Source: an uncultured delta proteobacterium (GTDB lineage: Bacteria > Desulfobacterota > Desulfobaccia > Desulfobaccales > 0-14-0-80-60-11). From it: a stretch of 64,000 bases of DNA. Location of the stretch: positions 864,001 through 928,000 of the forward strand of contig CAWETI010000002.1 of NCBI GenBank assembly GCA_963812015.1. Reading direction: 5' to 3'. This document shows positions 1-64,000 of this stretch, one piece after another. The notes beneath the pieces are model-generated. The model was given only the letters and a program-made list of their open reading frames with translations. It did no database searches and had not been told where the DNA came from. Each line of letters begins with the position of its first letter. The stretch's first letter is position 1. Made by a program: the position numbers and the translations under genes.

Positions 1-1304
1 TTGATGCCGCCCCCGGGGACTCCCATGTTCCCCAGCAATTGTTGCAAGATGGTATAGCTGCGGATGATCTGGACCCCGGTGGTATGCTGGGTGCCGCCCA
101 TGGCATAGAGAAGCGTGCCGGCTTTCCCGGGCTGGCCGGTGGCCCCGTAAGTAGCCGCCATGGCCATGAACTGCTCTCTGGGCACGCCCGTGACCTCCGT
201 TACCAGCTCCGGGGTGTACCGGGCGTAAAACGCCTTCATTATCTGGAAGACGCACCGGGGGTTGCTCAGGGTGGGGTCGGTCACCAGTTTTTTCTCGGCG
301 TCCAGCTCGTAGCTCCACGTGGCCGGATCATAGGCGTGCTTGTCTTTCTGAAAACCGGAAAAGAGGCCGTCGTGAAAGCCGAAGTCTTTGTTCACCACGA
401 AAGCGGCGTTGGTATAATTGGCCACGTAATCTTTATGATAGAGGTTGTTCTGGAGGACATAATTAATGAGGCCGCCCATCAAGGCGATATCGGTGCCGGG
501 CCTGAGGCGCACGAACAGGTCGGCCCTGGCGGCCGAGCGGGTGAAGCGCGGGTCCACCACAATGAGCTTGGCGCCCTGGTCCATGGCCTTGGTGATCCAG
601 CGGAAACTGACGGGATGGTTTTCGGCGGGGTTGCAGCCGATGATCATGACGCAATCACTGTTGGCGATATCGTTCCAGTGGTTGGTCATGGCGCCTCTGC
701 CGAAGGTGGGCCCCAACGAGGCCACGGTGGAGGAGTGTCAGAGGCGGGCTTGATGCTCTAAATAGACGATGCCCAGGGCTCGGGTGAGCTTGGCCAGGAG
801 ATAGCATTCCTCATTGTTGAGGGCGGCTCCGCCGATACTGGCCAGGGCCTCCGTGCGGTTCACCGGCACCCCTTCGGGGGACTTGCTGATGAAGCTGGCG
901 TCCCGGGTGGCCTTGACGCGCTGGGCCAGGGTGGTCATGGCCCAATCCAGGCTTTTTTCTTCCCAGTGGTCCGACCCGGGCGCCCGGTACCGCACCTTCT
1001 TCAAGCGCCGGGGGCTGGTGACCACCTCAAAGACCGCCTGGCCTTTGCTGCACAGGGTCCCCTGGTTGATGGGATGGTCGGGGTCCCCTTCCACGTTGAT
1101 GAGTTTGCCTTCTTTGGTGTTGGCGATGAGGCCGCAGCCCACGCCGCAGAAGGGGCAGATGGATGTGGTAACCTGGGTGTCCTTGGTCTTGGGGGGAGGC
1201 ACTAAACCGGCCCAGCCGGAGCGCGTCAGCACGACTTCCGAGAGGCCCAAAGCGGTAAGCCCGCTTCCCAAACCCTTGATAAATGTTCTGCGGGTGATGC
1301 CCAT
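1..1304 (-). CDS. fdnG: Formate dehydrogenase-N alpha subunit (Mo/W-bisPGD), selenocysteine-containing, Tat-exported; runs off the left edge of the window
   Basis: Twin-arginine signal MGITRRTFIKG and 4Fe-4S motif CPFCGVGC..LCSKG. The TGA at 738-740 lies in EHQARL-U-HSSTVASLGPTFGRGAMTNHW, and the frame stays open and FDH-like (NPAENHP, VVDPRFT, YAMGGTQH) to the window edge. Confidence 0.95.
706..725 (-). promoter_or_regulatory. Putative bacterial SECIS hairpin
   Basis: GUGGCCUC-GUU-GGGGCCCAC stem-loop begins 12 nt 3' of the in-frame UGA, the position typical of SelB-binding SECIS elements. Confidence 0.6.
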
Positions 1305-1502
1305 GATTCACCTCGTTAGGGGTTTGTGGAGTTCAGGAAATAGTCGGGGGGGATTGAGTCAATCTCTCAACTACTTAATTCCCTTCGGCTTTTTTGGCGT
1401 CTATCACCTCCTTCTCATCTTGTGCCCACGTTAAGATATTTCTTCACAACAGTCAATGAAGATTTCTTAGCCAAATCTTCAGGAAGTTTGTGTCCGGCGG
1501 AA

Positions 1503-1600
1503 CTGGTATCGTGTCCCGGAAATATCTTACCAAAGTTCACCCCAATGATTCCCCCTCCTCTGGTGGGAAAGGGTCAGGGAGAGGGGCAGGGGGAGATGAA
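1503..1600. repeat. Partial copy of the MITE-like palindromic repeat also seen at 30808-31007
   Basis: GTGTCCCGGAAATATCTTACCAAA...TTCCCCCTCCTCTGGTGGGAAAGGG resembles 30816-30880. Confidence 0.6.
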
Positions 1601-1987
1601 TTTCTATTAATTCTCCTTGCTTGGCGGGTCGATAAGTATGATAATCGGCCCGAATGATTGGGCTTCACGGAGAGCCGAGAGATCGCCGCCTGCTGATTGA
1701 AGACCTCTAAACTCCAACTCCAAGAAGATTTCCGTCATGTCGATGTCAACATCGCTCTTGGGCACTCTGGTGCTGATGTTATTGCTGACGCAGGTGGCCG
1801 ACGCCTGCACCAGTTTGCGGGTCATGACCGGGGCCGGTGACCCGGCCGGGGAGTAGGGTTGGTCACCAGGCTGGAAGCCGATTTGGGCTGCAAGGTGGGC
1901 AGTTATGCATCAGGGCGAAAAATTGATTAACTGTGGAGCCTTCCTTTAATTCCCCTCTCCCTTGAGGGAGAGCGACTGTGTTAGATG

Positions 1988-3150
<1,163 letters not shown>

Positions 3151-3234
3151 ACATACAAGGGTCAGGGTGAGGGTGAAAGTTAATCTATTTTACGCCCCCA
3201 GCAATAAGTGCAGTTATCCACAAGGAGGAACATT

Positions 3235-4086
3235 ATGAGAACAAGGATTTTCTGGGGGCTGTCGATTCTGTTGGTCTTCCTCTTGGGTTCCCCCGTATTC
3301 GGGGTTGGACAGGAAAAGGCCCCCGCCCAGGCCCCCCAGGCCGGCCCGGCGCCTCCGGCCGAAAAGCCGGCGGTCCCCGACCCCAAGGAAGTGCTCCAGC
3401 AAATGTGCGCTTTTCTCAAGAATCAACCGCAGTTCTCCTTTAAGGCCGAGGTCACTAACGACCATGTCTACCAGGGCGGCAAGAAGCTGCAGTTTGGCCA
3501 GGAGGTCGAGGCTTTCTTCCGGCGTCCCGATAAGCTCCGGCTCAATGGCGACGGCGACCTGGAAAGCAAACAGCTCATTTTGGATGGCAAGACTCTCACT
3601 CTCTACGACAAGAATAAAAACCATTATGCCAGCATCGAGGTTCCCGGCGATATCGACGCGGCCCTGGCCCAGGCCTACAAAGACTATGGCCTGAAGGTGG
3701 GGCTGGCCGAATTGGGCGCCGCCAAACTTTGGGACCATGCTGGCAAGAACATCACCAATGCCCTTTATGTTGGCCTGCACAAGGTCCGAGGGGTCCCCTG
3801 CCATCATCTGGCCTTCGACCGGAAAGATATCCATTACCAGATCTGGATCGAGGCCGGGGATAAGCCGCTGGTGCGAAAAATCGTGATCACCCAGAAGACG
3901 CTGCCTGGTTCCCCTCAATGGACGGCGTATTTCTCCGATTGGAATCTGTCGCCTGCCTTAGCGGACGACCTGTTTGCCTTTGTGCCGCCGGCCGGGGCCG
4001 AAAAAATTAAGTTTTTGCCGGTAAAAAAAGCTGGCGCCCCGACGCCCAAGGCGACGCCCGGGAAGAAAAAAGGAGAGAAGTCATGA
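3235..4086 (+). CDS. Exported DUF2092-family (LolA-like) protein
   Basis: AAGGAGG RBS, signal peptide, RPDKLR, CHHLAF..QIWI..GDKPL and F.FVPP.GA motifs. Confidence 0.8.
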   Translation: MRTRIFWGLSILLVFLLGSPVFGVGQEKAPAQAPQAGPAPPAEKPAVPDPKEVLQQMCAFLKNQPQFSFKAEVTNDHVYQGGKKLQFGQEVEAFFRRPDKLRLNGDGDLESKQLILDGKTLTLYDKNKNHYASIEVPGDIDAALAQAYKDYGLKVGLAELGAAKLWDHAGKNITNALYVGLHKVRGVPCHHLAFDRKDIHYQIWIEAGDKPLVRKIVITQKTLPGSPQWTAYFSDWNLSPALADDLFAFVPPAGAEKIKFLPVKKAGAPTPKATPGKKKGEKS

Positions 4087-4631
4087 GACCGGCTCAGCTG
4101 ACGCGCTTGGTGGCGATCCTATCTCTGGCCATATTACTGGTGGGCTTTCCCGTCATCCCTCAGGACGTTCAAGCCCGGGGCGGCGGGGGTGGTGTTCGTG
4201 GCGGAGGCGGCGGTGGTTTACATGGGGGCGGCTATCATAGCGGCGCCGGTGAAGGCGGGGGCTTCGGTGGCGGCAGCTTCAGGTCCGAACCGGGTCACTC
4301 GGCAGGCTCACACGAAGGGGAATATCATCCCCAAGAATATCACCGGTATAATCCCAGCAACACCAATGTCAATGTAAATAAAAATGTCAACGTTAACGCC
4401 CAAAACTACGGTCACGGCTGGGGGCCCTACTACGGCGGCGGCTGGGGCGCCGCGGCCGGGGGGGTTGCCGCCGGTCTGGCCATAGGCGCGGTGGTGGGGA
4501 GCCTGCCGGCGGCTGCCGCGGCCTTGTCCGTGGCTGGCCAGACCTACTATTACGACGGCGGCAACTATTACCAGCCTTGCTATCAAGGCAGCGATTCAAG
4601 CTACTGCGTGGTCCCGGATCCCAATCAGTAG
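4083..4631 (+). CDS. Gly-rich exported hypothetical protein (DUF6515-like C-terminus)
   Basis: ATGA overlap with the upstream gene, signal peptide, Gly-rich linker, IGAVVGSLP..YYYDGGNYY. Confidence 0.7.
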   Translation: MRPAQLTRLVAILSLAILLVGFPVIPQDVQARGGGGGVRGGGGGGLHGGGYHSGAGEGGGFGGGSFRSEPGHSAGSHEGEYHPQEYHRYNPSNTNVNVNKNVNVNAQNYGHGWGPYYGGGWGAAAGGVAAGLAIGAVVGSLPAAAAALSVAGQTYYYDGGNYYQPCYQGSDSSYCVVPDPNQ

Positions 4632-4654
4632 CCTCCAACCCGGGTGCCGACCAG

Positions 4655-4726
4655 GGTCAGGGCCTCGGCCCCCCGATTGGAGCAGTGCATCTTATTCGGG
4701 GGCAGGCCGCCCAGGGATTCGGCCAT
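4655..4726 (-). pseudogene. Inverted fragment of an IscU/NifU scaffold domain
   Basis: Translates to MAESLGGLPPNKMHCSNRGAEAL, the LGGLP..K.HCS motif of U-type scaffolds. Confidence 0.7.
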
Positions 4727-4765
4727 CGTGCTCTTTGAGAAATTGGTCGAAAGGGGAGTCAGTCT

Positions 4766-4963
4766 ATGTGGGAATATTCGGAAAAGGTCATGGAACATTT
4801 TCTCCATCCCCACAACGTTGGGGAAGTGGAGGACCCGGACGGTAAGGCTATGGTAGGCAATATCGCCTGTGGCGACGCCCTGAAGCTCACCTTTAAGTTA
4901 GATGAAAACGGGAGAATCAAAGAGGCCAGGTTTAAGACCTTCGGCTGCGCCAGTGCCATCGCT
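4766..4963 (+). pseudogene. nifU: Truncated NifU/IscU N-terminal half
   Basis: MWEYSEKVMEHFLHPHNVG..CGDALKL..FKTFGCASAIA, after which the similarity breaks off. Confidence 0.85.
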
Positions 4964-5174
4964 GCAGCCTTCCCATGTGCTCAGAGCCATGGGCGTCCCC
5001 TTCACCATGGCTCACGGCTCTATCCGTTTCAGCCTGAGTATTTATAACACTGCGGCGGAAATCGACTTCGTCATCGAGAAATTTCCTGGCGTCATAGAAC
5101 GGCTGCGAGCCTTGTCGCCCTATGGGGAAGAAGCCGAGGCGGTCTGTGCGACTCGCGACTTTGGAGGGACGTAG
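4959..5174 (+). pseudogene. nifS: C-terminal fragment of cysteine desulfurase NifS/IscS
   Basis: SLQPSHVLRAMGVPFTMAHGSIRFSLS..EIDFVIE..IERLRALSP; joined out of frame to the nifU fragment. Confidence 0.85.
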
Positions 5175-5436
5175 TCCAATGACTGAATCATCCAAACCAC
5201 AAGAGCTCTGCAAGGCAGAGATTAAAGCTTCCCGGAAATACCGGGAGGAAATCCCGGCCCCACGTTAATCGACTCGATTGTTCCATACCTCAGCCCTTCA
5301 ATATTGGGATTCTGTTCTGGCAACCCCCGCCCCTTGACCCAAGCTTCCTTGAAAATAAGGATCTTTCTGCTATGATGCTGCGATCAAATTTCGCCACGAA
5401 AAAGCTTACTTAAATACCTGGCCAAGAGGAAAGATA

Positions 5437-6942
5437 ATGACAACGCCGGTGCAACAAAAAATCAGAAATAAGCAAAGGACCGCCAAACAGATTCTGGATC
5501 AGGTGAAGTCGGGGGATTGGATCCAACCCGGGTCCGTGGGGGGGGACTCCACCGCGTGCATGCAGGAACTGGCCCGGCGTCTCGGACCCGGCCTACGTGA
5601 CATCGAGCTCTGGCAATATGCCGCTTTTTTCCCGCAACCGGAATTCCAACAAGTGGATCCTTATCAAGAATATCATTGTATTCACGAGCACTTCTTTACT
5701 CCCTGGAATCGTCAGGCCCGCGATCAGCACAACGTCACAGACTGGACGCATTGGGGCTGGTCGTTAGGAATGTGGTTCCACCACTACCGGTTTGCCCACC
5801 GGGTAAAGAAAAAGAGGGGCATCGACTGGTGGTGGAATGCCGCCTCACCTCCTGACCAGCAGGGTTTTTTCAATTTCTCCTATGGCACCAACAATTGCCA
5901 TATCTTCCGGCAGACTGCCAAAAAAATAGTGCTGGAAATCCGGGCCGATTACCCCTGGGCCGAGGGGGGCCGGTTCAATACCATTAATATTGATGATATC
6001 GATTACTGGGTGGAAGTGGACGTGGAAAGGCACCGGTGGCCCCAAGTCAATGAACGGGCGATCCAGCCCAAAGAGGAGCAATTGGCCATCGCCCGCCACA
6101 TCATGGGGATCATGCGGGACCGGGACGTCATTCAGCTGGGCGTCGGCTCCCTGCCTTCGGCTTGCGTGGCCGCCATGGCCGAGGCCGGTTTTAAGGACCT
6201 GGGCATTCACACGGAGATGCTGAACTACGGGCTGATTCGCCTGATGGAGTCAGGGCAGGTGACCAATCGCTATAAGAACATCGACCGGGGCCGCAGTGTG
6301 TGGTGCTTTGCTTTGCCCTTTGATGTGCAATGGTACTATGACTTCGTGCACCGCAACCAAAACCTGGCGGTTTACGATATCGGCTATACCAACAACCTTT
6401 ATAATCTGGCGAGAATCGACCACATGATCGCCATTGACAACTGCGTGGCCGTGGACTTACTGGGCCAGCAGTGTTGCAGCTTTTATAAAAAACGCCCCAT
6501 TTCCGGCACCGGCGGCTACTTCCAGTTTGTCGCCTTCTGTGCCCAATCCAAGGGCGGCCGCGGGGTGGCCGCCATGACCGCCAGGAGCAAGCACGGCACT
6601 TCCCGGATCGTGCCCTTTTTGCCGGAAGGCTGTGCGGTTGACGTGCCGGCGCAGTTGGCCAATTATGTCTGTACCGAGTACGGCATTGCCAATCTTCGGG
6701 GGCTCACCGGTTATGAAAGGGCGGCGGCCCTGATCGCCATCGCCCACCCGGAGGACCGGGACTGGCTAGAACGGGAGGCCCGGCAATCCGGCCTCTTACC
6801 GCCAAAATTCCCGGTTTCCATGTTCCCCCGGGAGGGAGGACCCCGCCGGTATCCGGCTTATGCCGAACGACGGGATTACAAGATTCCCTTTCACAGCGAT
6901 TTTTGGGGATTTGACTGGGACCCGTTCCAGTCCGGCAAGTAA
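5437..6942 (+). CDS. Acetyl-CoA hydrolase/CoA-transferase family protein (4-hydroxybutyrate CoA-transferase-like)
   Basis: IQLGVGSLP, DLGIHTEM, ISGTGG and VCTEYGIANLRG..ERAAALIAIAHP motifs. Confidence 0.85.
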   Translation: MTTPVQQKIRNKQRTAKQILDQVKSGDWIQPGSVGGDSTACMQELARRLGPGLRDIELWQYAAFFPQPEFQQVDPYQEYHCIHEHFFTPWNRQARDQHNVTDWTHWGWSLGMWFHHYRFAHRVKKKRGIDWWWNAASPPDQQGFFNFSYGTNNCHIFRQTAKKIVLEIRADYPWAEGGRFNTINIDDIDYWVEVDVERHRWPQVNERAIQPKEEQLAIARHIMGIMRDRDVIQLGVGSLPSACVAAMAEAGFKDLGIHTEMLNYGLIRLMESGQVTNRYKNIDRGRSVWCFALPFDVQWYYDFVHRNQNLAVYDIGYTNNLYNLARIDHMIAIDNCVAVDLLGQQCCSFYKKRPISGTGGYFQFVAFCAQSKGGRGVAAMTARSKHGTSRIVPFLPEGCAVDVPAQLANYVCTEYGIANLRGLTGYERAAALIAIAHPEDRDWLEREARQSGLLPPKFPVSMFPREGGPRRYPAYAERRDYKIPFHSDFWGFDWDPFQSGK

Positions 6943-7000
6943 TAATTTGAGGGAGGGGCTAGGGGCCGCAGGACCCTGGCCCCTCCCCCCCATGAGGCGG

Positions 7001-7915
7001 TCAGCTCACCCCGGCCCAGTAGGCGTCCACGGTGGCCTGGATTTCCTGGATAAGGGCGTCGTTGCGTTTAGGCTGGAACAGGTGGGCGAAGCGCCCCTGT
7101 CGTTTCAGGTATTCTTCCACCGGCAGCCGGGGGTGGGGAATTTTGGTGTGGACGATCTTCCCGTCCACGTATTCCTTCAGGGGCCAGATGCCGGTTTTGA
7201 CCGCCAGCCTGCCGATCTCCACCGCTTCTTTAGGGTCGAAGCCCCATCCGGGGGGGCAGGGGGCCAGGGTGAGGATCAGGCGCGGGCCTTTGAGATTTTT
7301 GACCTTCTCGATCTTCCGGGCCAAATCCATCGGTTCGGCGCCCAGCGCGGTGGCCGCGTAGACCAGCTTATGTGCGGTCCAGATGGCGAAGAGGTCTTTC
7401 TTATAGCCCGGGAAGCCCCGGGCGCTCAGACTGGTGGCAGTGCGGGCCGCGTGGGGGGTGGCCTCGGAGTACTGTTGGCCGGTGTTGCCGTAGCCCTCGT
7501 TATCATAGCAGAGATAGACAAAATTGAGGCCCCGCTCCAGGGCGCTGGAGGTGGCGGAGAGCCCCATGCCGTAGGCGGCGCCGTCCCCGGTGAGGACCAC
7601 CACCTCCAGGTCCTCTGCCGGTTCCATCCGGCCCTTGGCCAGGAGCAGGTCCAGGGCGTCCCGCACCCCCTGGGCGCCGGCCGGGGCCGAAGCCATGGCC
7701 GTATAGAGCCAGGAGCCCCGGAAGGGCGTGAAGGGGTAAGTGGCCAGGAGCGTCAGACACCCCGCGGCATTGACGAACACGGTCTTCGTCCCCAGGATGT
7801 CATAGACTTCATGGAGCACTTCCAACCCCCCGCACCCGGCGCACATGGGCGTCCCGGTGCCCAGGAGGTGGACCGAGGGAAGGGGTTTGGGGGGGCTTGG
7901 TTTGGTGGTGGTCAT
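7001..7915 (-). CDS. porB: 2-oxoacid:ferredoxin oxidoreductase beta subunit (TPP-binding)
   Basis: CAGCG and GDG..DNEGYGNTG.Q motifs; start placed at MTTTKP after a GAGG RBS. Confidence 0.9.
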   Translation of the reverse strand: MTTTKPSPPKPLPSVHLLGTGTPMCAGCGGLEVLHEVYDILGTKTVFVNAAGCLTLLATYPFTPFRGSWLYTAMASAPAGAQGVRDALDLLLAKGRMEPAEDLEVVVLTGDGAAYGMGLSATSSALERGLNFVYLCYDNEGYGNTGQQYSEATPHAARTATSLSARGFPGYKKDLFAIWTAHKLVYAATALGAEPMDLARKIEKVKNLKGPRLILTLAPCPPGWGFDPKEAVEIGRLAVKTGIWPLKEYVDGKIVHTKIPHPRLPVEEYLKRQGRFAHLFQPKRNDALIQEIQATVDAYWAGVS

Positions 7916-7956
7916 GGGACTTTTCCTCAAGGATAACGCTAAGTTAATAGTACTGT

Positions 7957-7977
7957 GGTTGACAGTGCCCACCCTAC
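7957..7977 (-). repeat. GTAG-type REP-like palindrome (degenerate)
   Basis: Reverse complement GTAGGGTGGGCACTGTCAACC, similar to 19460-19480. Confidence 0.65.
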
Positions 7978-8017
7978 GCTTGCTGCATTGCTCAGCCCGT
8001 CGTACTACCTTTTTATT

Positions 8018-8818
8018 TTAAATGCCGACGAACAGAAGAATTGCGCCAATACATGTCAAGTAAGTAAAGTCCACCTCTTTGGAAGAAAGATCGAATGGTA
8101 CAGCCATTCCGTGCCCGAAGTTGCGATTTATCAACGTATTAATAGCTTCCAGAGCCGAAATTACTTCATTGTTCAGAGCTCGCGTTTGACGAATATTCGC
8201 AAGAACAGCCCCAAAAGTAGCATTTGGCATATTGAAAACTTCTTTAGCCACTGATTCCAAAGAGTCAAAAATATTGCAACATGCATCACGATCGCGGCGC
8301 GGACGATCATCAAAGGCGTCTTGGGCAGCATTGAATAATGTTAGTGCTGGAGCAAATCGAGGCTGGCCCAACTCAGCTATTGCTGTACTAATCATTACCT
8401 GGGCTTGTATCGGCAAGTGTCTTTGAAGTCGACCCTGTTCATTAAGTTCCCAGACTACCCCATAGGAACTGAGTATGCGATTTATGTTTTGTCGATAATC
8501 CCTATCCACTCCAACTGACCGGAATTCAGGCCATAATCTGCATATTAGGTCGTAAACTCTTTTCCAGTCAGCACTTCTAAGATCGCGCCCAGCGGCATAC
8601 CTATATCCGCCATACGGCTGTCCGGAAGCACTTATTCCCAAGCTTTGACTGATGATTCTGTACATACGATCATCGCTCAAAGGAGGGGAATTGTGCTCAG
8701 CAAGATGGAAGATTAGATCGATTAACTCTTGTCTCATTGCTTGAGGAGCATCGGAATCAATGTTACGCACAGGCTGCGGAAATTCATCTGAAGATGAGAA
8801 ATCTCTAAAGTGTGACAT
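8018..8818 (-). CDS. AT-rich hypothetical protein, possibly AbiJ-related
   Basis: Intact 266-aa ORF, visibly more AT-rich than its flanks. C-terminal region (A..N..D.LESVAK; NRNFGH) resembles HEPN-like Abi domains. Family call is tentative. Confidence 0.6.
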   Translation of the reverse strand: MSHFRDFSSSDEFPQPVRNIDSDAPQAMRQELIDLIFHLAEHNSPPLSDDRMYRIISQSLGISASGQPYGGYRYAAGRDLRSADWKRVYDLICRLWPEFRSVGVDRDYRQNINRILSSYGVVWELNEQGRLQRHLPIQAQVMISTAIAELGQPRFAPALTLFNAAQDAFDDRPRRDRDACCNIFDSLESVAKEVFNMPNATFGAVLANIRQTRALNNEVISALEAINTLINRNFGHGMAVPFDLSSKEVDFTYLTCIGAILLFVGI

Positions 8819-8844
8819 TTAATCGCCTCGAAGGGTAAGTTAAA

Positions 8845-8865
8845 GTTGGGTGGGCACTACCCACC
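8845..8865 (+). repeat. GTAG-type REP-like palindrome (degenerate)
   Basis: GTTGGGTGGGCACTACCCACC. Confidence 0.65.
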
Positions 8866-8926
8866 AAAATTATTCTCCGAAAGTGTCATCCGAGTCAAAA
8901 GAAATATCATTTCCACAATCCTCGGC

Positions 8927-10171
8927 CTAAGATCCCTCCCCCAACCTCTGCCTTTCCACCTGGGCGATGGCCTGGAGTTTCCGGACTTCCCGCAGTTCAT
9001 CCTCGGTGTAGAGGAGGCGGGGCGGGGGGGCGACGCCGTCGGCCGCGGCCTGGCGGGTAACCGCGGCCATCTCGTAGAACTCCTCCGGGCTGATATCCCG
9101 GCCGCCCAGGCCGCCGATGAAGCTGGTAAGCACCGGTGCGTCTTTCCGGCCGTAGAGGGCCGAGGCCAGTTCCGCGCAGAGGACCCCGCCTTTGCCCAGG
9201 GAAATGTTCTGGTCGATGACCGCCGCGCCCTTCTTGCCGGCGAGAATCTCCTTGAGGCGCGCCTCCGGAAAGGGTCTTATAAGCCGGGGCCGCACCAGGC
9301 CGATCTTTAAGCCCGCGTCCCTCAGCCGGTCTACCGCGTCCTTCGCCTTGGTGGCGAAGGAGCCCAGCATGACGAAGGCGAACTCGGCGTCGTCGGTCCG
9401 GTAAGCCTCCACCGCGTCGTGGCGGCGCCCGAAGGTTCGGGCGAATTCTGCCGCCAACTCGTCATAGACCGCCAGGCCGTTTAAGGCCGCCAGGTGCATC
9501 TCGTAGCGGAAATAAGAATAGGGCGCGCCTCCCAGCACCGCCACCGCCTGGCTCACGGGGTGGCTCGCCCGGAACTTGATGCTCCCGGGCTCAAAGGGCC
9601 CCACAAAGGCCCGGACCGCCTCGGCCTCGGGAATCTCCACCGGCTCCCGGGTGAAGGAGAGGTAGAAGCCGTCCAGGTTGACGATGACCGGCAGGCGCAC
9701 CCGCCGGTCCTCGGCCAGGCGGAAGGCCATAAGCACGCTGTCCAGGACCTCCTGGCAGGTGGCGCAGTGAATCTGCAGGAAGCCCGAGTCCCGGGCCGCC
9801 AGGATGTCGTTGTGGTCGGGCTCCAGGGTGATGGGGGCCGAGAGCCCCCGGGAGACGTTCACCAGCACGAAGGGGGCGCGCCAGCCCGCCACGGTGTAGA
9901 GCATCTCCATGGCGTACAACAAACCCTGGCTGGAGGTGGCGGTGAAGACCCGGACCCCGGCGGCGGCCGCGGCCCCCGCGGCGGTGAGCATGGAGTGCTC
10001 GGACTCCAGGGTGACCATGCGGCAGTCCATCACGCCTGCGTCAATCCAATGGGCGATGGTTTCGATGATCTCCGTTTGGGGGGTGATGGGGAAGGCAGGC
10101 ACATAATCCACCGCGGCCAGGCGCACCCCCCAGGCTGCCGCGGCGTTGCCGGTCAAAAGCATCCGGGTCAT
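8927..10171 (-). CDS. porA: 2-oxoacid:ferredoxin oxidoreductase alpha subunit
   Basis: GN.AAA, FPITPQTEI, ESEHS, TATSSQGL and DGFYLS motifs. Confidence 0.92.
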   Translation of the reverse strand: MTRMLLTGNAAAAWGVRLAAVDYVPAFPITPQTEIIETIAHWIDAGVMDCRMVTLESEHSMLTAAGAAAAAGVRVFTATSSQGLLYAMEMLYTVAGWRAPFVLVNVSRGLSAPITLEPDHNDILAARDSGFLQIHCATCQEVLDSVLMAFRLAEDRRVRLPVIVNLDGFYLSFTREPVEIPEAEAVRAFVGPFEPGSIKFRASHPVSQAVAVLGGAPYSYFRYEMHLAALNGLAVYDELAAEFARTFGRRHDAVEAYRTDDAEFAFVMLGSFATKAKDAVDRLRDAGLKIGLVRPRLIRPFPEARLKEILAGKKGAAVIDQNISLGKGGVLCAELASALYGRKDAPVLTSFIGGLGGRDISPEEFYEMAAVTRQAAADGVAPPPRLLYTEDELREVRKLQAIAQVERQRLGEGS

Positions 10172-10351
10172 GGTGGGCCTCCTGAGGTTATCTTGAGGGG
10201 AAGGCCGGGGGATTGAAAATTCCCCGCCCTCCCCTCAAACTCCCCTCCCAACCCCCTTTATGGGGGCCAGGGAAGACGTGACTTGCGATCCCGACTTTCC
10301 CGGCCCTTAAAAACTTAAGGGATTGGGGGAGGGGGTAAGGGCCTGCGGCCC

Positions 10352-11287
10352 TTAGCCCCCTCCCCCAATCTTCCTTCCCGCCGCCTCCTCCTCCGGGACG
10401 GCCCGGATGGCGTGGGAGGGGCAGGCGGTCATACAGATGAGGCAACCCTTGCAGTGCTCATAATCTATCTGGGGGTAACCGTCGGCGTTCAGGCTGATGA
10501 CGCCGTCGGGGCACAGGGTGCTGCAGATCCAAGCACAGCGCTTGCAGTGATGATAATCGATCACCGGGCGCACAGTGCGCCAGAGCCCGGTGGGCACCTG
10601 TTCGCTGGTGGCCGGGGCCAGGATGATGGGGGCCGAAGTCCCGGCGTCGTCAAAGGGCAGATCGATCCACTTGGGTTTCTCGTAGGAGTCCGCCGGGGTT
10701 TCCGGGGCTTCGGTCACGCACCCGGCGTGCTCCGCCACCAGATCAAAGGCCTCAAGGGCATGCTCCAAGTTCCTGGCAATGACGGCTTCTCCCAGGGGGG
10801 CCAGTTCGTCGCGCATGGCCTGGGCCAGGGAGTCCCGGCGAATGACCCCCACCAGCCGGGCCGCGGCGCCGGTGCAGGAGGCGCCGGCAAACCGCAGTTC
10901 GAGTCTATCCGCCGGTTCGGCGGCCGCCGGCAAGGTCAGCACCAGCCCCGAAAAATTTAACCGTTCCTTCCAGACTTCAGGTGGGTGGGTGCTGCTGATG
11001 AGCAGAACCGTGTGGTCGGTAATCCCCGACAGAACGCCTGCGGCAGGGATCAGCACGAGGGTGTCATCCGCCACCATGACCAGGTCCGGTCGACGGATAA
11101 TGCCACGTTCATTGATTATGCTCCGAGAGGCGCGGACATAGGCAAATATGGGTGCGCCCCGACGTTCTGCACCATAACGGGGGGCATCCTGGACTTCAAA
11201 ATCTTCCAGAAAGAAGGCCGTGCCCAACATACGGCTCGCGGTCTTCATACCCTGGCCCCCGCGGCCGTGAAAGCGGATGCGATACAT
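10352..11287 (-). CDS. Fused gamma/delta subunit of 2-oxoacid:ferredoxin oxidoreductase
   Basis: RFHGRGGQG and YGAERRGAP N-terminus; TGLWR..RP followed by two 4Fe-4S motifs at the C-terminus. Confidence 0.9.
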   Translation of the reverse strand: MYRIRFHGRGGQGMKTASRMLGTAFFLEDFEVQDAPRYGAERRGAPIFAYVRASRSIINERGIIRRPDLVMVADDTLVLIPAAGVLSGITDHTVLLISSTHPPEVWKERLNFSGLVLTLPAAAEPADRLELRFAGASCTGAAARLVGVIRRDSLAQAMRDELAPLGEAVIARNLEHALEAFDLVAEHAGCVTEAPETPADSYEKPKWIDLPFDDAGTSAPIILAPATSEQVPTGLWRTVRPVIDYHHCKRCAWICSTLCPDGVISLNADGYPQIDYEHCKGCLICMTACPSHAIRAVPEEEAAGRKIGGGG

Positions 11288-11315
11288 GGTGCCTCCGCAA
11301 TTTTACGTGCGGCTC

Positions 11316-12440
11316 CTAAAAAATTGACCAGCGCTTGAAGGCCATAGCTTTCTTCACCCGCTGGACCGCGATACCCAGCGCCGCATCCCGGGGTAGGATC
11401 TTCTTGATCTTCGATTCTTCCAGCACTAACCGGGTATTGCGGCTCACCTTTTCCTTAATGACTTCGAAGACCGTGCTCTGACTCGCCCCCCGATACTCCA
11501 TGGCGGCGCAGATCACCCCGCCGGCATTGGCAATGAAATCCGGAACACAAAAGACGCCTCTTGCATGGAGGATTTTTTCGGCGCCATAGGTAAAGGGGAT
11601 GTTGGCCCCCTGAACCACGAGCTTGGCCCTGAGGCGGTGCACATTCTCTTCATTAACGACATCGGGGCGCGCCGCAGGAATCCAGATGTCGCAATCGAAG
11701 TCGATTACCGCATCACGGTCAAACTTCTCTCCTCTGGGATAATCGGTCACGTTCTTGCCAGCTTCCTTCAATTTAATGAGTTCTCCCACATTAAGGCCAT
11801 CCGGATCATAGACCGACCCCTGGGAGTCCGCCACGCCCACCAGAACGGCTTGCTGCGCGGCGAGGAAACGAGCGGTATGCTTGCCCACCGCCCCAAAGCC
11901 CTGGATCACCACTCGGGCCCGTTCAAGCTTAAAGTCACAAAAGTGCCCGCAGTACTGGAGGGCCACCTCCGTCACATGACTCAGCCCCCATCCCGTGGCG
12001 CCGATTTCGTCCAGGGGTATGCCACCGACTTCCGTAGGCAGCCCCACCACCCGGCCGATTTCGTCTTTAACCCAAGCCATACACTCCTCGTCCGTGCCCA
12101 TGTCCGGGGCAAAGATGTATTCCCGCACCTCCCGCAAAGAGCAGGCCAAGGCCCGTATCAGGCGCTCCTTGTCTTGCTTGGGCATCTTCGGGTCGCCATA
12201 AAGCACCACCTTACCGCCCCCGTGCGGCAAGCCGGCAGCGGCATTCTTCAGGGTCATGGCTCTGGCCAGTCGGCAGCATTCTTCCGTAGTGACGTCGGGG
12301 GCCATGCGCACTCCACCGAGAGCTGGCCCGGCAGCCACATTGTCAACCACCAGCACTGCCTTCAGATTGATGGAGGGTTCATAAACCTGGATGATTTTGG
12401 CCGGGCCCAGGTCGTCGGCAAATTCAATAATATCAGCCAT
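11316..12440 (-). CDS. Glu/Leu/Phe/Val dehydrogenase
   Basis: GGVRM, MTLKNA..GGGK, APDMGT, IQGFGAVG, PDFIANAGGV. Confidence 0.92.
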   Translation of the reverse strand: MADIIEFADDLGPAKIIQVYEPSINLKAVLVVDNVAAGPALGGVRMAPDVTTEECCRLARAMTLKNAAAGLPHGGGKVVLYGDPKMPKQDKERLIRALACSLREVREYIFAPDMGTDEECMAWVKDEIGRVVGLPTEVGGIPLDEIGATGWGLSHVTEVALQYCGHFCDFKLERARVVIQGFGAVGKHTARFLAAQQAVLVGVADSQGSVYDPDGLNVGELIKLKEAGKNVTDYPRGEKFDRDAVIDFDCDIWIPAARPDVVNEENVHRLRAKLVVQGANIPFTYGAEKILHARGVFCVPDFIANAGGVICAAMEYRGASQSTVFEVIKEKVSRNTRLVLEESKIKKILPRDAALGIAVQRVKKAMAFKRWSIF

Positions 12441-12573
12441 GGGAGCCTCTCTCTTTCTTTTGACAGACCAATTATAAGGGATTTGGCGGCTAATGACGAG
12501 GAGCGATTGAGAAGACAGGTGCTTTTATTTTTTGAGCCGGCCTCATCTGTCATGGAGGATGAGTTTCGAGACC

Positions 12574-12702
12574 AGGCGGCGGCAAGGCCATGATTTTTTC
12601 CGCATTATGGCAGTAAGCGGCCACAAAACCATGAATGTCTTCAAGCGCTATAATACGGTGAGCAAGGATGCATTAAAGGCTTTAGTAGGGGAGAAAATCT
12701 GA
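12574..12702 (+). pseudogene. C-terminal remnant of a tyrosine recombinase/integrase
   Basis: Translates to RRRQGHDFFRIMAVSGHKTMNVFKRYNTVSKDALKALVGEKI*, containing the GH...RY box with the catalytic Tyr; lies next to a tRNA 3' end. Confidence 0.75.
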
Positions 12703-12705
12703 TAA

Positions 12706-12728
12706 ATGGACACCATTATGGACACCAT
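12706..12728. repeat. 11-bp direct repeat, possible integrase arm-type sites
   Basis: ATGGACACCAT at 12706-12716 and 12718-12728. Confidence 0.55.
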
Positions 12729-12773
12729 GCAAAAAATAAGGGGTCAGCTTTTTCGCCAACCCCTTGAATTTTG

Positions 12774-12849
12774 TGGCTCCCCGGGACGGACTCGAACCGC
12801 CGACAAGGTGGTTAACAGCCACCCGCTCTACCAGCTGAGCTACCGGGGA
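12774..12849 (-). tRNA. tRNA-Asn (GTT)
   Basis: 76-nt cloverleaf TCCCCGG...GTT anticodon...TTCGAGT...CCA. Confidence 0.97.
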
Positions 12850-12863
12850 TTGTGAAGGCAATT

Positions 12864-12937
12864 TGGCTGGGGGACAAGGATTCGAACCTTGATAGGCAAC
12901 TCCAGAGGCTGCAGTCCTGCCGTTAGACGATCCCCCA
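12864..12937 (-). tRNA. tRNA-Gln (CTG)
   Basis: 74-nt cloverleaf TGGGGGA...CTG anticodon...TTCGAAT...CCA. Confidence 0.96.
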
Positions 12938-12950
12938 ACAGCACCTATTT

Positions 12951-12979
12951 TATATACGCAGGCCCAAGAAGTTTGTCAA
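12951..12979 (-). promoter_or_regulatory. Sigma70-type promoter of the tRNA operon
   Basis: TTGACA-17 nt-TATATA just upstream of tRNA-Gln. Confidence 0.6.
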
Positions 12980-13029
12980 GGGGGTCGGCGGCCTTGCCGG
13001 TCCCGGGGCGCCATCTCCGCCAGGGCCGC

Positions 13030-13154
13030 TGATGAACCCGGGCTCCTTCATAGGCCATGTCGCTCAAGAGGCTGACTACGCCCACCAGGATGATGAATTT
13101 CCAAGCCGCGGCTTTGCTAAGATATTCAGAGGCGGTTTCTGCCTTTTTGTCCAT
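13030..13154 (-). pseudogene. N-terminal stump of an MFS transporter
   Basis: AWKFIILVGVVSLLSDMAYEGAR is an MFS first helix; similarity is lost after about 40 codons. Confidence 0.65.
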
Positions 13155-13171
13155 AAGCCTCGGGAAAGGAT

Positions 13172-13618
13172 TCAGGTTAAAGAGCCGGCTTTGGTCAGCA
13201 ATGCCTTGATGTGGTCTAAATATTGGAGAATTCGATGGGCCTTGGGGTCAAGATAATCAACCAATTCTGGCGGCGGTTCGCCAAAACCTCCCAGATACTT
13301 GCCGGTCAGTTCCAGGACGTCCACCCAGAGAATGTAGCAATGCCCCTGTATGGTTTTGGCAATATCCTGAGAACCTGCTTCCAGGTGCAGATCATCCCGT
13401 AATTCCCGCATGATGCCGCGGATGCAGGCAATAGCGGCCAGTAATCCGGCTCGCCCATTGGGATCGAGATTATTCGTTTCGTGGTAAAGGACTGAGCGAA
13501 CTTCCCGCCCCTGGGCCCACTCCTCGAATTTAACTAAAGCTTCGTCGAGAAGGGTGAGTGTGATCCTGATTCGGCTGCGGTGTGCCTCGCTCAGGTTTGG
13601 AATAAATTCTGCCTGCAT
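13172..13618 (-). CDS. Hypothetical helical protein (148 aa)
   Basis: Intact ORF packed in the operon downstream of the USP gene. Confidence 0.7.
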   Translation of the reverse strand: MQAEFIPNLSEAHRSRIRITLTLLDEALVKFEEWAQGREVRSVLYHETNNLDPNGRAGLLAAIACIRGIMRELRDDLHLEAGSQDIAKTIQGHCYILWVDVLELTGKYLGGFGEPPPELVDYLDPKAHRILQYLDHIKALLTKAGSLT

Positions 13619-13651
13619 TTTGCAGACTTCCTGCCAACAAGTGGGGCGCTA

Positions 13652-14071
13652 TTACCGCACGATAAGAACGCTGCACGGGGCATGGCGGCTCACCTTTTCG
13701 GCGGTGGTGCCCAGTAAGGCCCAGACCCCGGAAAGGCCGCTGTGGCCCACCAGGATCAGGTCGAATTTGCCCTCCTTGGCCACCTCGAGGATGGTCTTGG
13801 CCGGGTGGCCTGGGCGCATGTGGGTTTTGAGCTCTATCCCGGCTTCTTTCGCCTTCGCTTTGGCGGCCTCCAGCAACTTGCCATATTGTTCATCGGCAAA
13901 CTGCTTTTCTTCCTTGACCTCATCGATGGTGCCGCTGAAGCGGGGCAGTTTTTCTTGCACCGCCAGGACCCAGAGTTCGGATTGATGAATTTTGGCGAGA
14001 GTAATTCCGGCATTGAGCGCCGTGTCAGCGCCCTTGGAGCCGTCGTAGGCCAAGAGTATCTTCTGAAACAT
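13652..14071 (-). CDS. Universal stress protein
   Basis: KILLAYDGS, G.P...I, DLILVG..G, LGTTAEKV.RHAPCSVLIVR. Confidence 0.92.
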   Translation of the reverse strand: MFQKILLAYDGSKGADTALNAGITLAKIHQSELWVLAVQEKLPRFSGTIDEVKEEKQFADEQYGKLLEAAKAKAKEAGIELKTHMRPGHPAKTILEVAKEGKFDLILVGHSGLSGVWALLGTTAEKVSRHAPCSVLIVR

Positions 14072-14112
14072 TTCTCCCTCCCATTATTGCGGTCTAATAG
14101 AACCTTGACCCA

Positions 14113-15318
14113 TTACTCCTCTGGCATATGCAGGAAATTTTCCGAACTGCCAATATAACGTAACGACTCACTTTCAAAAGATTGAGCCTCGTGGGGGTAG
14201 AACCAGATTTGCCCGATCACGGTGGGGATTACTGCCGAGCCGATTACCGCGGTCACCAGGAGGGAATACTGGGCCTGGGTCACGTATCCATAGGTTAAGC
14301 CGTAAAGGGCGGAGATGCTGCCGAAGGTGAGACCGGTGGACATCATGCAGGTGGTATAATTGACCTGCCGCACCGGCATTCGGAAGAGACGGCAGGTGGG
14401 CCACACCGCGGCAACTTTGGTAATCATTTTGGACCAAAACAAGGCGAGCAATACGCCGAATCCTGCTATCAGGGCAGGCAAGGACACCAAGGTGCCTGCC
14501 TTGAGAAAAAAGAACGGGGTCAACAGGGCGAAGACGATAGACCGCATGCGCAACATAATCGCTTTATTATGGACAAATAATCCCGCCACCACGATGCCGA
14601 AGATATAAGCCGGCAGCACGGCTTCACTCCGGGCCTTGACCGACAGGGCGCCTAAGGCGACGAGAACCAGGAAAATGAATTTGATTTCCGGTTCGCTCAC
14701 CCGGCCGCCCCACGCCGCAAAGACCCGGCGGCTGATAGCTGGCATGAAACACAGAACCACCGTGGTCACTACGATAAAAATCACTAGCCAGTAATCATAA
14801 TTGGCGAAGATCAGCCCCAGGGCCAGCACCGTGCCCAGGTCATTCACGAAGCACGCGGCCAGGATTAGTTTTCCCAGTTCCGTTTCATTCAACCCCGTTT
14901 CCACCATCACCGCGTAGACTACGGCCATGGAAGTGGTGGACAGGGCGATGCCGGCAATCTGGGCGGCTTGCAGACTCCATCCGGCGATGTAGTAAGCGTA
15001 GGCCATACAACCCAAGAAAGGAGCGAGAAAAGCCACGGTGCCGATGGTGAGGCTGGGGATCAACTGCTTGCGGAAGGTCTCGGGTTCTATTTCGGCGCCG
15101 GCCAGAAAAGTCAGGACTACCGAAGCAAAGCCCGCCAGGAAGTTGATCCAGGCATTGGGTTGGAAAATGGCGGAACCGAAGTGGGCTCCCAGGTTGCCGG
15201 CGACAAACCCCAGGAAAATTTCCACCAGGGCCACGGAGATGCCGATGCGAATGGAGATGAGACTGGCCAGGAATGCCAGGCCGATCCAGGCCGTCGCGGT
15301 GTACCAAACGTGCTCCAC
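14113..15318 (-). CDS. Cation:proton antiporter (CPA2/Kef-like)
   Basis: About 12 hydrophobic helices, FLAGAEI, LSTTSMAVV, ACFVND; GTG start after a CAGGAG RBS. Confidence 0.88.
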   Translation of the reverse strand: MEHVWYTATAWIGLAFLASLISIRIGISVALVEIFLGFVAGNLGAHFGSAIFQPNAWINFLAGFASVVLTFLAGAEIEPETFRKQLIPSLTIGTVAFLAPFLGCMAYAYYIAGWSLQAAQIAGIALSTTSMAVVYAVMVETGLNETELGKLILAACFVNDLGTVLALGLIFANYDYWLVIFIVVTTVVLCFMPAISRRVFAAWGGRVSEPEIKFIFLVLVALGALSVKARSEAVLPAYIFGIVVAGLFVHNKAIMLRMRSIVFALLTPFFFLKAGTLVSLPALIAGFGVLLALFWSKMITKVAAVWPTCRLFRMPVRQVNYTTCMMSTGLTFGSISALYGLTYGYVTQAQYSLLVTAVIGSAVIPTVIGQIWFYPHEAQSFESESLRYIGSSENFLHMPEE

Positions 15319-15348
15319 TTTATGCTCCTGAAACCGGTGCGGGGTGTA

Positions 15349-15386
15349 AATAAAAAAGGCCCTGACCCACACCCGGTGAGATCAGG
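15349..15386 (-). terminator. Intrinsic terminator acting as expression platform of the fluoride riboswitch
   Basis: CCTGATCTCAC-loop-GTGGGTCAGG followed by a T-tract, overlapping the aptamer 3' end. Confidence 0.7.
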
Positions 15387-15448
15387 AGCCATCAGTGTCA
15401 TCACGGTTCGGGCAGACTCTCCTCCACCCCGGCGGACTCCATCGCCTA
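15383..15448 (-). ncRNA. Fluoride riboswitch (crcB motif) 1
   Basis: GGCGATGGAGTCCGCC...AACCGTG..CACTGATGGCTCCTG fits the GGCGAUGGnGUUCGCC...GCUGAUGACUCCU consensus. Confidence 0.85.
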
Positions 15449-15534
15449 ATTTTAGCTAACCTTAACTCCAGTTGTCCTGATTGGTCAAGAAAAATATGCA
15501 TAAAGCAGAATCTCTGGAGAGGTCTCTTTTAAAG

Positions 15535-15564
15535 TTGACATAGGGGCGGTTTGCGAGCGATAAT
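15535..15564 (+). promoter_or_regulatory. Sigma70-type promoter for riboswitch 2 and the dynamin gene
   Basis: TTGACA-18 nt-GATAAT. Confidence 0.5.
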
Positions 15565-15578
15565 TTATAATTAAAGAA

Positions 15579-15633
15579 GGCGATGAAGTCCGCCTTAATT
15601 GCCCACGGGTGCCAGGTGGGCTGATGACTTCTG
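15579..15633 (+). ncRNA. Fluoride riboswitch (crcB motif) 2
   Basis: GGCGATGAAGTCCGCC-TTAATT-GCCCAC..GTGGGC-TGATGACTTCTG with compensated pseudoknot GAAGTC/GACTTC. Confidence 0.88.
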
Positions 15634-15661
15634 TCCATTTTAGGGGCAGAGGTTTTTTTTT
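15628..15661 (+). terminator. Intrinsic terminator acting as expression platform
   Basis: CTTCTGTCC-loop-GGGCAGAGG followed by a long T-tract, sharing bases with the aptamer pseudoknot. Confidence 0.75.
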
Positions 15662-15681
15662 GCCCGATTTAAGGAAGATGG

Positions 15682-17436
15682 ATGGGAACCTATCGACAAT
15701 TTCAAGAAGCTTTGGAACATCAGCTCGTTCAGTTGAGCAAGTTTCCGGAACTGAAGGGGCCGCACCTGGCCAGGCTTATCGACAAGCTGCGGGAAAATCG
15801 CTTTAATTTGGTGATCCTGGGAGCTTTCAAACGGGGCAAGAGCACCCTGATCAATGCCCTCCTGGGTGAGCCGATCTTGCCGACGGCCATCGTCCCCCTG
15901 ACCTCGGTCGTCACCGTCTTGGGATACGGCGATCAACTAAATATCGAGGTCCGTTTTCAAAACGGGTCCCGGAGAAAAATCTCCCAGCCGGAATTGGTGG
16001 AATATATCACCGAGAAGGGCAATCCCCGGAATCAGAAGGGGGTGAGGGAAGTAGAGATCACCTTTCCCTCGGATTATCTAAAGGACGGGGTGAGAATCAT
16101 CGACACCCCCGGGGTAGGGTCGGTTTATAGCCACAACACCGAAGTGGCCTATAATTATCTTCCCCAGGTGGATGCGGCCGTTTTTGTGGTCTCGGTTGAC
16201 CCGCCGCTCTCCGCCGCGGAACAGGATTTCTTGAAAGACATCCGGGAATATGTCCACAAACTCTTTTTTGTGCTGAATAAAATTGATTATGTGGGCGCGG
16301 CCGAGCGCCAAGAGGCCCTGGAATTTACGGCCCAGACATTGCAAGCCAATTTGGGGACGGAAACATTGGCGATTTTCCCCCTTTCGGCCAAATTAGCGAT
16401 GGACGGCAAATCCAATGGCCATCCCGAACTCCTGGCAGCCAGTTTGCTCCCCGAGTTTGAAAATCATTTGCGCCAGTTTCTCTATAAAGAAAAAGGGCGG
16501 GTGTTGTTGATTTCTTGCCTCAGCGGCGCGCTTAAGACCATCACCGATTCGACCCTGGCCCTCAAGGTGGAACGTCAGGCCGGCGCCATGCCCCTGAAGG
16601 AATTGGAAGACAAGATCACCCGGTTCGACCAGGAATTGCAAGGCCTGGAAAAAGAACGGGAACTGTCTTTGCTGCTGCTGGATGGTCGGATCAAGGGCGT
16701 GATCACCGAAGTGGAGGCGGACCTCGACGCCTTTAAGAAAGAGACCATCATCAAATTACGCCGGAAGATGGAGGAGGCTTTCCAGCAAAAAAGCCAGGCT
16801 GCCGGAGATTTGCGCCAGGAAACGGAGGAAATCCTGTTTGCGGCGTTGCGGGACGTATTCACCACCTGGCGGCGACAGGAAATCGAGAAACTCTCCCTAA
16901 AATTGGCCGATACCCACCAGGATTTCGCCACCCGCATCAATGCCATCCTGGAGCGTTTGACCCAATTGACCGCCCGTATCTTTGACTTTTCTCTCAGGGG
17001 CTTTGCCGCGGAGGAAGCCTTCCCCGATCTGCGCCAATTCTGGTTCAAATTTAAGGATGAACCGGTGGGGCTGGAAATTCTTCAAATGACCGTGACCTCC
17101 CTCCTGCCCCGGGCCTTGACCAGAGGCTTGCTGCTCAAAAAGCTGTTGGAAAATGTCGGCGAATTGGTGGATAAGCATTGCGGGCGGCTGCGCTACGATT
17201 TCCACCAGCGGCTCCAGGAAATTGCCCGAGATTTCCGCCAGACCTGGCTCGCCAAGATCGACGACACTACGCAAAGCATCCGGCAGGCCCTGGACCGGGC
17301 TTGGTCCCAAAAACAGACCAGCGCCCAGACTACCGCCGAGAGAATGGGTCAGCTTGATCAAAGCTTGACCGAAATCCTCCAGGCCGAATCGCAATTATTG
17401 GCCTTGAAGGAGCAGATTGAGGAAACCTTACAGTGA
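15682..17436 (+). CDS. Bacterial dynamin-like GTPase
   Basis: G1 GAFKRGKST, G2 PLT, G3 DTPG, G4 NKID, PLSAK, followed by a long helical coiled-coil stalk. Confidence 0.88.
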   Translation: MGTYRQFQEALEHQLVQLSKFPELKGPHLARLIDKLRENRFNLVILGAFKRGKSTLINALLGEPILPTAIVPLTSVVTVLGYGDQLNIEVRFQNGSRRKISQPELVEYITEKGNPRNQKGVREVEITFPSDYLKDGVRIIDTPGVGSVYSHNTEVAYNYLPQVDAAVFVVSVDPPLSAAEQDFLKDIREYVHKLFFVLNKIDYVGAAERQEALEFTAQTLQANLGTETLAIFPLSAKLAMDGKSNGHPELLAASLLPEFENHLRQFLYKEKGRVLLISCLSGALKTITDSTLALKVERQAGAMPLKELEDKITRFDQELQGLEKERELSLLLLDGRIKGVITEVEADLDAFKKETIIKLRRKMEEAFQQKSQAAGDLRQETEEILFAALRDVFTTWRRQEIEKLSLKLADTHQDFATRINAILERLTQLTARIFDFSLRGFAAEEAFPDLRQFWFKFKDEPVGLEILQMTVTSLLPRALTRGLLLKKLLENVGELVDKHCGRLRYDFHQRLQEIARDFRQTWLAKIDDTTQSIRQALDRAWSQKQTSAQTTAERMGQLDQSLTEILQAESQLLALKEQIEETLQ

Positions 17437-17553
17437 GGGCGCAGCTTTTGGTATAGACTAAAATTGTTTGTGAAAAAAGTAAGTTAGGCTTGACATCGGC
17501 AAGAATAACCTTACCTTTCGAGTAAATCACCTATTGATGCTAAGGAGGCGGCC

Positions 17554-17838
17554 ATGAAAGATTTTGATGAGGTTACCCGGGAAAAGGGCCTGCCCCGTGT
17601 GGGGCAGGAGGTGCGCAGCAAAAAATACGGCACGGTGTGGCGAGTCATGGAGAAAAAAGAGGTGTGGACCAATATCGAACCAGACCCCCAGACCGGCGAG
17701 ACCCGCATGCTCCCGGCTATTTATCTTTCATATTGGCAGGTCAAGGAAGGGGTGCGACCCGGCGTGGGGAAGATGATGGGCTTTGAATATACTCTCTATG
17801 ACAATACCTTTAGCGTCAATTGGGATATCGTGGAATGA
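17554..17838 (+). CDS. Small hypothetical protein
   Basis: AAGGAGG RBS, intact 94-aa ORF followed by a terminator. Confidence 0.7.
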   Translation: MKDFDEVTREKGLPRVGQEVRSKKYGTVWRVMEKKEVWTNIEPDPQTGETRMLPAIYLSYWQVKEGVRPGVGKMMGFEYTLYDNTFSVNWDIVE

Positions 17839-17875
17839 ATCGCCCTTTTCAACAATAGTCTCAGGTATTATAGTA

Positions 17876-17909
17876 GGGGCCAAGGCTTATGCTGGCGGCC
17901 CCTTTTTTA
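17876..17909 (+). terminator. Rho-independent terminator
   Basis: GGGGCC..GGCCCC stem followed by TTTTTT. Confidence 0.5.
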
Positions 17910-17965
17910 TGGAAAAATCAGCTGGATGAGCATCACCGCCATACCCTGCGGGAGGAAGACCACCT

Positions 17966-18601
17966 ATGACTGGAATTATTCTGGTGCGCCACGGCCAAAC
18001 CCCCTGGAACCTGGACAAGATTTTTCGGGGCTCCAAGGACATTCCCTTGAACGACCAGGGCCGGGAAGAGGCCCGGCTGGCGGGGGAGTTTCTTAAGGGG
18101 GAGACCATTCATGCGGCCTACACCTCCCCGCTGTCCCGGGCCCGGGACACGGGGGAGGCCATCGCCCGGCATCACCATCTACCGGTCGCGGACCTGCCGG
18201 GGCTCACCGACCTGTGCTACGGCGATTGGGAGGGCCTGCCCCTGGCGGAGGTCAAGGTCGCGTACGCCGACCTCTACCGCCGGTGGGAAGCGGCGCCGGC
18301 CACCGTCCGGTTCCCCAACGGCGAAACTCTGGACGAGGTGAAGGCCCGGGCCCTGGAGGCGGTGGAGGAGGTGCTGCGGCGCCACCCCGGCCAAATTGTC
18401 CTGCTGGCGGCCCACCGGGCGGTGAACAAGGTGCTCATTGCGGCTTTTATCGGCCTGGACAACTCGCACTTCTGGCGCATCGGCCAGGATACCACCGCGG
18501 TTAATCACTTTAACCGGGTGGGGGAAACCTGGCATATCATGGGGGTCAACGACACCTGCCACCTCCGGGGCCTCAAACGGGGGGAGTACGTGGATTTTTA
18601 G
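17966..18601 (+). CDS. Histidine phosphatase family protein (phosphoglycerate mutase-like)
   Basis: LVRHGQT, SPLSRA, GDWEG, PNGE, AAH motifs. Confidence 0.9.
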   Translation: MTGIILVRHGQTPWNLDKIFRGSKDIPLNDQGREEARLAGEFLKGETIHAAYTSPLSRARDTGEAIARHHHLPVADLPGLTDLCYGDWEGLPLAEVKVAYADLYRRWEAAPATVRFPNGETLDEVKARALEAVEEVLRRHPGQIVLLAAHRAVNKVLIAAFIGLDNSHFWRIGQDTTAVNHFNRVGETWHIMGVNDTCHLRGLKRGEYVDF

Positions 18602-18670
18602 GGGGCTCGGGATTGGGGGCTTTCGGCCCATGGTGTTTACTACAATCCTCTGCCTGCAAAAGTTTTTGCG

Positions 18671-18695
18671 GGGGCGGTTTGCGAACCGCCCCTAC
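18671..18695. repeat. GTAG-type REP-like palindrome
   Basis: GGGGCGGTT-TGCG-AACCGCCCC-TAC. Confidence 0.65.
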
Positions 18696-18866
18696 GGCTT
18701 TACGGCAATCCCAAAGGCTCATGAACGACGGTTAGGCAATTATAGCCTGCAGAAGCCGGGAATATTTTATAATCTGCTCTTGCAACCAGACAGAAGAGCC
18801 TTATTTAATGATGAAGATTTCATGCACCCCTCGTTATTAGGGCCATTCTAAAGAAAGGCAGGTATT

Positions 18867-19385
18867 ATGGAGAAATACAAAGAGCAGAAATGGAGCGGGC
18901 AGAAAGGCAAGAAGTTCGGCCACGCCGGGCGGCAGGAAGATTCCTATGAGCCCGAGGCAGGCCAGGAAGCCGCCCTCTGCACCCAATGCCGCGCTCTCTA
19001 CCAGGGCAAGCGCTGGTTTTTCGACCCGGAGCTCCGTGGACGCCTGGCCGGCACCGACAAGGTGCGGGAGGTGGTGTGCCCCACCTGCCGCAAGATCAAC
19101 GACCACTTTCCTGAGGGCATTCTCACCCTGGCCGGCGAGTTTTTTGGCCACCATAAAGAGGAGATCGTCAGGCTCATGGAAAAAGAGGCCACCCGGGTGG
19201 TGGGCCGCAGTGTCGCTGATCGGATCATTCGGATGGTCCCCGAAGGCGACAAGCTGGTGGTGGAGACCACCACGGAAAAAATGGCCCAGCACCTGGGCCG
19301 CACCGTTTACAAGGCGTATAAGGGCGACCTGCACTTCCGCTGGGGTGAGGTGGAGCGGTTCGTCCGGGTGAACTGGAGCCGGTAG
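18867..19385 (+). CDS. BCAM0308-family (NMD3-like Zn-ribbon) protein
   Basis: C..C.ALY..KRW, CPTCRKI.D.FPEG and TT.K.AQ.LG...AY.G pattern. Confidence 0.75.
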   Translation: MEKYKEQKWSGQKGKKFGHAGRQEDSYEPEAGQEAALCTQCRALYQGKRWFFDPELRGRLAGTDKVREVVCPTCRKINDHFPEGILTLAGEFFGHHKEEIVRLMEKEATRVVGRSVADRIIRMVPEGDKLVVETTTEKMAQHLGRTVYKAYKGDLHFRWGEVERFVRVNWSR

Positions 19386-19459
19386 GGAAGCAATGGGCAG
19401 TGATCGGATGGCAAGGCCGGATGCGCTCTGAGCACCTGGGTGTTATTTTAATCAGCATC

Positions 19460-19480
19460 GTAGGGTGGGCATTGCCCACC
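19460..19480 (+). repeat. GTAG-type REP palindrome
   Basis: GTAG-GGTGGGCA-T-TGCCCACC perfect hairpin. Confidence 0.75.
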
Positions 19481-19589
19481 CTATTTTTTCTTTGAAAATT
19501 ACGGAAGTTCGGCTTTTCTAATAAGCCGGGTTGGGTGGGGGGTGAGGGGGGAGGGCAGGGAAGAAGTTCCTGACCTTCCCCCCTCATAC

Positions 19590-21740
19590 TTACTCTCCAT
19601 TTCCCTTCCCCTCCTCTTCCTCCTCCACCAGCAGCAGGTTGACGTGGCGGCGCCGGATGTCCACGTGAGCCACCTTGACCCTTACTTCATCTCCCAGGGC
19701 GAAGATGCGCCGGGTGCGGCGGCCGTAGAGGCGCATGTGTGATTCCTCGTAGCGGTAGTAGTCGTTGGGCAGGTCCACCAGGCGCACCAGGCCCTCGGCG
19801 AAGATCTCCTCCAATGAGACGAAAAAGCCGAAGGCGTTGACCCCGGTGATGCGGCCGGAAAACACGTCGCCCACCCGGTGGGCCAGGCAGCGCACCTGCA
19901 TCCGAGACAGCATCTCCCGCTCAGCATTGACCGAGGCCCGCTCCCGGCGGGTGAGATGCCCGGCCTGGGCCTCCAGGTCTTCCGGGTCCAGGGAAAAGGG
20001 CGGTTTGCGACCCGCCAGTCGAGCCAGGAGCTGCCGGTGAATCAGCAGATCGGGATAGCGCCGGATGGGGGAGGTGAAGTGAGTGTACCAGTCGGTGGCC
20101 AGGCCGTAATGGCCCAGATTCTCCCCGGCGTAGCGGGCCTGCTTCAAAGAGCGCAGGAGCATCAACTGCACCATAGGGGCCAGGGGGGTCTGGCGCACCT
20201 CGTCCAGAAACTCCCGGAGGACCCGGGGGTCCCGGTGGACCTCCTTGGGGAGATCAAACCCCAGGGTCTTGAGGTAGGTGCGAAAGGCGGCCAGCTTGGC
20301 GGGGTCGGGGCGCTCATGCACCCGGAAGAGCGAGGGCTCCCCCAGGAAGGTGGACACCGCCTCGTTGGCGGCGATCATGAACTCCTCGATGAGCTGGTGG
20401 GACACCAGGTGATCCACCCGGCGGATGTCCACCGGCCAGCCCCGGTCGTCCAGCACCACCTCGGCTTCCGGGATGCTCATCAAGAGGCTGCCCCGTTCCC
20501 CCCGGCGCTCCCGGAGGCGGTCGCAGAGATCCGTCATCTGGGTGAGCATCTTCACGACCGGCCGGTAGCGGCCCCGGAGCTGCCGATCTTTGGCGACCAG
20601 CAGGTCGTCCACCAGGCGGTAGGTGAGGCGGGCATGGTTGCGCACCACGCTCCGGGCGAAGGTGAAGTCTTTTAAGCGGCCCCGGCGGTCGAAGTTGAGT
20701 ATGGCGGTCACCGCCAGGCGGTCTTCCCCGGGGATGAGGCTGCAGACGTTGGTGGCCAGCTTTTCGGGCAGCATGTGCACCGCCCGCTGGGGGAAGTAAA
20801 CGCTGGTGCCCCTGAGATCGGCCTCTTTATCCAAAGGCGAGCCCGGAGTGACGTAGTAGCTCACGTCGGCGATGGACACGTAAAGGGTGAAGATCCCCCC
20901 GGGCTTTTTCTCCAAATAGACGCCGTCGTCGAAATCCCGGGCGGTTTCGCCGTCGATGGTTACCATGGGCAGATGCCGCAGGTCCATCCGGCCTTTGAGG
21001 GCCTTCTCCGACAGGTCCGGGGTGATGTTAGCCGCGGCCGCCAGGACCTCCGGCGGGAACTCGTCGGGCAGTTCGTACTTCAAGATCACCAGCCGGGCCT
21101 GGACTTCGGCGTCTTCCACGTCGCCCAGGACCTCGGTGACCACCCCCTGGGGATTGAGGTGGCCCGTGGGGTAGTGGGTCACCGCGGCCCGGACTATCTG
21201 GCCCGGGGTGGCGCCGTTCAGGTGCTCCGGGGCGATGACCAGGTTGAAGAGGAGGTGCTCGTCTTCGGGCGCCACAAAATAGGTGTCGCCGGCCTGGGAC
21301 AGGGTGCCCAGCACTTCCGTGAGCCGCCGGGAAAGAATCCGGATCACCCGGCCTTCCTGGCGTCGGCCCCGGCTGCCCTCGATCCGCACCACCACCTGGT
21401 CGCCGTGCCAGGCTTCTTTCAGGTTGGTGGCCACCAGATAGATGTCTCTACCGCCGGCCTCAGGGGTGACAAAGCCGAAGCCGTCGGGATGGACGGAGAG
21501 CTCTCCCGCCACCAGGTTCATCTTTTCGGCCAGGCCAACGCGGCCCCCTTTGAGGGAGACCAGCTGCCCCCGGGCCACCAACTGGTCCACCACCGCGGTT
21601 ACGGCCTCGGCCTGGGCCGGGTCGGCGTTAAGCAAGCGGAGCAGCTCCTCCATCAACAGCGGCCGGGCGGCCTCCTGAAAGGCTTTCAGGATGTGGTCTT
21701 CCTTGGCCCCCGGCCCCTTTTTGCGTCGTCTTCTCGTCAT
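19590..21740 (-). CDS. rnr: Ribonuclease R
   Basis: HPDGFGFV, TIDGETARDFDD, RGTSVYFP, YTHFTSPIRRYPDL and a C-terminal S1 domain. Confidence 0.95.
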   Translation of the reverse strand: MTRRRRKKGPGAKEDHILKAFQEAARPLLMEELLRLLNADPAQAEAVTAVVDQLVARGQLVSLKGGRVGLAEKMNLVAGELSVHPDGFGFVTPEAGGRDIYLVATNLKEAWHGDQVVVRIEGSRGRRQEGRVIRILSRRLTEVLGTLSQAGDTYFVAPEDEHLLFNLVIAPEHLNGATPGQIVRAAVTHYPTGHLNPQGVVTEVLGDVEDAEVQARLVILKYELPDEFPPEVLAAAANITPDLSEKALKGRMDLRHLPMVTIDGETARDFDDGVYLEKKPGGIFTLYVSIADVSYYVTPGSPLDKEADLRGTSVYFPQRAVHMLPEKLATNVCSLIPGEDRLAVTAILNFDRRGRLKDFTFARSVVRNHARLTYRLVDDLLVAKDRQLRGRYRPVVKMLTQMTDLCDRLRERRGERGSLLMSIPEAEVVLDDRGWPVDIRRVDHLVSHQLIEEFMIAANEAVSTFLGEPSLFRVHERPDPAKLAAFRTYLKTLGFDLPKEVHRDPRVLREFLDEVRQTPLAPMVQLMLLRSLKQARYAGENLGHYGLATDWYTHFTSPIRRYPDLLIHRQLLARLAGRKPPFSLDPEDLEAQAGHLTRRERASVNAEREMLSRMQVRCLAHRVGDVFSGRITGVNAFGFFVSLEEIFAEGLVRLVDLPNDYYRYEESHMRLYGRRTRRIFALGDEVRVKVAHVDIRRRHVNLLLVEEEEEGKGNGE

Positions 21741-22192
21741 CTTTGCCTCGCAACTTGGGCCTCAAAGGAGTTGAGGTGGTGCCGCCTTTGCCGCCGCGTT
21801 AGTTTAAATATAGATATTATCAGACAATCTTCCTAATATCAATAGGTTAAACAATAAAGACCTAAAACCGCCACCTTGGGCTTGCATGCCGATCAAGATA
21901 ATAACTGGGGCCGCCTTTGTCACCAAGGCCCGGGGAATGATGTGCTTCAGGCCGGTTCAGCGGCTCACCAGCAACTTTATCCAGGGTTCAGGGATAGCGC
22001 ACGAGCCAGGCCAGGGTAACCAGCAGCCGGCTTATTTCGTTGGCGAATTCGCTCATGGCCGCGCCGCGCCGATGGGCGTCCCCACCGGCCCGGAAGCGAT
22101 GGCGCCGGATTTAGGTTTGTGCTTCGGTGAACAATCTTATATAATTTTTTGGGTATATAAGCCAAATTTCGTGGAACAGGTGGAATCTGGGA

Positions 22193-23494
22193 GTGGCTAA
22201 TTTGCAGGTGGAATTACTCACTGAGCTCGCGCCGGCACGGCGGCGGGCGATCCTGTCTCGTTCCCAGGCAGACGTGAGCCAGGTCCTGGAAGTGGTGGCG
22301 CCCATTCTCGCCGCCCTGCGCCGGGACGGCGACGCCGAATCCCTACGGCAGCATGGGCAATTTAAAGCCGGGATCACCGCGGCGGACCTGGAAACCACCC
22401 CCGAAGAGATTGAGGCCGCCTACCGGGTCCTGGACCCCCAGGTCCTCACCGCACTCAAGACCGCGGCGGCCAATATTGAAAAATTTCATCGGGCCCAGTT
22501 GGACCGGGAGATGTGGGCCATGGAAGTGCAGCCCGGCATTTTGGCCGGGAGGCTGACTCGGCCCCTGGTGCGGGTGGGCTGCTATATTCCCGGCGGGCTG
22601 GCCTCATACCCTTCCAGCGCCTTGATGAACATCATCCCGGCCAAAGTGGCGGGGGTGGCCGAGATCGTGGCCGCCACGCCTCCGGGGCCCGAGATGGCGG
22701 TGAATCCCGCCACCTTGGTGGCGGCGCACCTGGCCGGGGCCCAGCGTCTGTTTAAGATCGGCGGCCCCTGGGCCGTCGGCTCCCTGGCCTACGGCACCGA
22801 ATTGGTGCCCCGGGTGGACAAGATCGTGGGGCCGGGCAACAAGTATGTCACCGCGGCCAAGCTCCTGGTGTTCGGCCAGGTGGACATCGACTCCCCCGCC
22901 GGCCCCAGCGAGGCCCTGATCCTGGCGGATGACACCGCCACCGCCCGGTTCGTGGCGGTGGACTTCCTCTCCCAGGTGGAACACGACCCCGAGGCCGCCG
23001 CGGTGTTGGTGACCCCGGACCCGGAGTTGGCCCGCCAGGTAGTCGAGATCATCGCCAGGGAGCTGCCTCACCTGCCCCGGCGGGAGATCATCGAGGCGGC
23101 CCTGGCCAAATACTCCGCGGTGCTCATCGCCTCGTCTTTGGATGAGGCCCTGGAGTTTGCCAACCTTTATGCCCCGGAGCATTTGCAAGTGGTCACCCGG
23201 GACCCCTTTGCCCTGTTGCCCCGCATCCGCCATGCCGGCTCCATCTTCCTGGGGCCGTATGCCCCGGTGCCGGTGGGCGACTACGCCTCGGGGACCAACC
23301 ACGTCCTCCCCACGGGAGGCTGCGCCCGGATGTTCTCGGGGCTCTCCGTGGATGATTTCATCAAGAAACCCACCTTCCAGCACTTCACCCGGGAGGCCCT
23401 CAGATCCCTGAAAGATACGGTCATCACCCTGGCCGAGCACGAGGGCCTGCTCCTCCACGCCCGGGCCGTGGCCGAAAGGTTTAGGGATGTCTGA
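22193..23494 (+). CDS. hisD: Histidinol dehydrogenase
   Basis: [47 protein letters not shown]. Confidence 0.95.
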
Positions 23495-24685
23495 AGAGCG
23501 CGGGGAACATGGAAAAAGGCAGGAAGGCTGCCCATCCCCGTTCCCCCCGGCACCCCAGCTTCTTGCCGAACCGATAGTTGCGGAACCACAGACCGCCGGG
23601 TCTCACAAAGCCAGCGTCCAGCGGCTGGCCTGTATCGACGGCATGAGGGGCATGGCTATCCTCCTGGTTTTGTTCACCCACTTCATCCCTGGGGGCCTGC
23701 ATGAAAATTCCATCCATTCCATGCCTACCCGCCTCCTGGAACGGTTTTACGATTCCGGTGTGGAACTTTTCTGTCTGATCAGCGGCCTGGTATTGCTTCG
23801 GCCGTTTCTCCGGCGACTCAAGCCATTCAATCTGAAAAACTATGCGGCGCGCCGGGTAAAACGGCTGTGGCCGCCCTGCTTCTGGCCGCCCCCATGGTCT
23901 GGCTCACCACCACCTACCCCACCTATTTCAGTGCCTCGATGCCCTATACGGCATTCCGTTGGTCCGACTGGCTCTCTCAAATCTTTATGATCAACTGGGG
24001 TACCCCCATTTATAACCCAACCTGGTGGTTTCTTTCCATTGAGTTGGTCTTTTACGCCCTGGGTCCTCTGTTCGCCGTTCTGGCATATCGAAACGAGGTG
24101 AGCCAGGGCGCCATGTGGGTAATTTTGGCGCTCTCCTTTCTGATGGGCGAGTTGGCCTATCGCTTGTTACAAAACAATTTTCAGGGGCATCATTTAGCGT
24201 ACCAGGTAGTCTTGTTTGGCAGCTATATACCCTGCTATGTGGCCGGCATGGCGGTCGCCAAACTCGACCTGAATCGGGTGACGGGGTTGGCTCTGATGGC
24301 CACCGGACTGGGGATCATCGTCTTATGGAGCATCATACCGGTCTTTAACAGCCACCTGGGGCTTGCCTTGTTTTTCATGGGGCTGACTGCCCTGGCCCTG
24401 ATAGCCGGCACCCGGACGAATCGTTTCTTGGAGCGCTACCTGATGATCTGGGTGGGAGAGCGGTCCTATTCCCTTTTCCTACTGCACCACGGCGTCATGA
24501 TATTCATCGCCTATCTGGTATCCCTGGTTGCTCTGCAGAACAGCCTGGGCTATTATATGGGTTCCAGGGGTATCGGTTTCCCTCTGGGAATGTTGGCGTC
24601 GATGCTGTTATTTAGCCTGGTAGAGCGCCGTTTTGCCCGGGGCCTAGTCACCGGCAACGATTTTTTCCCCTGGTCTAAGCAATAG
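23487..24685 (+). pseudogene. Acyltransferase-3 family (OafA-like) membrane protein, frameshifted near 23870
   Basis: IDGMRGMAIL..H, GVELF..ISG, RR..RLWP in one frame; WFLSIEL.FY and GERSYSLFL.H in another frame. Confidence 0.8.
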
Positions 24686-24710
24686 AGGCTCAGGTGAGCA
24701 ATTCTAAAAT

Positions 24711-25550
24711 ATGGGCAAGGATCGGGTCATGATTCCAAGAGAGATTTCGACCGTTTCGTTACCGGTCGCGGAAATTGCCGACGTTCAGAACCACGTCAGT
24801 CCCCACACCATCGACATCGACAAGGTGGGAGTCAAGAACATCTCCTATCCCATCGTGGTGCTGGACAAGTTCAAAGGCACCCAGCACACCGTGGCCCGGA
24901 TCAACATGTACGTCAACCTGCCCCACCGCCACAAGGGCACCCACATGAGCCGCTTCATCGAGATCCTGAGCGAACACCGCCGGGATGTCAGCCTCAAGAA
25001 GATCGGGCCCATCCTGGAGGAGACCCGGCGCCGCCTCCACGCCCAGTCGGCCCATATCGAGGTGACCTTTCCCTATTTCATCGACAAAGAGGCGCCCGTC
25101 ACCAAGGCCCGGGGTTTGATGGAGTATATCTGCAACTTTAAGGGGGCCCTGGATGAGCAAGGGGTCCTGGACCTGGTGGTGGGGATCACCGTGCCCATCA
25201 CCACCCTGTGTCCCTGCTCCAAGGAAATCAGCCTGGTAGGGGCCCACAACCAGCGGGGCGAAGTGCGGGTCCAGGTGCGTTACAAGAAGTTCTTCTGGAT
25301 CGAAGACCTGATCCGCCTGGTGGAGGAGTCGGCGTCCTGCGAGGTCTATGCCTTGCTGAAACGCCAGGATGAGAAGTTCGTCACCGAGAAGGCCTACAGC
25401 AATCCCATGTTCGTCGAGGACGTGGTCCGGGAGATCGCCCACCGTCTGAGCCAGGATAATAACTTCAGCTGGTACGCGGTGGAGTCGGAAAACTTCGAGT
25501 CCATCCACAACCATTCGGCTTACGCCTACATCGAGTCCAAAAAACCGTGA
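24711..25550 (+). CDS. folE2: GTP cyclohydrolase I type 2
   Basis: DVQ..IDKVGVK, KGTHMSRF, TTLCPCSK, AHNQR, LKR.DEK, ESIHNH. Confidence 0.95.
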   Translation: MGKDRVMIPREISTVSLPVAEIADVQNHVSPHTIDIDKVGVKNISYPIVVLDKFKGTQHTVARINMYVNLPHRHKGTHMSRFIEILSEHRRDVSLKKIGPILEETRRRLHAQSAHIEVTFPYFIDKEAPVTKARGLMEYICNFKGALDEQGVLDLVVGITVPITTLCPCSKEISLVGAHNQRGEVRVQVRYKKFFWIEDLIRLVEESASCEVYALLKRQDEKFVTEKAYSNPMFVEDVVREIAHRLSQDNNFSWYAVESENFESIHNHSAYAYIESKKP

Positions 25551-25630
25551 GGCCGGCTCCGGTCTGGAGCAATCGCTTCCAGACCGCGCCCCGGCGGCGG
25601 CTTGCGGACCGGGGCTAGCCTACCGTTCCC

Positions 25631-26404
25631 TCAGCCCTCGGATTTTTTGGACTTTCTCGCCTTTTTGTCGGTTTTGCCCGCCGGCCCCTTTTTGGCTCCC
25701 ACCAGTTTTTCCTGGTCGGGGTGCGGCCCCAGCCACTCGACCTGCCCGGAATCGATGTCATAGAGGGCGCCCACCACGTTAGCCTGGCCGTCCCTGACCT
25801 TCTCCCGGATGAGGGGGCTCTGTCTCAACATATCTTCGATGGACTGCCAGACATTGCCGGTAATTGCAGCCTTGAGGATCACGTCCTTGGCGGCTCCGGC
25901 GTTGGCTTGCCGGGCTTTTTCCACTGCGGGTTGAATGGGTTCCACCAGGCTGGCGATGTTGGGGGGCAGCTTGGTGTCGTCCACGAGCGCGGTGACCGCG
26001 CCGCACTGGCTGTGCCCCAGGACCACCACCAGCGGCGTGGCCAGATGGTCCACGGCGTATTCGATGGAGCCGATTTCATCGGTGGCGGAGACGTTGCCGG
26101 CCACCCGGACCACAAAGAGATCGCCGATGCCCTGGTCGAAGATGATTTCCGGCGGCACCCGGGAGTCGGAGCAGGACAGGACCGTGGCCAGGGGATGCTG
26201 GCCCTGCGCGGCAGTCAGGGCCCGGCGCGCCCGGTCCTGACGGGGGTGTTGGAGTTTACCCTCGACGTAACGGGCATTGCCTTCCTTGAGGAGCCTCAGG
26301 GCTTCATCGGCGGATATCCCTGACGGCGCGCTGGTCGCCCCGGCGGGAACCACCAGAGCCGCGACCACTACCAGCATAAGCAACAACAAGTTGATTTTTT
26401 TCAT
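25631..26404 (-). CDS. Beta-class carbonic anhydrase with signal peptide
   Basis: CSDSRV, GDLFVVRVAGN and LGHSQCGAV Zn-ligand motifs; hydrophobic N-terminal signal. Confidence 0.92.
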   Translation of the reverse strand: MKKINLLLLMLVVVAALVVPAGATSAPSGISADEALRLLKEGNARYVEGKLQHPRQDRARRALTAAQGQHPLATVLSCSDSRVPPEIIFDQGIGDLFVVRVAGNVSATDEIGSIEYAVDHLATPLVVVLGHSQCGAVTALVDDTKLPPNIASLVEPIQPAVEKARQANAGAAKDVILKAAITGNVWQSIEDMLRQSPLIREKVRDGQANVVGALYDIDSGQVEWLGPHPDQEKLVGAKKGPAGKTDKKARKSKKSEG

Positions 26405-26547
26405 AAAAAGCTCCTCCAGGTTGATGCAGGCTTTCTCTCCGGAGCGCTAGGCTCAAACGCCGAGACAACTTGAGATTTCTGAAAAAGCCTGTTAAAGGGA
26501 AGGCCGGAATCGACCCACTGCGCCGCTAACCTTCCTGGCGGGGCCCG

Positions 26548-28995
26548 TTACTTGCCGCAGGACGGGCCCGAAGCCGCCGGCGCCGGGCTCTTGACGGGTC
26601 CTTCTTCCCCCCGCATGAGCACCCTGGCCAGTTCCATCATCTGCTTCAGTTTCTGGTCCACCTTGTAGTTTACTGTATCCGGTTCAAAAGTCCCGTCCGG
26701 GAGGCGTTTGCCGGCCGGCAGGCCGGTGAGCAGTTCCAGGGCTTCATCGGCGTGGCCCACGGCCCAGACGTGAAATTTGCCGGCTTTGACCGCGTCCACC
26801 ACTTCCTTCTTCAGCATCAATTCCGGGGCATTGGCCTTGGGGATGATGACGCCCTGCGTGCCGTCCAGGCCCCGGGCTTTGCAGACTTTATAAAAACCCT
26901 CGATTTTCCAGTTGACCCCGCCGATGGGTTGGGCCTCGCCCCGCTGGCTTACCGAACCGGTCATGGCGAGGTTCTGGGCCAGGGGGACCTCGGCCAGGGC
27001 GGACAGCAGGGTGCAGAGTTCCGCCAGGGAGGCGCTGTCGCCTTCCACCATGCCGTAGCTCTGCTCGAAGCAGAGGCTGGCCGACAGGGTCAGGGGTTTG
27101 TCCTGGGCAAAGCGGCTTTTCAAGTACCCGGCCAGGATGAGGACTCCCTTGTTGTGGATGTTGCCGGAGAGCTGGGACTCCCGGTCGATGGTCAGCACCC
27201 CGTCCTTACCCAGGCCGACAGTGGCGGTGATGCGGGAGGGCCGGCCGAAGGCATGGTCCCCCAGGGCGTACACCGACAGGCCATTTATCTGGCCCACCAC
27301 CTGGCCCTCGGTCTCGATGAAGAGCATCCCTTCATCGATGAACTCCTGGAGCTTTTCTTCCGGCAGGTCGGCCCGATAGGTTTTTTCGTCGATGGCCTTG
27401 TCCACGTCGGAGCCGAAGATCACTTCATGGGTGTTGGTCCGGGCCCAGTAATTGGCTTCTGTGAGGACATCCTGGACCTCTTTGAGTTGCAGGGTAAGCT
27501 TTTGCTGGTGCCCGGCCTGTTCCTGAGCATACTCCACCAGGCGGGCCATACCGGTCTTGTGGAGGGGCATGAGTTGCTTCTCCCGACAATAGCCCGCCAG
27601 GAGTTCGCAGAACTGCCGGAGGTGGTCGTCGGTCTTCCGCATCCGCCAGTCAAAATGCGCCTTGATTTTGAAGAACTTGTGGAAATCTTCGTCGTAGATA
27701 TAAAGCAGCTGGTAGATATAAGGGTCGCCCACCAGGATGATCTTGATGTTCAAGGGGATGGGCTGGGGCTGGAGGCTGCGGGTGGTGATCAGCCCGAACA
27801 TCTCCATGGGGTCCTCGATCTTGATCTCCCCGTTTTTCAGGCAGCGCTTCAGGGCTTCATACGAGAAGAACCAACGCAGCAGGTCCAGGGCCTCCAGGAC
27901 CAGATAGCCGCCGTTGGCCCGCTGCAAAGCTCCGGACCGGATCAGGGTGAAGTCGGTTACCAGGGCGCCGAACTGGGCCCGGCGTTCCACCGCGCCGAAC
28001 AGGTTGGGATAGGTGGGGTTGTTTTCCATGACCACCGGGGCGCCTCCGGTCTCGGAGTGATCCACGAAGACGTTCACCTGGTATTGCGTGAAAGACGGCT
28101 CCGGCATGGGGAACGGAAAGGGGCCCTGGGCGGCGGGCCGGCGCTTCAGGTCGTCGATATTTTTTAGGACGTCTTCCTGGACGTCTTTGAGGTAGTCCAA
28201 CACCGGGGGCAGGTCCTGGTATTTCTCCCGCAACTCCTCAATATGATGGCCCACCACGTAAAGGGCCACGTCCTGGTCGAGCTTTTTCTCCTGTTCCTGG
28301 AACTCCTTTTCCATCTTGCGGATCTTGCGGATAGCCTCGTTCATTTCGGTATGAAGCTGGGCCGACTTCTGGCGGAGGGCCTCCCGCTCTTCGTCGTTGA
28401 GGCCCTTGAGCTCATCTTCACTCAAAGGCTTGCCTTCCTTACCGGGGAAGATCATCAGCCCGGTGGAGGAAATGTTGAGGATAAAGCCTTCTTCCCCCGC
28501 CTTGGCGTCCAGTTCCTGGAGGATCTTGTTGCGTTCCTGGGTGAAGCCGTGCATCAGGCCTTCCCGACGGCCGGAGTAGTCTTCGCTTTCGAACACCTCG
28601 GGGACTTGTAACCGCAGACTGGAGATGAGTTCTTCCATATCGGCCTTCAGGACCCTGCCTTTGCCGGTGGGCAGGCTCAGGCACTGGGGCTTCTCCGGGT
28701 CCTTGAAATTGTGGACGTAGATATAGTCCGGCGGCGTGGGTTCTTTGGCGGCCAGCTCCTGGACGTAGGCCATGATGGTTTCGGTCTTCCCGGCCCGGGG
28801 CGGCCCGGCCACGAAGATGTTGTATTCCAGGTCCTTCACCCCCAGACCGAACTCCAGGGCGTGAACCGCCCGCTCCTGGGCCACCACCTTTTCCTTCAGG
28901 GGGCTGACGTCCAGGGTGGTTTCGAATCCCAAAGCGTCGGGGTCACAGACGGCGCGCAGGCTCTTGGGCTTCAGTTCCCAGCGGTTTGGCGACAT
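26548..28995 (-). CDS. Lon-like (AAA_32/S16) protease
   Basis: GPPRAGKT, ANGGYL, GQINGL and EQSYG.VEGDSAS..K dyad. Confidence 0.9.
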   Translation of the reverse strand: MSPNRWELKPKSLRAVCDPDALGFETTLDVSPLKEKVVAQERAVHALEFGLGVKDLEYNIFVAGPPRAGKTETIMAYVQELAAKEPTPPDYIYVHNFKDPEKPQCLSLPTGKGRVLKADMEELISSLRLQVPEVFESEDYSGRREGLMHGFTQERNKILQELDAKAGEEGFILNISSTGLMIFPGKEGKPLSEDELKGLNDEEREALRQKSAQLHTEMNEAIRKIRKMEKEFQEQEKKLDQDVALYVVGHHIEELREKYQDLPPVLDYLKDVQEDVLKNIDDLKRRPAAQGPFPFPMPEPSFTQYQVNVFVDHSETGGAPVVMENNPTYPNLFGAVERRAQFGALVTDFTLIRSGALQRANGGYLVLEALDLLRWFFSYEALKRCLKNGEIKIEDPMEMFGLITTRSLQPQPIPLNIKIILVGDPYIYQLLYIYDEDFHKFFKIKAHFDWRMRKTDDHLRQFCELLAGYCREKQLMPLHKTGMARLVEYAQEQAGHQQKLTLQLKEVQDVLTEANYWARTNTHEVIFGSDVDKAIDEKTYRADLPEEKLQEFIDEGMLFIETEGQVVGQINGLSVYALGDHAFGRPSRITATVGLGKDGVLTIDRESQLSGNIHNKGVLILAGYLKSRFAQDKPLTLSASLCFEQSYGMVEGDSASLAELCTLLSALAEVPLAQNLAMTGSVSQRGEAQPIGGVNWKIEGFYKVCKARGLDGTQGVIIPKANAPELMLKKEVVDAVKAGKFHVWAVGHADEALELLTGLPAGKRLPDGTFEPDTVNYKVDQKLKQMMELARVLMRGEEGPVKSPAPAASGPSCGK

Positions 28996-29050
28996 GCATC
29001 CTCCTCATCAAGATCATCAGGCGAACCGCCAGGAGTATCAAGCGGCCGCA

Positions 29051-29974
29051 TTATGGATTGCCGCCGCCCAGGCGGCGTAATGGACAGGCCTGGGGGTCAT
29101 GAAAATCCGGACCCTCGATCTGGATAGTGTTGTGCTCCAGACCGAACCGGTGGCGCAGCAGTTCTTCCAGTTCCCAGATGAGGCAGTCCCGGTTGCTGTG
29201 GTCGTCGATGGTCACGTGGACGCTCAAAGAGTAGAGTCCCGAGGCGATGGTCCAGATGTGCAGGTCATGCACCTCCTTCACCTGGGGATGGCCCTTAAGG
29301 GACTGCTCCACCTCATCCAAGGCGATATGCCGGGGGGTGGACTCCAGCAGAATCTCCGCCGCCTCCCACACCAGCTGCCAGCTGCTGATGACGATCATCA
29401 CCCCGACGATGATGCCGGCCAGGGGGTCGAACCAGTACCAGCCTTGCCACCAGATGGCCAGCCCGGCCACCACCGCGGCAAAGGAGGCAAAGGAGTCGGA
29501 CAGCAGATGGATGAACGCCGACCGCAGATTGATGTTGTGCTCCCGGGTGGGCAAAAGCACATACATCCCGAACAGGTTAACCAGCAGGCCCAGGCTGGCG
29601 ATGATGATCAGCGGGCTGCCGCTGATGGCCGGCGGCTGGAACAGCCGTTGTGCGGCCTCAAAAAAGATATACCCGGCCATCGCCCAGAGCACTAGCCCGT
29701 TGATCAGGGCCACCAGGATTTCCAGGCGGTGGTAGCCGAAGGTTTTTTGGGCGGTGGGGGGTCTGGCGGCCCACTTGAGGGCCAGGAGGCTCAGGCCCAG
29801 GGCGCCCACGTCGCTCAACATGTGCCCGGCGTCGGCCAACAGGGCGAGGCTGTTGGTGACAATGCCGCCCCCCAACTCCACCACGAAAAAAGCTAACTGG
29901 GTCCAAAAGGCTAGTTGCAGGCGCCGGCGGCTGCCCTCGAATCGGTGTAAGTGGACGGGCGCGACGTCGTTCAT
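29051..29974 (-). CDS. Cation diffusion facilitator (CzcD/ZitB-like)
   Basis: SLALLADAGHMLSD, TFGY.R.E, H..SD, VHDLHIW. Confidence 0.92.
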   Translation of the reverse strand: MNDVAPVHLHRFEGSRRRLQLAFWTQLAFFVVELGGGIVTNSLALLADAGHMLSDVGALGLSLLALKWAARPPTAQKTFGYHRLEILVALINGLVLWAMAGYIFFEAAQRLFQPPAISGSPLIIIASLGLLVNLFGMYVLLPTREHNINLRSAFIHLLSDSFASFAAVVAGLAIWWQGWYWFDPLAGIIVGVMIVISSWQLVWEAAEILLESTPRHIALDEVEQSLKGHPQVKEVHDLHIWTIASGLYSLSVHVTIDDHSNRDCLIWELEELLRHRFGLEHNTIQIEGPDFHDPQACPLRRLGGGNP

Positions 29975-30450
29975 ATCTGTTCCATGTGAATTTCCAGGAC
30001 CTGATAAGAGCCGATCCCCCGGGGGGTCTGCACTTGAATGCGGTCCCCCACGGCGCGGCCCAGGAGGGCCTTTCCCAAAGGCGAGGCCAGGGAGAGGTGA
30101 CCGGTTGCGGCGTCAGCCTCCAGGGGCCCCACCATCTTAAACTCCCGCTCCTGGCCGGTGTTCAGATTGACCACTCTGACCCGGGCGTTGAATCTTACCT
30201 TATTGGGAGACAGATTGCTCCCCACCAGGACCTCGGCGTTGGCCAGGGTCTGCTGCAACTGCCTGATGCGGCGTTCCAGCTTCCGGCGATGGGCCAGGGC
30301 GGAGTGGAAATCGGCATTTTTTTCCACCCTGCCTTCCTGGGCGGCCTCCAAAATTTCCTGAACGGCCTGGGGACGCTGCACCCGGCTGAGAAACTCCAGT
30401 TCCCGGATGAGCTTTTCATACCCGGCCCGGGTCAAGAGAATTTTTTCCAT
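29971..30450 (-). CDS. greA: Transcription elongation factor GreA/GreB family
   Basis: LT..GY.KL..EL, A..G...NA.F and S..SPLGKALLG motifs. The acidic tip is atypical (GRVEKNADF instead of GDLSENAEY). Confidence 0.8.
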   Translation of the reverse strand: MEKILLTRAGYEKLIRELEFLSRVQRPQAVQEILEAAQEGRVEKNADFHSALAHRRKLERRIRQLQQTLANAEVLVGSNLSPNKVRFNARVRVVNLNTGQEREFKMVGPLEADAATGHLSLASPLGKALLGRAVGDRIQVQTPRGIGSYQVLEIHMEQI

Positions 30451-30687
30451 AAAATCTGACTGCGACTACTTTGGTTTATGCCTCGGGACTCACGGCCCGT
30501 TACTTCGCCCACTTCAGTCCCCCAAGGCGCCGGGGGCCAAAAACAGGCGCATCTTTAACGTTCTCAATCATGAAGTTCGGCGAACCCGGCGGATTCGCTG
30601 ATATCAACCTATTCTTATCTAAAAAGACGGGTGGGGTCAACACCGGTGGCAACCGGGGCGCCGAGATTTTTCCGCCGGGACCGCTCC

Positions 30688-30717
30688 TTGACAGCCGGGG
30701 CCGCCCCCGTCTATGAT
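30688..30717 (+). promoter_or_regulatory. Sigma70-type promoter
   Basis: TTGACA-18 nt-TATGAT. Confidence 0.45.
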
Positions 30718-30807
30718 CAAGGCAACCCCGGCCAGGGGGACCCGACGGCGCGCCCGAGGCACTCAGATAGCCAGGCAGGCGGGTCGGGGCGCAAGGCCGG
30801 GGGCGCA

Positions 30808-31007
30808 CTAATGTTATGTCCCGGGAATATCTTAACAAAATATCGGCCCGCATAATTCCCCCTCCCCTGGTGGGAGGGGGTTGGGGGAGGGGGATAACAT
30901 AGCCCAATTCCAAGAAATTTCACCCCCACCCCAACCCTCCCCCATCAAGGGGGAGGGAGTAAAAGCCTAAAAAACTCAGGCAAGATAATCCTGGGACGGG
31001 ACAATAG
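30808..31007. repeat. MITE-like element with imperfect terminal inverted repeats and two internal palindromes
   Basis: GTCCCGGGAATATCTT (30818-30833) vs AAGATAATCCTGGGAC (30982-30997); internal CCCTCCCC..GGGAGGG hairpins. Confidence 0.65.
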
Positions 31008-31085
31008 ATTATGCCCCGCCGGACCCGGGCTGGCTCCCGCATCTCCATGGCCGCCAACCCGGCGGCAGTGAGAAAAACCTGCGGC

Positions 31086-31188
31086 TATAGCGAGTGCCAA
31101 AAGTTCTTTCCTTTTATCCCCTCTCCCCTTTAAGGGGAGAGGGTCAGGGTGAGGGGTATATAAGAAAAAACTTTTGGCAATGAGTATA
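31086..31188. repeat. MITE-like element carrying the IS110 target palindrome
   Basis: TATAGCGAGTGCCAAAAGTT ... AACTTTTGGCAATGAGTATA inverted ends; internal CCCTCTCCCCTT-T-AAGGGGAGAGGG-TCAGGGTGAGGG. Confidence 0.7.
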
Positions 31189-31239
31189 AGTCACCGCCCC
31201 TGACGGCGAGGCTCGGGGCAAAGGGGGCGCCACTCGGCC

Positions 31240-31857
31240 ATGTTTTACCGGTTATCGCCTGAACTGGTATTGCGGTCCCGCTGGCGGCCGTACCGGCCCC
31301 GCCGGGGGGAGCGGGTGCTGGTGCTGGCGGGGACCTCGGTCTTCCCGCCGGGCCACCCCACCACCCGCCTGTGCCTCGACCTCCTGGTGGAGACCCTGGC
31401 GGCGGGGCTGGGCGAGCGGCTCCTGGACGTGGGCTGCGGTTCGGGGGCGCTACTCCTCACCGGGGTCGCCGCCGGCGCCCGGTCCGGGGTGGGGGTGGAC
31501 CTCTCCGGGGCGGCGGTGGCCACCACCCGGGAAAACGCCCGGGCCAATGGCCTGGCGGAGTCGGTGCAGGTGATCCGGGGCTCCACCGAATGTCTCCTGG
31601 GACCCTTCGTGATGATGCTGGGAAATTTGCCCTGGGCGGTCCAGATGGACAAAGTGGGAGAATTCATCCGGCTGGCCGCGCCGGGCGCCCGGCTGATCCT
31701 GTCGGGCTTCAAGGACACCCAGGAGGAGGAACTTCGGGCGGGTTATCAGCGGGCTGGCTGGGTCTTGGAACATCGCCGCACCCGGGATGAATGGGTTATC
31801 GAACTGCCGCCCGAGAAAAGCTATACCTGGGTGGCCTGGCGGCTGCGGCGGCACTGA
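31240..31857 (+). CDS. PrmA-like class I SAM methyltransferase (catalytic domain only)
   Basis: F..GHPTTRLCL, LLDVGCGSG, LILSG motifs; lacks the PrmA N-terminal domain. Confidence 0.75.
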   Translation: MFYRLSPELVLRSRWRPYRPRRGERVLVLAGTSVFPPGHPTTRLCLDLLVETLAAGLGERLLDVGCGSGALLLTGVAAGARSGVGVDLSGAAVATTRENARANGLAESVQVIRGSTECLLGPFVMMLGNLPWAVQMDKVGEFIRLAAPGARLILSGFKDTQEEELRAGYQRAGWVLEHRRTRDEWVIELPPEKSYTWVAWRLRRH

Positions 31858-31866
31858 ATAAGGGGT

Positions 31867-31887
31867 GTAGGGCGGGCATTGCCCGCC
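31867..31887 (+). repeat. GTAG-type REP palindrome
   Basis: GTAG-GGCGGGCA-T-TGCCCGCC, with a compensatory change relative to 19460. Confidence 0.75.
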
Positions 31888-31974
31888 ATCCATAGTGTGC
31901 CGTGCTCACACGATGCCAGACACAGGCGAGATGCTTGCGGCGCCATCTGGTTTCAAACTTTGAGGAGGTAAATC

Positions 31975-33498
31975 GTGACGCCCGAAGCAACCTACCAGTG
32001 GCTGGTGGAACACAGCCGGGAGACCGCCTACTTGAAATCCATGGGCCAGGTGCTGGGTTGGGACCAGCGCACCCAGATTCCGCCCAAAGGCCATGAACAC
32101 CGCCACCAGCAGTTCGCCATGCTGGCCAAGTGGGTTCACGCCCGGGCCACCGATCCCCAGGTGGGGGAGGCCCTGGCCCGGGTGGAGGCCTCGAACCTGG
32201 TGGCAGACGCAGGCGCCATGGCCGCGGTCAACGTCCGGGAGTGGCGCCGGGATTATGACCGGGCCACCAAGATCCCCCAGGAGTTGGCCGTGGCCCTGGC
32301 CAAAGCCACCGCCGCAGGGGAAACGGCCTGGGAGCGGACCCGGCCGGACAACGACTGGGAGACCTTCAAGCCCTTCCTGGTCACGGTCGTCGCCCTGAAG
32401 CGGGAGGAGGCCCAGGCCCTGGGCTATGCCCGGGAACCCTATGACGCCCATCTGGATGATTATGAGCCGGGGGAGACCGCTGCGGGGCTGGCCCCCGTCC
32501 TGGCGCAGCTCCGGGAGGCCCTCATCCGAATCCTGGCGGCGGTTCAGGGCAGCGGGCGGCGGCCCCAGGGTGAGGTGGTGCGCCGGCATTTCCCGGTGGG
32601 CGACCAGGAGCGCTTCGCCCGGCTGGCGGCCCAAGCCATCGGCTACGATTTTGCCGGCGGCCGCCTGGACCCCACGGCCCACCCCTTCTCGGTGGATATC
32701 GGCCCGGGGGATGTCCGCATCACCACCCGCTTTGACGAGCACTCCTTCAGCCAGGCCTTTTTCGGCACCTTGCACGAAACCGGTCACGCCCTCTATGACC
32801 AGGGGCTGCCGGCGGAGCACTGGGGCACCCCCCGGGGGGACGCCGTCTCCCTGGGCATCCACGAATCCCAGTCCCGGCTGTGGGAAAACCTAGTGGGGCG
32901 TTCCCTGGGATTCTGGCGGTTTTTTTATCAGCGGGCTCAGGAAGTCTTTCCCGCACTCCACGGCATACCCCTGGAGGTCTTCCACTTTGCGGTCAACGAA
33001 GTCAAACCGTCCCTGATCCGCACCGAGGCCGACGAAGTGACCTACAACCTGCACATCCTCTTACGCTTCGAACTGGAGCGGGCCTTGATGAACGGCGACC
33101 TTGAGGTGGAGGACTTCCCGGGGGCCTTCAACGACAAGATGCGCGCCTTTCTGGGGTTGACGCCTCCCGGCCCCGGCCAGGGCGTCATGCAGGACATCCA
33201 CTGGTCAGCCGGGCTGTTCGGGTATTTCCCCACCTATACCCTGGGGAACCTGTACGCCGCCCAGTTCTATGCCCGGGCCGAGGCCGAGCTGGGCCCCTTG
33301 GAGGAGCGGTTTGCCAGGGGCGAGTTTGCCCCGCTGCTCACCTGGCTCCGGGAGAAAATTCACCGCCAGGGCAACCGCCTCTGGGCCCGGCCCCTGGCCA
33401 AAGAGGTCACGGGGGAAGACCTGGACCCCCGTTACCTGGTGCGCTACCTCCAGCGCAAATTCGGGGCGCTCTATGAGGTGCCGGGAGGTGACCTTTAG
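31975..33498 (+). CDS. Carboxypeptidase, peptidase M32 family
   Basis: [36 protein letters not shown]. Confidence 0.95.
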
Positions 33499-33630
33499 CG
33501 ATGCCCGCTGGCCGGGAGACCGGGATCCGGGCCATGGGCGCCTAACGGTTCGGCCCCTATCCCCGCCTCACCCGGGGGGTGGCGAGATAATCTCCTTGAC
33601 TCATCCGGGCGCAGTGGTTAGCCTGAACCC

Positions 33631-34851
33631 ATGCGCGGTTACTGGGTGGCGATTCCCACATATTGGACCTACCCCGGGGGTGAGGGGCCGGAAGCGATCG
33701 TCTTTGATCATCCCACGCCCCTGGACACGCCGGGGACCCTGCGGCGGACCCTGGAGAGCCTGGTCCCTTTGGCGGCCCAAGGGGTGGAGGTGGGGGTGGT
33801 GGCCGCGGCCACCGCGCCTGCTCTTGAGGCCGCGGTGGCCCGCCGGGTCCGGGAGGTGATCGAGTCCCCGCCGCTGCCGTATCCGGTGAGATTGTTTGCG
33901 GCCTCGCATCTCGGCCGGCTCCGGGATTTCTGCCGGACCCGGGAGCGGGCGGAGTGGCTGCCCCTGCTGTCTCTATCCGGCTATGCCCAGATCCGCAATA
34001 TTACCTTGATTCTCGCCACCATCTGCGGCGCGGGGGTGTTGCTCAGCCTGGACGACGATGAGGTGATCGCCGACCCGGATTTTTTGGCCAAGCTGGAAGA
34101 GGATGTGGCCCGGCTCGGTGAGGAGCACCCCGTCTTCGGGTTGGCCGGGATTTACCGGAACCAAGACGGCGGGGTGCTGCTCCCCGAACCCGCCGCCACC
34201 TGGGCCGTGGCCTGGCCCAAGATGCGCTGGCTGAACGCGGCGCTGACGGAACTGGCGCTGACCGGCCCCCGCCTGCAACCCACGCTCCTGGGGTTCGGCG
34301 GCAACCTGGCGGTGCCGGCGGCCCTGGGACGTTTGCTCCCCTTCGATCCCGTCATCACCCGGGGGGAAGACACGGACTACCTCTTGAACGCCCGCATGTT
34401 CCAGATTCCCTTTTTCCTGGACAACACCCTGGCCATCAACCACCTGCCGCCGGACAAGCCCCACCCCACCTGGCTGAGGCTCAGGCAGGACCTGGTGCGA
34501 TTTTGCTATACCCGGTTGAAATTACGGCAGCAGGAGCCGGGTCCCGGCCGGGCCCGGGTGACCCCCGGGGACCTCAAACCCTATCCCGGCAATTTTCTGG
34601 AAGACGACCTGCCCCACCGGGCCTTTCAGAGCCACACCCTCCTGGCCCTGGACTATCTGGCCCAGGGTGACGCCGAGGGCGCCCGGCAGACCCTGATGAA
34701 CCTGGTCCTGATGGACCGGCTGGAGCAGACCGGCGCCGGAGTCTACCGGGAATATCTGAAGACCGTCAGCCACTGGCAGGCCCTCCAATCCTGGCTGGCG
34801 CTGCCAGACATCGCGGCCCAGGCCCGCCAGGCCCTGTGGGGGACGGCTTGA
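33631..34851 (+). CDS. GT-A fold glycosyltransferase-like protein
   Basis: RN..L, LDDDE (DxD-like), GGNL and RGED motifs. Confidence 0.65.
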   Translation: MRGYWVAIPTYWTYPGGEGPEAIVFDHPTPLDTPGTLRRTLESLVPLAAQGVEVGVVAAATAPALEAAVARRVREVIESPPLPYPVRLFAASHLGRLRDFCRTRERAEWLPLLSLSGYAQIRNITLILATICGAGVLLSLDDDEVIADPDFLAKLEEDVARLGEEHPVFGLAGIYRNQDGGVLLPEPAATWAVAWPKMRWLNAALTELALTGPRLQPTLLGFGGNLAVPAALGRLLPFDPVITRGEDTDYLLNARMFQIPFFLDNTLAINHLPPDKPHPTWLRLRQDLVRFCYTRLKLRQQEPGPGRARVTPGDLKPYPGNFLEDDLPHRAFQSHTLLALDYLAQGDAEGARQTLMNLVLMDRLEQTGAGVYREYLKTVSHWQALQSWLALPDIAAQARQALWGTA

Positions 34852-35939
34852 GCGGCCCGCCGGAGGTGATCCGGCCCGAGGCTTGGGGGCGCGGGGCCCG
34901 GCTCCCCACCCTGGGGTTGATCCCCGCCGGCAGCTTTGACCCTGAGGCGGTAACCCGCCTGAAAGAAGCGGAGCGGGTGACGGTGCACCTGGTCTTCCCG
35001 GTGGGGAGCGCCCGGGAGGCCGGCAATCTGGGGGATCTCCTGGTGACGCTGCGGCCACTTTTTGCGCGCCTCATCGATCAGGTCTGGATCGCCTATGGGG
35101 GCGGGCGTCCCGAAGGTTTGCGGCGCCTGACAGATCTCTTTCCCCAGGTCAAGGTCTTTCCCGCGGCCAAGCGGCTCCCGCCGGACCAACAGGACGCCCC
35201 CCCGGGCAAGGGGGCGTCCATGCGGGCCTTTCTGTATCATTTGATGATGACCGAAAACGTCACCCATCCCCGGACGGTGGTGGCGTTTCTCGACGCGGAC
35301 ATCCGGCCCCCCTACTTTCATCCCCGGTGGGTAGTGGACCCGGTGGGGGCCATCCTCTGGTTTCGCACGGTGGAGGCGGCCAAGATTGTCTATCAGCGCC
35401 CCCACGGGGGCCGGTTGAACACCATGCTCCGGTCGCTTCTGGCCCTGTGCCCCCATGCCGGGGTCCAGACCCTCCAGAAGCTGGCCTACCTGTTGTCCGG
35501 GGAGATGGCCGGGACCCTGAAGTTCTGGAGCCGCCTGCCCTTCAAGACGGGCTACGGCGTGGAAACCCTGATCCTTTTGTCCTTTGCCCTGGATCAACTG
35601 GGTCTGGCGCCCGGCACCCCGGACCTGGAACACCTGGTCCAGGTCTACGTGGGCCAGATGGATCACCGCCACGCCCCCCTCACTTCCACCCCCCGTAAGC
35701 GGGGGCTGGACCAGATGGCCGGGACCGTGTTCCATACCCTGATGGAGTCCCTGATGGCGGCGGGTCTCTGGCGCTGGGCCTCGCCGCAGCTCACGCCGCC
35801 GCGGCTTTCCATCCCGGTGCCCGACGGGGCCGCCGGGGAGCCCCTGGATTGGATGGAGGTCCCCCTGGCCGACGTCACCCTGCCGCCTCTGGCGGCCTGT
35901 CCCGAGGTGCAGGCGCGCCTCACGCCGGGGGACCCCTGA
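34848..35939 (+). CDS. Glucosyl-3-phosphoglycerate synthase-like glycosyltransferase
   Basis: GKG..M, FLDADI, Y.RP.GGR, LSGEMAG, TGYGVE; TTGA overlap with the upstream gene. Confidence 0.75.
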   Translation: MSGPPEVIRPEAWGRGARLPTLGLIPAGSFDPEAVTRLKEAERVTVHLVFPVGSAREAGNLGDLLVTLRPLFARLIDQVWIAYGGGRPEGLRRLTDLFPQVKVFPAAKRLPPDQQDAPPGKGASMRAFLYHLMMTENVTHPRTVVAFLDADIRPPYFHPRWVVDPVGAILWFRTVEAAKIVYQRPHGGRLNTMLRSLLALCPHAGVQTLQKLAYLLSGEMAGTLKFWSRLPFKTGYGVETLILLSFALDQLGLAPGTPDLEHLVQVYVGQMDHRHAPLTSTPRKRGLDQMAGTVFHTLMESLMAAGLWRWASPQLTPPRLSIPVPDGAAGEPLDWMEVPLADVTLPPLAACPEVQARLTPGDP

Positions 35940-36961
35940 TGCGCCTAGCCCAGATCGCGCCTCCCTGGATTCCGGTGCCTCCCGTGACCTACGGCGGCAC
36001 GGAACTGATGGTGGCTGGCCTCATCCAGGGGCTCACGGCCCGGGGGGTGGAGGTCTGGCTGTTCAGCGCCGGGGATTCCCGCCTCAAAGTGCCCCAATAC
36101 GGGCATTTCCTCCACTCGTTCTGGCCGCCGGACAAGTTTTCCGAGAATCTCCACCTGTCCCACGCCTTCGCCCGGCTCCGGGAGCAGCCGCCTGTGGTAA
36201 TCCACTCGCACCTGGAGTCCGCCGCGGGTTTCTGGGCCCTGGCCCCGGCCGCGCCCCTGGTGATTACCATCCACACGCCCCTGTTCCCCATGAAACGGGA
36301 CTATCTCCTCAGTTTCCCCAAGGTGCATCTGGTGGCAGTGAGCGCCTTTCAGTCCCGGCAGTTGGAGGGGCATCCCCGTCTCCACCTGATCCCCCACGGC
36401 CTGGACCTGGCGGATTATCCCTTTCAGGCCGCCAAGGAAGATTTTCTGCTGTTCCTGGGCCGCATCTATCCTGACAAAGGTCTCCACACGGCCATTCGCC
36501 TGGCCCGGGAGGCCGGGGTGCGGCTGTTCATCGCCGGGCCGGTTTTCGAGCCGGACCGGCCGTATTTTGACGGCCAGATCCGGGACCGCATCGACGGCGA
36601 GCAGATCGTCTATTTAGGGCCGGCGGATCATCCCCGCAAGGTGGATCTGCTGAAGCGGGCGAAGGCATTGGTGCTGCCCCTGGAGGTGGACGAAACCTTT
36701 GGGCTGGCCATGCTGGAGGCCATGGCCTGCGGCACCCCGGTTTTGGCCTACGACCGGGGGGCGGTGCCCGAAGTAGTGGCCCACGGGGAAACCGGGTTTG
36801 CCGTAAGCACTTACGAGCAGTTGCGGGACAGTCTCGGGCGCCTGGCCGGTTTGGACCCCCACCGCTGCCGGGCGCACGTGGCGCTAAACTTTTCCCGGGA
36901 CCGCATGGTGGCGGCTTATCTGAAACTGTACGACGAGATGGGTCGGGAGGTAAAGAGATAG
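35939..36961 (+). CDS. Glycosyltransferase family 4
   Basis: PP..YGGTE, FLGRI..DKG, ETFGLAMLEAMACGTPV; TGATG overlap. Confidence 0.9.
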   Translation: MRLAQIAPPWIPVPPVTYGGTELMVAGLIQGLTARGVEVWLFSAGDSRLKVPQYGHFLHSFWPPDKFSENLHLSHAFARLREQPPVVIHSHLESAAGFWALAPAAPLVITIHTPLFPMKRDYLLSFPKVHLVAVSAFQSRQLEGHPRLHLIPHGLDLADYPFQAAKEDFLLFLGRIYPDKGLHTAIRLAREAGVRLFIAGPVFEPDRPYFDGQIRDRIDGEQIVYLGPADHPRKVDLLKRAKALVLPLEVDETFGLAMLEAMACGTPVLAYDRGAVPEVVAHGETGFAVSTYEQLRDSLGRLAGLDPHRCRAHVALNFSRDRMVAAYLKLYDEMGREVKR

Positions 36962-37072
36962 TAAGGGGAGCATGAAATTGATGGATATCGGGCGGTTCTC
37001 ACCCCACCCCTACGGTGAGGCAAGTCATTACTCGGAGCAGAAAATGGGTTCCACTAGTTTATAAGCTGATTG

Positions 37073-37166
37073 AAAATCCCCCTAAATCCCCCTTTTTCAA
37101 AGGGGGACTTTCTAAAAGATTCTGCGCGGTTCCCCCCTTTGGCAAAGGGGGGATAGGGGGGATTTT
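37073..37166. repeat. Intergenic double-hairpin repeat
   Basis: AAATCCCCCTAAATCCCCCTTTTTCAAAGGGGGA...TCCCCCCTTTGGCAAAGGGGGGATAGGGGGGATTT. Confidence 0.6.
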
Positions 37167-37296
37167 TATAAGGGTTCAGCTTAAAAAAGTAATCTCTTGA
37201 ATGCTCTGATTGATCAGTCTTTGGGTGAAGGCATAAGTAGCCGTAGCTTCCGGGCTTTACTTCTCGGGCGACCCGGTTTATTCTGCAAACGGGCCT

Positions 37297-38613
37297 ATGG
37301 TTATCTCGCGGCTGGTGCTGAAATTAGGGCTGGTAAGATTTGCCACCTCGCTTTTGGTGGTGTTGCTGGCCAACGTCCTGAACCGGGTGTTGATCGTGGA
37401 CCTCATGGTGCCCGCGGCCCTGGTCACCTTCAGTTTTGCCTTCCAGCACGTGATGACGCCTGTAGGGCTGGTCACCGGCTATTTTTCCGACACCCATGCC
37501 CTCAGGGGCCGTCACCGGGCCCCCTATATCTGGGGGGGCATGCTGCTCAGCGTGGCGGTCATGCCGTTCTTTCCGGATTGGGCCCTGGAGATGGGAGCCC
37601 AGCCCCACAGCCGTGCCCTTCTGTACCAGGGGGTGCTCCTGTTTTCCCTGTTCGGCATCGGCACCACCGTGTCCGCCACCGCCATCAACGCCCTCCTGGT
37701 GGACCGGGTCCCGGAGCCGGACCGGGGCGGCGCCCTGACCATGGTGTGGATTTTTACCCTGCTGGGGTTTATTGTGGGCTCCGCCCTCACCGAGGTGCTG
37801 TTCCCGGCTTTTGATCCCGCCAAGATCCAGGAGCTGTTTGGAGTGGTCACCCTGGTGGTGGTGGCGGTCACCCTCTGGGGCGCCTGGGGCATCGAACCGC
37901 CCTGCCAGGCCGCGCCCAATCACCAGCACGGCCAGATGCAGTTGTGGCCCACCTTAAAGTTTCTGGCCAGCAACCGCCAGGCCCTGGCTTTTTTTGCCTT
38001 TCTGGGGACCACGATTTTCTTTTTGGCTATTCAAACTTTCCTTTTGACCGCGTACGGCGGGGAAGTCTTGGCCCTGCCGGTGGCGGCCACCAGCCGTTTC
38101 GGGGTTTACACCACCTACGGCATCCTGGCGGGCATGGTGGGGGTGCATGTGCTGCTCAGCCTGCGGCACAATTGGGGAAACCGGGCCATCCTGGCGGTGA
38201 GCCTGGTGATGGGCGCCGCGGCCTTTGGCCTCTTGAGCCTGACCTCCTTTAGGCCTGACCCGACCTGGGGTATCTATGCCCTCTGCCTCCTGGGGCTGGC
38301 CCGGGGGTTTTACAACGTCGGGCTGTCCCACCTGACCATGAGCATGGCCCACCCCAGCTTCAGCGGGATCTTCATGGGGCTGTGGAATCTGGCCAGCGGC
38401 CTGGCCCTGGCCGCGGGGGAAATGGCCGGGGGATTTCTCAAAGACCGGCTGGTCTCCTTTTCAGGCAGTCAGGCCGGGGCGTATGGCTGGGTGTTTTTGC
38501 TGGAAGGGGTGGGGCTGCTGGCCTGCCTGCTGTTCCTGGTGCCTCTGAGCCTGAAGCAATACCGGCCCCAACTGGTGGTGCTGGTGGCCGAGGAGAAGCT
38601 GAAACCGTATTAA
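37297..38613 (+). CDS. PucC/BCD-family MFS transporter
   Basis: LNRVLIV.L.VPA, G..SD....RGR.R.PYI, YGG.V and G.FMGLW motifs; about 12 TM. Confidence 0.75.
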   Translation: MVISRLVLKLGLVRFATSLLVVLLANVLNRVLIVDLMVPAALVTFSFAFQHVMTPVGLVTGYFSDTHALRGRHRAPYIWGGMLLSVAVMPFFPDWALEMGAQPHSRALLYQGVLLFSLFGIGTTVSATAINALLVDRVPEPDRGGALTMVWIFTLLGFIVGSALTEVLFPAFDPAKIQELFGVVTLVVVAVTLWGAWGIEPPCQAAPNHQHGQMQLWPTLKFLASNRQALAFFAFLGTTIFFLAIQTFLLTAYGGEVLALPVAATSRFGVYTTYGILAGMVGVHVLLSLRHNWGNRAILAVSLVMGAAAFGLLSLTSFRPDPTWGIYALCLLGLARGFYNVGLSHLTMSMAHPSFSGIFMGLWNLASGLALAAGEMAGGFLKDRLVSFSGSQAGAYGWVFLLEGVGLLACLLFLVPLSLKQYRPQLVVLVAEEKLKPY

Positions 38614-38745
38614 GCTGGGGGAAGAGAGACTGGGGAGAGGTAACCAGGGGCTTTTTCATTTTTTCGTAAGGGCCCCCGCTCCTCACTAACTTTGCAGCAG
38701 TCTTACAAGAGGCAAAGCACAGTGGTCATGCCGGGGCGGAAGACT

Positions 38746-40089
38746 ATGACTGCCAGGGACCGGGTTAAGCGGTGGGTTTTCACCATCCTGTCCCTGCTCT
38801 TCCTGGGGTGCGGCCCGGCTCCGGAAATCCCGCCGCCCGGGACCATTACCTATACCTTTGATGCCCCCACCCGCCATTTGATCAGCCTGTTGGCCGAGAA
38901 GGCCAAGAGTTCGGTCTATAAGGACTTTGACCGAAACTTCAAGGGGCTCCTGGTGCCGGAAAGCCTGCTGCCGTATGAGCCCTTTGTGCTGGGGCTCTCC
39001 ACCGAAAGCAAGATACCTTCCGTGCTGCTCCTGGATGCTCCCTGGGTGCAGCGGTACGGGGTGGCCGGGTGGCTCTACGAACTGGAACGCACCCAGGTCT
39101 TTGACCGGTCGGAACTGGTGCCGGCGGTGGCAGAGGCCTTTTCCGTCAGTCTGACCCGGATCACCCACCGGCGGGACAAGGAGCTGGTGGCGGTGCCGAC
39201 TTACATCAAGGGCAATATCCTCTTCTGTCGCGGGGATATCCTGAAGCGGTATAAACTGGCCCCCCCCCGCACTTGGGACGAGTTAAGGACGATCTGCCGC
39301 AAGGTCCTGCCCCAGGAAAAGTCTCTGAAATACGGTCTGCTCATCCACTCCACCAATGCCGTCAATGATTTTTACCCGATTCTCTGGGGCTTCGGTGGTC
39401 AGGTCATCAATGACGCCGGCCAGTTTGTCCTGCCTCAGAAGCCTAACGCTGATGCCTTCGTGGCGGCCCTCAAAGAGTTGGTCAGCTTGCAGGGGAGCAT
39501 CATGCCGGGGCCGGCCGAACTGAAAAAATTCGAGCCCACGGAAAGCCTGCGGCAGGCCTTTTACCGAGGCCAGGCCCTGTTCATGATCAACTGGAACACC
39601 CGCATGAGAGACCTGCGTGATTTGATTGCCAAAGGCCAGGGCCAGCCCCCGGAGAGCCTCACCGACATGAGCCAGGTGTGGGTGTCCCCCATCCCGGCGC
39701 GAGCGGGCCATCCCCACCGCTATTCCACCATCGGCTCTTTTGGCTGGGCCGTCAACCGGTTTTCCGTGACCGACCCGGCGGTCATCGCCCATGCTAAGAG
39801 TTTCATTGAACTGGTGGCCGACGAACAGTTCCAGCTCCTGGCGGCGGAAACTTTGGGGCAGGTGCCGTCCCTGAAGCGGGCCCTGGAGAAGGTCACCAAT
39901 CCAGAAGTGGCGCAGGTGTACAAGTGGACCTTTGGCCAGAAGGACATGGTGATCCGGCCCCGGCCCCACAGCCGCCGGATCAACAGTGTGTTGGAAAAAT
40001 ATCTGCTGGAGGCCCTGTACGGCCGGCTGACCCCGGAGGCGGCCCTGGCCGGCGCCTTGGCGGACCTTAAAGATCAAACGACCGAATAG
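38746..40089 (+). CDS. Extracellular solute-binding lipoprotein (sugar-binding cluster-like)
   Basis: Lipobox LFLG-C, LD.PWV, AVP......LF.R.D.L......PP.TWDEL, F..G.A.F..NW, RP..; start codon uncertain. Confidence 0.8.
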   Translation: MTARDRVKRWVFTILSLLFLGCGPAPEIPPPGTITYTFDAPTRHLISLLAEKAKSSVYKDFDRNFKGLLVPESLLPYEPFVLGLSTESKIPSVLLLDAPWVQRYGVAGWLYELERTQVFDRSELVPAVAEAFSVSLTRITHRRDKELVAVPTYIKGNILFCRGDILKRYKLAPPRTWDELRTICRKVLPQEKSLKYGLLIHSTNAVNDFYPILWGFGGQVINDAGQFVLPQKPNADAFVAALKELVSLQGSIMPGPAELKKFEPTESLRQAFYRGQALFMINWNTRMRDLRDLIAKGQGQPPESLTDMSQVWVSPIPARAGHPHRYSTIGSFGWAVNRFSVTDPAVIAHAKSFIELVADEQFQLLAAETLGQVPSLKRALEKVTNPEVAQVYKWTFGQKDMVIRPRPHSRRINSVLEKYLLEALYGRLTPEAALAGALADLKDQTTE

Positions 40090-41730
40090 ATGACGACACC
40101 CTCAACCTTTATTCGTTATTCCCTGCGGAACCGGCTGTTTGTCCTGGCCGGGGCTACCTTTGTGCTCTGCGCCGTGGTCATCCTGTTGTTCTTTCCCCTG
40201 CTTAACCTCACCCTGACCGGCCTCCAGGACCGCACCCTCAAGTCCATGCAAGAGGGCACCGAAGTGGAAGCCACCACCATCGCCCGGCTGCTGGTCCTGG
40301 AATTCTCATCCCTCAAGGGGTTGATGCAGGTGACCCCGACCTCGAACACCGAGGTGGATCAGTGGATCAAGGATCTGTTGTGGGAGAAGGTCACTTTCAA
40401 TGAAATCATCGAGGGGATCGAGCTGATCCAGGGGCAGCCGGACGTCCTGGGTCAACACCTGACGTACCTGTTTTATCGCCGGGAGGCCCCGGAACTGAAG
40501 CCCATGGACGGCCCCCAGAAAATCTTGAAGTCCTTTGAGGGCCTGGAACAAGACCTCATCAACAGCATCAATGAGCAGCAGCGGGTGGACAACGCCCTCC
40601 AGGAATCCGTCAATCGGGGCCCCAAACAAGAAGGGGCGATGCTGCTGCGCTACATGCCGGTGTACGTGCTGCTGGCGGATGAAGGGGCGGTTTACTGGGG
40701 CGTGGCCAAAATCGGCATCGATACCAGCCGCATGCGCCACCTGCTCGCCCTCCAGAGCGAAGAACAGGACCGCATCCGCAATGCCATCTGGATAGAGATC
40801 ATCCTGAGCCTGTTCATCTCCGGCCTTCTGGCCATGAGCCTCATCTACGTCTGGGTGCGCTATATTACCGAGCCCTTGAAAAACCTCAGCGTGGTGGCGG
40901 CGGATTTGCGAGGCGCCAAACCCGAGGAATTCGACCTCTGGCTGGAGAACCTCAAGCGGCTGGACCCCCAGGGGCAGGTGGAGGTGATGGCGATCCAGCA
41001 AGTCCTGGAACGACTGGGCGCGGCGGTGCCCAAGCTGGGCCAGCGGCTGATTGACAGGGAAGCCCGGGCCTGCCTGGGCGAGGTGATGGCCAGGGGGCTC
41101 CCGGCCCTCAAGGCCTGGCTGGCCGAACTGCGGGATCTGGAGCAGGAACCGGCTCCCGGGGCCCCACGCCCCACCGGCGGGAAGTCGGCGGAGATTCGGG
41201 CCAGAATCGACACGGTGTTGGATGATGTCGCCCACTTTGGGGCGGACCCGCCAGGGGAGTGGGATCAACTGGATTTAACCCCGGGGCTGGAGCGGGCCTG
41301 GCGCCTGGCGACCCTAAGGCTGCCGGCGGAAGTCACGTTGCACCTTTCCCTCGCGCCCCTGCCACCGGTTTGGGGGGTGGCGGCGGAGCTGAGCCTGGCG
41401 GCGCTCTATCTCCTGACCTTTGCGGTGGAGCTGCTGCCCCCGGGCGGGGACCTGGGACTGACGGCGGAGCCCACGCCGGCGGCAGGGGTGCGCCTGACGG
41501 TCTGGGTTTCCGGAGCCCGCCGCTCGCCGGCCGAATGCCAGGAGTGGCTGAATCCTTTCACCGATCCGGACAAAATCCAGGGAAGCTTGGGTCCGGCCCT
41601 GGCCGCGGCCATCGCCGCGCAGCACGGCGGCAGTCTCACGGTGGCCCCCCGGGAACCGGGCGGCGCGGCATTTTCCCTGGAATTGCCCCCCCCGGCGGTG
41701 GCCCAGGAATCCCATGAACCTTTTATCTAA
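40090..41730 (+). CDS. Membrane sensor with degenerate histidine kinase core (pseudokinase)
   Basis: Two TM segments, periplasmic domain, HAMP-like region and HATPase-like tail (NPF, GSLG..AAAIAAQHGG.L.V...GG.AF.L.LP), but no H-box His, N-box Asn or G1 Asp. Confidence 0.7.
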   Translation: MTTPSTFIRYSLRNRLFVLAGATFVLCAVVILLFFPLLNLTLTGLQDRTLKSMQEGTEVEATTIARLLVLEFSSLKGLMQVTPTSNTEVDQWIKDLLWEKVTFNEIIEGIELIQGQPDVLGQHLTYLFYRREAPELKPMDGPQKILKSFEGLEQDLINSINEQQRVDNALQESVNRGPKQEGAMLLRYMPVYVLLADEGAVYWGVAKIGIDTSRMRHLLALQSEEQDRIRNAIWIEIILSLFISGLLAMSLIYVWVRYITEPLKNLSVVAADLRGAKPEEFDLWLENLKRLDPQGQVEVMAIQQVLERLGAAVPKLGQRLIDREARACLGEVMARGLPALKAWLAELRDLEQEPAPGAPRPTGGKSAEIRARIDTVLDDVAHFGADPPGEWDQLDLTPGLERAWRLATLRLPAEVTLHLSLAPLPPVWGVAAELSLAALYLLTFAVELLPPGGDLGLTAEPTPAAGVRLTVWVSGARRSPAECQEWLNPFTDPDKIQGSLGPALAAAIAAQHGGSLTVAPREPGGAAFSLELPPPAVAQESHEPFI

Positions 41731-42529
41731 ACTGATCAGGGCCCTGGGTGAGCTCCTGGGGCGGGCCTGGGGCCGGCTCGGCGCCCAGGTGTCCCGGATG
41801 CTGGGCATCTGCGCCCTGTTCTATCGCCTCCTCTTGGGTCTCTTCTCAGGTCCCGCCTGCCCGCGCCTGTTGTTCCGGGAACTGAGCCGCCAGGTGTATT
41901 ATACCGCCATCCGGGGGTCGTATATCCTGGTCTTTACCTCTCTCATGCTGGGTATGCTGGTGATCGTCCATGCCACCCAGCAGCTGGTCAAGGTCCAGGG
42001 GGAGGAGTTCGTCGGCTGGTTGCTGGTCACCATCGTGGTGCGGGAGGCGGGGCCGGTGTGGGCCGCCTTTTTCGTCTTGCTCCATTCCGGCGGCGTTATT
42101 ACGGTGGAGATCGGCACCATGTCGGTGAACCGGGAGATCCAGGCCTTGCAGATGATGGGCATCGACCCCCATCGTTACCTTGGGGTGCCCCGTTTCTGGG
42201 GGCTCACCATCAGCCTGTTATCCTTGTATATCCTGTGCGTGTTCGCCGCCATCATCGGGGGGTATCTCTTCGCCCAGGCGTTTGCCGAGATCTTCTGGGC
42301 CAAATTCTGGCTGTCGTTCATCAATGCCCTCCAGTGGATCGACCTGAGCGTGGGCTTTGCCAAGACCACCATCTTCGGCATGATCATCGCCACCGTGTCC
42401 ATCTATTTCGGCTTCAGCGCCCGGGACCACATGGGCGAGGTGGCCCAGAACACCTCCCAGGCGGCTATCTGGAGCCTGGTGCTCATCGGCGTCACGGATA
42501 TCATCATGACTTCGGCCTACTACCTGTGA
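41714..42529 (+). CDS. MlaE-family ABC permease
   Basis: VREAGP, G..IT.EIGTM.V..EI.AL..MGIDP.RYL.VPR. Confidence 0.88.
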   Translation: MNLLSKLIRALGELLGRAWGRLGAQVSRMLGICALFYRLLLGLFSGPACPRLLFRELSRQVYYTAIRGSYILVFTSLMLGMLVIVHATQQLVKVQGEEFVGWLLVTIVVREAGPVWAAFFVLLHSGGVITVEIGTMSVNREIQALQMMGIDPHRYLGVPRFWGLTISLLSLYILCVFAAIIGGYLFAQAFAEIFWAKFWLSFINALQWIDLSVGFAKTTIFGMIIATVSIYFGFSARDHMGEVAQNTSQAAIWSLVLIGVTDIIMTSAYYL

Positions 42530-42565
42530 GCGGCCCGGGCCGGCCTTGAGGCGCAACGGCACCCT

Positions 42566-43288
42566 ATGCTACATTATGCCTTGAACCTGGATATGGTCAC
42601 CCTGTCGGAAGATGCCGCGGCCTGGCCCGCGCCCCTGTCCCTGGCGGTGGCCCTCAACGAGGTCGTGCTCATTGAGGGGGTCGGCCCGGCCGCCGGCGAC
42701 TCCCTGCTTAAAGTTGCGGCCACGCTTGCCTCCCCGGTGGCGGGAAGCGCCACCCATTGGGGCCGGGACGCCGCAACGCTCCCCCGGGAGGAGTTTTATC
42801 GCCTCCGGCGCCGCATCGCCTTGATCTCCCCCCGGCAGGTGCTCCTCCACCGTCTCAGCCTGGGGGAGAATATCGCCCTGGGTCCCTGCTATCACCTGGG
42901 ATACACGGAAACGGAGGCTTTGGCGGCCCACGCCGACTTATTGGCGCACCTGAAACTCCAGGCTCACCTGGACCGGTTCCCGGCCCAGGTGTCCGCCCCG
43001 GTCTATGCCCGGGCGGTGTGGGCCCGGGAGCTGGTAAAAGGGCCGGAATTGATCCTGGCGGCGATCTCCGGCGACCTGGCGGCCACCGGCGAGGCCGCCG
43101 GACTGGCCACGGTACTCCGGGATTACCTGACCGGGAGCGGCGCCGCGGCGCTGCTGCTGGGCGAGTCCCTGACATCCTTTTACCCCCTGGGGCATCGGCT
43201 CATGGGGCTGGAATCGGGGCAACTCCGGCCACGGCCGCTCCCGGAACACCGGGCCCGCCTCCTCACCGCGTACCTGCCCCTGGTTTGA
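42566..43288 (+). CDS. Degenerate ABC ATPase-like protein (MlaF-like)
   Basis: LRRRIA, LSLGENIAL, R.PAQ.S and ARELV..PELIL scaffold, but Walker A, signature and Walker B are all altered. Confidence 0.7.
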   Translation: MLHYALNLDMVTLSEDAAAWPAPLSLAVALNEVVLIEGVGPAAGDSLLKVAATLASPVAGSATHWGRDAATLPREEFYRLRRRIALISPRQVLLHRLSLGENIALGPCYHLGYTETEALAAHADLLAHLKLQAHLDRFPAQVSAPVYARAVWARELVKGPELILAAISGDLAATGEAAGLATVLRDYLTGSGAAALLLGESLTSFYPLGHRLMGLESGQLRPRPLPEHRARLLTAYLPLV

Positions 43289-43336
43289 CCGTGGGGGCAA
43301 GCGGCAAGGGAGATTGAGATTTTTAGAGGGCTCCAA

Positions 43337-43404
43337 GGTAACGGCCAAGATTTGCGCCGACCGCCATCAAACCAAGGTCAGATTAAATCTAACTGTCAGG
43401 GCTA
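43337..43404 (+). repeat. 68-nt dispersed intergenic repeat, copy A
   Basis: Ungapped alignment to 61882-61949, 51/68 identical by manual count. Confidence 0.7.
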
Positions 43405-43630
43405 TGTTTCCCCTGCCGGTGGGATTTGATCTGGAGCTATAATAAAAAAAATAAAAATATTGAATTTTTTGTTTTAAACCCGATATACATAACCGAACCT
43501 TGCATTTCAGGTTGGACATGGGGGCTTGAATTTCCTGGCGCCGGCTTCCGGTATCATGGCTACCGAGGGCCGCCGGGCTGGGCTTTGCAAGCGCCCGACC
43601 GGGCCGTATATTTCATTCAAGGAGTGCTTC

Positions 43631-44908
43631 GTGACCTACCCGTGTTTTCCATCACCCATCCGGAAACTTGCCCCCATGCTGCTGACCGCCCTGGTGGTGG
43701 CCTTCATCCTGGCAGGCTTCACGAACAACGGTCCCGGCGGCCTGGAGGCAGCCGAGACCGCCAAGACCGAACCCGCCGCCCCGGCCGCGACTGTTGCGCC
43801 GGCAACCCCGACGCCGATTCCCGAAGCAGCCAAGACCCCCGCTGCTCCCACGGTCCCGGCGGCTCCGCCGGTCGCGGCCCCCGCCGCCCCCGGTGCCCCT
43901 GCGACGCCGCCGCTCGCGGCTCCCGAGGCCGCGGAAACCCAGCCGGCGACTCCTGCCAAAACCAAGAAAGCGGCTAAAGGTAAGAAGGCCGCCAGGCAGG
44001 CCAAAGGGAAAAATGCCCCACCTCCCGGGAAAATAGCCCCCCCGGGCAAATACAACGCCGGCGAGGACCCCGAGTTTGCCCAACGCTGCGGCTGGCCGGT
44101 GAAAACCCCGCCGACGCTGCCGGGTTCGATCCTGCCGGGCAAGCGCATCGTCGCCTACTATGGCAACCCGCTGTCCAAGCGGATGGGGGCCCTGGGCGAG
44201 TACCCCAAGGACGAGATGCTGCGGCGGCTGAAGGGGGAAGCGGCCAAGTGGGAGAAGGCCGATCCGTCTCTGCCGGTCCAGCCCGCCCTGCACCTGATCG
44301 CGGTGGTGGCTCAGGGGGAGCCGGGCAAGGCCGGCAAGTACCGGATGGTCATGCCGGACAAAGTCATCAATGAGATGTATGGCTGGGCCAAAGAGGCGAA
44401 CGCCATCCTCTTCATCGACATCCAGACCGGCCATTCCGACATCCGCACCATCCTGCCGCGCTTTGAGTGGCTGCTGAAGAATCCCGACGTGCACCTGGCG
44501 ATGGACCCGGAGTTCAACATGATCAAGAGCGGCAAGAAGCCGGGGACCAAGATCGGCACCTATGACGCGGCGGACATCAACTATGCCGCCGGCTTCCTCC
44601 AGGAGCTGGTGAAAAAGTACAATCTCCCCCCCAAGGTGTTCATCGTGCACCGCTTCACCCGCAACATGGTCACCAATGCCGACAAGGTCACGCTCCGCCC
44701 CGAGGTCCAGATCGTCATGAACATGGATGGCTGGGGCGCCCCCTGGCTGAAGCGGGATTCCTACCGGGATTACATCGTCGCCCACCCGGTGGAGTATACC
44801 GGCTTCAAGCTCTTCTACCACAATGACACCAAGAAAGGCGACCCGCTGATGACGCCTCAGGATCTGCTGAACCTGAACCCGAAGCCGATTTACATTCAGT
44901 ACCAGTAA
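43631..44908 (+). CDS. Exported protein with Ala/Pro-rich linker and conserved C-terminal domain
   Basis: AAGGAG RBS with GTG start, signal-like segment, RIVAYYGNP, DIQ.G, HLA.DPEF, HRF, DGWG, GFKLFY. Confidence 0.75.
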   Translation: MTYPCFPSPIRKLAPMLLTALVVAFILAGFTNNGPGGLEAAETAKTEPAAPAATVAPATPTPIPEAAKTPAAPTVPAAPPVAAPAAPGAPATPPLAAPEAAETQPATPAKTKKAAKGKKAARQAKGKNAPPPGKIAPPGKYNAGEDPEFAQRCGWPVKTPPTLPGSILPGKRIVAYYGNPLSKRMGALGEYPKDEMLRRLKGEAAKWEKADPSLPVQPALHLIAVVAQGEPGKAGKYRMVMPDKVINEMYGWAKEANAILFIDIQTGHSDIRTILPRFEWLLKNPDVHLAMDPEFNMIKSGKKPGTKIGTYDAADINYAAGFLQELVKKYNLPPKVFIVHRFTRNMVTNADKVTLRPEVQIVMNMDGWGAPWLKRDSYRDYIVAHPVEYTGFKLFYHNDTKKGDPLMTPQDLLNLNPKPIYIQYQ

Positions 44909-44934
44909 GCGCGGGTCGAATCCAGACCCCGAAA

Positions 44935-44980
44935 TAAAAAGGGGAGAGGCTGTCTTGCCCAGACAGCCTCTCCTTTTTTT
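44935..44980 (+). terminator. Rho-independent terminator (bidirectional)
   Basis: A-tract, GGAGAGGCTGTCT-loop-AGACAGCCTCTCC, T-tract. Confidence 0.85.
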
Positions 44981-45450
44981 GGAAACTCGGCGGGTCGGCG
45001 GGATCAGGCCTCTTGCGCCTCGTCGCCCTTGGTGGAGGCAGGAAAATACACTTTTATTTTATACAGCTTGCATGACCAAAATTTCTCTAAAATATTAAGC
45101 AGTTGAAGGGATGATCCACAGAGTGCAACCCATTCAAAATGGTCTTTAGGAGCGCATCAATAGCAGATCGCGACACATCCGCTTTGAACTCTAATCAACA
45201 CCCTCTACCAAAAGATTGATCGGCTCCAACCCGGCCCAAAAATTTTCAAAGTCTAAGCATACCACCGATCCTGCCAAGGGAAAAATCATTGTTTTCCCCT
45301 ACCAGAAATCAGTAATTTTACCTATTTTAGCAACTGTAAAAACGTATTAAATAAGAGGCACATTAAAGATGGTTCGAAAAAATAAATCAACATGAAAAAA
45401 TTCAAAACCACAGGGAAGAATCAAAACCCATAAAAAGAAGAGGGAAAACA

Positions 45451-45615
45451 ATGGAAGGGATGAAGAATTTTTTCAGGGATGAGTCTGGTGCGACGGCGGT
45501 GGAGTACGGTCTGATGGTAGCGTTGATTTCTGCGGTTATCGTTACCACCGTTACTACCCTTGGGACTAAAGTCAAAACTTCCTTCACAACCGTGAGTAAC
45601 GCCATGGGCAGTTAA
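45451..45615 (+). CDS. flp: Flp-family (Tad-type) pilin, 54 aa
   Basis: MEGMKNFFRDESG|ATAVEYGLMVALISAVIV...; GAGGG RBS; too short for the supplied ORF track. Confidence 0.92.
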   Translation: MEGMKNFFRDESGATAVEYGLMVALISAVIVTTVTTLGTKVKTSFTTVSNAMGS

Positions 45616-45811
45616 GAAACGCCATCTCAAGTGCAGTACAAGTATTGGGGGCCTTGCTGCACCCCTGCCAGGTCCCGCAGGTTAAGACTGACTGGCATGG
45701 TTGATGAACCGGAAACAAGTCTTAATCCCTTCCCCTGGTGGGAGGGGATGGGGAAATAACTGCTGGGAAAAAAATTCTGTATCCCCCCCCGCACCCTAAC
45801 CCTTGTATGTT

Positions 45812-46973
<1,162 letters not shown>

Positions 46974-47549
46974 CATCTAACACAGTCGCTCCTCCCTCAA
47001 GGGGGTGTATTATATTGACTTTTTTCGAGGTCATCAGGGTGAGAACAGGAAACGTTCCGGCAAGATCCGGTGATCCGGGGAAAGCCGCAGCGGTATTCGT
47101 TAGCCAAAGAGAACAATCCTGCAACTTTCTGGAGTTCAGGTATGCATGAGACCTAAAGAGTCGTAGAGAACCTTTCCGGATTTGGTTCAAATCACATGAG
47201 GGACTTGAAAGGAGCTAAGGAAGTATAGTGGGTTACTTGTCAATATTAGAAAATTCTTGGAAAAGGCAAATAATTGACGATATGATCCGCATAACGAAAC
47301 GGGTGCTTGGTGGGGGGATTTGCAGATTTGACTGGTTAAAGAACATCAAAAAAGCCGGAAGAGAATATATCTTAAAAATTTCTTCTCATATTACCTCTGG
47401 ATGGAGAGGTTGTCCGGTAAACTCTTGACCATTACGGTTGATTGCCGGGCTGCAATTTAATCAGGTAATATTCTGTGAGGGCGGACCCTTGGGCCCAGGT
47501 GCTGAGGGCACACACCTGGGTCCGCTCCAGGAGAAAACGGCATTATCTG

Positions 47550-48230
47550 CTACTTGCGGCTCCGGGCGGCCTCGGAGGTGTCAGTGATGATCCGGGCCGA
47601 GACCTGCTCCATGGCTCGGCTCATGGCCTGAGCCAACCCCTCGGGGGTTTTCTCCGGCATGGGCTCCAGGACCCGGTAGTTTTTCTGGAAGACCACCCGC
47701 TGGGGAAGTTCCTCCTGGTTGGTATCCAGGAGCGTGACCGTCAGGGCCAGGGCCGCCTTCCAGCTTCCGGGCTCATCGATTTCCTGAAATTCCGCTACGC
47801 CCCCCTCCAGCTTGAACCGGTGCTTGCCACTGCCTTCCGGGCCAAACACGGCCTTAAAGAGGCCCGCATCCCTGAAGTCCCGGAGGAGATAGTCGGTGAC
47901 CAGGTAGCCGGGATTGACCCGCCAGCGGCTGTAATTATAGACCTGGCTTTTGAAGGGTTGGGGCTGGTAGACCATGGCGTTGGTGTTGAAGGCCTGGGCC
48001 ACGGAGAATAGATCCACCTTGACGGCCTCCGGGATTTTGGCTCGGCCGCCCGCCGACGGCGCCGGGTATTCCAGGATGTACTGGTTGACCAGCATGGGGG
48101 GCTTGCCGCAGCCGCTCCCCAGGAAAACCAGCAGGGCCGCCAACAGCGACAGGAGCCCGGACGGTCTGGCCAACCGACCCTGGCAGGGTCGCTTCAGGGG
48201 CTTGGGACTCGGGTCAGTCATGGCCTTCAT
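47550..48230 (-). CDS. ABC transport auxiliary lipoprotein (PqiC-like)
   Basis: Lipobox GSG-C, Y..SRW..NP motif, position directly after MlaD. Confidence 0.8.
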   Translation of the reverse strand: MKAMTDPSPKPLKRPCQGRLARPSGLLSLLAALLVFLGSGCGKPPMLVNQYILEYPAPSAGGRAKIPEAVKVDLFSVAQAFNTNAMVYQPQPFKSQVYNYSRWRVNPGYLVTDYLLRDFRDAGLFKAVFGPEGSGKHRFKLEGGVAEFQEIDEPGSWKAALALTVTLLDTNQEELPQRVVFQKNYRVLEPMPEKTPEGLAQAMSRAMEQVSARIITDTSEAARSRK

Positions 48231-49123
48231 TCATTCCACCTTTTCTTGGGGGGCTTGCCGAACAAGAGGTCCGAGGGCCGGTCATAGATCCTCTGGAGCA
48301 GCATCTCCATGGCCTCCGAACTCTGGCGCAGGTTATTGCTGGTGGATTCCAGTTCACGGGTGATCTGCCGGACATTTCCCAGGGTAGCCGGAAGCTTCAT
48401 GGCCAGGACCTGGTCGTTGACGGTGGTCAGCAGAGTGCGGGCCCCTTTGATGGCGTCCCGGGCTTCAGCCATGGTCTTATCCAGCCCGGCTTCGCCCAAG
48501 ATCTTGTCCGCCCGGGCGGTGAGCCGGTCCAGGTTGCCGGCGACGGTATCCACCCTGGCCAGGATGCTGGTGACCTGTTTGCCTTTGATAAGGTCTTCCA
48601 TGGCCTTGGTAGTGGCGATCAACTGGTTGGAAATGCCCTTGGTATCGATCTCGTTGAACTTCTTCACGATCTCGTTAACCCCGGCAACGAGTCTCTGCAT
48701 TTCGCCAGGGCGGGTCGGAATGATGGGATACTCCGAGGGAAAGTCGAGCTTGGGAGAGAGGTCCGGCTCCCCGGGTTTTTTGAGGTCCAGTTCCACGAAC
48801 ATGATGCCGGTGATCCCCGCGGCTTTCAGCTGGGCCACGGCATTTTTTTGCAGGTTATCCCGCATATTGATCTTCATAGCCACGCCGATGAGCCGGTTAT
48901 CGGGGGCCACCCGGATAGTTTGCACCATGCCCACTTCGACCCCCCGAAACTTGACGGCGGAATCCACCTGGAGGCCCTGCACCGACTCGTCGAAGTAGCT
49001 GACGTAGGTTATCCCCTTCTGAAAGTAGCTGGTGGCGCCCACCCAGATGACGGCGACGACGCCCATGAGGACGCCCAGGAGCACAAATACCCCGATGATC
49101 AGATTGGTGGATTGTTTGGCCAT
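48227..49123 (-). CDS. MlaD/MCE-family protein
   Basis: IGVFV TM, SVQGL..S.VKFRGV.VG.V, GITG..FVEL, helical C-terminus. Confidence 0.9.
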   Translation of the reverse strand: MAKQSTNLIIGVFVLLGVLMGVVAVIWVGATSYFQKGITYVSYFDESVQGLQVDSAVKFRGVEVGMVQTIRVAPDNRLIGVAMKINMRDNLQKNAVAQLKAAGITGIMFVELDLKKPGEPDLSPKLDFPSEYPIIPTRPGEMQRLVAGVNEIVKKFNEIDTKGISNQLIATTKAMEDLIKGKQVTSILARVDTVAGNLDRLTARADKILGEAGLDKTMAEARDAIKGARTLLTTVNDQVLAMKLPATLGNVRQITRELESTSNNLRQSSEAMEMLLQRIYDRPSDLLFGKPPKKRWNE

Positions 49124-49124
49124 G

Positions 49125-49922
49125 TCAGGTTCCTTGGGGCGCGGGTCCGGATGCCGGCCGGCGGTTAAAAAAGTTCAACACCCGCTGGTCGGTGGAGTGG
49201 TCCTTCAACTCCCGGGGATCGCCTTCGGCAATGATGCCCTGAGCGGTTTTGTCCAGCATAATCACCCGATGGGCGATATTAAAAATAGACTCCAGTTCAT
49301 GGGTGACAATTACCATGGTGGTTCCCATCCCGGCATTGAGGCTTTTGATCAAATTGTCCAGTTCCACCGAAGTGATGGGGTCCAGCCCGGCGGAGGGCTC
49401 ATCGAAGAAGAGGATCGTGGGGTCCAGGGCCATGGCCCGGGCTAGCCCGGCCCGCTTCTTCATGCCCCCGGAGATCTCCGAGGGCAGGTGGTTTTCATAC
49501 CCCGCCAGGCTTACCAGCCCCAGCTTCATCCTGACGATGAGTTCGACGGTGGCCGCATTCAGGTCGGTGTATTCCTGGAGGGGCAGGGCCACATTCTCCG
49601 CCAGGGTCATGGAACCGAAGAGAGCCCCGGACTGAAAGAGCACCCCGAGGTCCATGCGTAACCGGCGCAAGATGCGGTCGTTATCGGTATTGACGTCGAC
49701 GCCGTTGATCAGGACATGACCGGCGGCGGGTTTATAGAGACCGATCAGATGTTTCAGCATGGTGGACTTGCCGCAGCCGCTGCCGCCCAGGATCACCAAA
49801 ATCTCACCCTGGTTGACCTGAAAGCTGACCCGGTCAAAAATGGTATTGTTTCCGAAGCGGGCCGTCAAGTGGTCCACAACGATGACCGGGGCTTTGGTCG
49901 GGTTGGTCACAGGCGTATCCAT
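49125..49922 (-). CDS. MlaF-like ABC ATPase
   Basis: GGSGCGKST, ISGGMKKR, FFDEP, VTH. Confidence 0.92.
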   Translation of the reverse strand: MDTPVTNPTKAPVIVVDHLTARFGNNTIFDRVSFQVNQGEILVILGGSGCGKSTMLKHLIGLYKPAAGHVLINGVDVNTDNDRILRRLRMDLGVLFQSGALFGSMTLAENVALPLQEYTDLNAATVELIVRMKLGLVSLAGYENHLPSEISGGMKKRAGLARAMALDPTILFFDEPSAGLDPITSVELDNLIKSLNAGMGTTMVIVTHELESIFNIAHRVIMLDKTAQGIIAEGDPRELKDHSTDQRVLNFFNRRPASGPAPQGT

Positions 49923-49967
49923 GAGATCTTTGTACTCTGCCCGGGTTTCCCCGGGTCCTGCCTCCGC

Positions 49968-51104
49968 CTAAATGTGGAGATACTGGAAAACCAGAGCGAA
50001 GGCCGAATCCGTAACAATGATGAGAAAAATCGCCGCTACCACCGCGGAGGTGGTGGCCGCGCCCACCGCTTCGGCCCCGCCTTTGACCTCAAAGCCCCGC
50101 TGGCAGCCGATCCCGGCGATGAGCACGGCAAAGACGCCGGATTTTATCAGGCTGGTGATGATATCCAGCAAGGTCAGGCTTCTTTGGGTTTCCTTCAAAT
50201 AAGTGTAGGCCGTCAGGTCCAACCCCAGGATGCCCACGATCATGCCGCCCAAGATGCCGAATAGGTCGGCATAGAGGGTGAGCAGGGGCACCACGATCAT
50301 GGCCGCCAGCACCTTGGGGACGGCCAGGAACCGGATGGGGCTGAAACCCATGGTGGTAAGGGCATCCACCTCTTCGTTGACCATCATGGTGCCGATTTCC
50401 GCGGCAAAGGCCGATCCCGACCGCCCGGCCACCAGGATGGCGGTCATGATGGGCCCCAGTTCCTTGACAATGGCAATGGCCAACAGCGAAGCCACATATA
50501 TATTGGCTCCGAACTGTTTGAGCTGAAGAGACGACATAAAGGCCAGAATAAGGCCGAGGAGGAGGCTGATGAGGCCGACGATGGGCAGCCCGTCCACGCC
50601 GGCCCGCTTCATGTAGGCGAGGACGTCCTGCCACCGCACCGCCCGGGGATGAAAGAACACATGGGTCAGGGCCCCCAGGAGTTCCCCCAGGAAGCTCAAT
50701 ACCTGCTTAAAGTCGTCGAGGATCGTGAGGGTGGCCTCACCCACCCGTTCCAGGATATTGCCGGTCTGGCGATCGGTGATGAGCGGCGGCGTGGTAAGGG
50801 CTCGGGGGTCAATGAGCCCCATGATCCCCCGGGCCTTGTCGGTGAGATTGACGAATTTAAAGGCCACCGACCGGCCCCGGGCGTTGATCTCCAGTTCCAC
50901 CAGGGCCAGGGCCCCGGCGCTGTCCAGGTAGTCGACGCCGGCCAGGTCCACCGTGAGGCTGGCGGGGATCAGTTGCCGGAGCCGGGTCTGGATCTCGGAA
51001 GTGAAGGACTGCAGATTATCCAGGGCGACCCGGCCGGACACGGCGAAGGTGACGGTTTTGCCTCTATCGCCGCTAACCTGAATAGTATAACCGTGCCCTG
51101 GCAC
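49968..51104 (-). CDS. STAS-MlaE fusion permease
   Basis: N-terminal DL.GVDYLDSAG (STAS) followed by ELGP..TAIL.AGRSGSAFAAEIG. Confidence 0.9.
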   Translation of the reverse strand: MPGHGYTIQVSGDRGKTVTFAVSGRVALDNLQSFTSEIQTRLRQLIPASLTVDLAGVDYLDSAGALALVELEINARGRSVAFKFVNLTDKARGIMGLIDPRALTTPPLITDRQTGNILERVGEATLTILDDFKQVLSFLGELLGALTHVFFHPRAVRWQDVLAYMKRAGVDGLPIVGLISLLLGLILAFMSSLQLKQFGANIYVASLLAIAIVKELGPIMTAILVAGRSGSAFAAEIGTMMVNEEVDALTTMGFSPIRFLAVPKVLAAMIVVPLLTLYADLFGILGGMIVGILGLDLTAYTYLKETQRSLTLLDIITSLIKSGVFAVLIAGIGCQRGFEVKGGAEAVGAATTSAVVAAIFLIIVTDSAFALVFQYLHI

Positions 51105-51195
51105 TCTGGCGGTTTCCTTTACGTTCGGGGCAAGATTCTATGCCTGCCGCCGAAGGGGCCTATCTGGTAGCGCACAAGCATCCGGGGGGCGGGGC

Positions 51196-51771
51196 TCAGG
51201 TATTAAAATTCAAAGCCAGGAAATCTTTTTCCGTGAGGCCCCATCTTTTTTCCGCTTCGTCAGCGCTGATGGCGATGGCCATCAGGCCGATAACCTTATC
51301 CTGGCGGATGAGGGGGGCGCAGATGAGATAAAGCTGGGCGCCGTCCTGCAGAAAGAGCCGCTGCTGCTGGATTTTTTTGCTATTGATGGCTTTAATCACC
51401 AGGTCATAGTTGGAGAAATTCTTGTTTTCCTTCGTGGGCGGGTGAACTGCCAAAGTCTCGCCGGTTGCGTTCAAGATGCCGATTTGAAAAGGACACATGC
51501 GGCACAATTTCACGGTCTGGGGCTCAACTTTTTCCAGGGCGCCCGCAATTTTCGCCACGTCCTTGTTGGCGACTGGCTCCAACAGGGGGGCGGCGAGAGT
51601 GTTGATGCAAGTTTTTATTTCTTTCTTAAAGGTGGCGGCCGCAGGGCTCAACGGGGCCTCCTGGGCCTGGCAGCCCCAGAAAAGTAGGGCCGCACACACC
51701 AGGGTCAGCCAGAGATAGGTCCCCAACCTGAATTTCCGGTTCAAAAAGATGCACCTCACATTTTTTTCCAA
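51196..51771 (-). CDS. Putative lipoprotein with Cache/PAS-like sensor fold
   Basis: LFWG-C lipobox, IGILN..GE.LAV.P and ICAPLI..DKVIG...IAI pattern; start uncertain. Confidence 0.55.
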   Translation of the reverse strand: MEKNVRCIFLNRKFRLGTYLWLTLVCAALLFWGCQAQEAPLSPAAATFKKEIKTCINTLAAPLLEPVANKDVAKIAGALEKVEPQTVKLCRMCPFQIGILNATGETLAVHPPTKENKNFSNYDLVIKAINSKKIQQQRLFLQDGAQLYLICAPLIRQDKVIGLMAIAISADEAEKRWGLTEKDFLALNFNT

Positions 51772-52065
51772 CTTAACTTATATGCCGTTACTTATATCCT
51801 ATTTGCCCTTTACCTGACAAGAGAATCGAGGCGATTTTTGGCAAAAATGCTTGAGAGGCGCCCCAGTCTGAAGATAGAGGTTTTGGAAACTACTTGGGGA
51901 CCGGTTAACCCGCGGCTCAGAAAAACTCAACGGCCGGTTGACAAACGCCAGCCAACCCGAGTATGATAGCCAGAGAACAAAAGTGCGATAATCAAGCATA
52001 ACTGCGGGCCGACCGGATAACAACCCGTGAGGCGTCAATCATTCCATACCCAGGAGGATGAGGGT

Positions 52066-52335
52066 ATGCCAGGTTTCAAGGAAAAAGGACCGTGGGGAGG
52101 CGGCCTTCGTTGGGGCAAAGGCTGGTGCTCTTACCGCCGGGAGGGCGATTATGGGTTGCCAGGTTACGGTCCGGCCATGTGGTGGGACATCCCGGCTGCC
52201 AGGTCTTATGCCACCCCGGAAGAGGAACTGGCGGATCTGAGGTGCCGGGTCCAGATGCTGGCCCGGGAATTGGAGATGGTTTACCGACGCATCGCCGAGA
52301 TGGAGCAGGAAGTTGATCAGACCCTGGACGGTTAG
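52066..52335 (+). CDS. Small DUF5320-like protein
   Basis: MPG...GP.G.G...G.G.C start, then E.E...L coiled coil; CAGGAGG upstream. Confidence 0.6.
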   Translation: MPGFKEKGPWGGGLRWGKGWCSYRREGDYGLPGYGPAMWWDIPAARSYATPEEELADLRCRVQMLARELEMVYRRIAEMEQEVDQTLDG

Positions 52336-52356
52336 GGGCAGTCTGCTCCTTAACCG

Positions 52357-52530
52357 ATGGAGGCCAGGGCCGCCGGGTTGATCGAAGGCGTCTGCCGGGC
52401 CTGCGCCACCAAGACCGGGTCGCTGGCCGAGGCTCAGGCCCAGGGGTTGCCCTTGCTGGACGACATGAGCGGCCATCCCAGCCTGGGGCGCTATCTGGAA
52501 GCCGGCTTTACCTTACTGAACTTTCTAATT
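52357..52530 (+). pseudogene. C-terminal remnant of a DsrE-like protein
   Basis: GLIEGVCRACA.K.G...MSGHPSLGRYLEAGF; N-terminal half absent and natural stop apparently shifted out of frame. Confidence 0.55.
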
Positions 52531-52587
52531 TTCCCGGGACCGACACCCGCAGCTACCGAAAACACCGAGAATTTCTCCGCCCGTTCC

Positions 52588-53037
52588 TCACACTCCTTTC
52601 TCAGAGCACTCCCGGGATTCGGCCTCAGCCAGGGCCAGTTTGGCCTTTAGCAGTTTCCGGTACTTGGCGGCGGCCTTGTTCAGGTCCTTGGCCGCCATGG
52701 CCTTGAGGAGGTCGCCCTCCAGTTCGGCCACATCCAGGCGCTGGTAGTAGTCCATGGTCTCCTTGAGGTGGGCCAGGACGATCTTGCCCGTCAAGATGGG
52801 ATGATTGTTGGTGACGTTGGCGTCCTTAAAGCGGGTGCCGTGTTCCAGCTCCACCTCCAGGCCGGCGACGAAGGCCTCCAGGGGGATGGGCATGCCCTCG
52901 GTATTGACCTCCTGAAGAATCACCCGGGCCTCCTCGGGCCTTACCTTGGCATCCGCCATTTGGGTCCAGTCCCGGATGTTGAGCGCCTTGCAGACTCGCT
53001 GCACTTCCTCCACGGTGACATATACGGAAAGTTCCAT
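52588..53037 (-). CDS. Conserved hypothetical protein (DUF5661-like)
   Basis: GLEVELEHG, TGKIVLAHLKE..DYY.RL; AAGGAG RBS. Confidence 0.7.
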   Translation of the reverse strand: MELSVYVTVEEVQRVCKALNIRDWTQMADAKVRPEEARVILQEVNTEGMPIPLEAFVAGLEVELEHGTRFKDANVTNNHPILTGKIVLAHLKETMDYYQRLDVAELEGDLLKAMAAKDLNKAAAKYRKLLKAKLALAEAESRECSEKGV

Positions 53038-53156
53038 GACCTGCTCCTTTCTTGGAGAAATATCTTGGTAAAAAGATCCCGGGGCAGGGAAACCCCGCCC
53101 TTATAGTGCGGTAGGTCGAAGCTGCCCGGCACGAGGTTCCTCGCCGGGTCTCCCTC

Positions 53157-54359
53157 TTACCTCAGGCGCTTAAAGTCAAAATCCGGCTGAGCCAGTTCGT
53201 CTTTAAGCAGACTGACGTCCTGTTGCTTTTGGATGGCGGCCTGGATTTCAGCGCTGCCCCGGATATCCCCCAGGAGAATGGCACCCACCAGACGGTTGTC
53301 CTGCATCACCAGCTTGCGGTAGGTCTTTTGGGCCGCATCCGTGTGGACGATGGCTTTAAGCTTGCCGTCGGCGTCGATATCCCCGGCGGCCACCAGGTCG
53401 ATCCCCACCACCTTGAGGACGTTGGACGGCAGCGTGCCGGCATAGGTCGCCGCCTGGCCCGCCATGGCGGCGCCGGCCACCCGGCCCTGCTCCAGGGCGG
53501 CGGGCCAGATGCCATAAAACCGCCCCCGGTGTTCGATGAGGTCCCCGGCGGCGTAGACGTCGTCCCGGGAGGTTTTCATGGTGTCATCCACCTTGACCCC
53601 TTTGTCGATGTCCAGACCCAGGGCCTGGGCCAGGACAAGGTCCGGCCGCACCCCGGCGGAAATGAGCACCAGCTCCCCCTTGAGCTTCTCGCCGCTTTCC
53701 AGACAGACCTGGAGGCCGTCCGGGCCGGTGACGATCTCCCGGGTCTTGGCCCCCAGATAAAAGGTAAAGCCCAGATCCTCCATCTGCCGCGCCAGGATGG
53801 CGGCGCCGGGGACGTCCATCTGGCGGGGCAACAGCCGGGGAAAAAACTCCACCACGACGACCTTCAGGCCCAGCTTGCGCAGGCCGTTGCCGGCCTCGAG
53901 ACCCAAAAGGCCGCCGCCGATCAGCACCGCGGTTTTGGCCTGGGCCGCCTTTTGCTTGAGGCGGTCGGCATCGGCCAGGGTCCGCAGGGTGAAAACCCCG
54001 GGGGCGTCGGCCCCTGGGAGGGGAGGCACAAAGGAGTTGCCGCCGGTGGCCAGGAGGAGTTTGTCGAAGAAAAAGCGCGCCCCCTGGTCGGTCTCCACAA
54101 ATTTTTGATCGGGGTCGATCTTCGTAACCCGGGTGTCCAGGTACAGGTCGATCCCGTGCTGGTCGTACCAGTTCTGGCGATGAATGATGATCTGGTCCGC
54201 GGCTTTTTCTCCGGCCACATACTCCGGCAGGGCGGGCACATAGTAGAAGGGCCGGGACTCCCGGGAAAACATGACAATCTTGCCTTGAGGGTCATATTTG
54301 CGGATGCTTTCCGCCGCGGCATTGCCCGCTACGCCATTGCCGATAATCAGATACGTCAT
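53157..54359 (-). CDS. FAD/NAD(P)H oxidoreductase (NADH:rubredoxin oxidoreductase-like)
   Basis: IIGNGVAG, LLLATG, IGGGLLGLE, YAAGD, W..A..QG; start at MTYLII after AAGGAG. Confidence 0.88.
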   Translation of the reverse strand: MTYLIIGNGVAGNAAAESIRKYDPQGKIVMFSRESRPFYYVPALPEYVAGEKAADQIIIHRQNWYDQHGIDLYLDTRVTKIDPDQKFVETDQGARFFFDKLLLATGGNSFVPPLPGADAPGVFTLRTLADADRLKQKAAQAKTAVLIGGGLLGLEAGNGLRKLGLKVVVVEFFPRLLPRQMDVPGAAILARQMEDLGFTFYLGAKTREIVTGPDGLQVCLESGEKLKGELVLISAGVRPDLVLAQALGLDIDKGVKVDDTMKTSRDDVYAAGDLIEHRGRFYGIWPAALEQGRVAGAAMAGQAATYAGTLPSNVLKVVGIDLVAAGDIDADGKLKAIVHTDAAQKTYRKLVMQDNRLVGAILLGDIRGSAEIQAAIQKQQDVSLLKDELAQPDFDFKRLR

Positions 54360-54522
54360 GCCGGTCTCCTTTGGGCTCATTACGATCCATCCGTTATGGT
54401 TGTCCTCCGCCTGGCCGGTGGCGGCGAGGTGCGGGAGGTTCCTCAAGCTTGATATGGCGGGCCCGGGCTGATTACCTCATCAGGCCGGGAGGCCCACCCC
54501 GCCCCCCGGAACTTTATGGCGC

Positions 54523-54909
54523 TTAACGGTCGCCGGATCCCACCACCGGCAAGACCTGGTCGACCTTGAAGAAGACCAGGAACCGGGGACCTTCCTTCTT
54601 TTCCTGTTCCTCCGGATAGGTGCGGCGGCGCAGGGCATAGAGCAGATCGCTATCCTGCTCCTCCTGGATTTTGGTGAGATAGAGCCGATGGCCTTTATAG
54701 CCGGGGCCCGTTTCCAGAAACAGATAGGCCGCCTGGGGGTTGGATTGCAGGTGGTTATGGGTCAGCCGGTGGGGCATGATGAAGGCCACGGTGCCGTCCG
54801 CCATGACGTGGGGCCGGGCGAAAACCGCCACGTTAACCCGGCCGGCCGCGTCAGCCGTGGCCAGCACCCCGTGGCCCTGGGTATTCTCAAAGTACGCTTT
54901 CAGGTCCAT
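54523..54909 (-). CDS. Pyridoxamine 5'-phosphate oxidase-like FMN-binding protein
   Basis: GVLATAD..G..NVA..ARP and NP.AAYLF.E..G.RLYL. Confidence 0.8.
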   Translation of the reverse strand: MDLKAYFENTQGHGVLATADAAGRVNVAVFARPHVMADGTVAFIMPHRLTHNHLQSNPQAAYLFLETGPGYKGHRLYLTKIQEEQDSDLLYALRRRTYPEEQEKKEGPRFLVFFKVDQVLPVVGSGDR

Positions 54910-54985
54910 GTTATCCTCCCGATGACTCTGAAGGGAACGGCGGCGAGCGATGGGACCCGCCTTCCCAAAACCCCGGTAGATAGCT

Positions 54986-55029
54986 TAATAGAACTATTAT
55001 TGATTAATAACGGTTATCAAGAATGTCAA
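54986..55029 (-). promoter_or_regulatory. Fur/PerR-like operator overlapping a sigma70 promoter
   Basis: TTAATAAC-G-GTTATCAA (55004-55020) and TAATAG-AA-CTATTA palindromes directly downstream of TTGACA (minus strand, 55024-55029). Confidence 0.55.
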
Positions 55030-55163
55030 GGCGCCGGGGGGGTTTTGTCCAAGAACCGCGGGTATCATCCAGGGATGGCCCGGGAAAGGTGGGGGCGGCC
55101 GCCAATCAATAATTCGCTCCCAAGCGATAAAAAAACTTGACGGGTCGCGAGAAAAAGATAATA

Positions 55164-55179
55164 TACCGACCAGTCAGTA
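55164..55179. promoter_or_regulatory. Putative TetR autoregulatory operator
   Basis: TACCGAC-CA-GTCAGTA imperfect palindrome just upstream of the tetR start. Confidence 0.55.
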
Positions 55180-55200
55180 CACTTACAAGGATTTGAGACG

Positions 55201-55746
55201 ATGAGTCCCCGGCCGCATTCCCGCGAAGTCATATTGGACGCAGCTGAGATGCTCGTGTTTGACGTCGGCGCCGCCCACCTGACTTTCGAGGCGGTGGCTG
55301 AAAGGGCCGGGGTCAGCAAGGGGGGCTTGGTCTATCACTTCCCCACGAAAGAGGCATTGCTTGAAGCCATGGTGTCCCGGCTGATCAAGCGTTTTACCGA
55401 AAGACAGACCGAGGCCGCCGTTAGCCTCCCGGCCGGACCGAAACGCGAGTTGGCGGCTTATGTGATGGCGGCGCTCACGGAAACCGAAGAATCCAAACGC
55501 CTCGGGGCCTCCCTCCTCGCCGCCTCGGCCAATAATCCCAAGTTGCTCGATCCGGTGCGGGCATATTTCCGGGAGTGGTTTGCCAAGCTGGGTGCCACCG
55601 GCTTGACGTTTGAACGGGCGGCGGTTATCTCCCTGGCGGTGGATGGCCTCTGGCTGCTGGAGCTTTTGCAACTGTCGCCCCTGGACCAGACGCGACGGGA
55701 GGGGGTGACCCGGGAAATCTTTCGGCTCATGGACGGGAGCGCATGA
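55201..55746 (+). CDS. TetR/AcrR-family regulator
   Basis: ILDAA..LT.EAVA.RAGVSKGGL.YHFPTKEALL HTH. Confidence 0.93.
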   Translation: MSPRPHSREVILDAAEMLVFDVGAAHLTFEAVAERAGVSKGGLVYHFPTKEALLEAMVSRLIKRFTERQTEAAVSLPAGPKRELAAYVMAALTETEESKRLGASLLAASANNPKLLDPVRAYFREWFAKLGATGLTFERAAVISLAVDGLWLLELLQLSPLDQTRREGVTREIFRLMDGSA

Positions 55747-57356
55747 TGCCTGAGGATCTCATCCGCCGGGGACGGGGCCGGGCCTGGATTGCCGTGGCCC
55801 TTCTGGCCGGCCTGGTGAGCGGCTGCGCCATGGTGGGGCCGGACTACGTGCGCCCCCCGGTCAAGGTGGAGCAGACCTGGATGGAGACCGCCGACAAACG
55901 GCTGCACACCGCCTCAGCGAACTATAAAGACTGGTGGCAGGCCTTCAAGGACCCGACCCTCAACCAGCTCATCGACAGCGCCTACCGGGAGAACCTGACC
56001 CTCCAGATTGCCGGGGTGCGGGTCCTGGCGGCCCGGGCCCAACTGGGTATTGCCACCGGCCAGCTCTATCCCCAGACCCAACAAGCCACCGGCTCGCTGC
56101 AAAAGGAACGAATAAGCCCCGGGGGCCTTATTACCGGTTCACCCCAAGGTTCATCGTCTTTCGGTGGCATGAGTCTCTATCAAGCCCAGGTCGGTCTGAC
56201 GGCCAGCTGGGAATTGGATTTTTGGGGCAAATTTCGCCGGAACATCCAATCCGCCGATGCCAGCCTCCAGGCGAGCATCGCCGATTATGACAATGTCCTG
56301 GTCAGCCTGACCGCCGATGTCGCCAGCAGCTATATCCTCATGCGCACCCTGGAAAAACGACTGGCCATCGCCAACGAAAACGTCCGCATCCAGACCGAGA
56401 GCTTGCAGATCGCCCAGGCGCGGTTCGTGGGCGGCACCACCTCGGAACGGGACGTGGAACAGGCCAAAACCATCCTGGCCAATACTCAGGCGACCATCCC
56501 CACCATAGAGAGCCAGTTGCGCCAGACCAAAAACGCCCTGTGCGTGCTGTTGGGCCTGCCGCCCCATGACCTGGCCAACCTGTTGGCGGGTAAAGCGGTA
56601 ATTCCCGCGCCGCCGCCCCAGGTGGCGGTGGGGATTCCCGCCGACCTGATCCGGCGGCGGCCGGATATCCGGGCCGCGGAATTTCGGGCCGCGGCCCAAT
56701 GCGACCAAATTGGGGTATCCAAGGCTCAACTCTTCCCGGCTTTTTCCCTGACCGGGACCTTTGGCCCTCAATCGATTGATGTGGGAACGGCCACGCTGGC
56801 TAACCTGTTCAACTGGCGCAACCGGGCCGGCTCCATGGGCCCGACCCTGCAGTGGAATATCCTTAACTATGGGCAAATCACCAACGACGTCCGGTTCCAG
56901 GACGCCCGGTTCCAGGAATTGCTCATTGCGTATCAGAACTCGGTCCTCAAAGCCCAGCAGGAGGTGGAGGACAACCTGGTGGCGTTCCTGAAGGCCCAGG
57001 AACGGGCCAGGTTTCTGTCCGATAGCACCACCGCGGCGATGCGGTCGCTGGAGCTGGCGGTCCTGCAGTACCGGGAGGGGATCACCGATTTCACCACCGT
57101 CCTGACGGCCCAGCAGGCCCTGTTGAGCGAGCAGGACAGCCTGGCCACCACCCTGGGAGACATCTCCCGGAATCTGGTGGGGGTATATCGGGCCTTGGGG
57201 GGCGGCTGGGAGATTCGGGAAGGACAGGATTTTGTGCCGGCGTCCATCAGAGAGACCATGGCCGGGCGCACCAATTGGGGCCGCCTGCTGGCCCCGGTGG
57301 CGGAAGTCACGGCCCCGACAGGTCAAGGTCGCCTGATTCGTGCCCCGGACTGGTAA
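55743..57356 (+). CDS. Efflux outer-membrane factor lipoprotein (NodT/OprM family)
   Basis: SGC.VGPDY lipobox, WELDFWG, RRPDI, ALGGGW. Confidence 0.93.
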   Translation: MMPEDLIRRGRGRAWIAVALLAGLVSGCAMVGPDYVRPPVKVEQTWMETADKRLHTASANYKDWWQAFKDPTLNQLIDSAYRENLTLQIAGVRVLAARAQLGIATGQLYPQTQQATGSLQKERISPGGLITGSPQGSSSFGGMSLYQAQVGLTASWELDFWGKFRRNIQSADASLQASIADYDNVLVSLTADVASSYILMRTLEKRLAIANENVRIQTESLQIAQARFVGGTTSERDVEQAKTILANTQATIPTIESQLRQTKNALCVLLGLPPHDLANLLAGKAVIPAPPPQVAVGIPADLIRRRPDIRAAEFRAAAQCDQIGVSKAQLFPAFSLTGTFGPQSIDVGTATLANLFNWRNRAGSMGPTLQWNILNYGQITNDVRFQDARFQELLIAYQNSVLKAQQEVEDNLVAFLKAQERARFLSDSTTAAMRSLELAVLQYREGITDFTTVLTAQQALLSEQDSLATTLGDISRNLVGVYRALGGGWEIREGQDFVPASIRETMAGRTNWGRLLAPVAEVTAPTGQGRLIRAPDW

Positions 57357-57392
57357 AGGGGGCAGAACCGCAGGGCGGGATGGAACGATGGG

Positions 57393-58685
57393 GTGGTCAT
57401 GCCAGTCATATCAAGCAATGCTCCTGAAATGAGGTTTGATTCCATGCACAATGGGGGGAAGGCCCAGAACCTGACGGTGGGGGGAAGACCGGCGCCACGG
57501 CCGCGCCGCCGCGCCCTGGCCGCGCTGATCAGCCTGGCGATCCTGGCGATGAGCGCCGCCTGTGGCGACCGGAACGCCTACGTGCCGCCGCCGCCTCCCA
57601 AGGTGACGGTGAGTCAGCCGGTGCAACGGCCCGTGACCGATTACCTGGAATTCACCGGCAACACCCAGGCCATTAACACGGTGCAACTCCGGGCCCGGGT
57701 CGAAGGCTACCTGGAGCAGGTCTATTTCAAAGACGGCGACCGGGTCAAGAAAGGGCAGTTGCTCTTTCTGATTCAGCAGAACACCTACGAAGCCAAACTC
57801 AAGCAGGCGGAGGCGGACATTCTCGCCCAGAAGGCCAAACTCTTCCATGCCCAAACCGAATATGCCCGGTTCACCAAACTGGTGACCCAGAAGGCCGCCG
57901 CCCAGACGGATGTGGACAATTGGCTCTATCAACGGGATGCGGCCCAGGCCGCGCTCGTGTCCGCCGAGGCGCAACGGGACCTGTCCAGGCTCAACCTGAG
58001 CTACACCAAGGTGACCTCGCCCTTCGATGGCCGCATCGGCCGTCGTCTGAAAGACCCCGGTAACCTCGTGGGCGTCGGCGAAGCCACCCTTCTGGCCGAT
58101 GTCGATCAGATCGACCCCCTCTATGTCTACTTCACCATGAATGAACGGGACCTCCTGGACATCACCCAGACCACCAAGGAATCGGTGGGAGCTGTGATTC
58201 GCAAGGACGTCCCCCTGTATCTCGGTCTCGCCAATGAGGATGGTTATCCCCACAATGGCTACCTGGACTTCGCCAGCATCAGCCTTAACGCCACCACCGG
58301 CACCTTGACGATGCGGGGGGTCTTCCCCAATCCCAAGGGCATGATGCTGCCGGGTTTGTTCGCCAAGGTCCGCGCCCCGGTGACCCACAACAAGTCCGCC
58401 CTGCTCATCCCCCAAGAGGCCATCGGCTACGACCAACTGGGCCCCTACGTGTTGGTGGTGGACGACAAAAACGTCGTCCAGCGCCGGAGTGTCAAACTGG
58501 GGACCCAGGAGGAGGGCCTCATCGTCATCGCCGAAGGGGTGACGGCGCCTGAGTGGATCATCACCAACGGCCTCTTCCAGGCCATCCCGGGGAAACAGGT
58601 GACTCTCGTCAAGGCATCGGCTTCGAACTCGGCGCCGCCACCGGCCCCGGAGCCCGGCGGGCAACTCAAGAAAGCCGCCCCATGA
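57393..58685 (+). CDS. RND periplasmic adaptor subunit
   Basis: RARV.GYL...F.DG..VKKG, SPFDG.IG, LPGLF; start codon uncertain. Confidence 0.9.
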   Translation: MVMPVISSNAPEMRFDSMHNGGKAQNLTVGGRPAPRPRRRALAALISLAILAMSAACGDRNAYVPPPPPKVTVSQPVQRPVTDYLEFTGNTQAINTVQLRARVEGYLEQVYFKDGDRVKKGQLLFLIQQNTYEAKLKQAEADILAQKAKLFHAQTEYARFTKLVTQKAAAQTDVDNWLYQRDAAQAALVSAEAQRDLSRLNLSYTKVTSPFDGRIGRRLKDPGNLVGVGEATLLADVDQIDPLYVYFTMNERDLLDITQTTKESVGAVIRKDVPLYLGLANEDGYPHNGYLDFASISLNATTGTLTMRGVFPNPKGMMLPGLFAKVRAPVTHNKSALLIPQEAIGYDQLGPYVLVVDDKNVVQRRSVKLGTQEEGLIVIAEGVTAPEWIITNGLFQAIPGKQVTLVKASASNSAPPPAPEPGGQLKKAAP

Positions 58686-61600
58686 TCTCCGAATTTTTCA
58701 TCGATCGGCCGATTTTCGCCAACGTCATCGCCATCGTCACCGTCATTTTGGGGCTGGTGTGTCTGTTCATGTTGCCGGTGGCGCAGTATCCGGAAATCGT
58801 GCCCCCCACCATCCAGGTGACCACGATGTATCCCGGGGCCAGCGCCGAGGTCATCGCCAACACCGTGGGGATTCCCATCGAACAGGCGGTCAACGGCGTG
58901 GAAGGCTCCATTTACATGTCGTCCACCAGTTCCAGTTCCGGGAATTACACCCTCACCGTGACCTTTGGAGTGGGCACCAATCTCAATGCGTCATTGACCC
59001 TGGTGCAGAACATGGTCAACGGCGCCACCGCCCAGCTTCCCGAAACGGTGCAGGCCCAGGGCGTCACCGTACGGAAGGTCTCCACCAACATCTTGCAGGT
59101 GATCAGCCTCTACTCCGATGATGACCGCTATGATGCGACCTATCTCTCCAACTACGGCATCATCAACCTGCAATACCCCCTGGGCCGTCTGGCCGGGGTG
59201 GGCCAGGTCCAGGTGTTCGGCGCCGGCCCCTACAGCATGCGGGTCTGGCTGGACCCCAACAAACTCAAGTACTACAACCTCACCACGCTGGATGTGGTCA
59301 ACGCCATCCAACAGCAAAACGTCCAGGTGGTGGCGGGTCGATTGGGGGCCCCGCCGGTGCCGCCCGATCAAGCCTTGCAGTTCACCGTTAACGCCTTGGG
59401 CCGGCTTGCCGACGTCAAGCAATTCCAGGATATCATCGTCAAGAGCGAGCGCAGCGACCAAGGGGAAACCGCACAGTTGGTGCGGGTGCGGGATATTGCC
59501 CGGGTCGATTTGGACCAGCAATATTACAGCAATTTTGGCGGCCTGACCGGGAAGCAATCGGCCCAAATCATGGTCTTCGCCCTGCCCGGGGCCAATGCCC
59601 TTGACGTCGGCGACAAGGTGAAAGCGGCCATGGCCGAGATGAGCCAGACCTTCCCGGCGGGGCTGAAACACGGGATTTATTACGACACCACCAAGTTCAT
59701 CGGCCAGGCCATTCACTCGGTCTATGTCACCTTATTTGAGGCCGGACTCCTGGTGCTCATCGTCATCATGGTGTTTCTGCAAAATTGGCGGGCCATGCTG
59801 GTCCCGGCCACCACCGTCCCGGTCACCATTATCGGCGCGTTTGCGGCCATGGCCTTGCTGGGCTTCACGGTCAACCTGATGACCCTGTTTGCCCTCATTC
59901 TGGCCATCGGCATCGTGGTGGACGACGCCATCGTCATTGTCGAGAATTGCTCTTTTTACATCGAGAAAGGCCTCCACCCCCGGGAGGCGGCCATCAAGGC
60001 CATGCAAGAGTTGACCGGGCCGGTGATCGGCATCACCCTGGTGCTCACCGCGGTATTTTTGCCCGCCGCCTTTATGCCGGGCATCACCGGGCAGCTCTTT
60101 CGGCAATTCGCCCTGGTCATCGCCTCCACCGCCATCATCAGCGCCCTCAATGCCCTGACCCTGAAGCCGACCCAGTGCGCCCTCTGGTTGCGCCCCCATG
60201 TTAAAAAGGAACCCAACCTGTTTTACCGGGGGTTCAACCAGGCCTACGGGGTGGTGGAGCACGCCTACGTCCTCCTCATCCAGTGGATGGTCGAGCGCAC
60301 CGGACTCATGGTGCTGGTGTTCATTGCCGTCATTGCCCTGGCCGGCTGGCGGTTTACCCAACAGCCCACCGGTTTCCTGCCCACGGAAGACCAGGGCTAC
60401 GCCATGGTGTTGGCTAGGCTGCCCGAAGGCGCGGCCCAACCCCGGGTTAAACGGACCTCGGACCAGATCGATGCCATCCTCAAGCGGGCTCAAGGGGTCG
60501 AGGCCTGGGTGACCGTGGGGGGGTATTCCATCCTGGACGCCACCAACGTCTCCAACATTATGACCACCTTCGTGATTTACCAGGATTGGAGTAAGCGGGG
60601 GGCCAAGTTAACCCAGGACCATATCGTCGGCGCCTTGCAGCGGGAGTTCTTTGCCATTCAGGAGGCCCAGGTCGTGGTGCTGGTGCCGCCGCCCATCGCC
60701 GGCCTGGGCCAGTCCGGGGGCTTCCAGATGATGGTGGAGGACCGCGGCAGTCTGGGGTTGGGTGAGCTGGAGAAGGCGACCATGGAGGTCATACGGGCCG
60801 CAACCGGCCAATCCGGGTTGGGGGGCATGGCCACCACCTTCAGCGCTCGCAGCCCCCAAATCTATCTCGACATCGACCGGACCAAGGCCGAGTCGCTCAA
60901 TATTCCCCTGAACAACGTCTTCGACACCCTCCAGGCCTACCTGGGGTCCACGTATGTCAATCTGTTCAACAAGTTCAACCAGGTGTTCCAGGTCTACGTC
61001 CAGGCCGACGCGGCCTACCGCCTGCAACCCGAGGACATCAAGAGCCTTTACGTCCGCAATCTCAAAAAGGAAATGGTGCCCCTGGGCACCCTCCTGAAGA
61101 TCAATCGGACCCTGGGTTCAGAATTGGTCACCCGCTACAACCTCTATCCCGCGGCATCCATTTTCGGGGGGGCGGCCCCGGGCTTCAGCTCGGGAGAGGC
61201 CCTCAAACTGATGGGACAGGTGGCGCAAAACACCCTGCCCCGGGGCATGGCCTACGACTGGACCGCTACCTCCTTCCAGGAAAAGGAGGTGGGCAACCAG
61301 GCCTACTTCATTTACGCCCTGTCCATCACCCTGGTGTTCCTGGTCCTGGCGGCCCAATACGAAAACTGGTTTAACCCGGCGGCGGTTATTCTGGTGGTGC
61401 CCATCGCCATGGTGGGCGTCCTGCTGGGCCTGATGGTCCGGGACTTCGACAACAATATCTATACCCAGGTGGGCCTTGTGTTGATGATCGCCCTGGCCAG
61501 CAAGAACGCCATCCTGGTGGTGGAGTTCGCCCGGGAACTGCGGGAGAGCGGTATGTCCATCACCGAGGCCGCGGTGGAGGCCACCCGCCGCCGCTTCCGC

Positions 61601-61843
61601 CCCATCGTCATGACCTCCTTCGCCTTCATCCTGGGGGTGGTGCCCCTCATGGTCGCCGCCGGCGCCGGCGCCGCCAGCCAGCAGGCCATCGGCACGGTGG
61701 TCTTCGGCGGCATGCTGGCCTCGACCCTCCTGGCTATCCCGTTTGTGCCGGTGTTCTACGTGATCACCCAGCGCCTCAGCGAGCGCCGGAAGCAGGCGGC
61801 CCCCCCGGCGCCGCCTCCGGCCGAGCAGGGGGAAGGGAGTTGA
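58682..61843 (+). CDS. HAE1 RND efflux permease (AcrB/MexB family)
   Basis: FFIDRPIFA, GIVVDDAIV, KNAIL.VEFA, R.RPI.MTS; ATGA overlap. Confidence 0.95.
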   Translation: MISEFFIDRPIFANVIAIVTVILGLVCLFMLPVAQYPEIVPPTIQVTTMYPGASAEVIANTVGIPIEQAVNGVEGSIYMSSTSSSSGNYTLTVTFGVGTNLNASLTLVQNMVNGATAQLPETVQAQGVTVRKVSTNILQVISLYSDDDRYDATYLSNYGIINLQYPLGRLAGVGQVQVFGAGPYSMRVWLDPNKLKYYNLTTLDVVNAIQQQNVQVVAGRLGAPPVPPDQALQFTVNALGRLADVKQFQDIIVKSERSDQGETAQLVRVRDIARVDLDQQYYSNFGGLTGKQSAQIMVFALPGANALDVGDKVKAAMAEMSQTFPAGLKHGIYYDTTKFIGQAIHSVYVTLFEAGLLVLIVIMVFLQNWRAMLVPATTVPVTIIGAFAAMALLGFTVNLMTLFALILAIGIVVDDAIVIVENCSFYIEKGLHPREAAIKAMQELTGPVIGITLVLTAVFLPAAFMPGITGQLFRQFALVIASTAIISALNALTLKPTQCALWLRPHVKKEPNLFYRGFNQAYGVVEHAYVLLIQWMVERTGLMVLVFIAVIALAGWRFTQQPTGFLPTEDQGYAMVLARLPEGAAQPRVKRTSDQIDAILKRAQGVEAWVTVGGYSILDATNVSNIMTTFVIYQDWSKRGAKLTQDHIVGALQREFFAIQEAQVVVLVPPPIAGLGQSGGFQMMVEDRGSLGLGELEKATMEVIRAATGQSGLGGMATTFSARSPQIYLDIDRTKAESLNIPLNNVFDTLQAYLGSTYVNLFNKFNQVFQVYVQADAAYRLQPEDIKSLYVRNLKKEMVPLGTLLKINRTLGSELVTRYNLYPAASIFGGAAPGFSSGEALKLMGQVAQNTLPRGMAYDWTATSFQEKEVGNQAYFIYALSITLVFLVLAAQYENWFNPAAVILVVPIAMVGVLLGLMVRDFDNNIYTQVGLVLMIALASKNAILVVEFARELRESGMSITEAAVEATRRRFRPIVMTSFAFILGVVPLMVAAGAGAASQQAIGTVVFGGMLASTLLAIPFVPVFYVITQRLSERRKQAAPPAPPPAEQGEGS

Positions 61844-61881
61844 GGGCGGGTTAGACTCTCTGTAACGGCAGTTGTATCATC

Positions 61882-61949
61882 GGTAATAATCAAGATTTGA
61901 GCTGACCATCATCAAACCAATATCAGATTAGATCTGACATTTGGGACTA
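61882..61949 (+). repeat. 68-nt dispersed intergenic repeat, copy B
   Basis: Aligns ungapped to 43337-43404. Confidence 0.7.
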
Positions 61950-62111
61950 AAACTTTAAATTTCGCCAGGGTCTTAGATAGAGCTAAGATATCCATATCAA
62001 CCCACTTTAATAGGTTTTATAAGGGTTAATAGATAGCAGTAATCAACTACTTTACACTTGCAGAATTTTACGCAGAAATTCCACTTGATATATCTGTCTG
62101 CTAACCGGGCT

Positions 62112-63284
62112 TCAGGATATGCGTTCCGCCAGTTCTTTGATTACCCCCTCGCCGCCGCTAGCCCGCGTGAGGCCCCAGGCCACTTTTTGCACCTCAGGGT
62201 GGGCATCGGCCGGGGCAATGGGGAAACCTACCACCGCCATGGCCTCAAGGTCATTGACGTCGTTGCCCACGTAGGCTACCCGCTTAAGATCGCAGCCGTT
62301 CCGAGTACAGTAATTTTGCAAGGCGCCTCGTTTGTCATTGCAGCTGTCGATAATTTCCAGTCCCAGCTTGGCGGCCCGGGCCCGGACCACCGGGTTGGTT
62401 TCAGTAGTGAGGATCATCTGCCTAATCCCCAAGCGCCGGAGTCGCTCCACCCCCAGGCCGTCGGCCCGGTTGGCCAGAATGCCCTCGGTGCCGTCTTGCA
62501 GCACCAGGACCCGGTTGTCGGTCATCACCCCGTCGAAGTCATAAACCAGCAGATCCAGATCCCGGCTGGTTAGCCGCCAGTGGCCCCGCTCCGGCTGCCA
62601 GCGTGGCAGCAGCCTGGTCTCGAAATAGTAGCGGCAAACCTCTACATCCGGTAGGGTGTCGATCTCGAAAGATTTCCAGTAGGGCATCTCAAATATCTCA
62701 ATCCGCCCGCCCAGGCGGTTGCCATATTTCCTCAGGACTTCGGGGCGGAAGACATAGATGGAGCCGTTTTCTAAAAGCAAGGGCTCCCGGTCCTGGCGCA
62801 CCCCCCGGTTGGCGGGGTCGAAATTGAGGCCTTGCAGCACTCCATCGGCCCGGCTCCAAAGGCAAAAATCTTCCAGCACCGCGCCGGAAAAAAGTGAATC
62901 GGCGCCGCTCTGCCGGAGATGATGGACAGCTCCGTCGATGTCCTCCGGCTCTCTCACGGGCGAGGTGGCCTGAAGGAACACGACCAGGTGCACCGGGCCG
63001 ACGGCGGGCTCAATCTCGCCCAGGGCATGGAGTAGCGCTTCTTCGGAGGAGGACCGGTCCGTGGCCAAATCCGGCGGCCGAAGAATAGGCAGAGCGCCAT
63101 AGGCCTCCGCCACTTCCAAAATCTCCGGGTCGTTTGAGGACACGTAAACATGACTCACCGCGGCGGCGGCCGCGGACTGGAGGATACTCCAAGCCAACAA
63201 GGGCTTGCCGCAAAAGTCGATGAGATTCTTCCGGGGAATACCTTTTGAGCCACCCCGGGCAGGAATGATGGCTACGGTTTGCAT
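62112..63284 (-). CDS. Acylneuraminate cytidylyltransferase fused to a KdsC-like HAD phosphatase
   Basis: AIIPARGGSKGIPRKN, LQATSP, ENGSIY, then DFDGVMTD and YVGND.ND. Confidence 0.9.
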   Translation of the reverse strand: MQTVAIIPARGGSKGIPRKNLIDFCGKPLLAWSILQSAAAAAVSHVYVSSNDPEILEVAEAYGALPILRPPDLATDRSSSEEALLHALGEIEPAVGPVHLVVFLQATSPVREPEDIDGAVHHLRQSGADSLFSGAVLEDFCLWSRADGVLQGLNFDPANRGVRQDREPLLLENGSIYVFRPEVLRKYGNRLGGRIEIFEMPYWKSFEIDTLPDVEVCRYYFETRLLPRWQPERGHWRLTSRDLDLLVYDFDGVMTDNRVLVLQDGTEGILANRADGLGVERLRRLGIRQMILTTETNPVVRARAAKLGLEIIDSCNDKRGALQNYCTRNGCDLKRVAYVGNDVNDLEAMAVVGFPIAPADAHPEVQKVAWGLTRASGGEGVIKELAERIS

Positions 63285-63871
63285 CTTTATCGTCCTAAGC
63301 CAAGGTGCCCCAACAGACGCAGAAGTCTGAGGACCACAAGGTGGGGGAAGGGGCGGTAAGCCTTAAATTCCGAACCCCGGTCCGAAATTTCAAGTGCTAT
63401 TTAGTTCAGGCGCCCGGAACCAGTTTAAACTCATGTCTCATGATTTATGAACCGAGATTATGCATCAGCTTTGGTCAGCGCAATCCAAAAAAGGTTTTTG
63501 GGACCTCTTGCCCGGGGAAAATCACCCAAAGTTTCTATTATTGCAGCCAGCTGCTTTCGTTGGCTGCATGTTAACACAAGCTTCGCTATAAGCGTAATTT
63601 TTCCCTGAATTATTGGGATACCATACTCTCAGGGGCCATCAGCCAGTCGATTTTAGGAATGCCTTTTTAGGCTTTAAATTGAGAGTCGCCAGTAGATGAT
63701 ACCTTGCCACTAGAAAAACCTCTTTAGAATTTCAATTGGTTGTGGATATGATCTGAATAGCGACATTGACCTTCTGTGGGGGGATTTTCAGGTATTCATC
63801 TCGTTCCCCAGGGCAACGTGGGAACGAGATACATTTCCTCACCGGACAGTGCGGGCTCTTATCAGAAAAAA

Positions 63872-64000
63872 TCACGAAGGCCCGGGTTGGGCGAGCTTTT
63901 CGAACCGTTCCAGGGAGTGGCCCAGGCCGCCTTGCAGGTTGACTTCCCGAAGCCGTTTCAGACAGCGGCCTAGCTGGGACTTGCTCCCCAGGCCGGCGTA
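63872..64000 (-). CDS. 3' end of an unidentified gene entering from the right edge
   Basis: Open frame YAGLGSKSQLGRCLKRLREVNLQGGLGHSLERFEKLAQPGPS* in GC-rich sequence. Confidence 0.4.
   Translation of the reverse strand, partial: YAGLGSKSQLGRCLKRLREVNLQGGLGHSLERFEKLAQPGPS

Follow-up and report, generated by a model that had tools for sequence, protein, structure and literature searches.

Pseudo-enzymes of eukaryotic signalling have been well studied, whereas those of bacteria are poorly charted. Sensor kinases that depend on a solute-binding protein (SBP), such as LuxPQ and TorT/TorS, are encoded beside the SBP gene, and in UhpC-UhpB a protein of the MFS type acts as co-sensor with the kinase. 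ABC modules of the BceAB-BceS and FtsEX type signal rather than transport, with both ATPase and kinase active and a permease of the FtsX/MacB type. The cytoplasmic protein DivL operates within a phosphorelay network, with a Tyr replacing the His. According to PMC4211667, DivL of Caulobacter is a repurposed pseudo-histidine-kinase, and PMC11113362 and PMC10384115 present AgtS/AruS and CuaD as SBP-dependent sensor kinases encoded beside an SBP gene.

The locus studied here lies in a 64-kb stretch of DNA (64,000 nucleotides; hereafter the window). The original prediction had described four full-length, tightly coupled ORFs, and their coordinates, the abutting pair and the overlap are as described. 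These genes, for an SBP, a histidine kinase (HK)-like protein, an MlaE-family permease and a nucleotide-binding domain (NBD)-like protein, are the tail of a conserved eight-gene cluster, in the order U406, GpgS-like GT-A, GT4, PucC-type MFS, SBP, pseudo-kinase, MlaE and pseudo-NBD:

33631..34851, + strand: U406, of no known family, opening the conserved cluster
34836..35939, + strand: GT-A glycosyltransferase, distantly glucosyl-3-phosphoglycerate synthase (GpgS)-like (PDB phmmer, NCBIfam, synteny)
35939..36961, + strand: GT4 glycosyltransferase (Pfam, synteny)
37073..37167, no strand: dispersed palindromic intergenic repeat, REP/MITE-like, in the GT4/PucC interval
37297..38613, + strand: PucC-family MFS membrane protein (Pfam)
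38746..40089, + strand: SBP, a sugar-type solute-binding lipoprotein (Pfam, lipobox)
40090..41730, + strand: pseudo-histidine-kinase (Pfam, alignment to active relatives)
41714..42529, + strand: MlaE-family permease (Pfam)
42566..43288, + strand: pseudo-NBD, ABC ATPase fold complete, all catalytic motifs gone (fold model, motif mapping)
47550-51104, other strand: complete canonical Mla operon with its own MlaD, about 4 kb downstream of the module

Among the window ORFs, the SBP stop abuts the HK-like start (40089/40090) and the HK-like and MlaE genes overlap by 17 nt. In the window and in all 12 orthologous loci the SBP-HK gap is 0-5 nt and, with the start codons chosen, the MlaE start overlaps the HK stop.

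Like the SBP-dependent kinases, the module has its SBP gene directly 5' of that of a kinase-type protein that sits in the membrane and carries a periplasmic sensor domain; unlike them, its kinase has no phospho-acceptor His, a degenerate ATP domain and no response regulator in the window, and the next gene is that of MlaE. As in DivL, the HK fold appears to be kept for a role other than phosphotransfer, but the module protein is membrane-bound, would sense the periplasm and has a dead ABC NBD and a permease as its partners. With BceAB-BceS and FtsEX the module would share the physical coupling of an ABC-type complex to a kinase-type protein, a coupling that is here proposed, and the nearest sequence relatives of the pseudo-NBD are PsdA, BceA, FtsE and LolD; it differs in that both enzymes are dead and the permease is of the MlaE type. 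The MFS protein kept beside the kinase, with PucC-SBP-HK occurring in active and dead versions, recalls UhpC-UhpB, although PucC is another MFS family and its sensing role is only putative. In common with MlaFEDB of E. coli and P. aeruginosa (6xbd, 7ch8), the module has an MlaE-family permease (177 bits) and an NBD-fold subunit that is predicted to sit on the MlaE coupling helix and whose model superposes on MlaF (TM about 0.8). In contrast to MlaFEDB, this NBD is without ATP motifs and nearer to LolD, FtsE and BceA-type NBDs, and the module has an SBP lipoprotein and a kinase-like protein but no MlaD/MCE or MlaB/STAS protein.

All motif strings quoted in the original prediction were found in the HK-like and NBD-like translations. 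The HK-like protein has the architecture of a sensor kinase (TM, sensor, TM, HAMP, DHp, CA), laid out as TM1, a periplasmic sensor domain (about residues 38-236), TM2, a HAMP-like segment, a DHp-like segment without His and a degenerate HATPase_c domain. In a Pfam scan HisKA was absent and HATPase_c scored 25.2 bits, below its cut-off of 26.4. The protein aligns over its full length to active kinases that carry HAMP, HisKA and HATPase_c (P0140, P0275, P0147 and the kinases of metagenome loci L158 and L159), and this alignment bears out the claimed loss of the H-box, N-box and G1. At the H-box, which reads LGEVMARGLPAL, the His in GIAHEI of the active relatives is replaced by Pro; their N..NA.DA aligns with LYLLTFAVE of the N-box string AALYLLTFA, with both Asn lost; and their DDG.G aligns with VSGAR, with the loss of DxGxG. 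The motifs are lost in 13 of 13 HK-like sequences (the window and 12 further), of which none has a conserved His in the DHp-like segment, and the Mg-binding Asn of the N-box and the G1 box are missing from all orthologs. Conservation is highest in the periplasmic domain (48 of 199 columns invariant) and lowest in the DHp-like part (mean 0.49; 2 of 85 columns invariant). CA positions G475, G501, A506, A507, Q511 and G514 are invariant. The model of the periplasmic domain is of low confidence (pLDDT 38); a weak feature match to the sCache_3_2 cluster (score 0.94) and the secondary-structure pattern suggest that the domain is possibly Cache-like. As the original prediction had stated, there is no response regulator: the genome has 80 Response_reg matches, all of them outside the 64-kb window, and the Pfam scan of the cluster ORFs found none.

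The NBD-like protein reads GVGPAAGDS at Walker A, VSAP at the signature and LILAA at Walker B. We mapped its motifs on a profile alignment with the canonical MlaF encoded in the window, which upholds the loss of all three: GGSGCGKST of MlaF aligns with GVGPAAGDS (Lys to Gly), SGG has become SAP and D-E of Walker B A-I, and in addition the Q-loop Gln is replaced by Pro and the H-switch His by Glu. The catalytic motifs are lost in 14 of 14 sequences (the window and 13 further), with no Lys in any of them at the P-loop position and no conserved Lys, Ser or Thr in the former P-loop; the former Walker A loop is among the most variable stretches of the protein (conservation 0.29-0.71). The fold is that of an NBD, with a model pLDDT of 86.6 and Foldseek probability 1.00 and TM 0.7-0.82 to MacB, YbbA, MlaF, LolD and PhnK; the BceABS structures 8g4c and 8s5g are also among the matches. 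A Pfam scan found no ABC_tran match, NCBIfam matches were weak (DevA 57 bits, FtsE 46 bits), and PDB profile matches place the sequence nearer to LolD, FtsE and BceA-type NBDs (PsdA, FtsE and LolD, 75-78 bits) than to MlaF (46-52 bits). Source annotations name these proteins ABC ATPases that serve cell division or the transport of methionine or lipoproteins, for which the sequences give no support.

The predicted binding lipoprotein is borne out by Pfam matches of the SBP_bac type (SBP_bac_8 57 bits, SBP_bac_1 55.6 bits) and because the lipobox Cys40 is invariant in 13 of 13 orthologs. Its nearest solved relatives are MalE3, trehalose/maltose-binding protein, SmoF and LpqY, and mean column identity among orthologs is 67%. 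The SBP ORF opens at 38692; orthologs begin at the Met of 38746. The PucC gene (PUCC 208.5 bits, MFS_1 75.2 bits) lies directly 5' of the SBP gene in every locus seen, including the distant active-kinase loci L158 and L159.

Of the six MlaE paralogs in the genome, that of the cluster diverges most, with 177 bits to PF02405 vs 220-274 bits in the other five, and against TIGR00056 it scores 143 bits, below the subfamily cut-off of 212. A MlaD match adjoins five of the six MlaE genes but not this one. The statement that no MlaD is present holds for the module, to which none of the six genome matches belongs, but not for its surroundings, where the canonical Mla operon downstream has its own MlaD (48227-49123, other strand), the nearest match. 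In orthologous loci, tblastn with the MlaD of the canonical operon as the sole MlaD query gave matches confined to copies of that operon (L027, L141, L157). Since the module has no MCE/MlaD protein, the term "MCE-type transporter" used in the original prediction is inexact. A model of two MlaE and two NBD-like chains reached ipSAE 0.62 (0.61-0.62 in three runs; best of 3 controls 0.00), against a mark that 116 of 157 solved complexes and 2 of 215 mismatched pairs pass and that is only roughly valid here; at least 95% of contacts are shared between runs and partner pLDDT is at least 76. The modelled interface joins the MlaE coupling helix (residues 136-155) to NBD residues 74-95, 105-114 and 154-158, and the predicted NBD interface positions are better conserved than the rest (mean 0.71 vs 0.58; Mann-Whitney p 0.006). 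The model supports docking of the pseudo-NBD on the MlaE coupling helix, a prediction that may echo solved MlaFE complexes instead of saying anything about this copy.

Across one order of sulfate-reducer relatives, the Desulfobaccales, the orthologs are intact, full length and lack the same motifs. Reading frames are preserved in both of its families, at 36-74% identity; none of the listed orthologs contains an internal stop, and specific new positions are invariant. Close orthologs do not retain the catalytic residues: 13 further NBD-like and 12 further HK-like sequences lack the motifs. Pairwise Nei-Gojobori dN/dS within the genus, from related and so non-independent pairs, is 0.16-0.34 for the SBP, 0.17-0.31 for the HK, 0.13-0.35 for MlaE and 0.20-0.46 for the NBD; the adjacent GT4 (0.20-0.22) and PucC (0.15-0.28) genes have comparable values. 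The proposal that the parallel catalytic loss is kept by selection for a non-catalytic role is well supported by these motif-less full-length orthologs and their dN/dS of 0.13-0.46. The four-gene module is conserved in its synteny, as proposed, but within the bigger eight-gene cluster and with a pseudo-NBD gene that is sometimes unlinked. Of 13 loci retrieved around NBD orthologs, 9 show GT4-PucC-SBP-HK-MlaE-NBD synteny; in the other four the NBD gene is solitary, and three of these four genomes carry GTA-GT4-PucC-SBP-HK-MlaE elsewhere. In the two genera with an unlinked pseudo-NBD there is no ATPase gene 3' of MlaE, yet the pseudo-NBD is co-present or co-absent with the cluster. Indeed, the NBD ortholog and the HK sensor domain occur together in 32 of 41 genomes and are both missing from 8, with an NBD fragment only in the remaining one (86% complete). 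U406 is present in 31 of the 41 and is missing, with the SBP, from the same 8 module-less genomes, so that the cluster is lost as a whole unit and not piecemeal. The unlinked position of the pseudo-NBD gene in two genera, together with its kinship to LolD/FtsE/BceA-type NBDs rather than MlaF, would fit a looser association.

Among metagenome loci, 31 of 33 are of the window type, and among the 22 that extend far enough 20 have MlaE next after the kinase-like gene. The exceptions, L158 and L159, have intact kinases (HisKA 29.5-30.5 bits, HATPase_c 80-84 bits, H-box GIAHEINNALSPI) that look like ordinary SBP-dependent kinases and share their sensor domain and PucC-SBP neighbours with the pseudo-kinase. 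Here PucC-SBP-kinase, without glycosyltransferases, is followed by a REC-PAS-HisKA-HATPase gene in place of MlaE. Because these loci pair an intact kinase with a REC-PAS-kinase and not with MlaE, they suggest that catalysis was lost from a real sensor system, which acquired another output.

A ligand-sensing module with allosteric control over a transporter is a plausible reading and the one that we prefer. The phosphorylation pathway has apparently been replaced by direct protein coupling to a lipid-transporter-like permease. We give about an even chance to the view that this is a conserved, selected, non-catalytic membrane module in which the output of the pseudo-kinase is rewired to MlaE2/pseudo-NBD2 by direct contact. 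An SBP-dependent sensor kinase would have lost phosphotransfer and swapped its output for this contact, leaving a conformational coupling that depends on the ligand and involves neither phosphorylation nor ATP hydrolysis. The ligand-loaded lipoprotein SBP would dock on the pseudo-kinase at its periplasmic domain, which is possibly Cache-like; TM2 and the HAMP-like segment would relay the change to the cytoplasmic DHp/CA-like part, which may then act on MlaE and the docked pseudo-NBD. An ATP-independent lipid or glycolipid conduit could thereby be gated or positioned, or a report sent back to the glycosyltransferase/MFS part. More specifically, the two-component-type pathway may have become a phosphorylation-free device whose SBP-loaded pseudo-kinase gates MlaE2/pseudo-NBD2; the latter would work, independently of ATP, as a conduit or flippase for a lipid or glycolipid that the upstream glycosyltransferases produce. 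This is possible, but we hold it doubtful. We know of no precedent for an ATP-independent role of an MlaE permease, and if this reading is true, no earlier ABC-type permease would have been driven by a dead kinase in place of ATP.

We also consider it unlikely that the cluster MlaE is a true ATP-driven lipid transporter powered by a canonical MlaF, with the pseudo-NBD regulatory or competing, for example as a brake at the docking site. The genome holds five complete Mla systems with real ATPases (ABC_tran 107.7 bits for the one in the window), the cluster is closely followed by a canonical Mla operon, both in the window and in loci L027, L141 and L157, and the pseudo-NBD gene is unlinked in two genera; but that neighbouring operon was unseen in the loci compared from other genera, and the presence of the pseudo-NBD tracks the cluster and not Mla systems in general. 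The complex model, moreover, puts pseudo-NBDs on both MlaE copies, and in a heterodimer of a live and a dead NBD both composite sites would be damaged, because the dead one is without both Walker A and signature. Inheritance of the eight genes as a unit, and a DHp-like signalling segment that is the least conserved part of the pseudo-kinase (2 of 85 invariant), would suit a static scaffold or assembly platform without sensing, in which pseudo-kinase, MlaE and pseudo-NBD serve the upstream-encoded pathway of U406, GT-A, GT4 and PucC; this would make and export a glycoside or glycolipid, which the SBP holds in the periplasm. Against this rather improbable arrangement stands the periplasmic sensor domain, best conserved and common to active phosphorelay kinases, and the PucC-SBP-kinase trio of L158 and L159, whose occurrence there without glycosyltransferases suggests that the ancestral role was sensing.

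In other pseudo-kinase families displaced catalytic residues are known, which counts in favour of a cryptic activity through non-canonical residues, or of the binding of another nucleotide or second messenger, in one or both proteins, as do the two intact folds and the invariant CA positions listed above. The DHp-like segment without a conserved His, the highly variable former P-loop without conserved Lys, Ser or Thr, and the absence of the Mg-binding Asn and the G1 box from all orthologs make such activity very unlikely. Even less credit, indeed next to none, goes to ordinary decay, with kinase and ATPase as relics heading for loss. It could draw on the dN/dS of the NBD-like gene, the highest of the cluster at up to 0.46, and on the 8 of 41 relatives in which the whole module was not found; it is already contradicted by frames intact in both families at 36-74% identity, by motif-less orthologs with specific new positions invariant, by dN/dS well under 1 and by loss of the whole unit rather than piecemeal. 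Judged from the sequences, gene decay is not the explanation, as the orthologs are intact, lack the same motifs and are under purifying selection. What sets the locus apart is that two unrelated nucleotide-using folds have fallen silent together under selection, with a plausible active ancestor arrangement still visible elsewhere. It offers a testable case of a phosphorelay output exchanged for direct protein coupling, and leads one to ask if ATP is dispensable for a permease of the Mla type.

Contigs from RNA libraries span the cluster, with DNA carry-over possible. At its upstream end, U406 had no match in Pfam, NCBIfam and PDB sequence searches, and lies upstream of the GT-A gene in 14 loci, from both families and metagenomes. 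The best PDB phmmer match of GT-A is GpgS 7pdo (E 6e-10), and against NCBIfam PRK13915 it scores 54 bits, far under the cut-off of 262. The GT4 ORF (Glycos_transf_1 91.8 bits, Glyco_transf_4 55.3 bits) opens at 35849, but since the alignment to distant orthologs begins at residue 31 its true start is probably near 35939. The repeat at 37073..37167 is, as far as seen, no part of the function of the module; it is inverted, with 34-nt arms that are 82% complementary, and has 48 matches in the genome, its own site counted.

The four genes of the pseudo-enzyme operon share one orientation and, as the original prediction had it, are tightly coupled:

38692-40089, + strand, binding protein (SBP) ORF, whose orthologs begin at the Met of 38746
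40090-41730, + strand, histidine kinase (HK)-like protein, abutting the SBP gene
41714-42529, + strand, MlaE permease, overlapping the stop of the HK-like gene by 17 nt
42566-43288, + strand, NBD-like protein

An SBP-HK gap of 0-5 nt and an overlap of the HK and MlaE genes are shared by the window and 12/12 orthologous loci (the overlap depends on the start codons chosen). The SBP, whose lipobox Cys is invariant, matched SBP_bac_8 (57 bits) and SBP_bac_1 (55.6 bits) of Pfam and is similar to binding proteins for maltose, trehalose and sulfoquinovosyl glycerol; the permease matched MlaE with 177 bits. For the HK-like protein Pfam gave a sub-threshold HATPase_c match (25.2 bits, cut-off 26.4) and no HisKA match, and for the NBD-like protein no match, with weak ABC ATPase matches in NCBIfam (DevA, 57 bits; FtsE, 46 bits). 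A promoter and terminator scan near the operon yielded nothing above shuffled expectation, and positions 30000-48000 had no Rfam match.

To map the catalytic motifs, the NBD-like family was profile-aligned to the canonical MlaF encoded at 49125-49922 of the window (ABC_tran 107.7 bits), and the HK-like protein was aligned with catalytically intact relatives.

Catalytic motifs of the two pseudo-enzymes and of their intact counterparts
Walker A: GGSGCGKST in canonical MlaF, GVGPAAGDS in the NBD-like protein
Q-loop: Gln in canonical MlaF, Pro in the NBD-like protein
Signature: SGG in canonical MlaF, SAP in the NBD-like protein
Walker B: D-E in canonical MlaF, A-I in the NBD-like protein
H-switch: His in canonical MlaF, Glu in the NBD-like protein
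H-box: His of GIAHEI in intact relatives, Pro in the HK-like protein
N-box: N..NA.DA in intact relatives, LYLLTFAVE in the HK-like protein
G1: DDG.G in intact relatives, VSGAR in the HK-like protein
F-box and G2: remnants in the HK-like protein, NPF and GSLGP

Every motif string quoted in the original prediction was found in the ORF translations, and the same motifs are missing from 14/14 aligned NBD-like and 13/13 aligned HK-like sequences, none of these close orthologs keeping the catalytic residues. Judged from the alignments, the losses in both proteins are real and complete. We place the HK-like and NBD-like proteins outside both enzyme families, as tests for the catalytic features that define these families were negative. 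In source annotations the orthologs of the pseudo-NBD appear as ABC ATPases for cell division or for the transport of methionine, lipoproteins or phospholipids; such names imply an activity incompatible with their sequences.

The model of the pseudo-NBD has a full NBD fold (pLDDT 86.6), which Foldseek matched to MacB, YbbA, MlaF, LolD and PhnK with TM scores of 0.7-0.82. By sequence profile its nearest solved proteins are PsdA, FtsE and LolD (75-78 bits), with MlaF at 46-52 bits, and the former P-loop is among its most variable stretches. The best conserved part of the pseudo-kinase is the periplasmic domain (mean column identity 0.72, 48/199 columns invariant), and the least conserved is the DHp-like segment (0.49, 2/85 columns invariant). 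Modelled from 13 sequences, the periplasmic sensor domain reached a pLDDT of 38.3, and a feature search of this domain (Atlas) gave leads at most: sCache_3_2 in 63% of one cluster (score 0.94) and Stimulus_sens_1 (0.91).

Decay of the two genes is a very improbable explanation of these losses, with NBD-like orthologs in 33/41 genomes and dN/dS values of 0.13-0.46 for the four operon genes. The NBD-like orthologs in these 33 related genomes are 36-74% identical, come from two families of one order (NCBI-derived name Desulfobaccales bacterium), and show no internal stops among the matches listed. Pairwise Nei-Gojobori estimates among five genus members, non-independent as the pairs are related, gave 0.16-0.34 for SBP, 0.17-0.31 for HK, 0.13-0.35 for MlaE and 0.20-0.46 for NBD; the neighbouring GT4 and PucC genes had 0.20-0.22 and 0.15-0.28. 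Full motif absence in the orthologs, together with these low values, bears out the earlier claim of selection for a non-catalytic role: the HK-like and NBD-like genes are not decaying and are under purifying selection.

The operon order that had been predicted is kept in 9/13 loci around NBD orthologs, as part of a GT4-PucC-SBP-HK-MlaE-NBD order, and the unit thus extends beyond four genes. The remaining 4/13 loci, which belong to two genera, have an isolated NBD-like gene, lying for example between a CN-hydrolase gene and mutL in genome G027. The HK-like region of 3 of these 4 genomes reads GTA-GT4-PucC-SBP-HK-MlaE, and no ATPase-like gene follows MlaE in the unlinked-NBD genomes where this was checked. 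Upstream of the GT-A gene (GTA), whose product distantly resembles glucosyl-3-phosphoglycerate synthase, 14 loci carry U406 (33631-34851 in the window), a gene of no known family. Of the 41 related genomes, 32 have both an NBD ortholog and the HK sensor domain and 8 have neither (G016, G018, G020, G022, G023, G024, G039 and G040), 6 of these 8 being 99-100% complete; genome G017 (86% complete) has an NBD fragment alone. U406 and SBP are absent from the same 8 genomes, and each also from two fragmented assemblies. As presence and absence are shared over the 41 genomes, the unlinked pseudo-NBD therefore still travels with the cluster. The sensor domain occurred in 9/401 sampled genomes of the phylum, all of this order. 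The 460-aa ORF at 43526-44908, whose N-terminal half is rich in Pro, Ala and Lys and whose C-terminal part belongs to no known family, was considered as a module member and rejected, having no family and no counterpart among the related loci compared.

We modelled a complex of two MlaE (residues 22-271) and two NBD chains (residues 1-230) using custom alignments. The MlaE2/NBD2 ipSAE was 0.62 (0.61-0.62 over three runs, with at least 95% of contacts agreeing and partner pLDDT of at least 76), and the best of 3 controls scored 0.00; this ipSAE mark is reached by 116/157 solved complexes and 2/215 mismatched pairs, counts that apply only roughly here. The predicted interface places the MlaE coupling helix (136-155, including the invariant E141, L145 and G149) against NBD residues 74-95, 105-114 and 154-158. 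Predicted NBD interface positions are better conserved than those elsewhere (0.71 vs 0.58, Mann-Whitney p = 0.006), and the 27 interface positions hold 9 of the 43 NBD columns conserved at 90% or more (hypergeometric p = 0.03). The model shows a predicted docking surface that is still MlaF-like and is no proof of binding; its passing score may stem from likeness, because MlaFE complexes have been solved.

Searching 1.84 billion representatives with the HK-like profile retrieved 30 proteins at E ≤ 1e-30, below which scores fall to generic kinases aligned over the cytoplasmic half only. The distant kinase relatives P0140, P0275/P0145, P0147 and P0276 are full-length, have the sensor signature LWEKVTFNE..IELI in common with the HK-like family, and retain the H-box, N-box, G1, F and G2. 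Querying with P0140 gave no related loci in genome or metagenome contigs, and alignment query A5 drew generic kinases through an FFTTK pattern (80 loci, none with the sensor domain). A metagenome scan with A9, an N-terminal alignment of the active relatives, found 33 loci, 31 of them of Desulfobaccales type; in 20 of 22 metagenome loci that were long enough a kinase-like gene is followed by MlaE, with an NBD-like gene next in 13. The two exceptions, metagenome loci L158 and L159, encode PucC (35% identity), SBP (31-33%) and an intact kinase with HAMP, HisKA (29.5-30.5 bits) and HATPase_c (80-84 bits), after which comes a REC-PAS-HisKA-HATPase protein and neither MlaE nor NBD. Against the phylum sample, the L158 sensor domain recovered pseudo-kinases alone (9/401 genomes). 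The pseudo-kinase is descended from an active SBP-associated kinase family or shares an ancestor with it. On the simplest reading, in which the direction is inferred from an unrooted comparison, the older arrangement would be a PucC-SBP-kinase sensor with a phosphorelay as its output; in this order the kinase would have been silenced and MlaE with a silent NBD would have replaced the relay partner. Pseudo-kinases of one genus (loci L030, L031 and L035) have an insertion of ~40 residues in the DHp-like segment. The active kinases P0140 and P0275 carry a similar insertion that aligns with it, a hint at the active lineage that may be closest to the pseudo-kinases.

The operon combines two intact folds without catalytic motifs, tight gene coupling and unit-wise inheritance. 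We give roughly even weight to a reading of contact signalling from SBP through pseudo-kinase to MlaE/pseudo-NBD, free of phosphorylation and ATP hydrolysis, against all others together. In such a system the lipoprotein SBP would report a periplasmic glycoside-like ligand to the sensor domain, the signal would cross the membrane through the pseudo-kinase, and the pseudo-kinase would act by contact on MlaE/pseudo-NBD. It is unlikely, if conceivable, that the permease is powered by a canonical MlaF with the pseudo-NBD as a regulator, and a module that serves the upstream glycosyltransferase/MFS pathway as a static scaffold seems just as doubtful. Pseudo-enzymes with cryptic activity or a different ligand are less probable still.

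Single degenerate ATP sites are well known, and so are ABC modules signalling to a kinase, as in BceABS, which has solved structures. In the portions of the literature covered, where subscription journals are poorly represented, we found no MlaE permease whose NBD partner is entirely dead, no membrane pseudo-kinase with an SBP, no SBP/pseudo-kinase/MlaE operon and no occurrence of both pseudo-enzymes together. Sensor kinases adjoining an SBP are common (PMC11113362) and DivL is a known pseudo-histidine-kinase (PMC4211667).

Two further features lie downstream of the operon:

45978-46973, IS110-family transposase (DEDD_Tnp_IS110, Transposase_20), between the pseudo-enzyme operon and the canonical Mla operon
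47550-51104, - strand, canonical Mla-type operon (STAS-MlaE fusion, MlaF with ABC_tran 107.7 bits, MlaD, ABC_trans_aux lipoprotein)

The transposase is in a low-GC stretch (44500-46000; GC 0.47-0.49 vs 0.60-0.68 around). The canonical Mla operon is convergent with the pseudo-enzyme operon, and also neighbours the cluster in loci L027, L141 and L157 and in 0 loci of other genera. An MlaD-family match (55 bits) at G000:C2:929358-929603 (locus L004), ~1.4 kb past the window end and ~22 kb from the operon, was considered as the missing MCE partner; it is the sole one of the genome's six MlaD matches without an adjacent MlaE, mirroring the single MlaE that lacks an MlaD.

Ten metatranscriptome runs contain 5-9% of the sampled words. 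In four of them, RNA-library contigs 93-99% alike extend over 27-29 of the 30 bins of 33600-44000, the last bin (43663-44000) having no contig cover seen; because DNA carry-over is possible and no silent control stretch was compared, this cover is not counted as evidence of transcription. Between GT4 and PucC lies a palindromic element of ~92 nt (37073-37167) that contains two CCCCCTTT..AAAGGGGG hairpins. Its own genome has 48 matches to it including the query site, about two dozen of them near full length with 80-89% identity, and the element looks like a dispersed repeat of the REP/MITE type. The palindrome bin had a contig depth of 1218-4261 in four wetland RNA-library runs, compared with at most 241 elsewhere, and many loose contig ends fall at the borders of the element.
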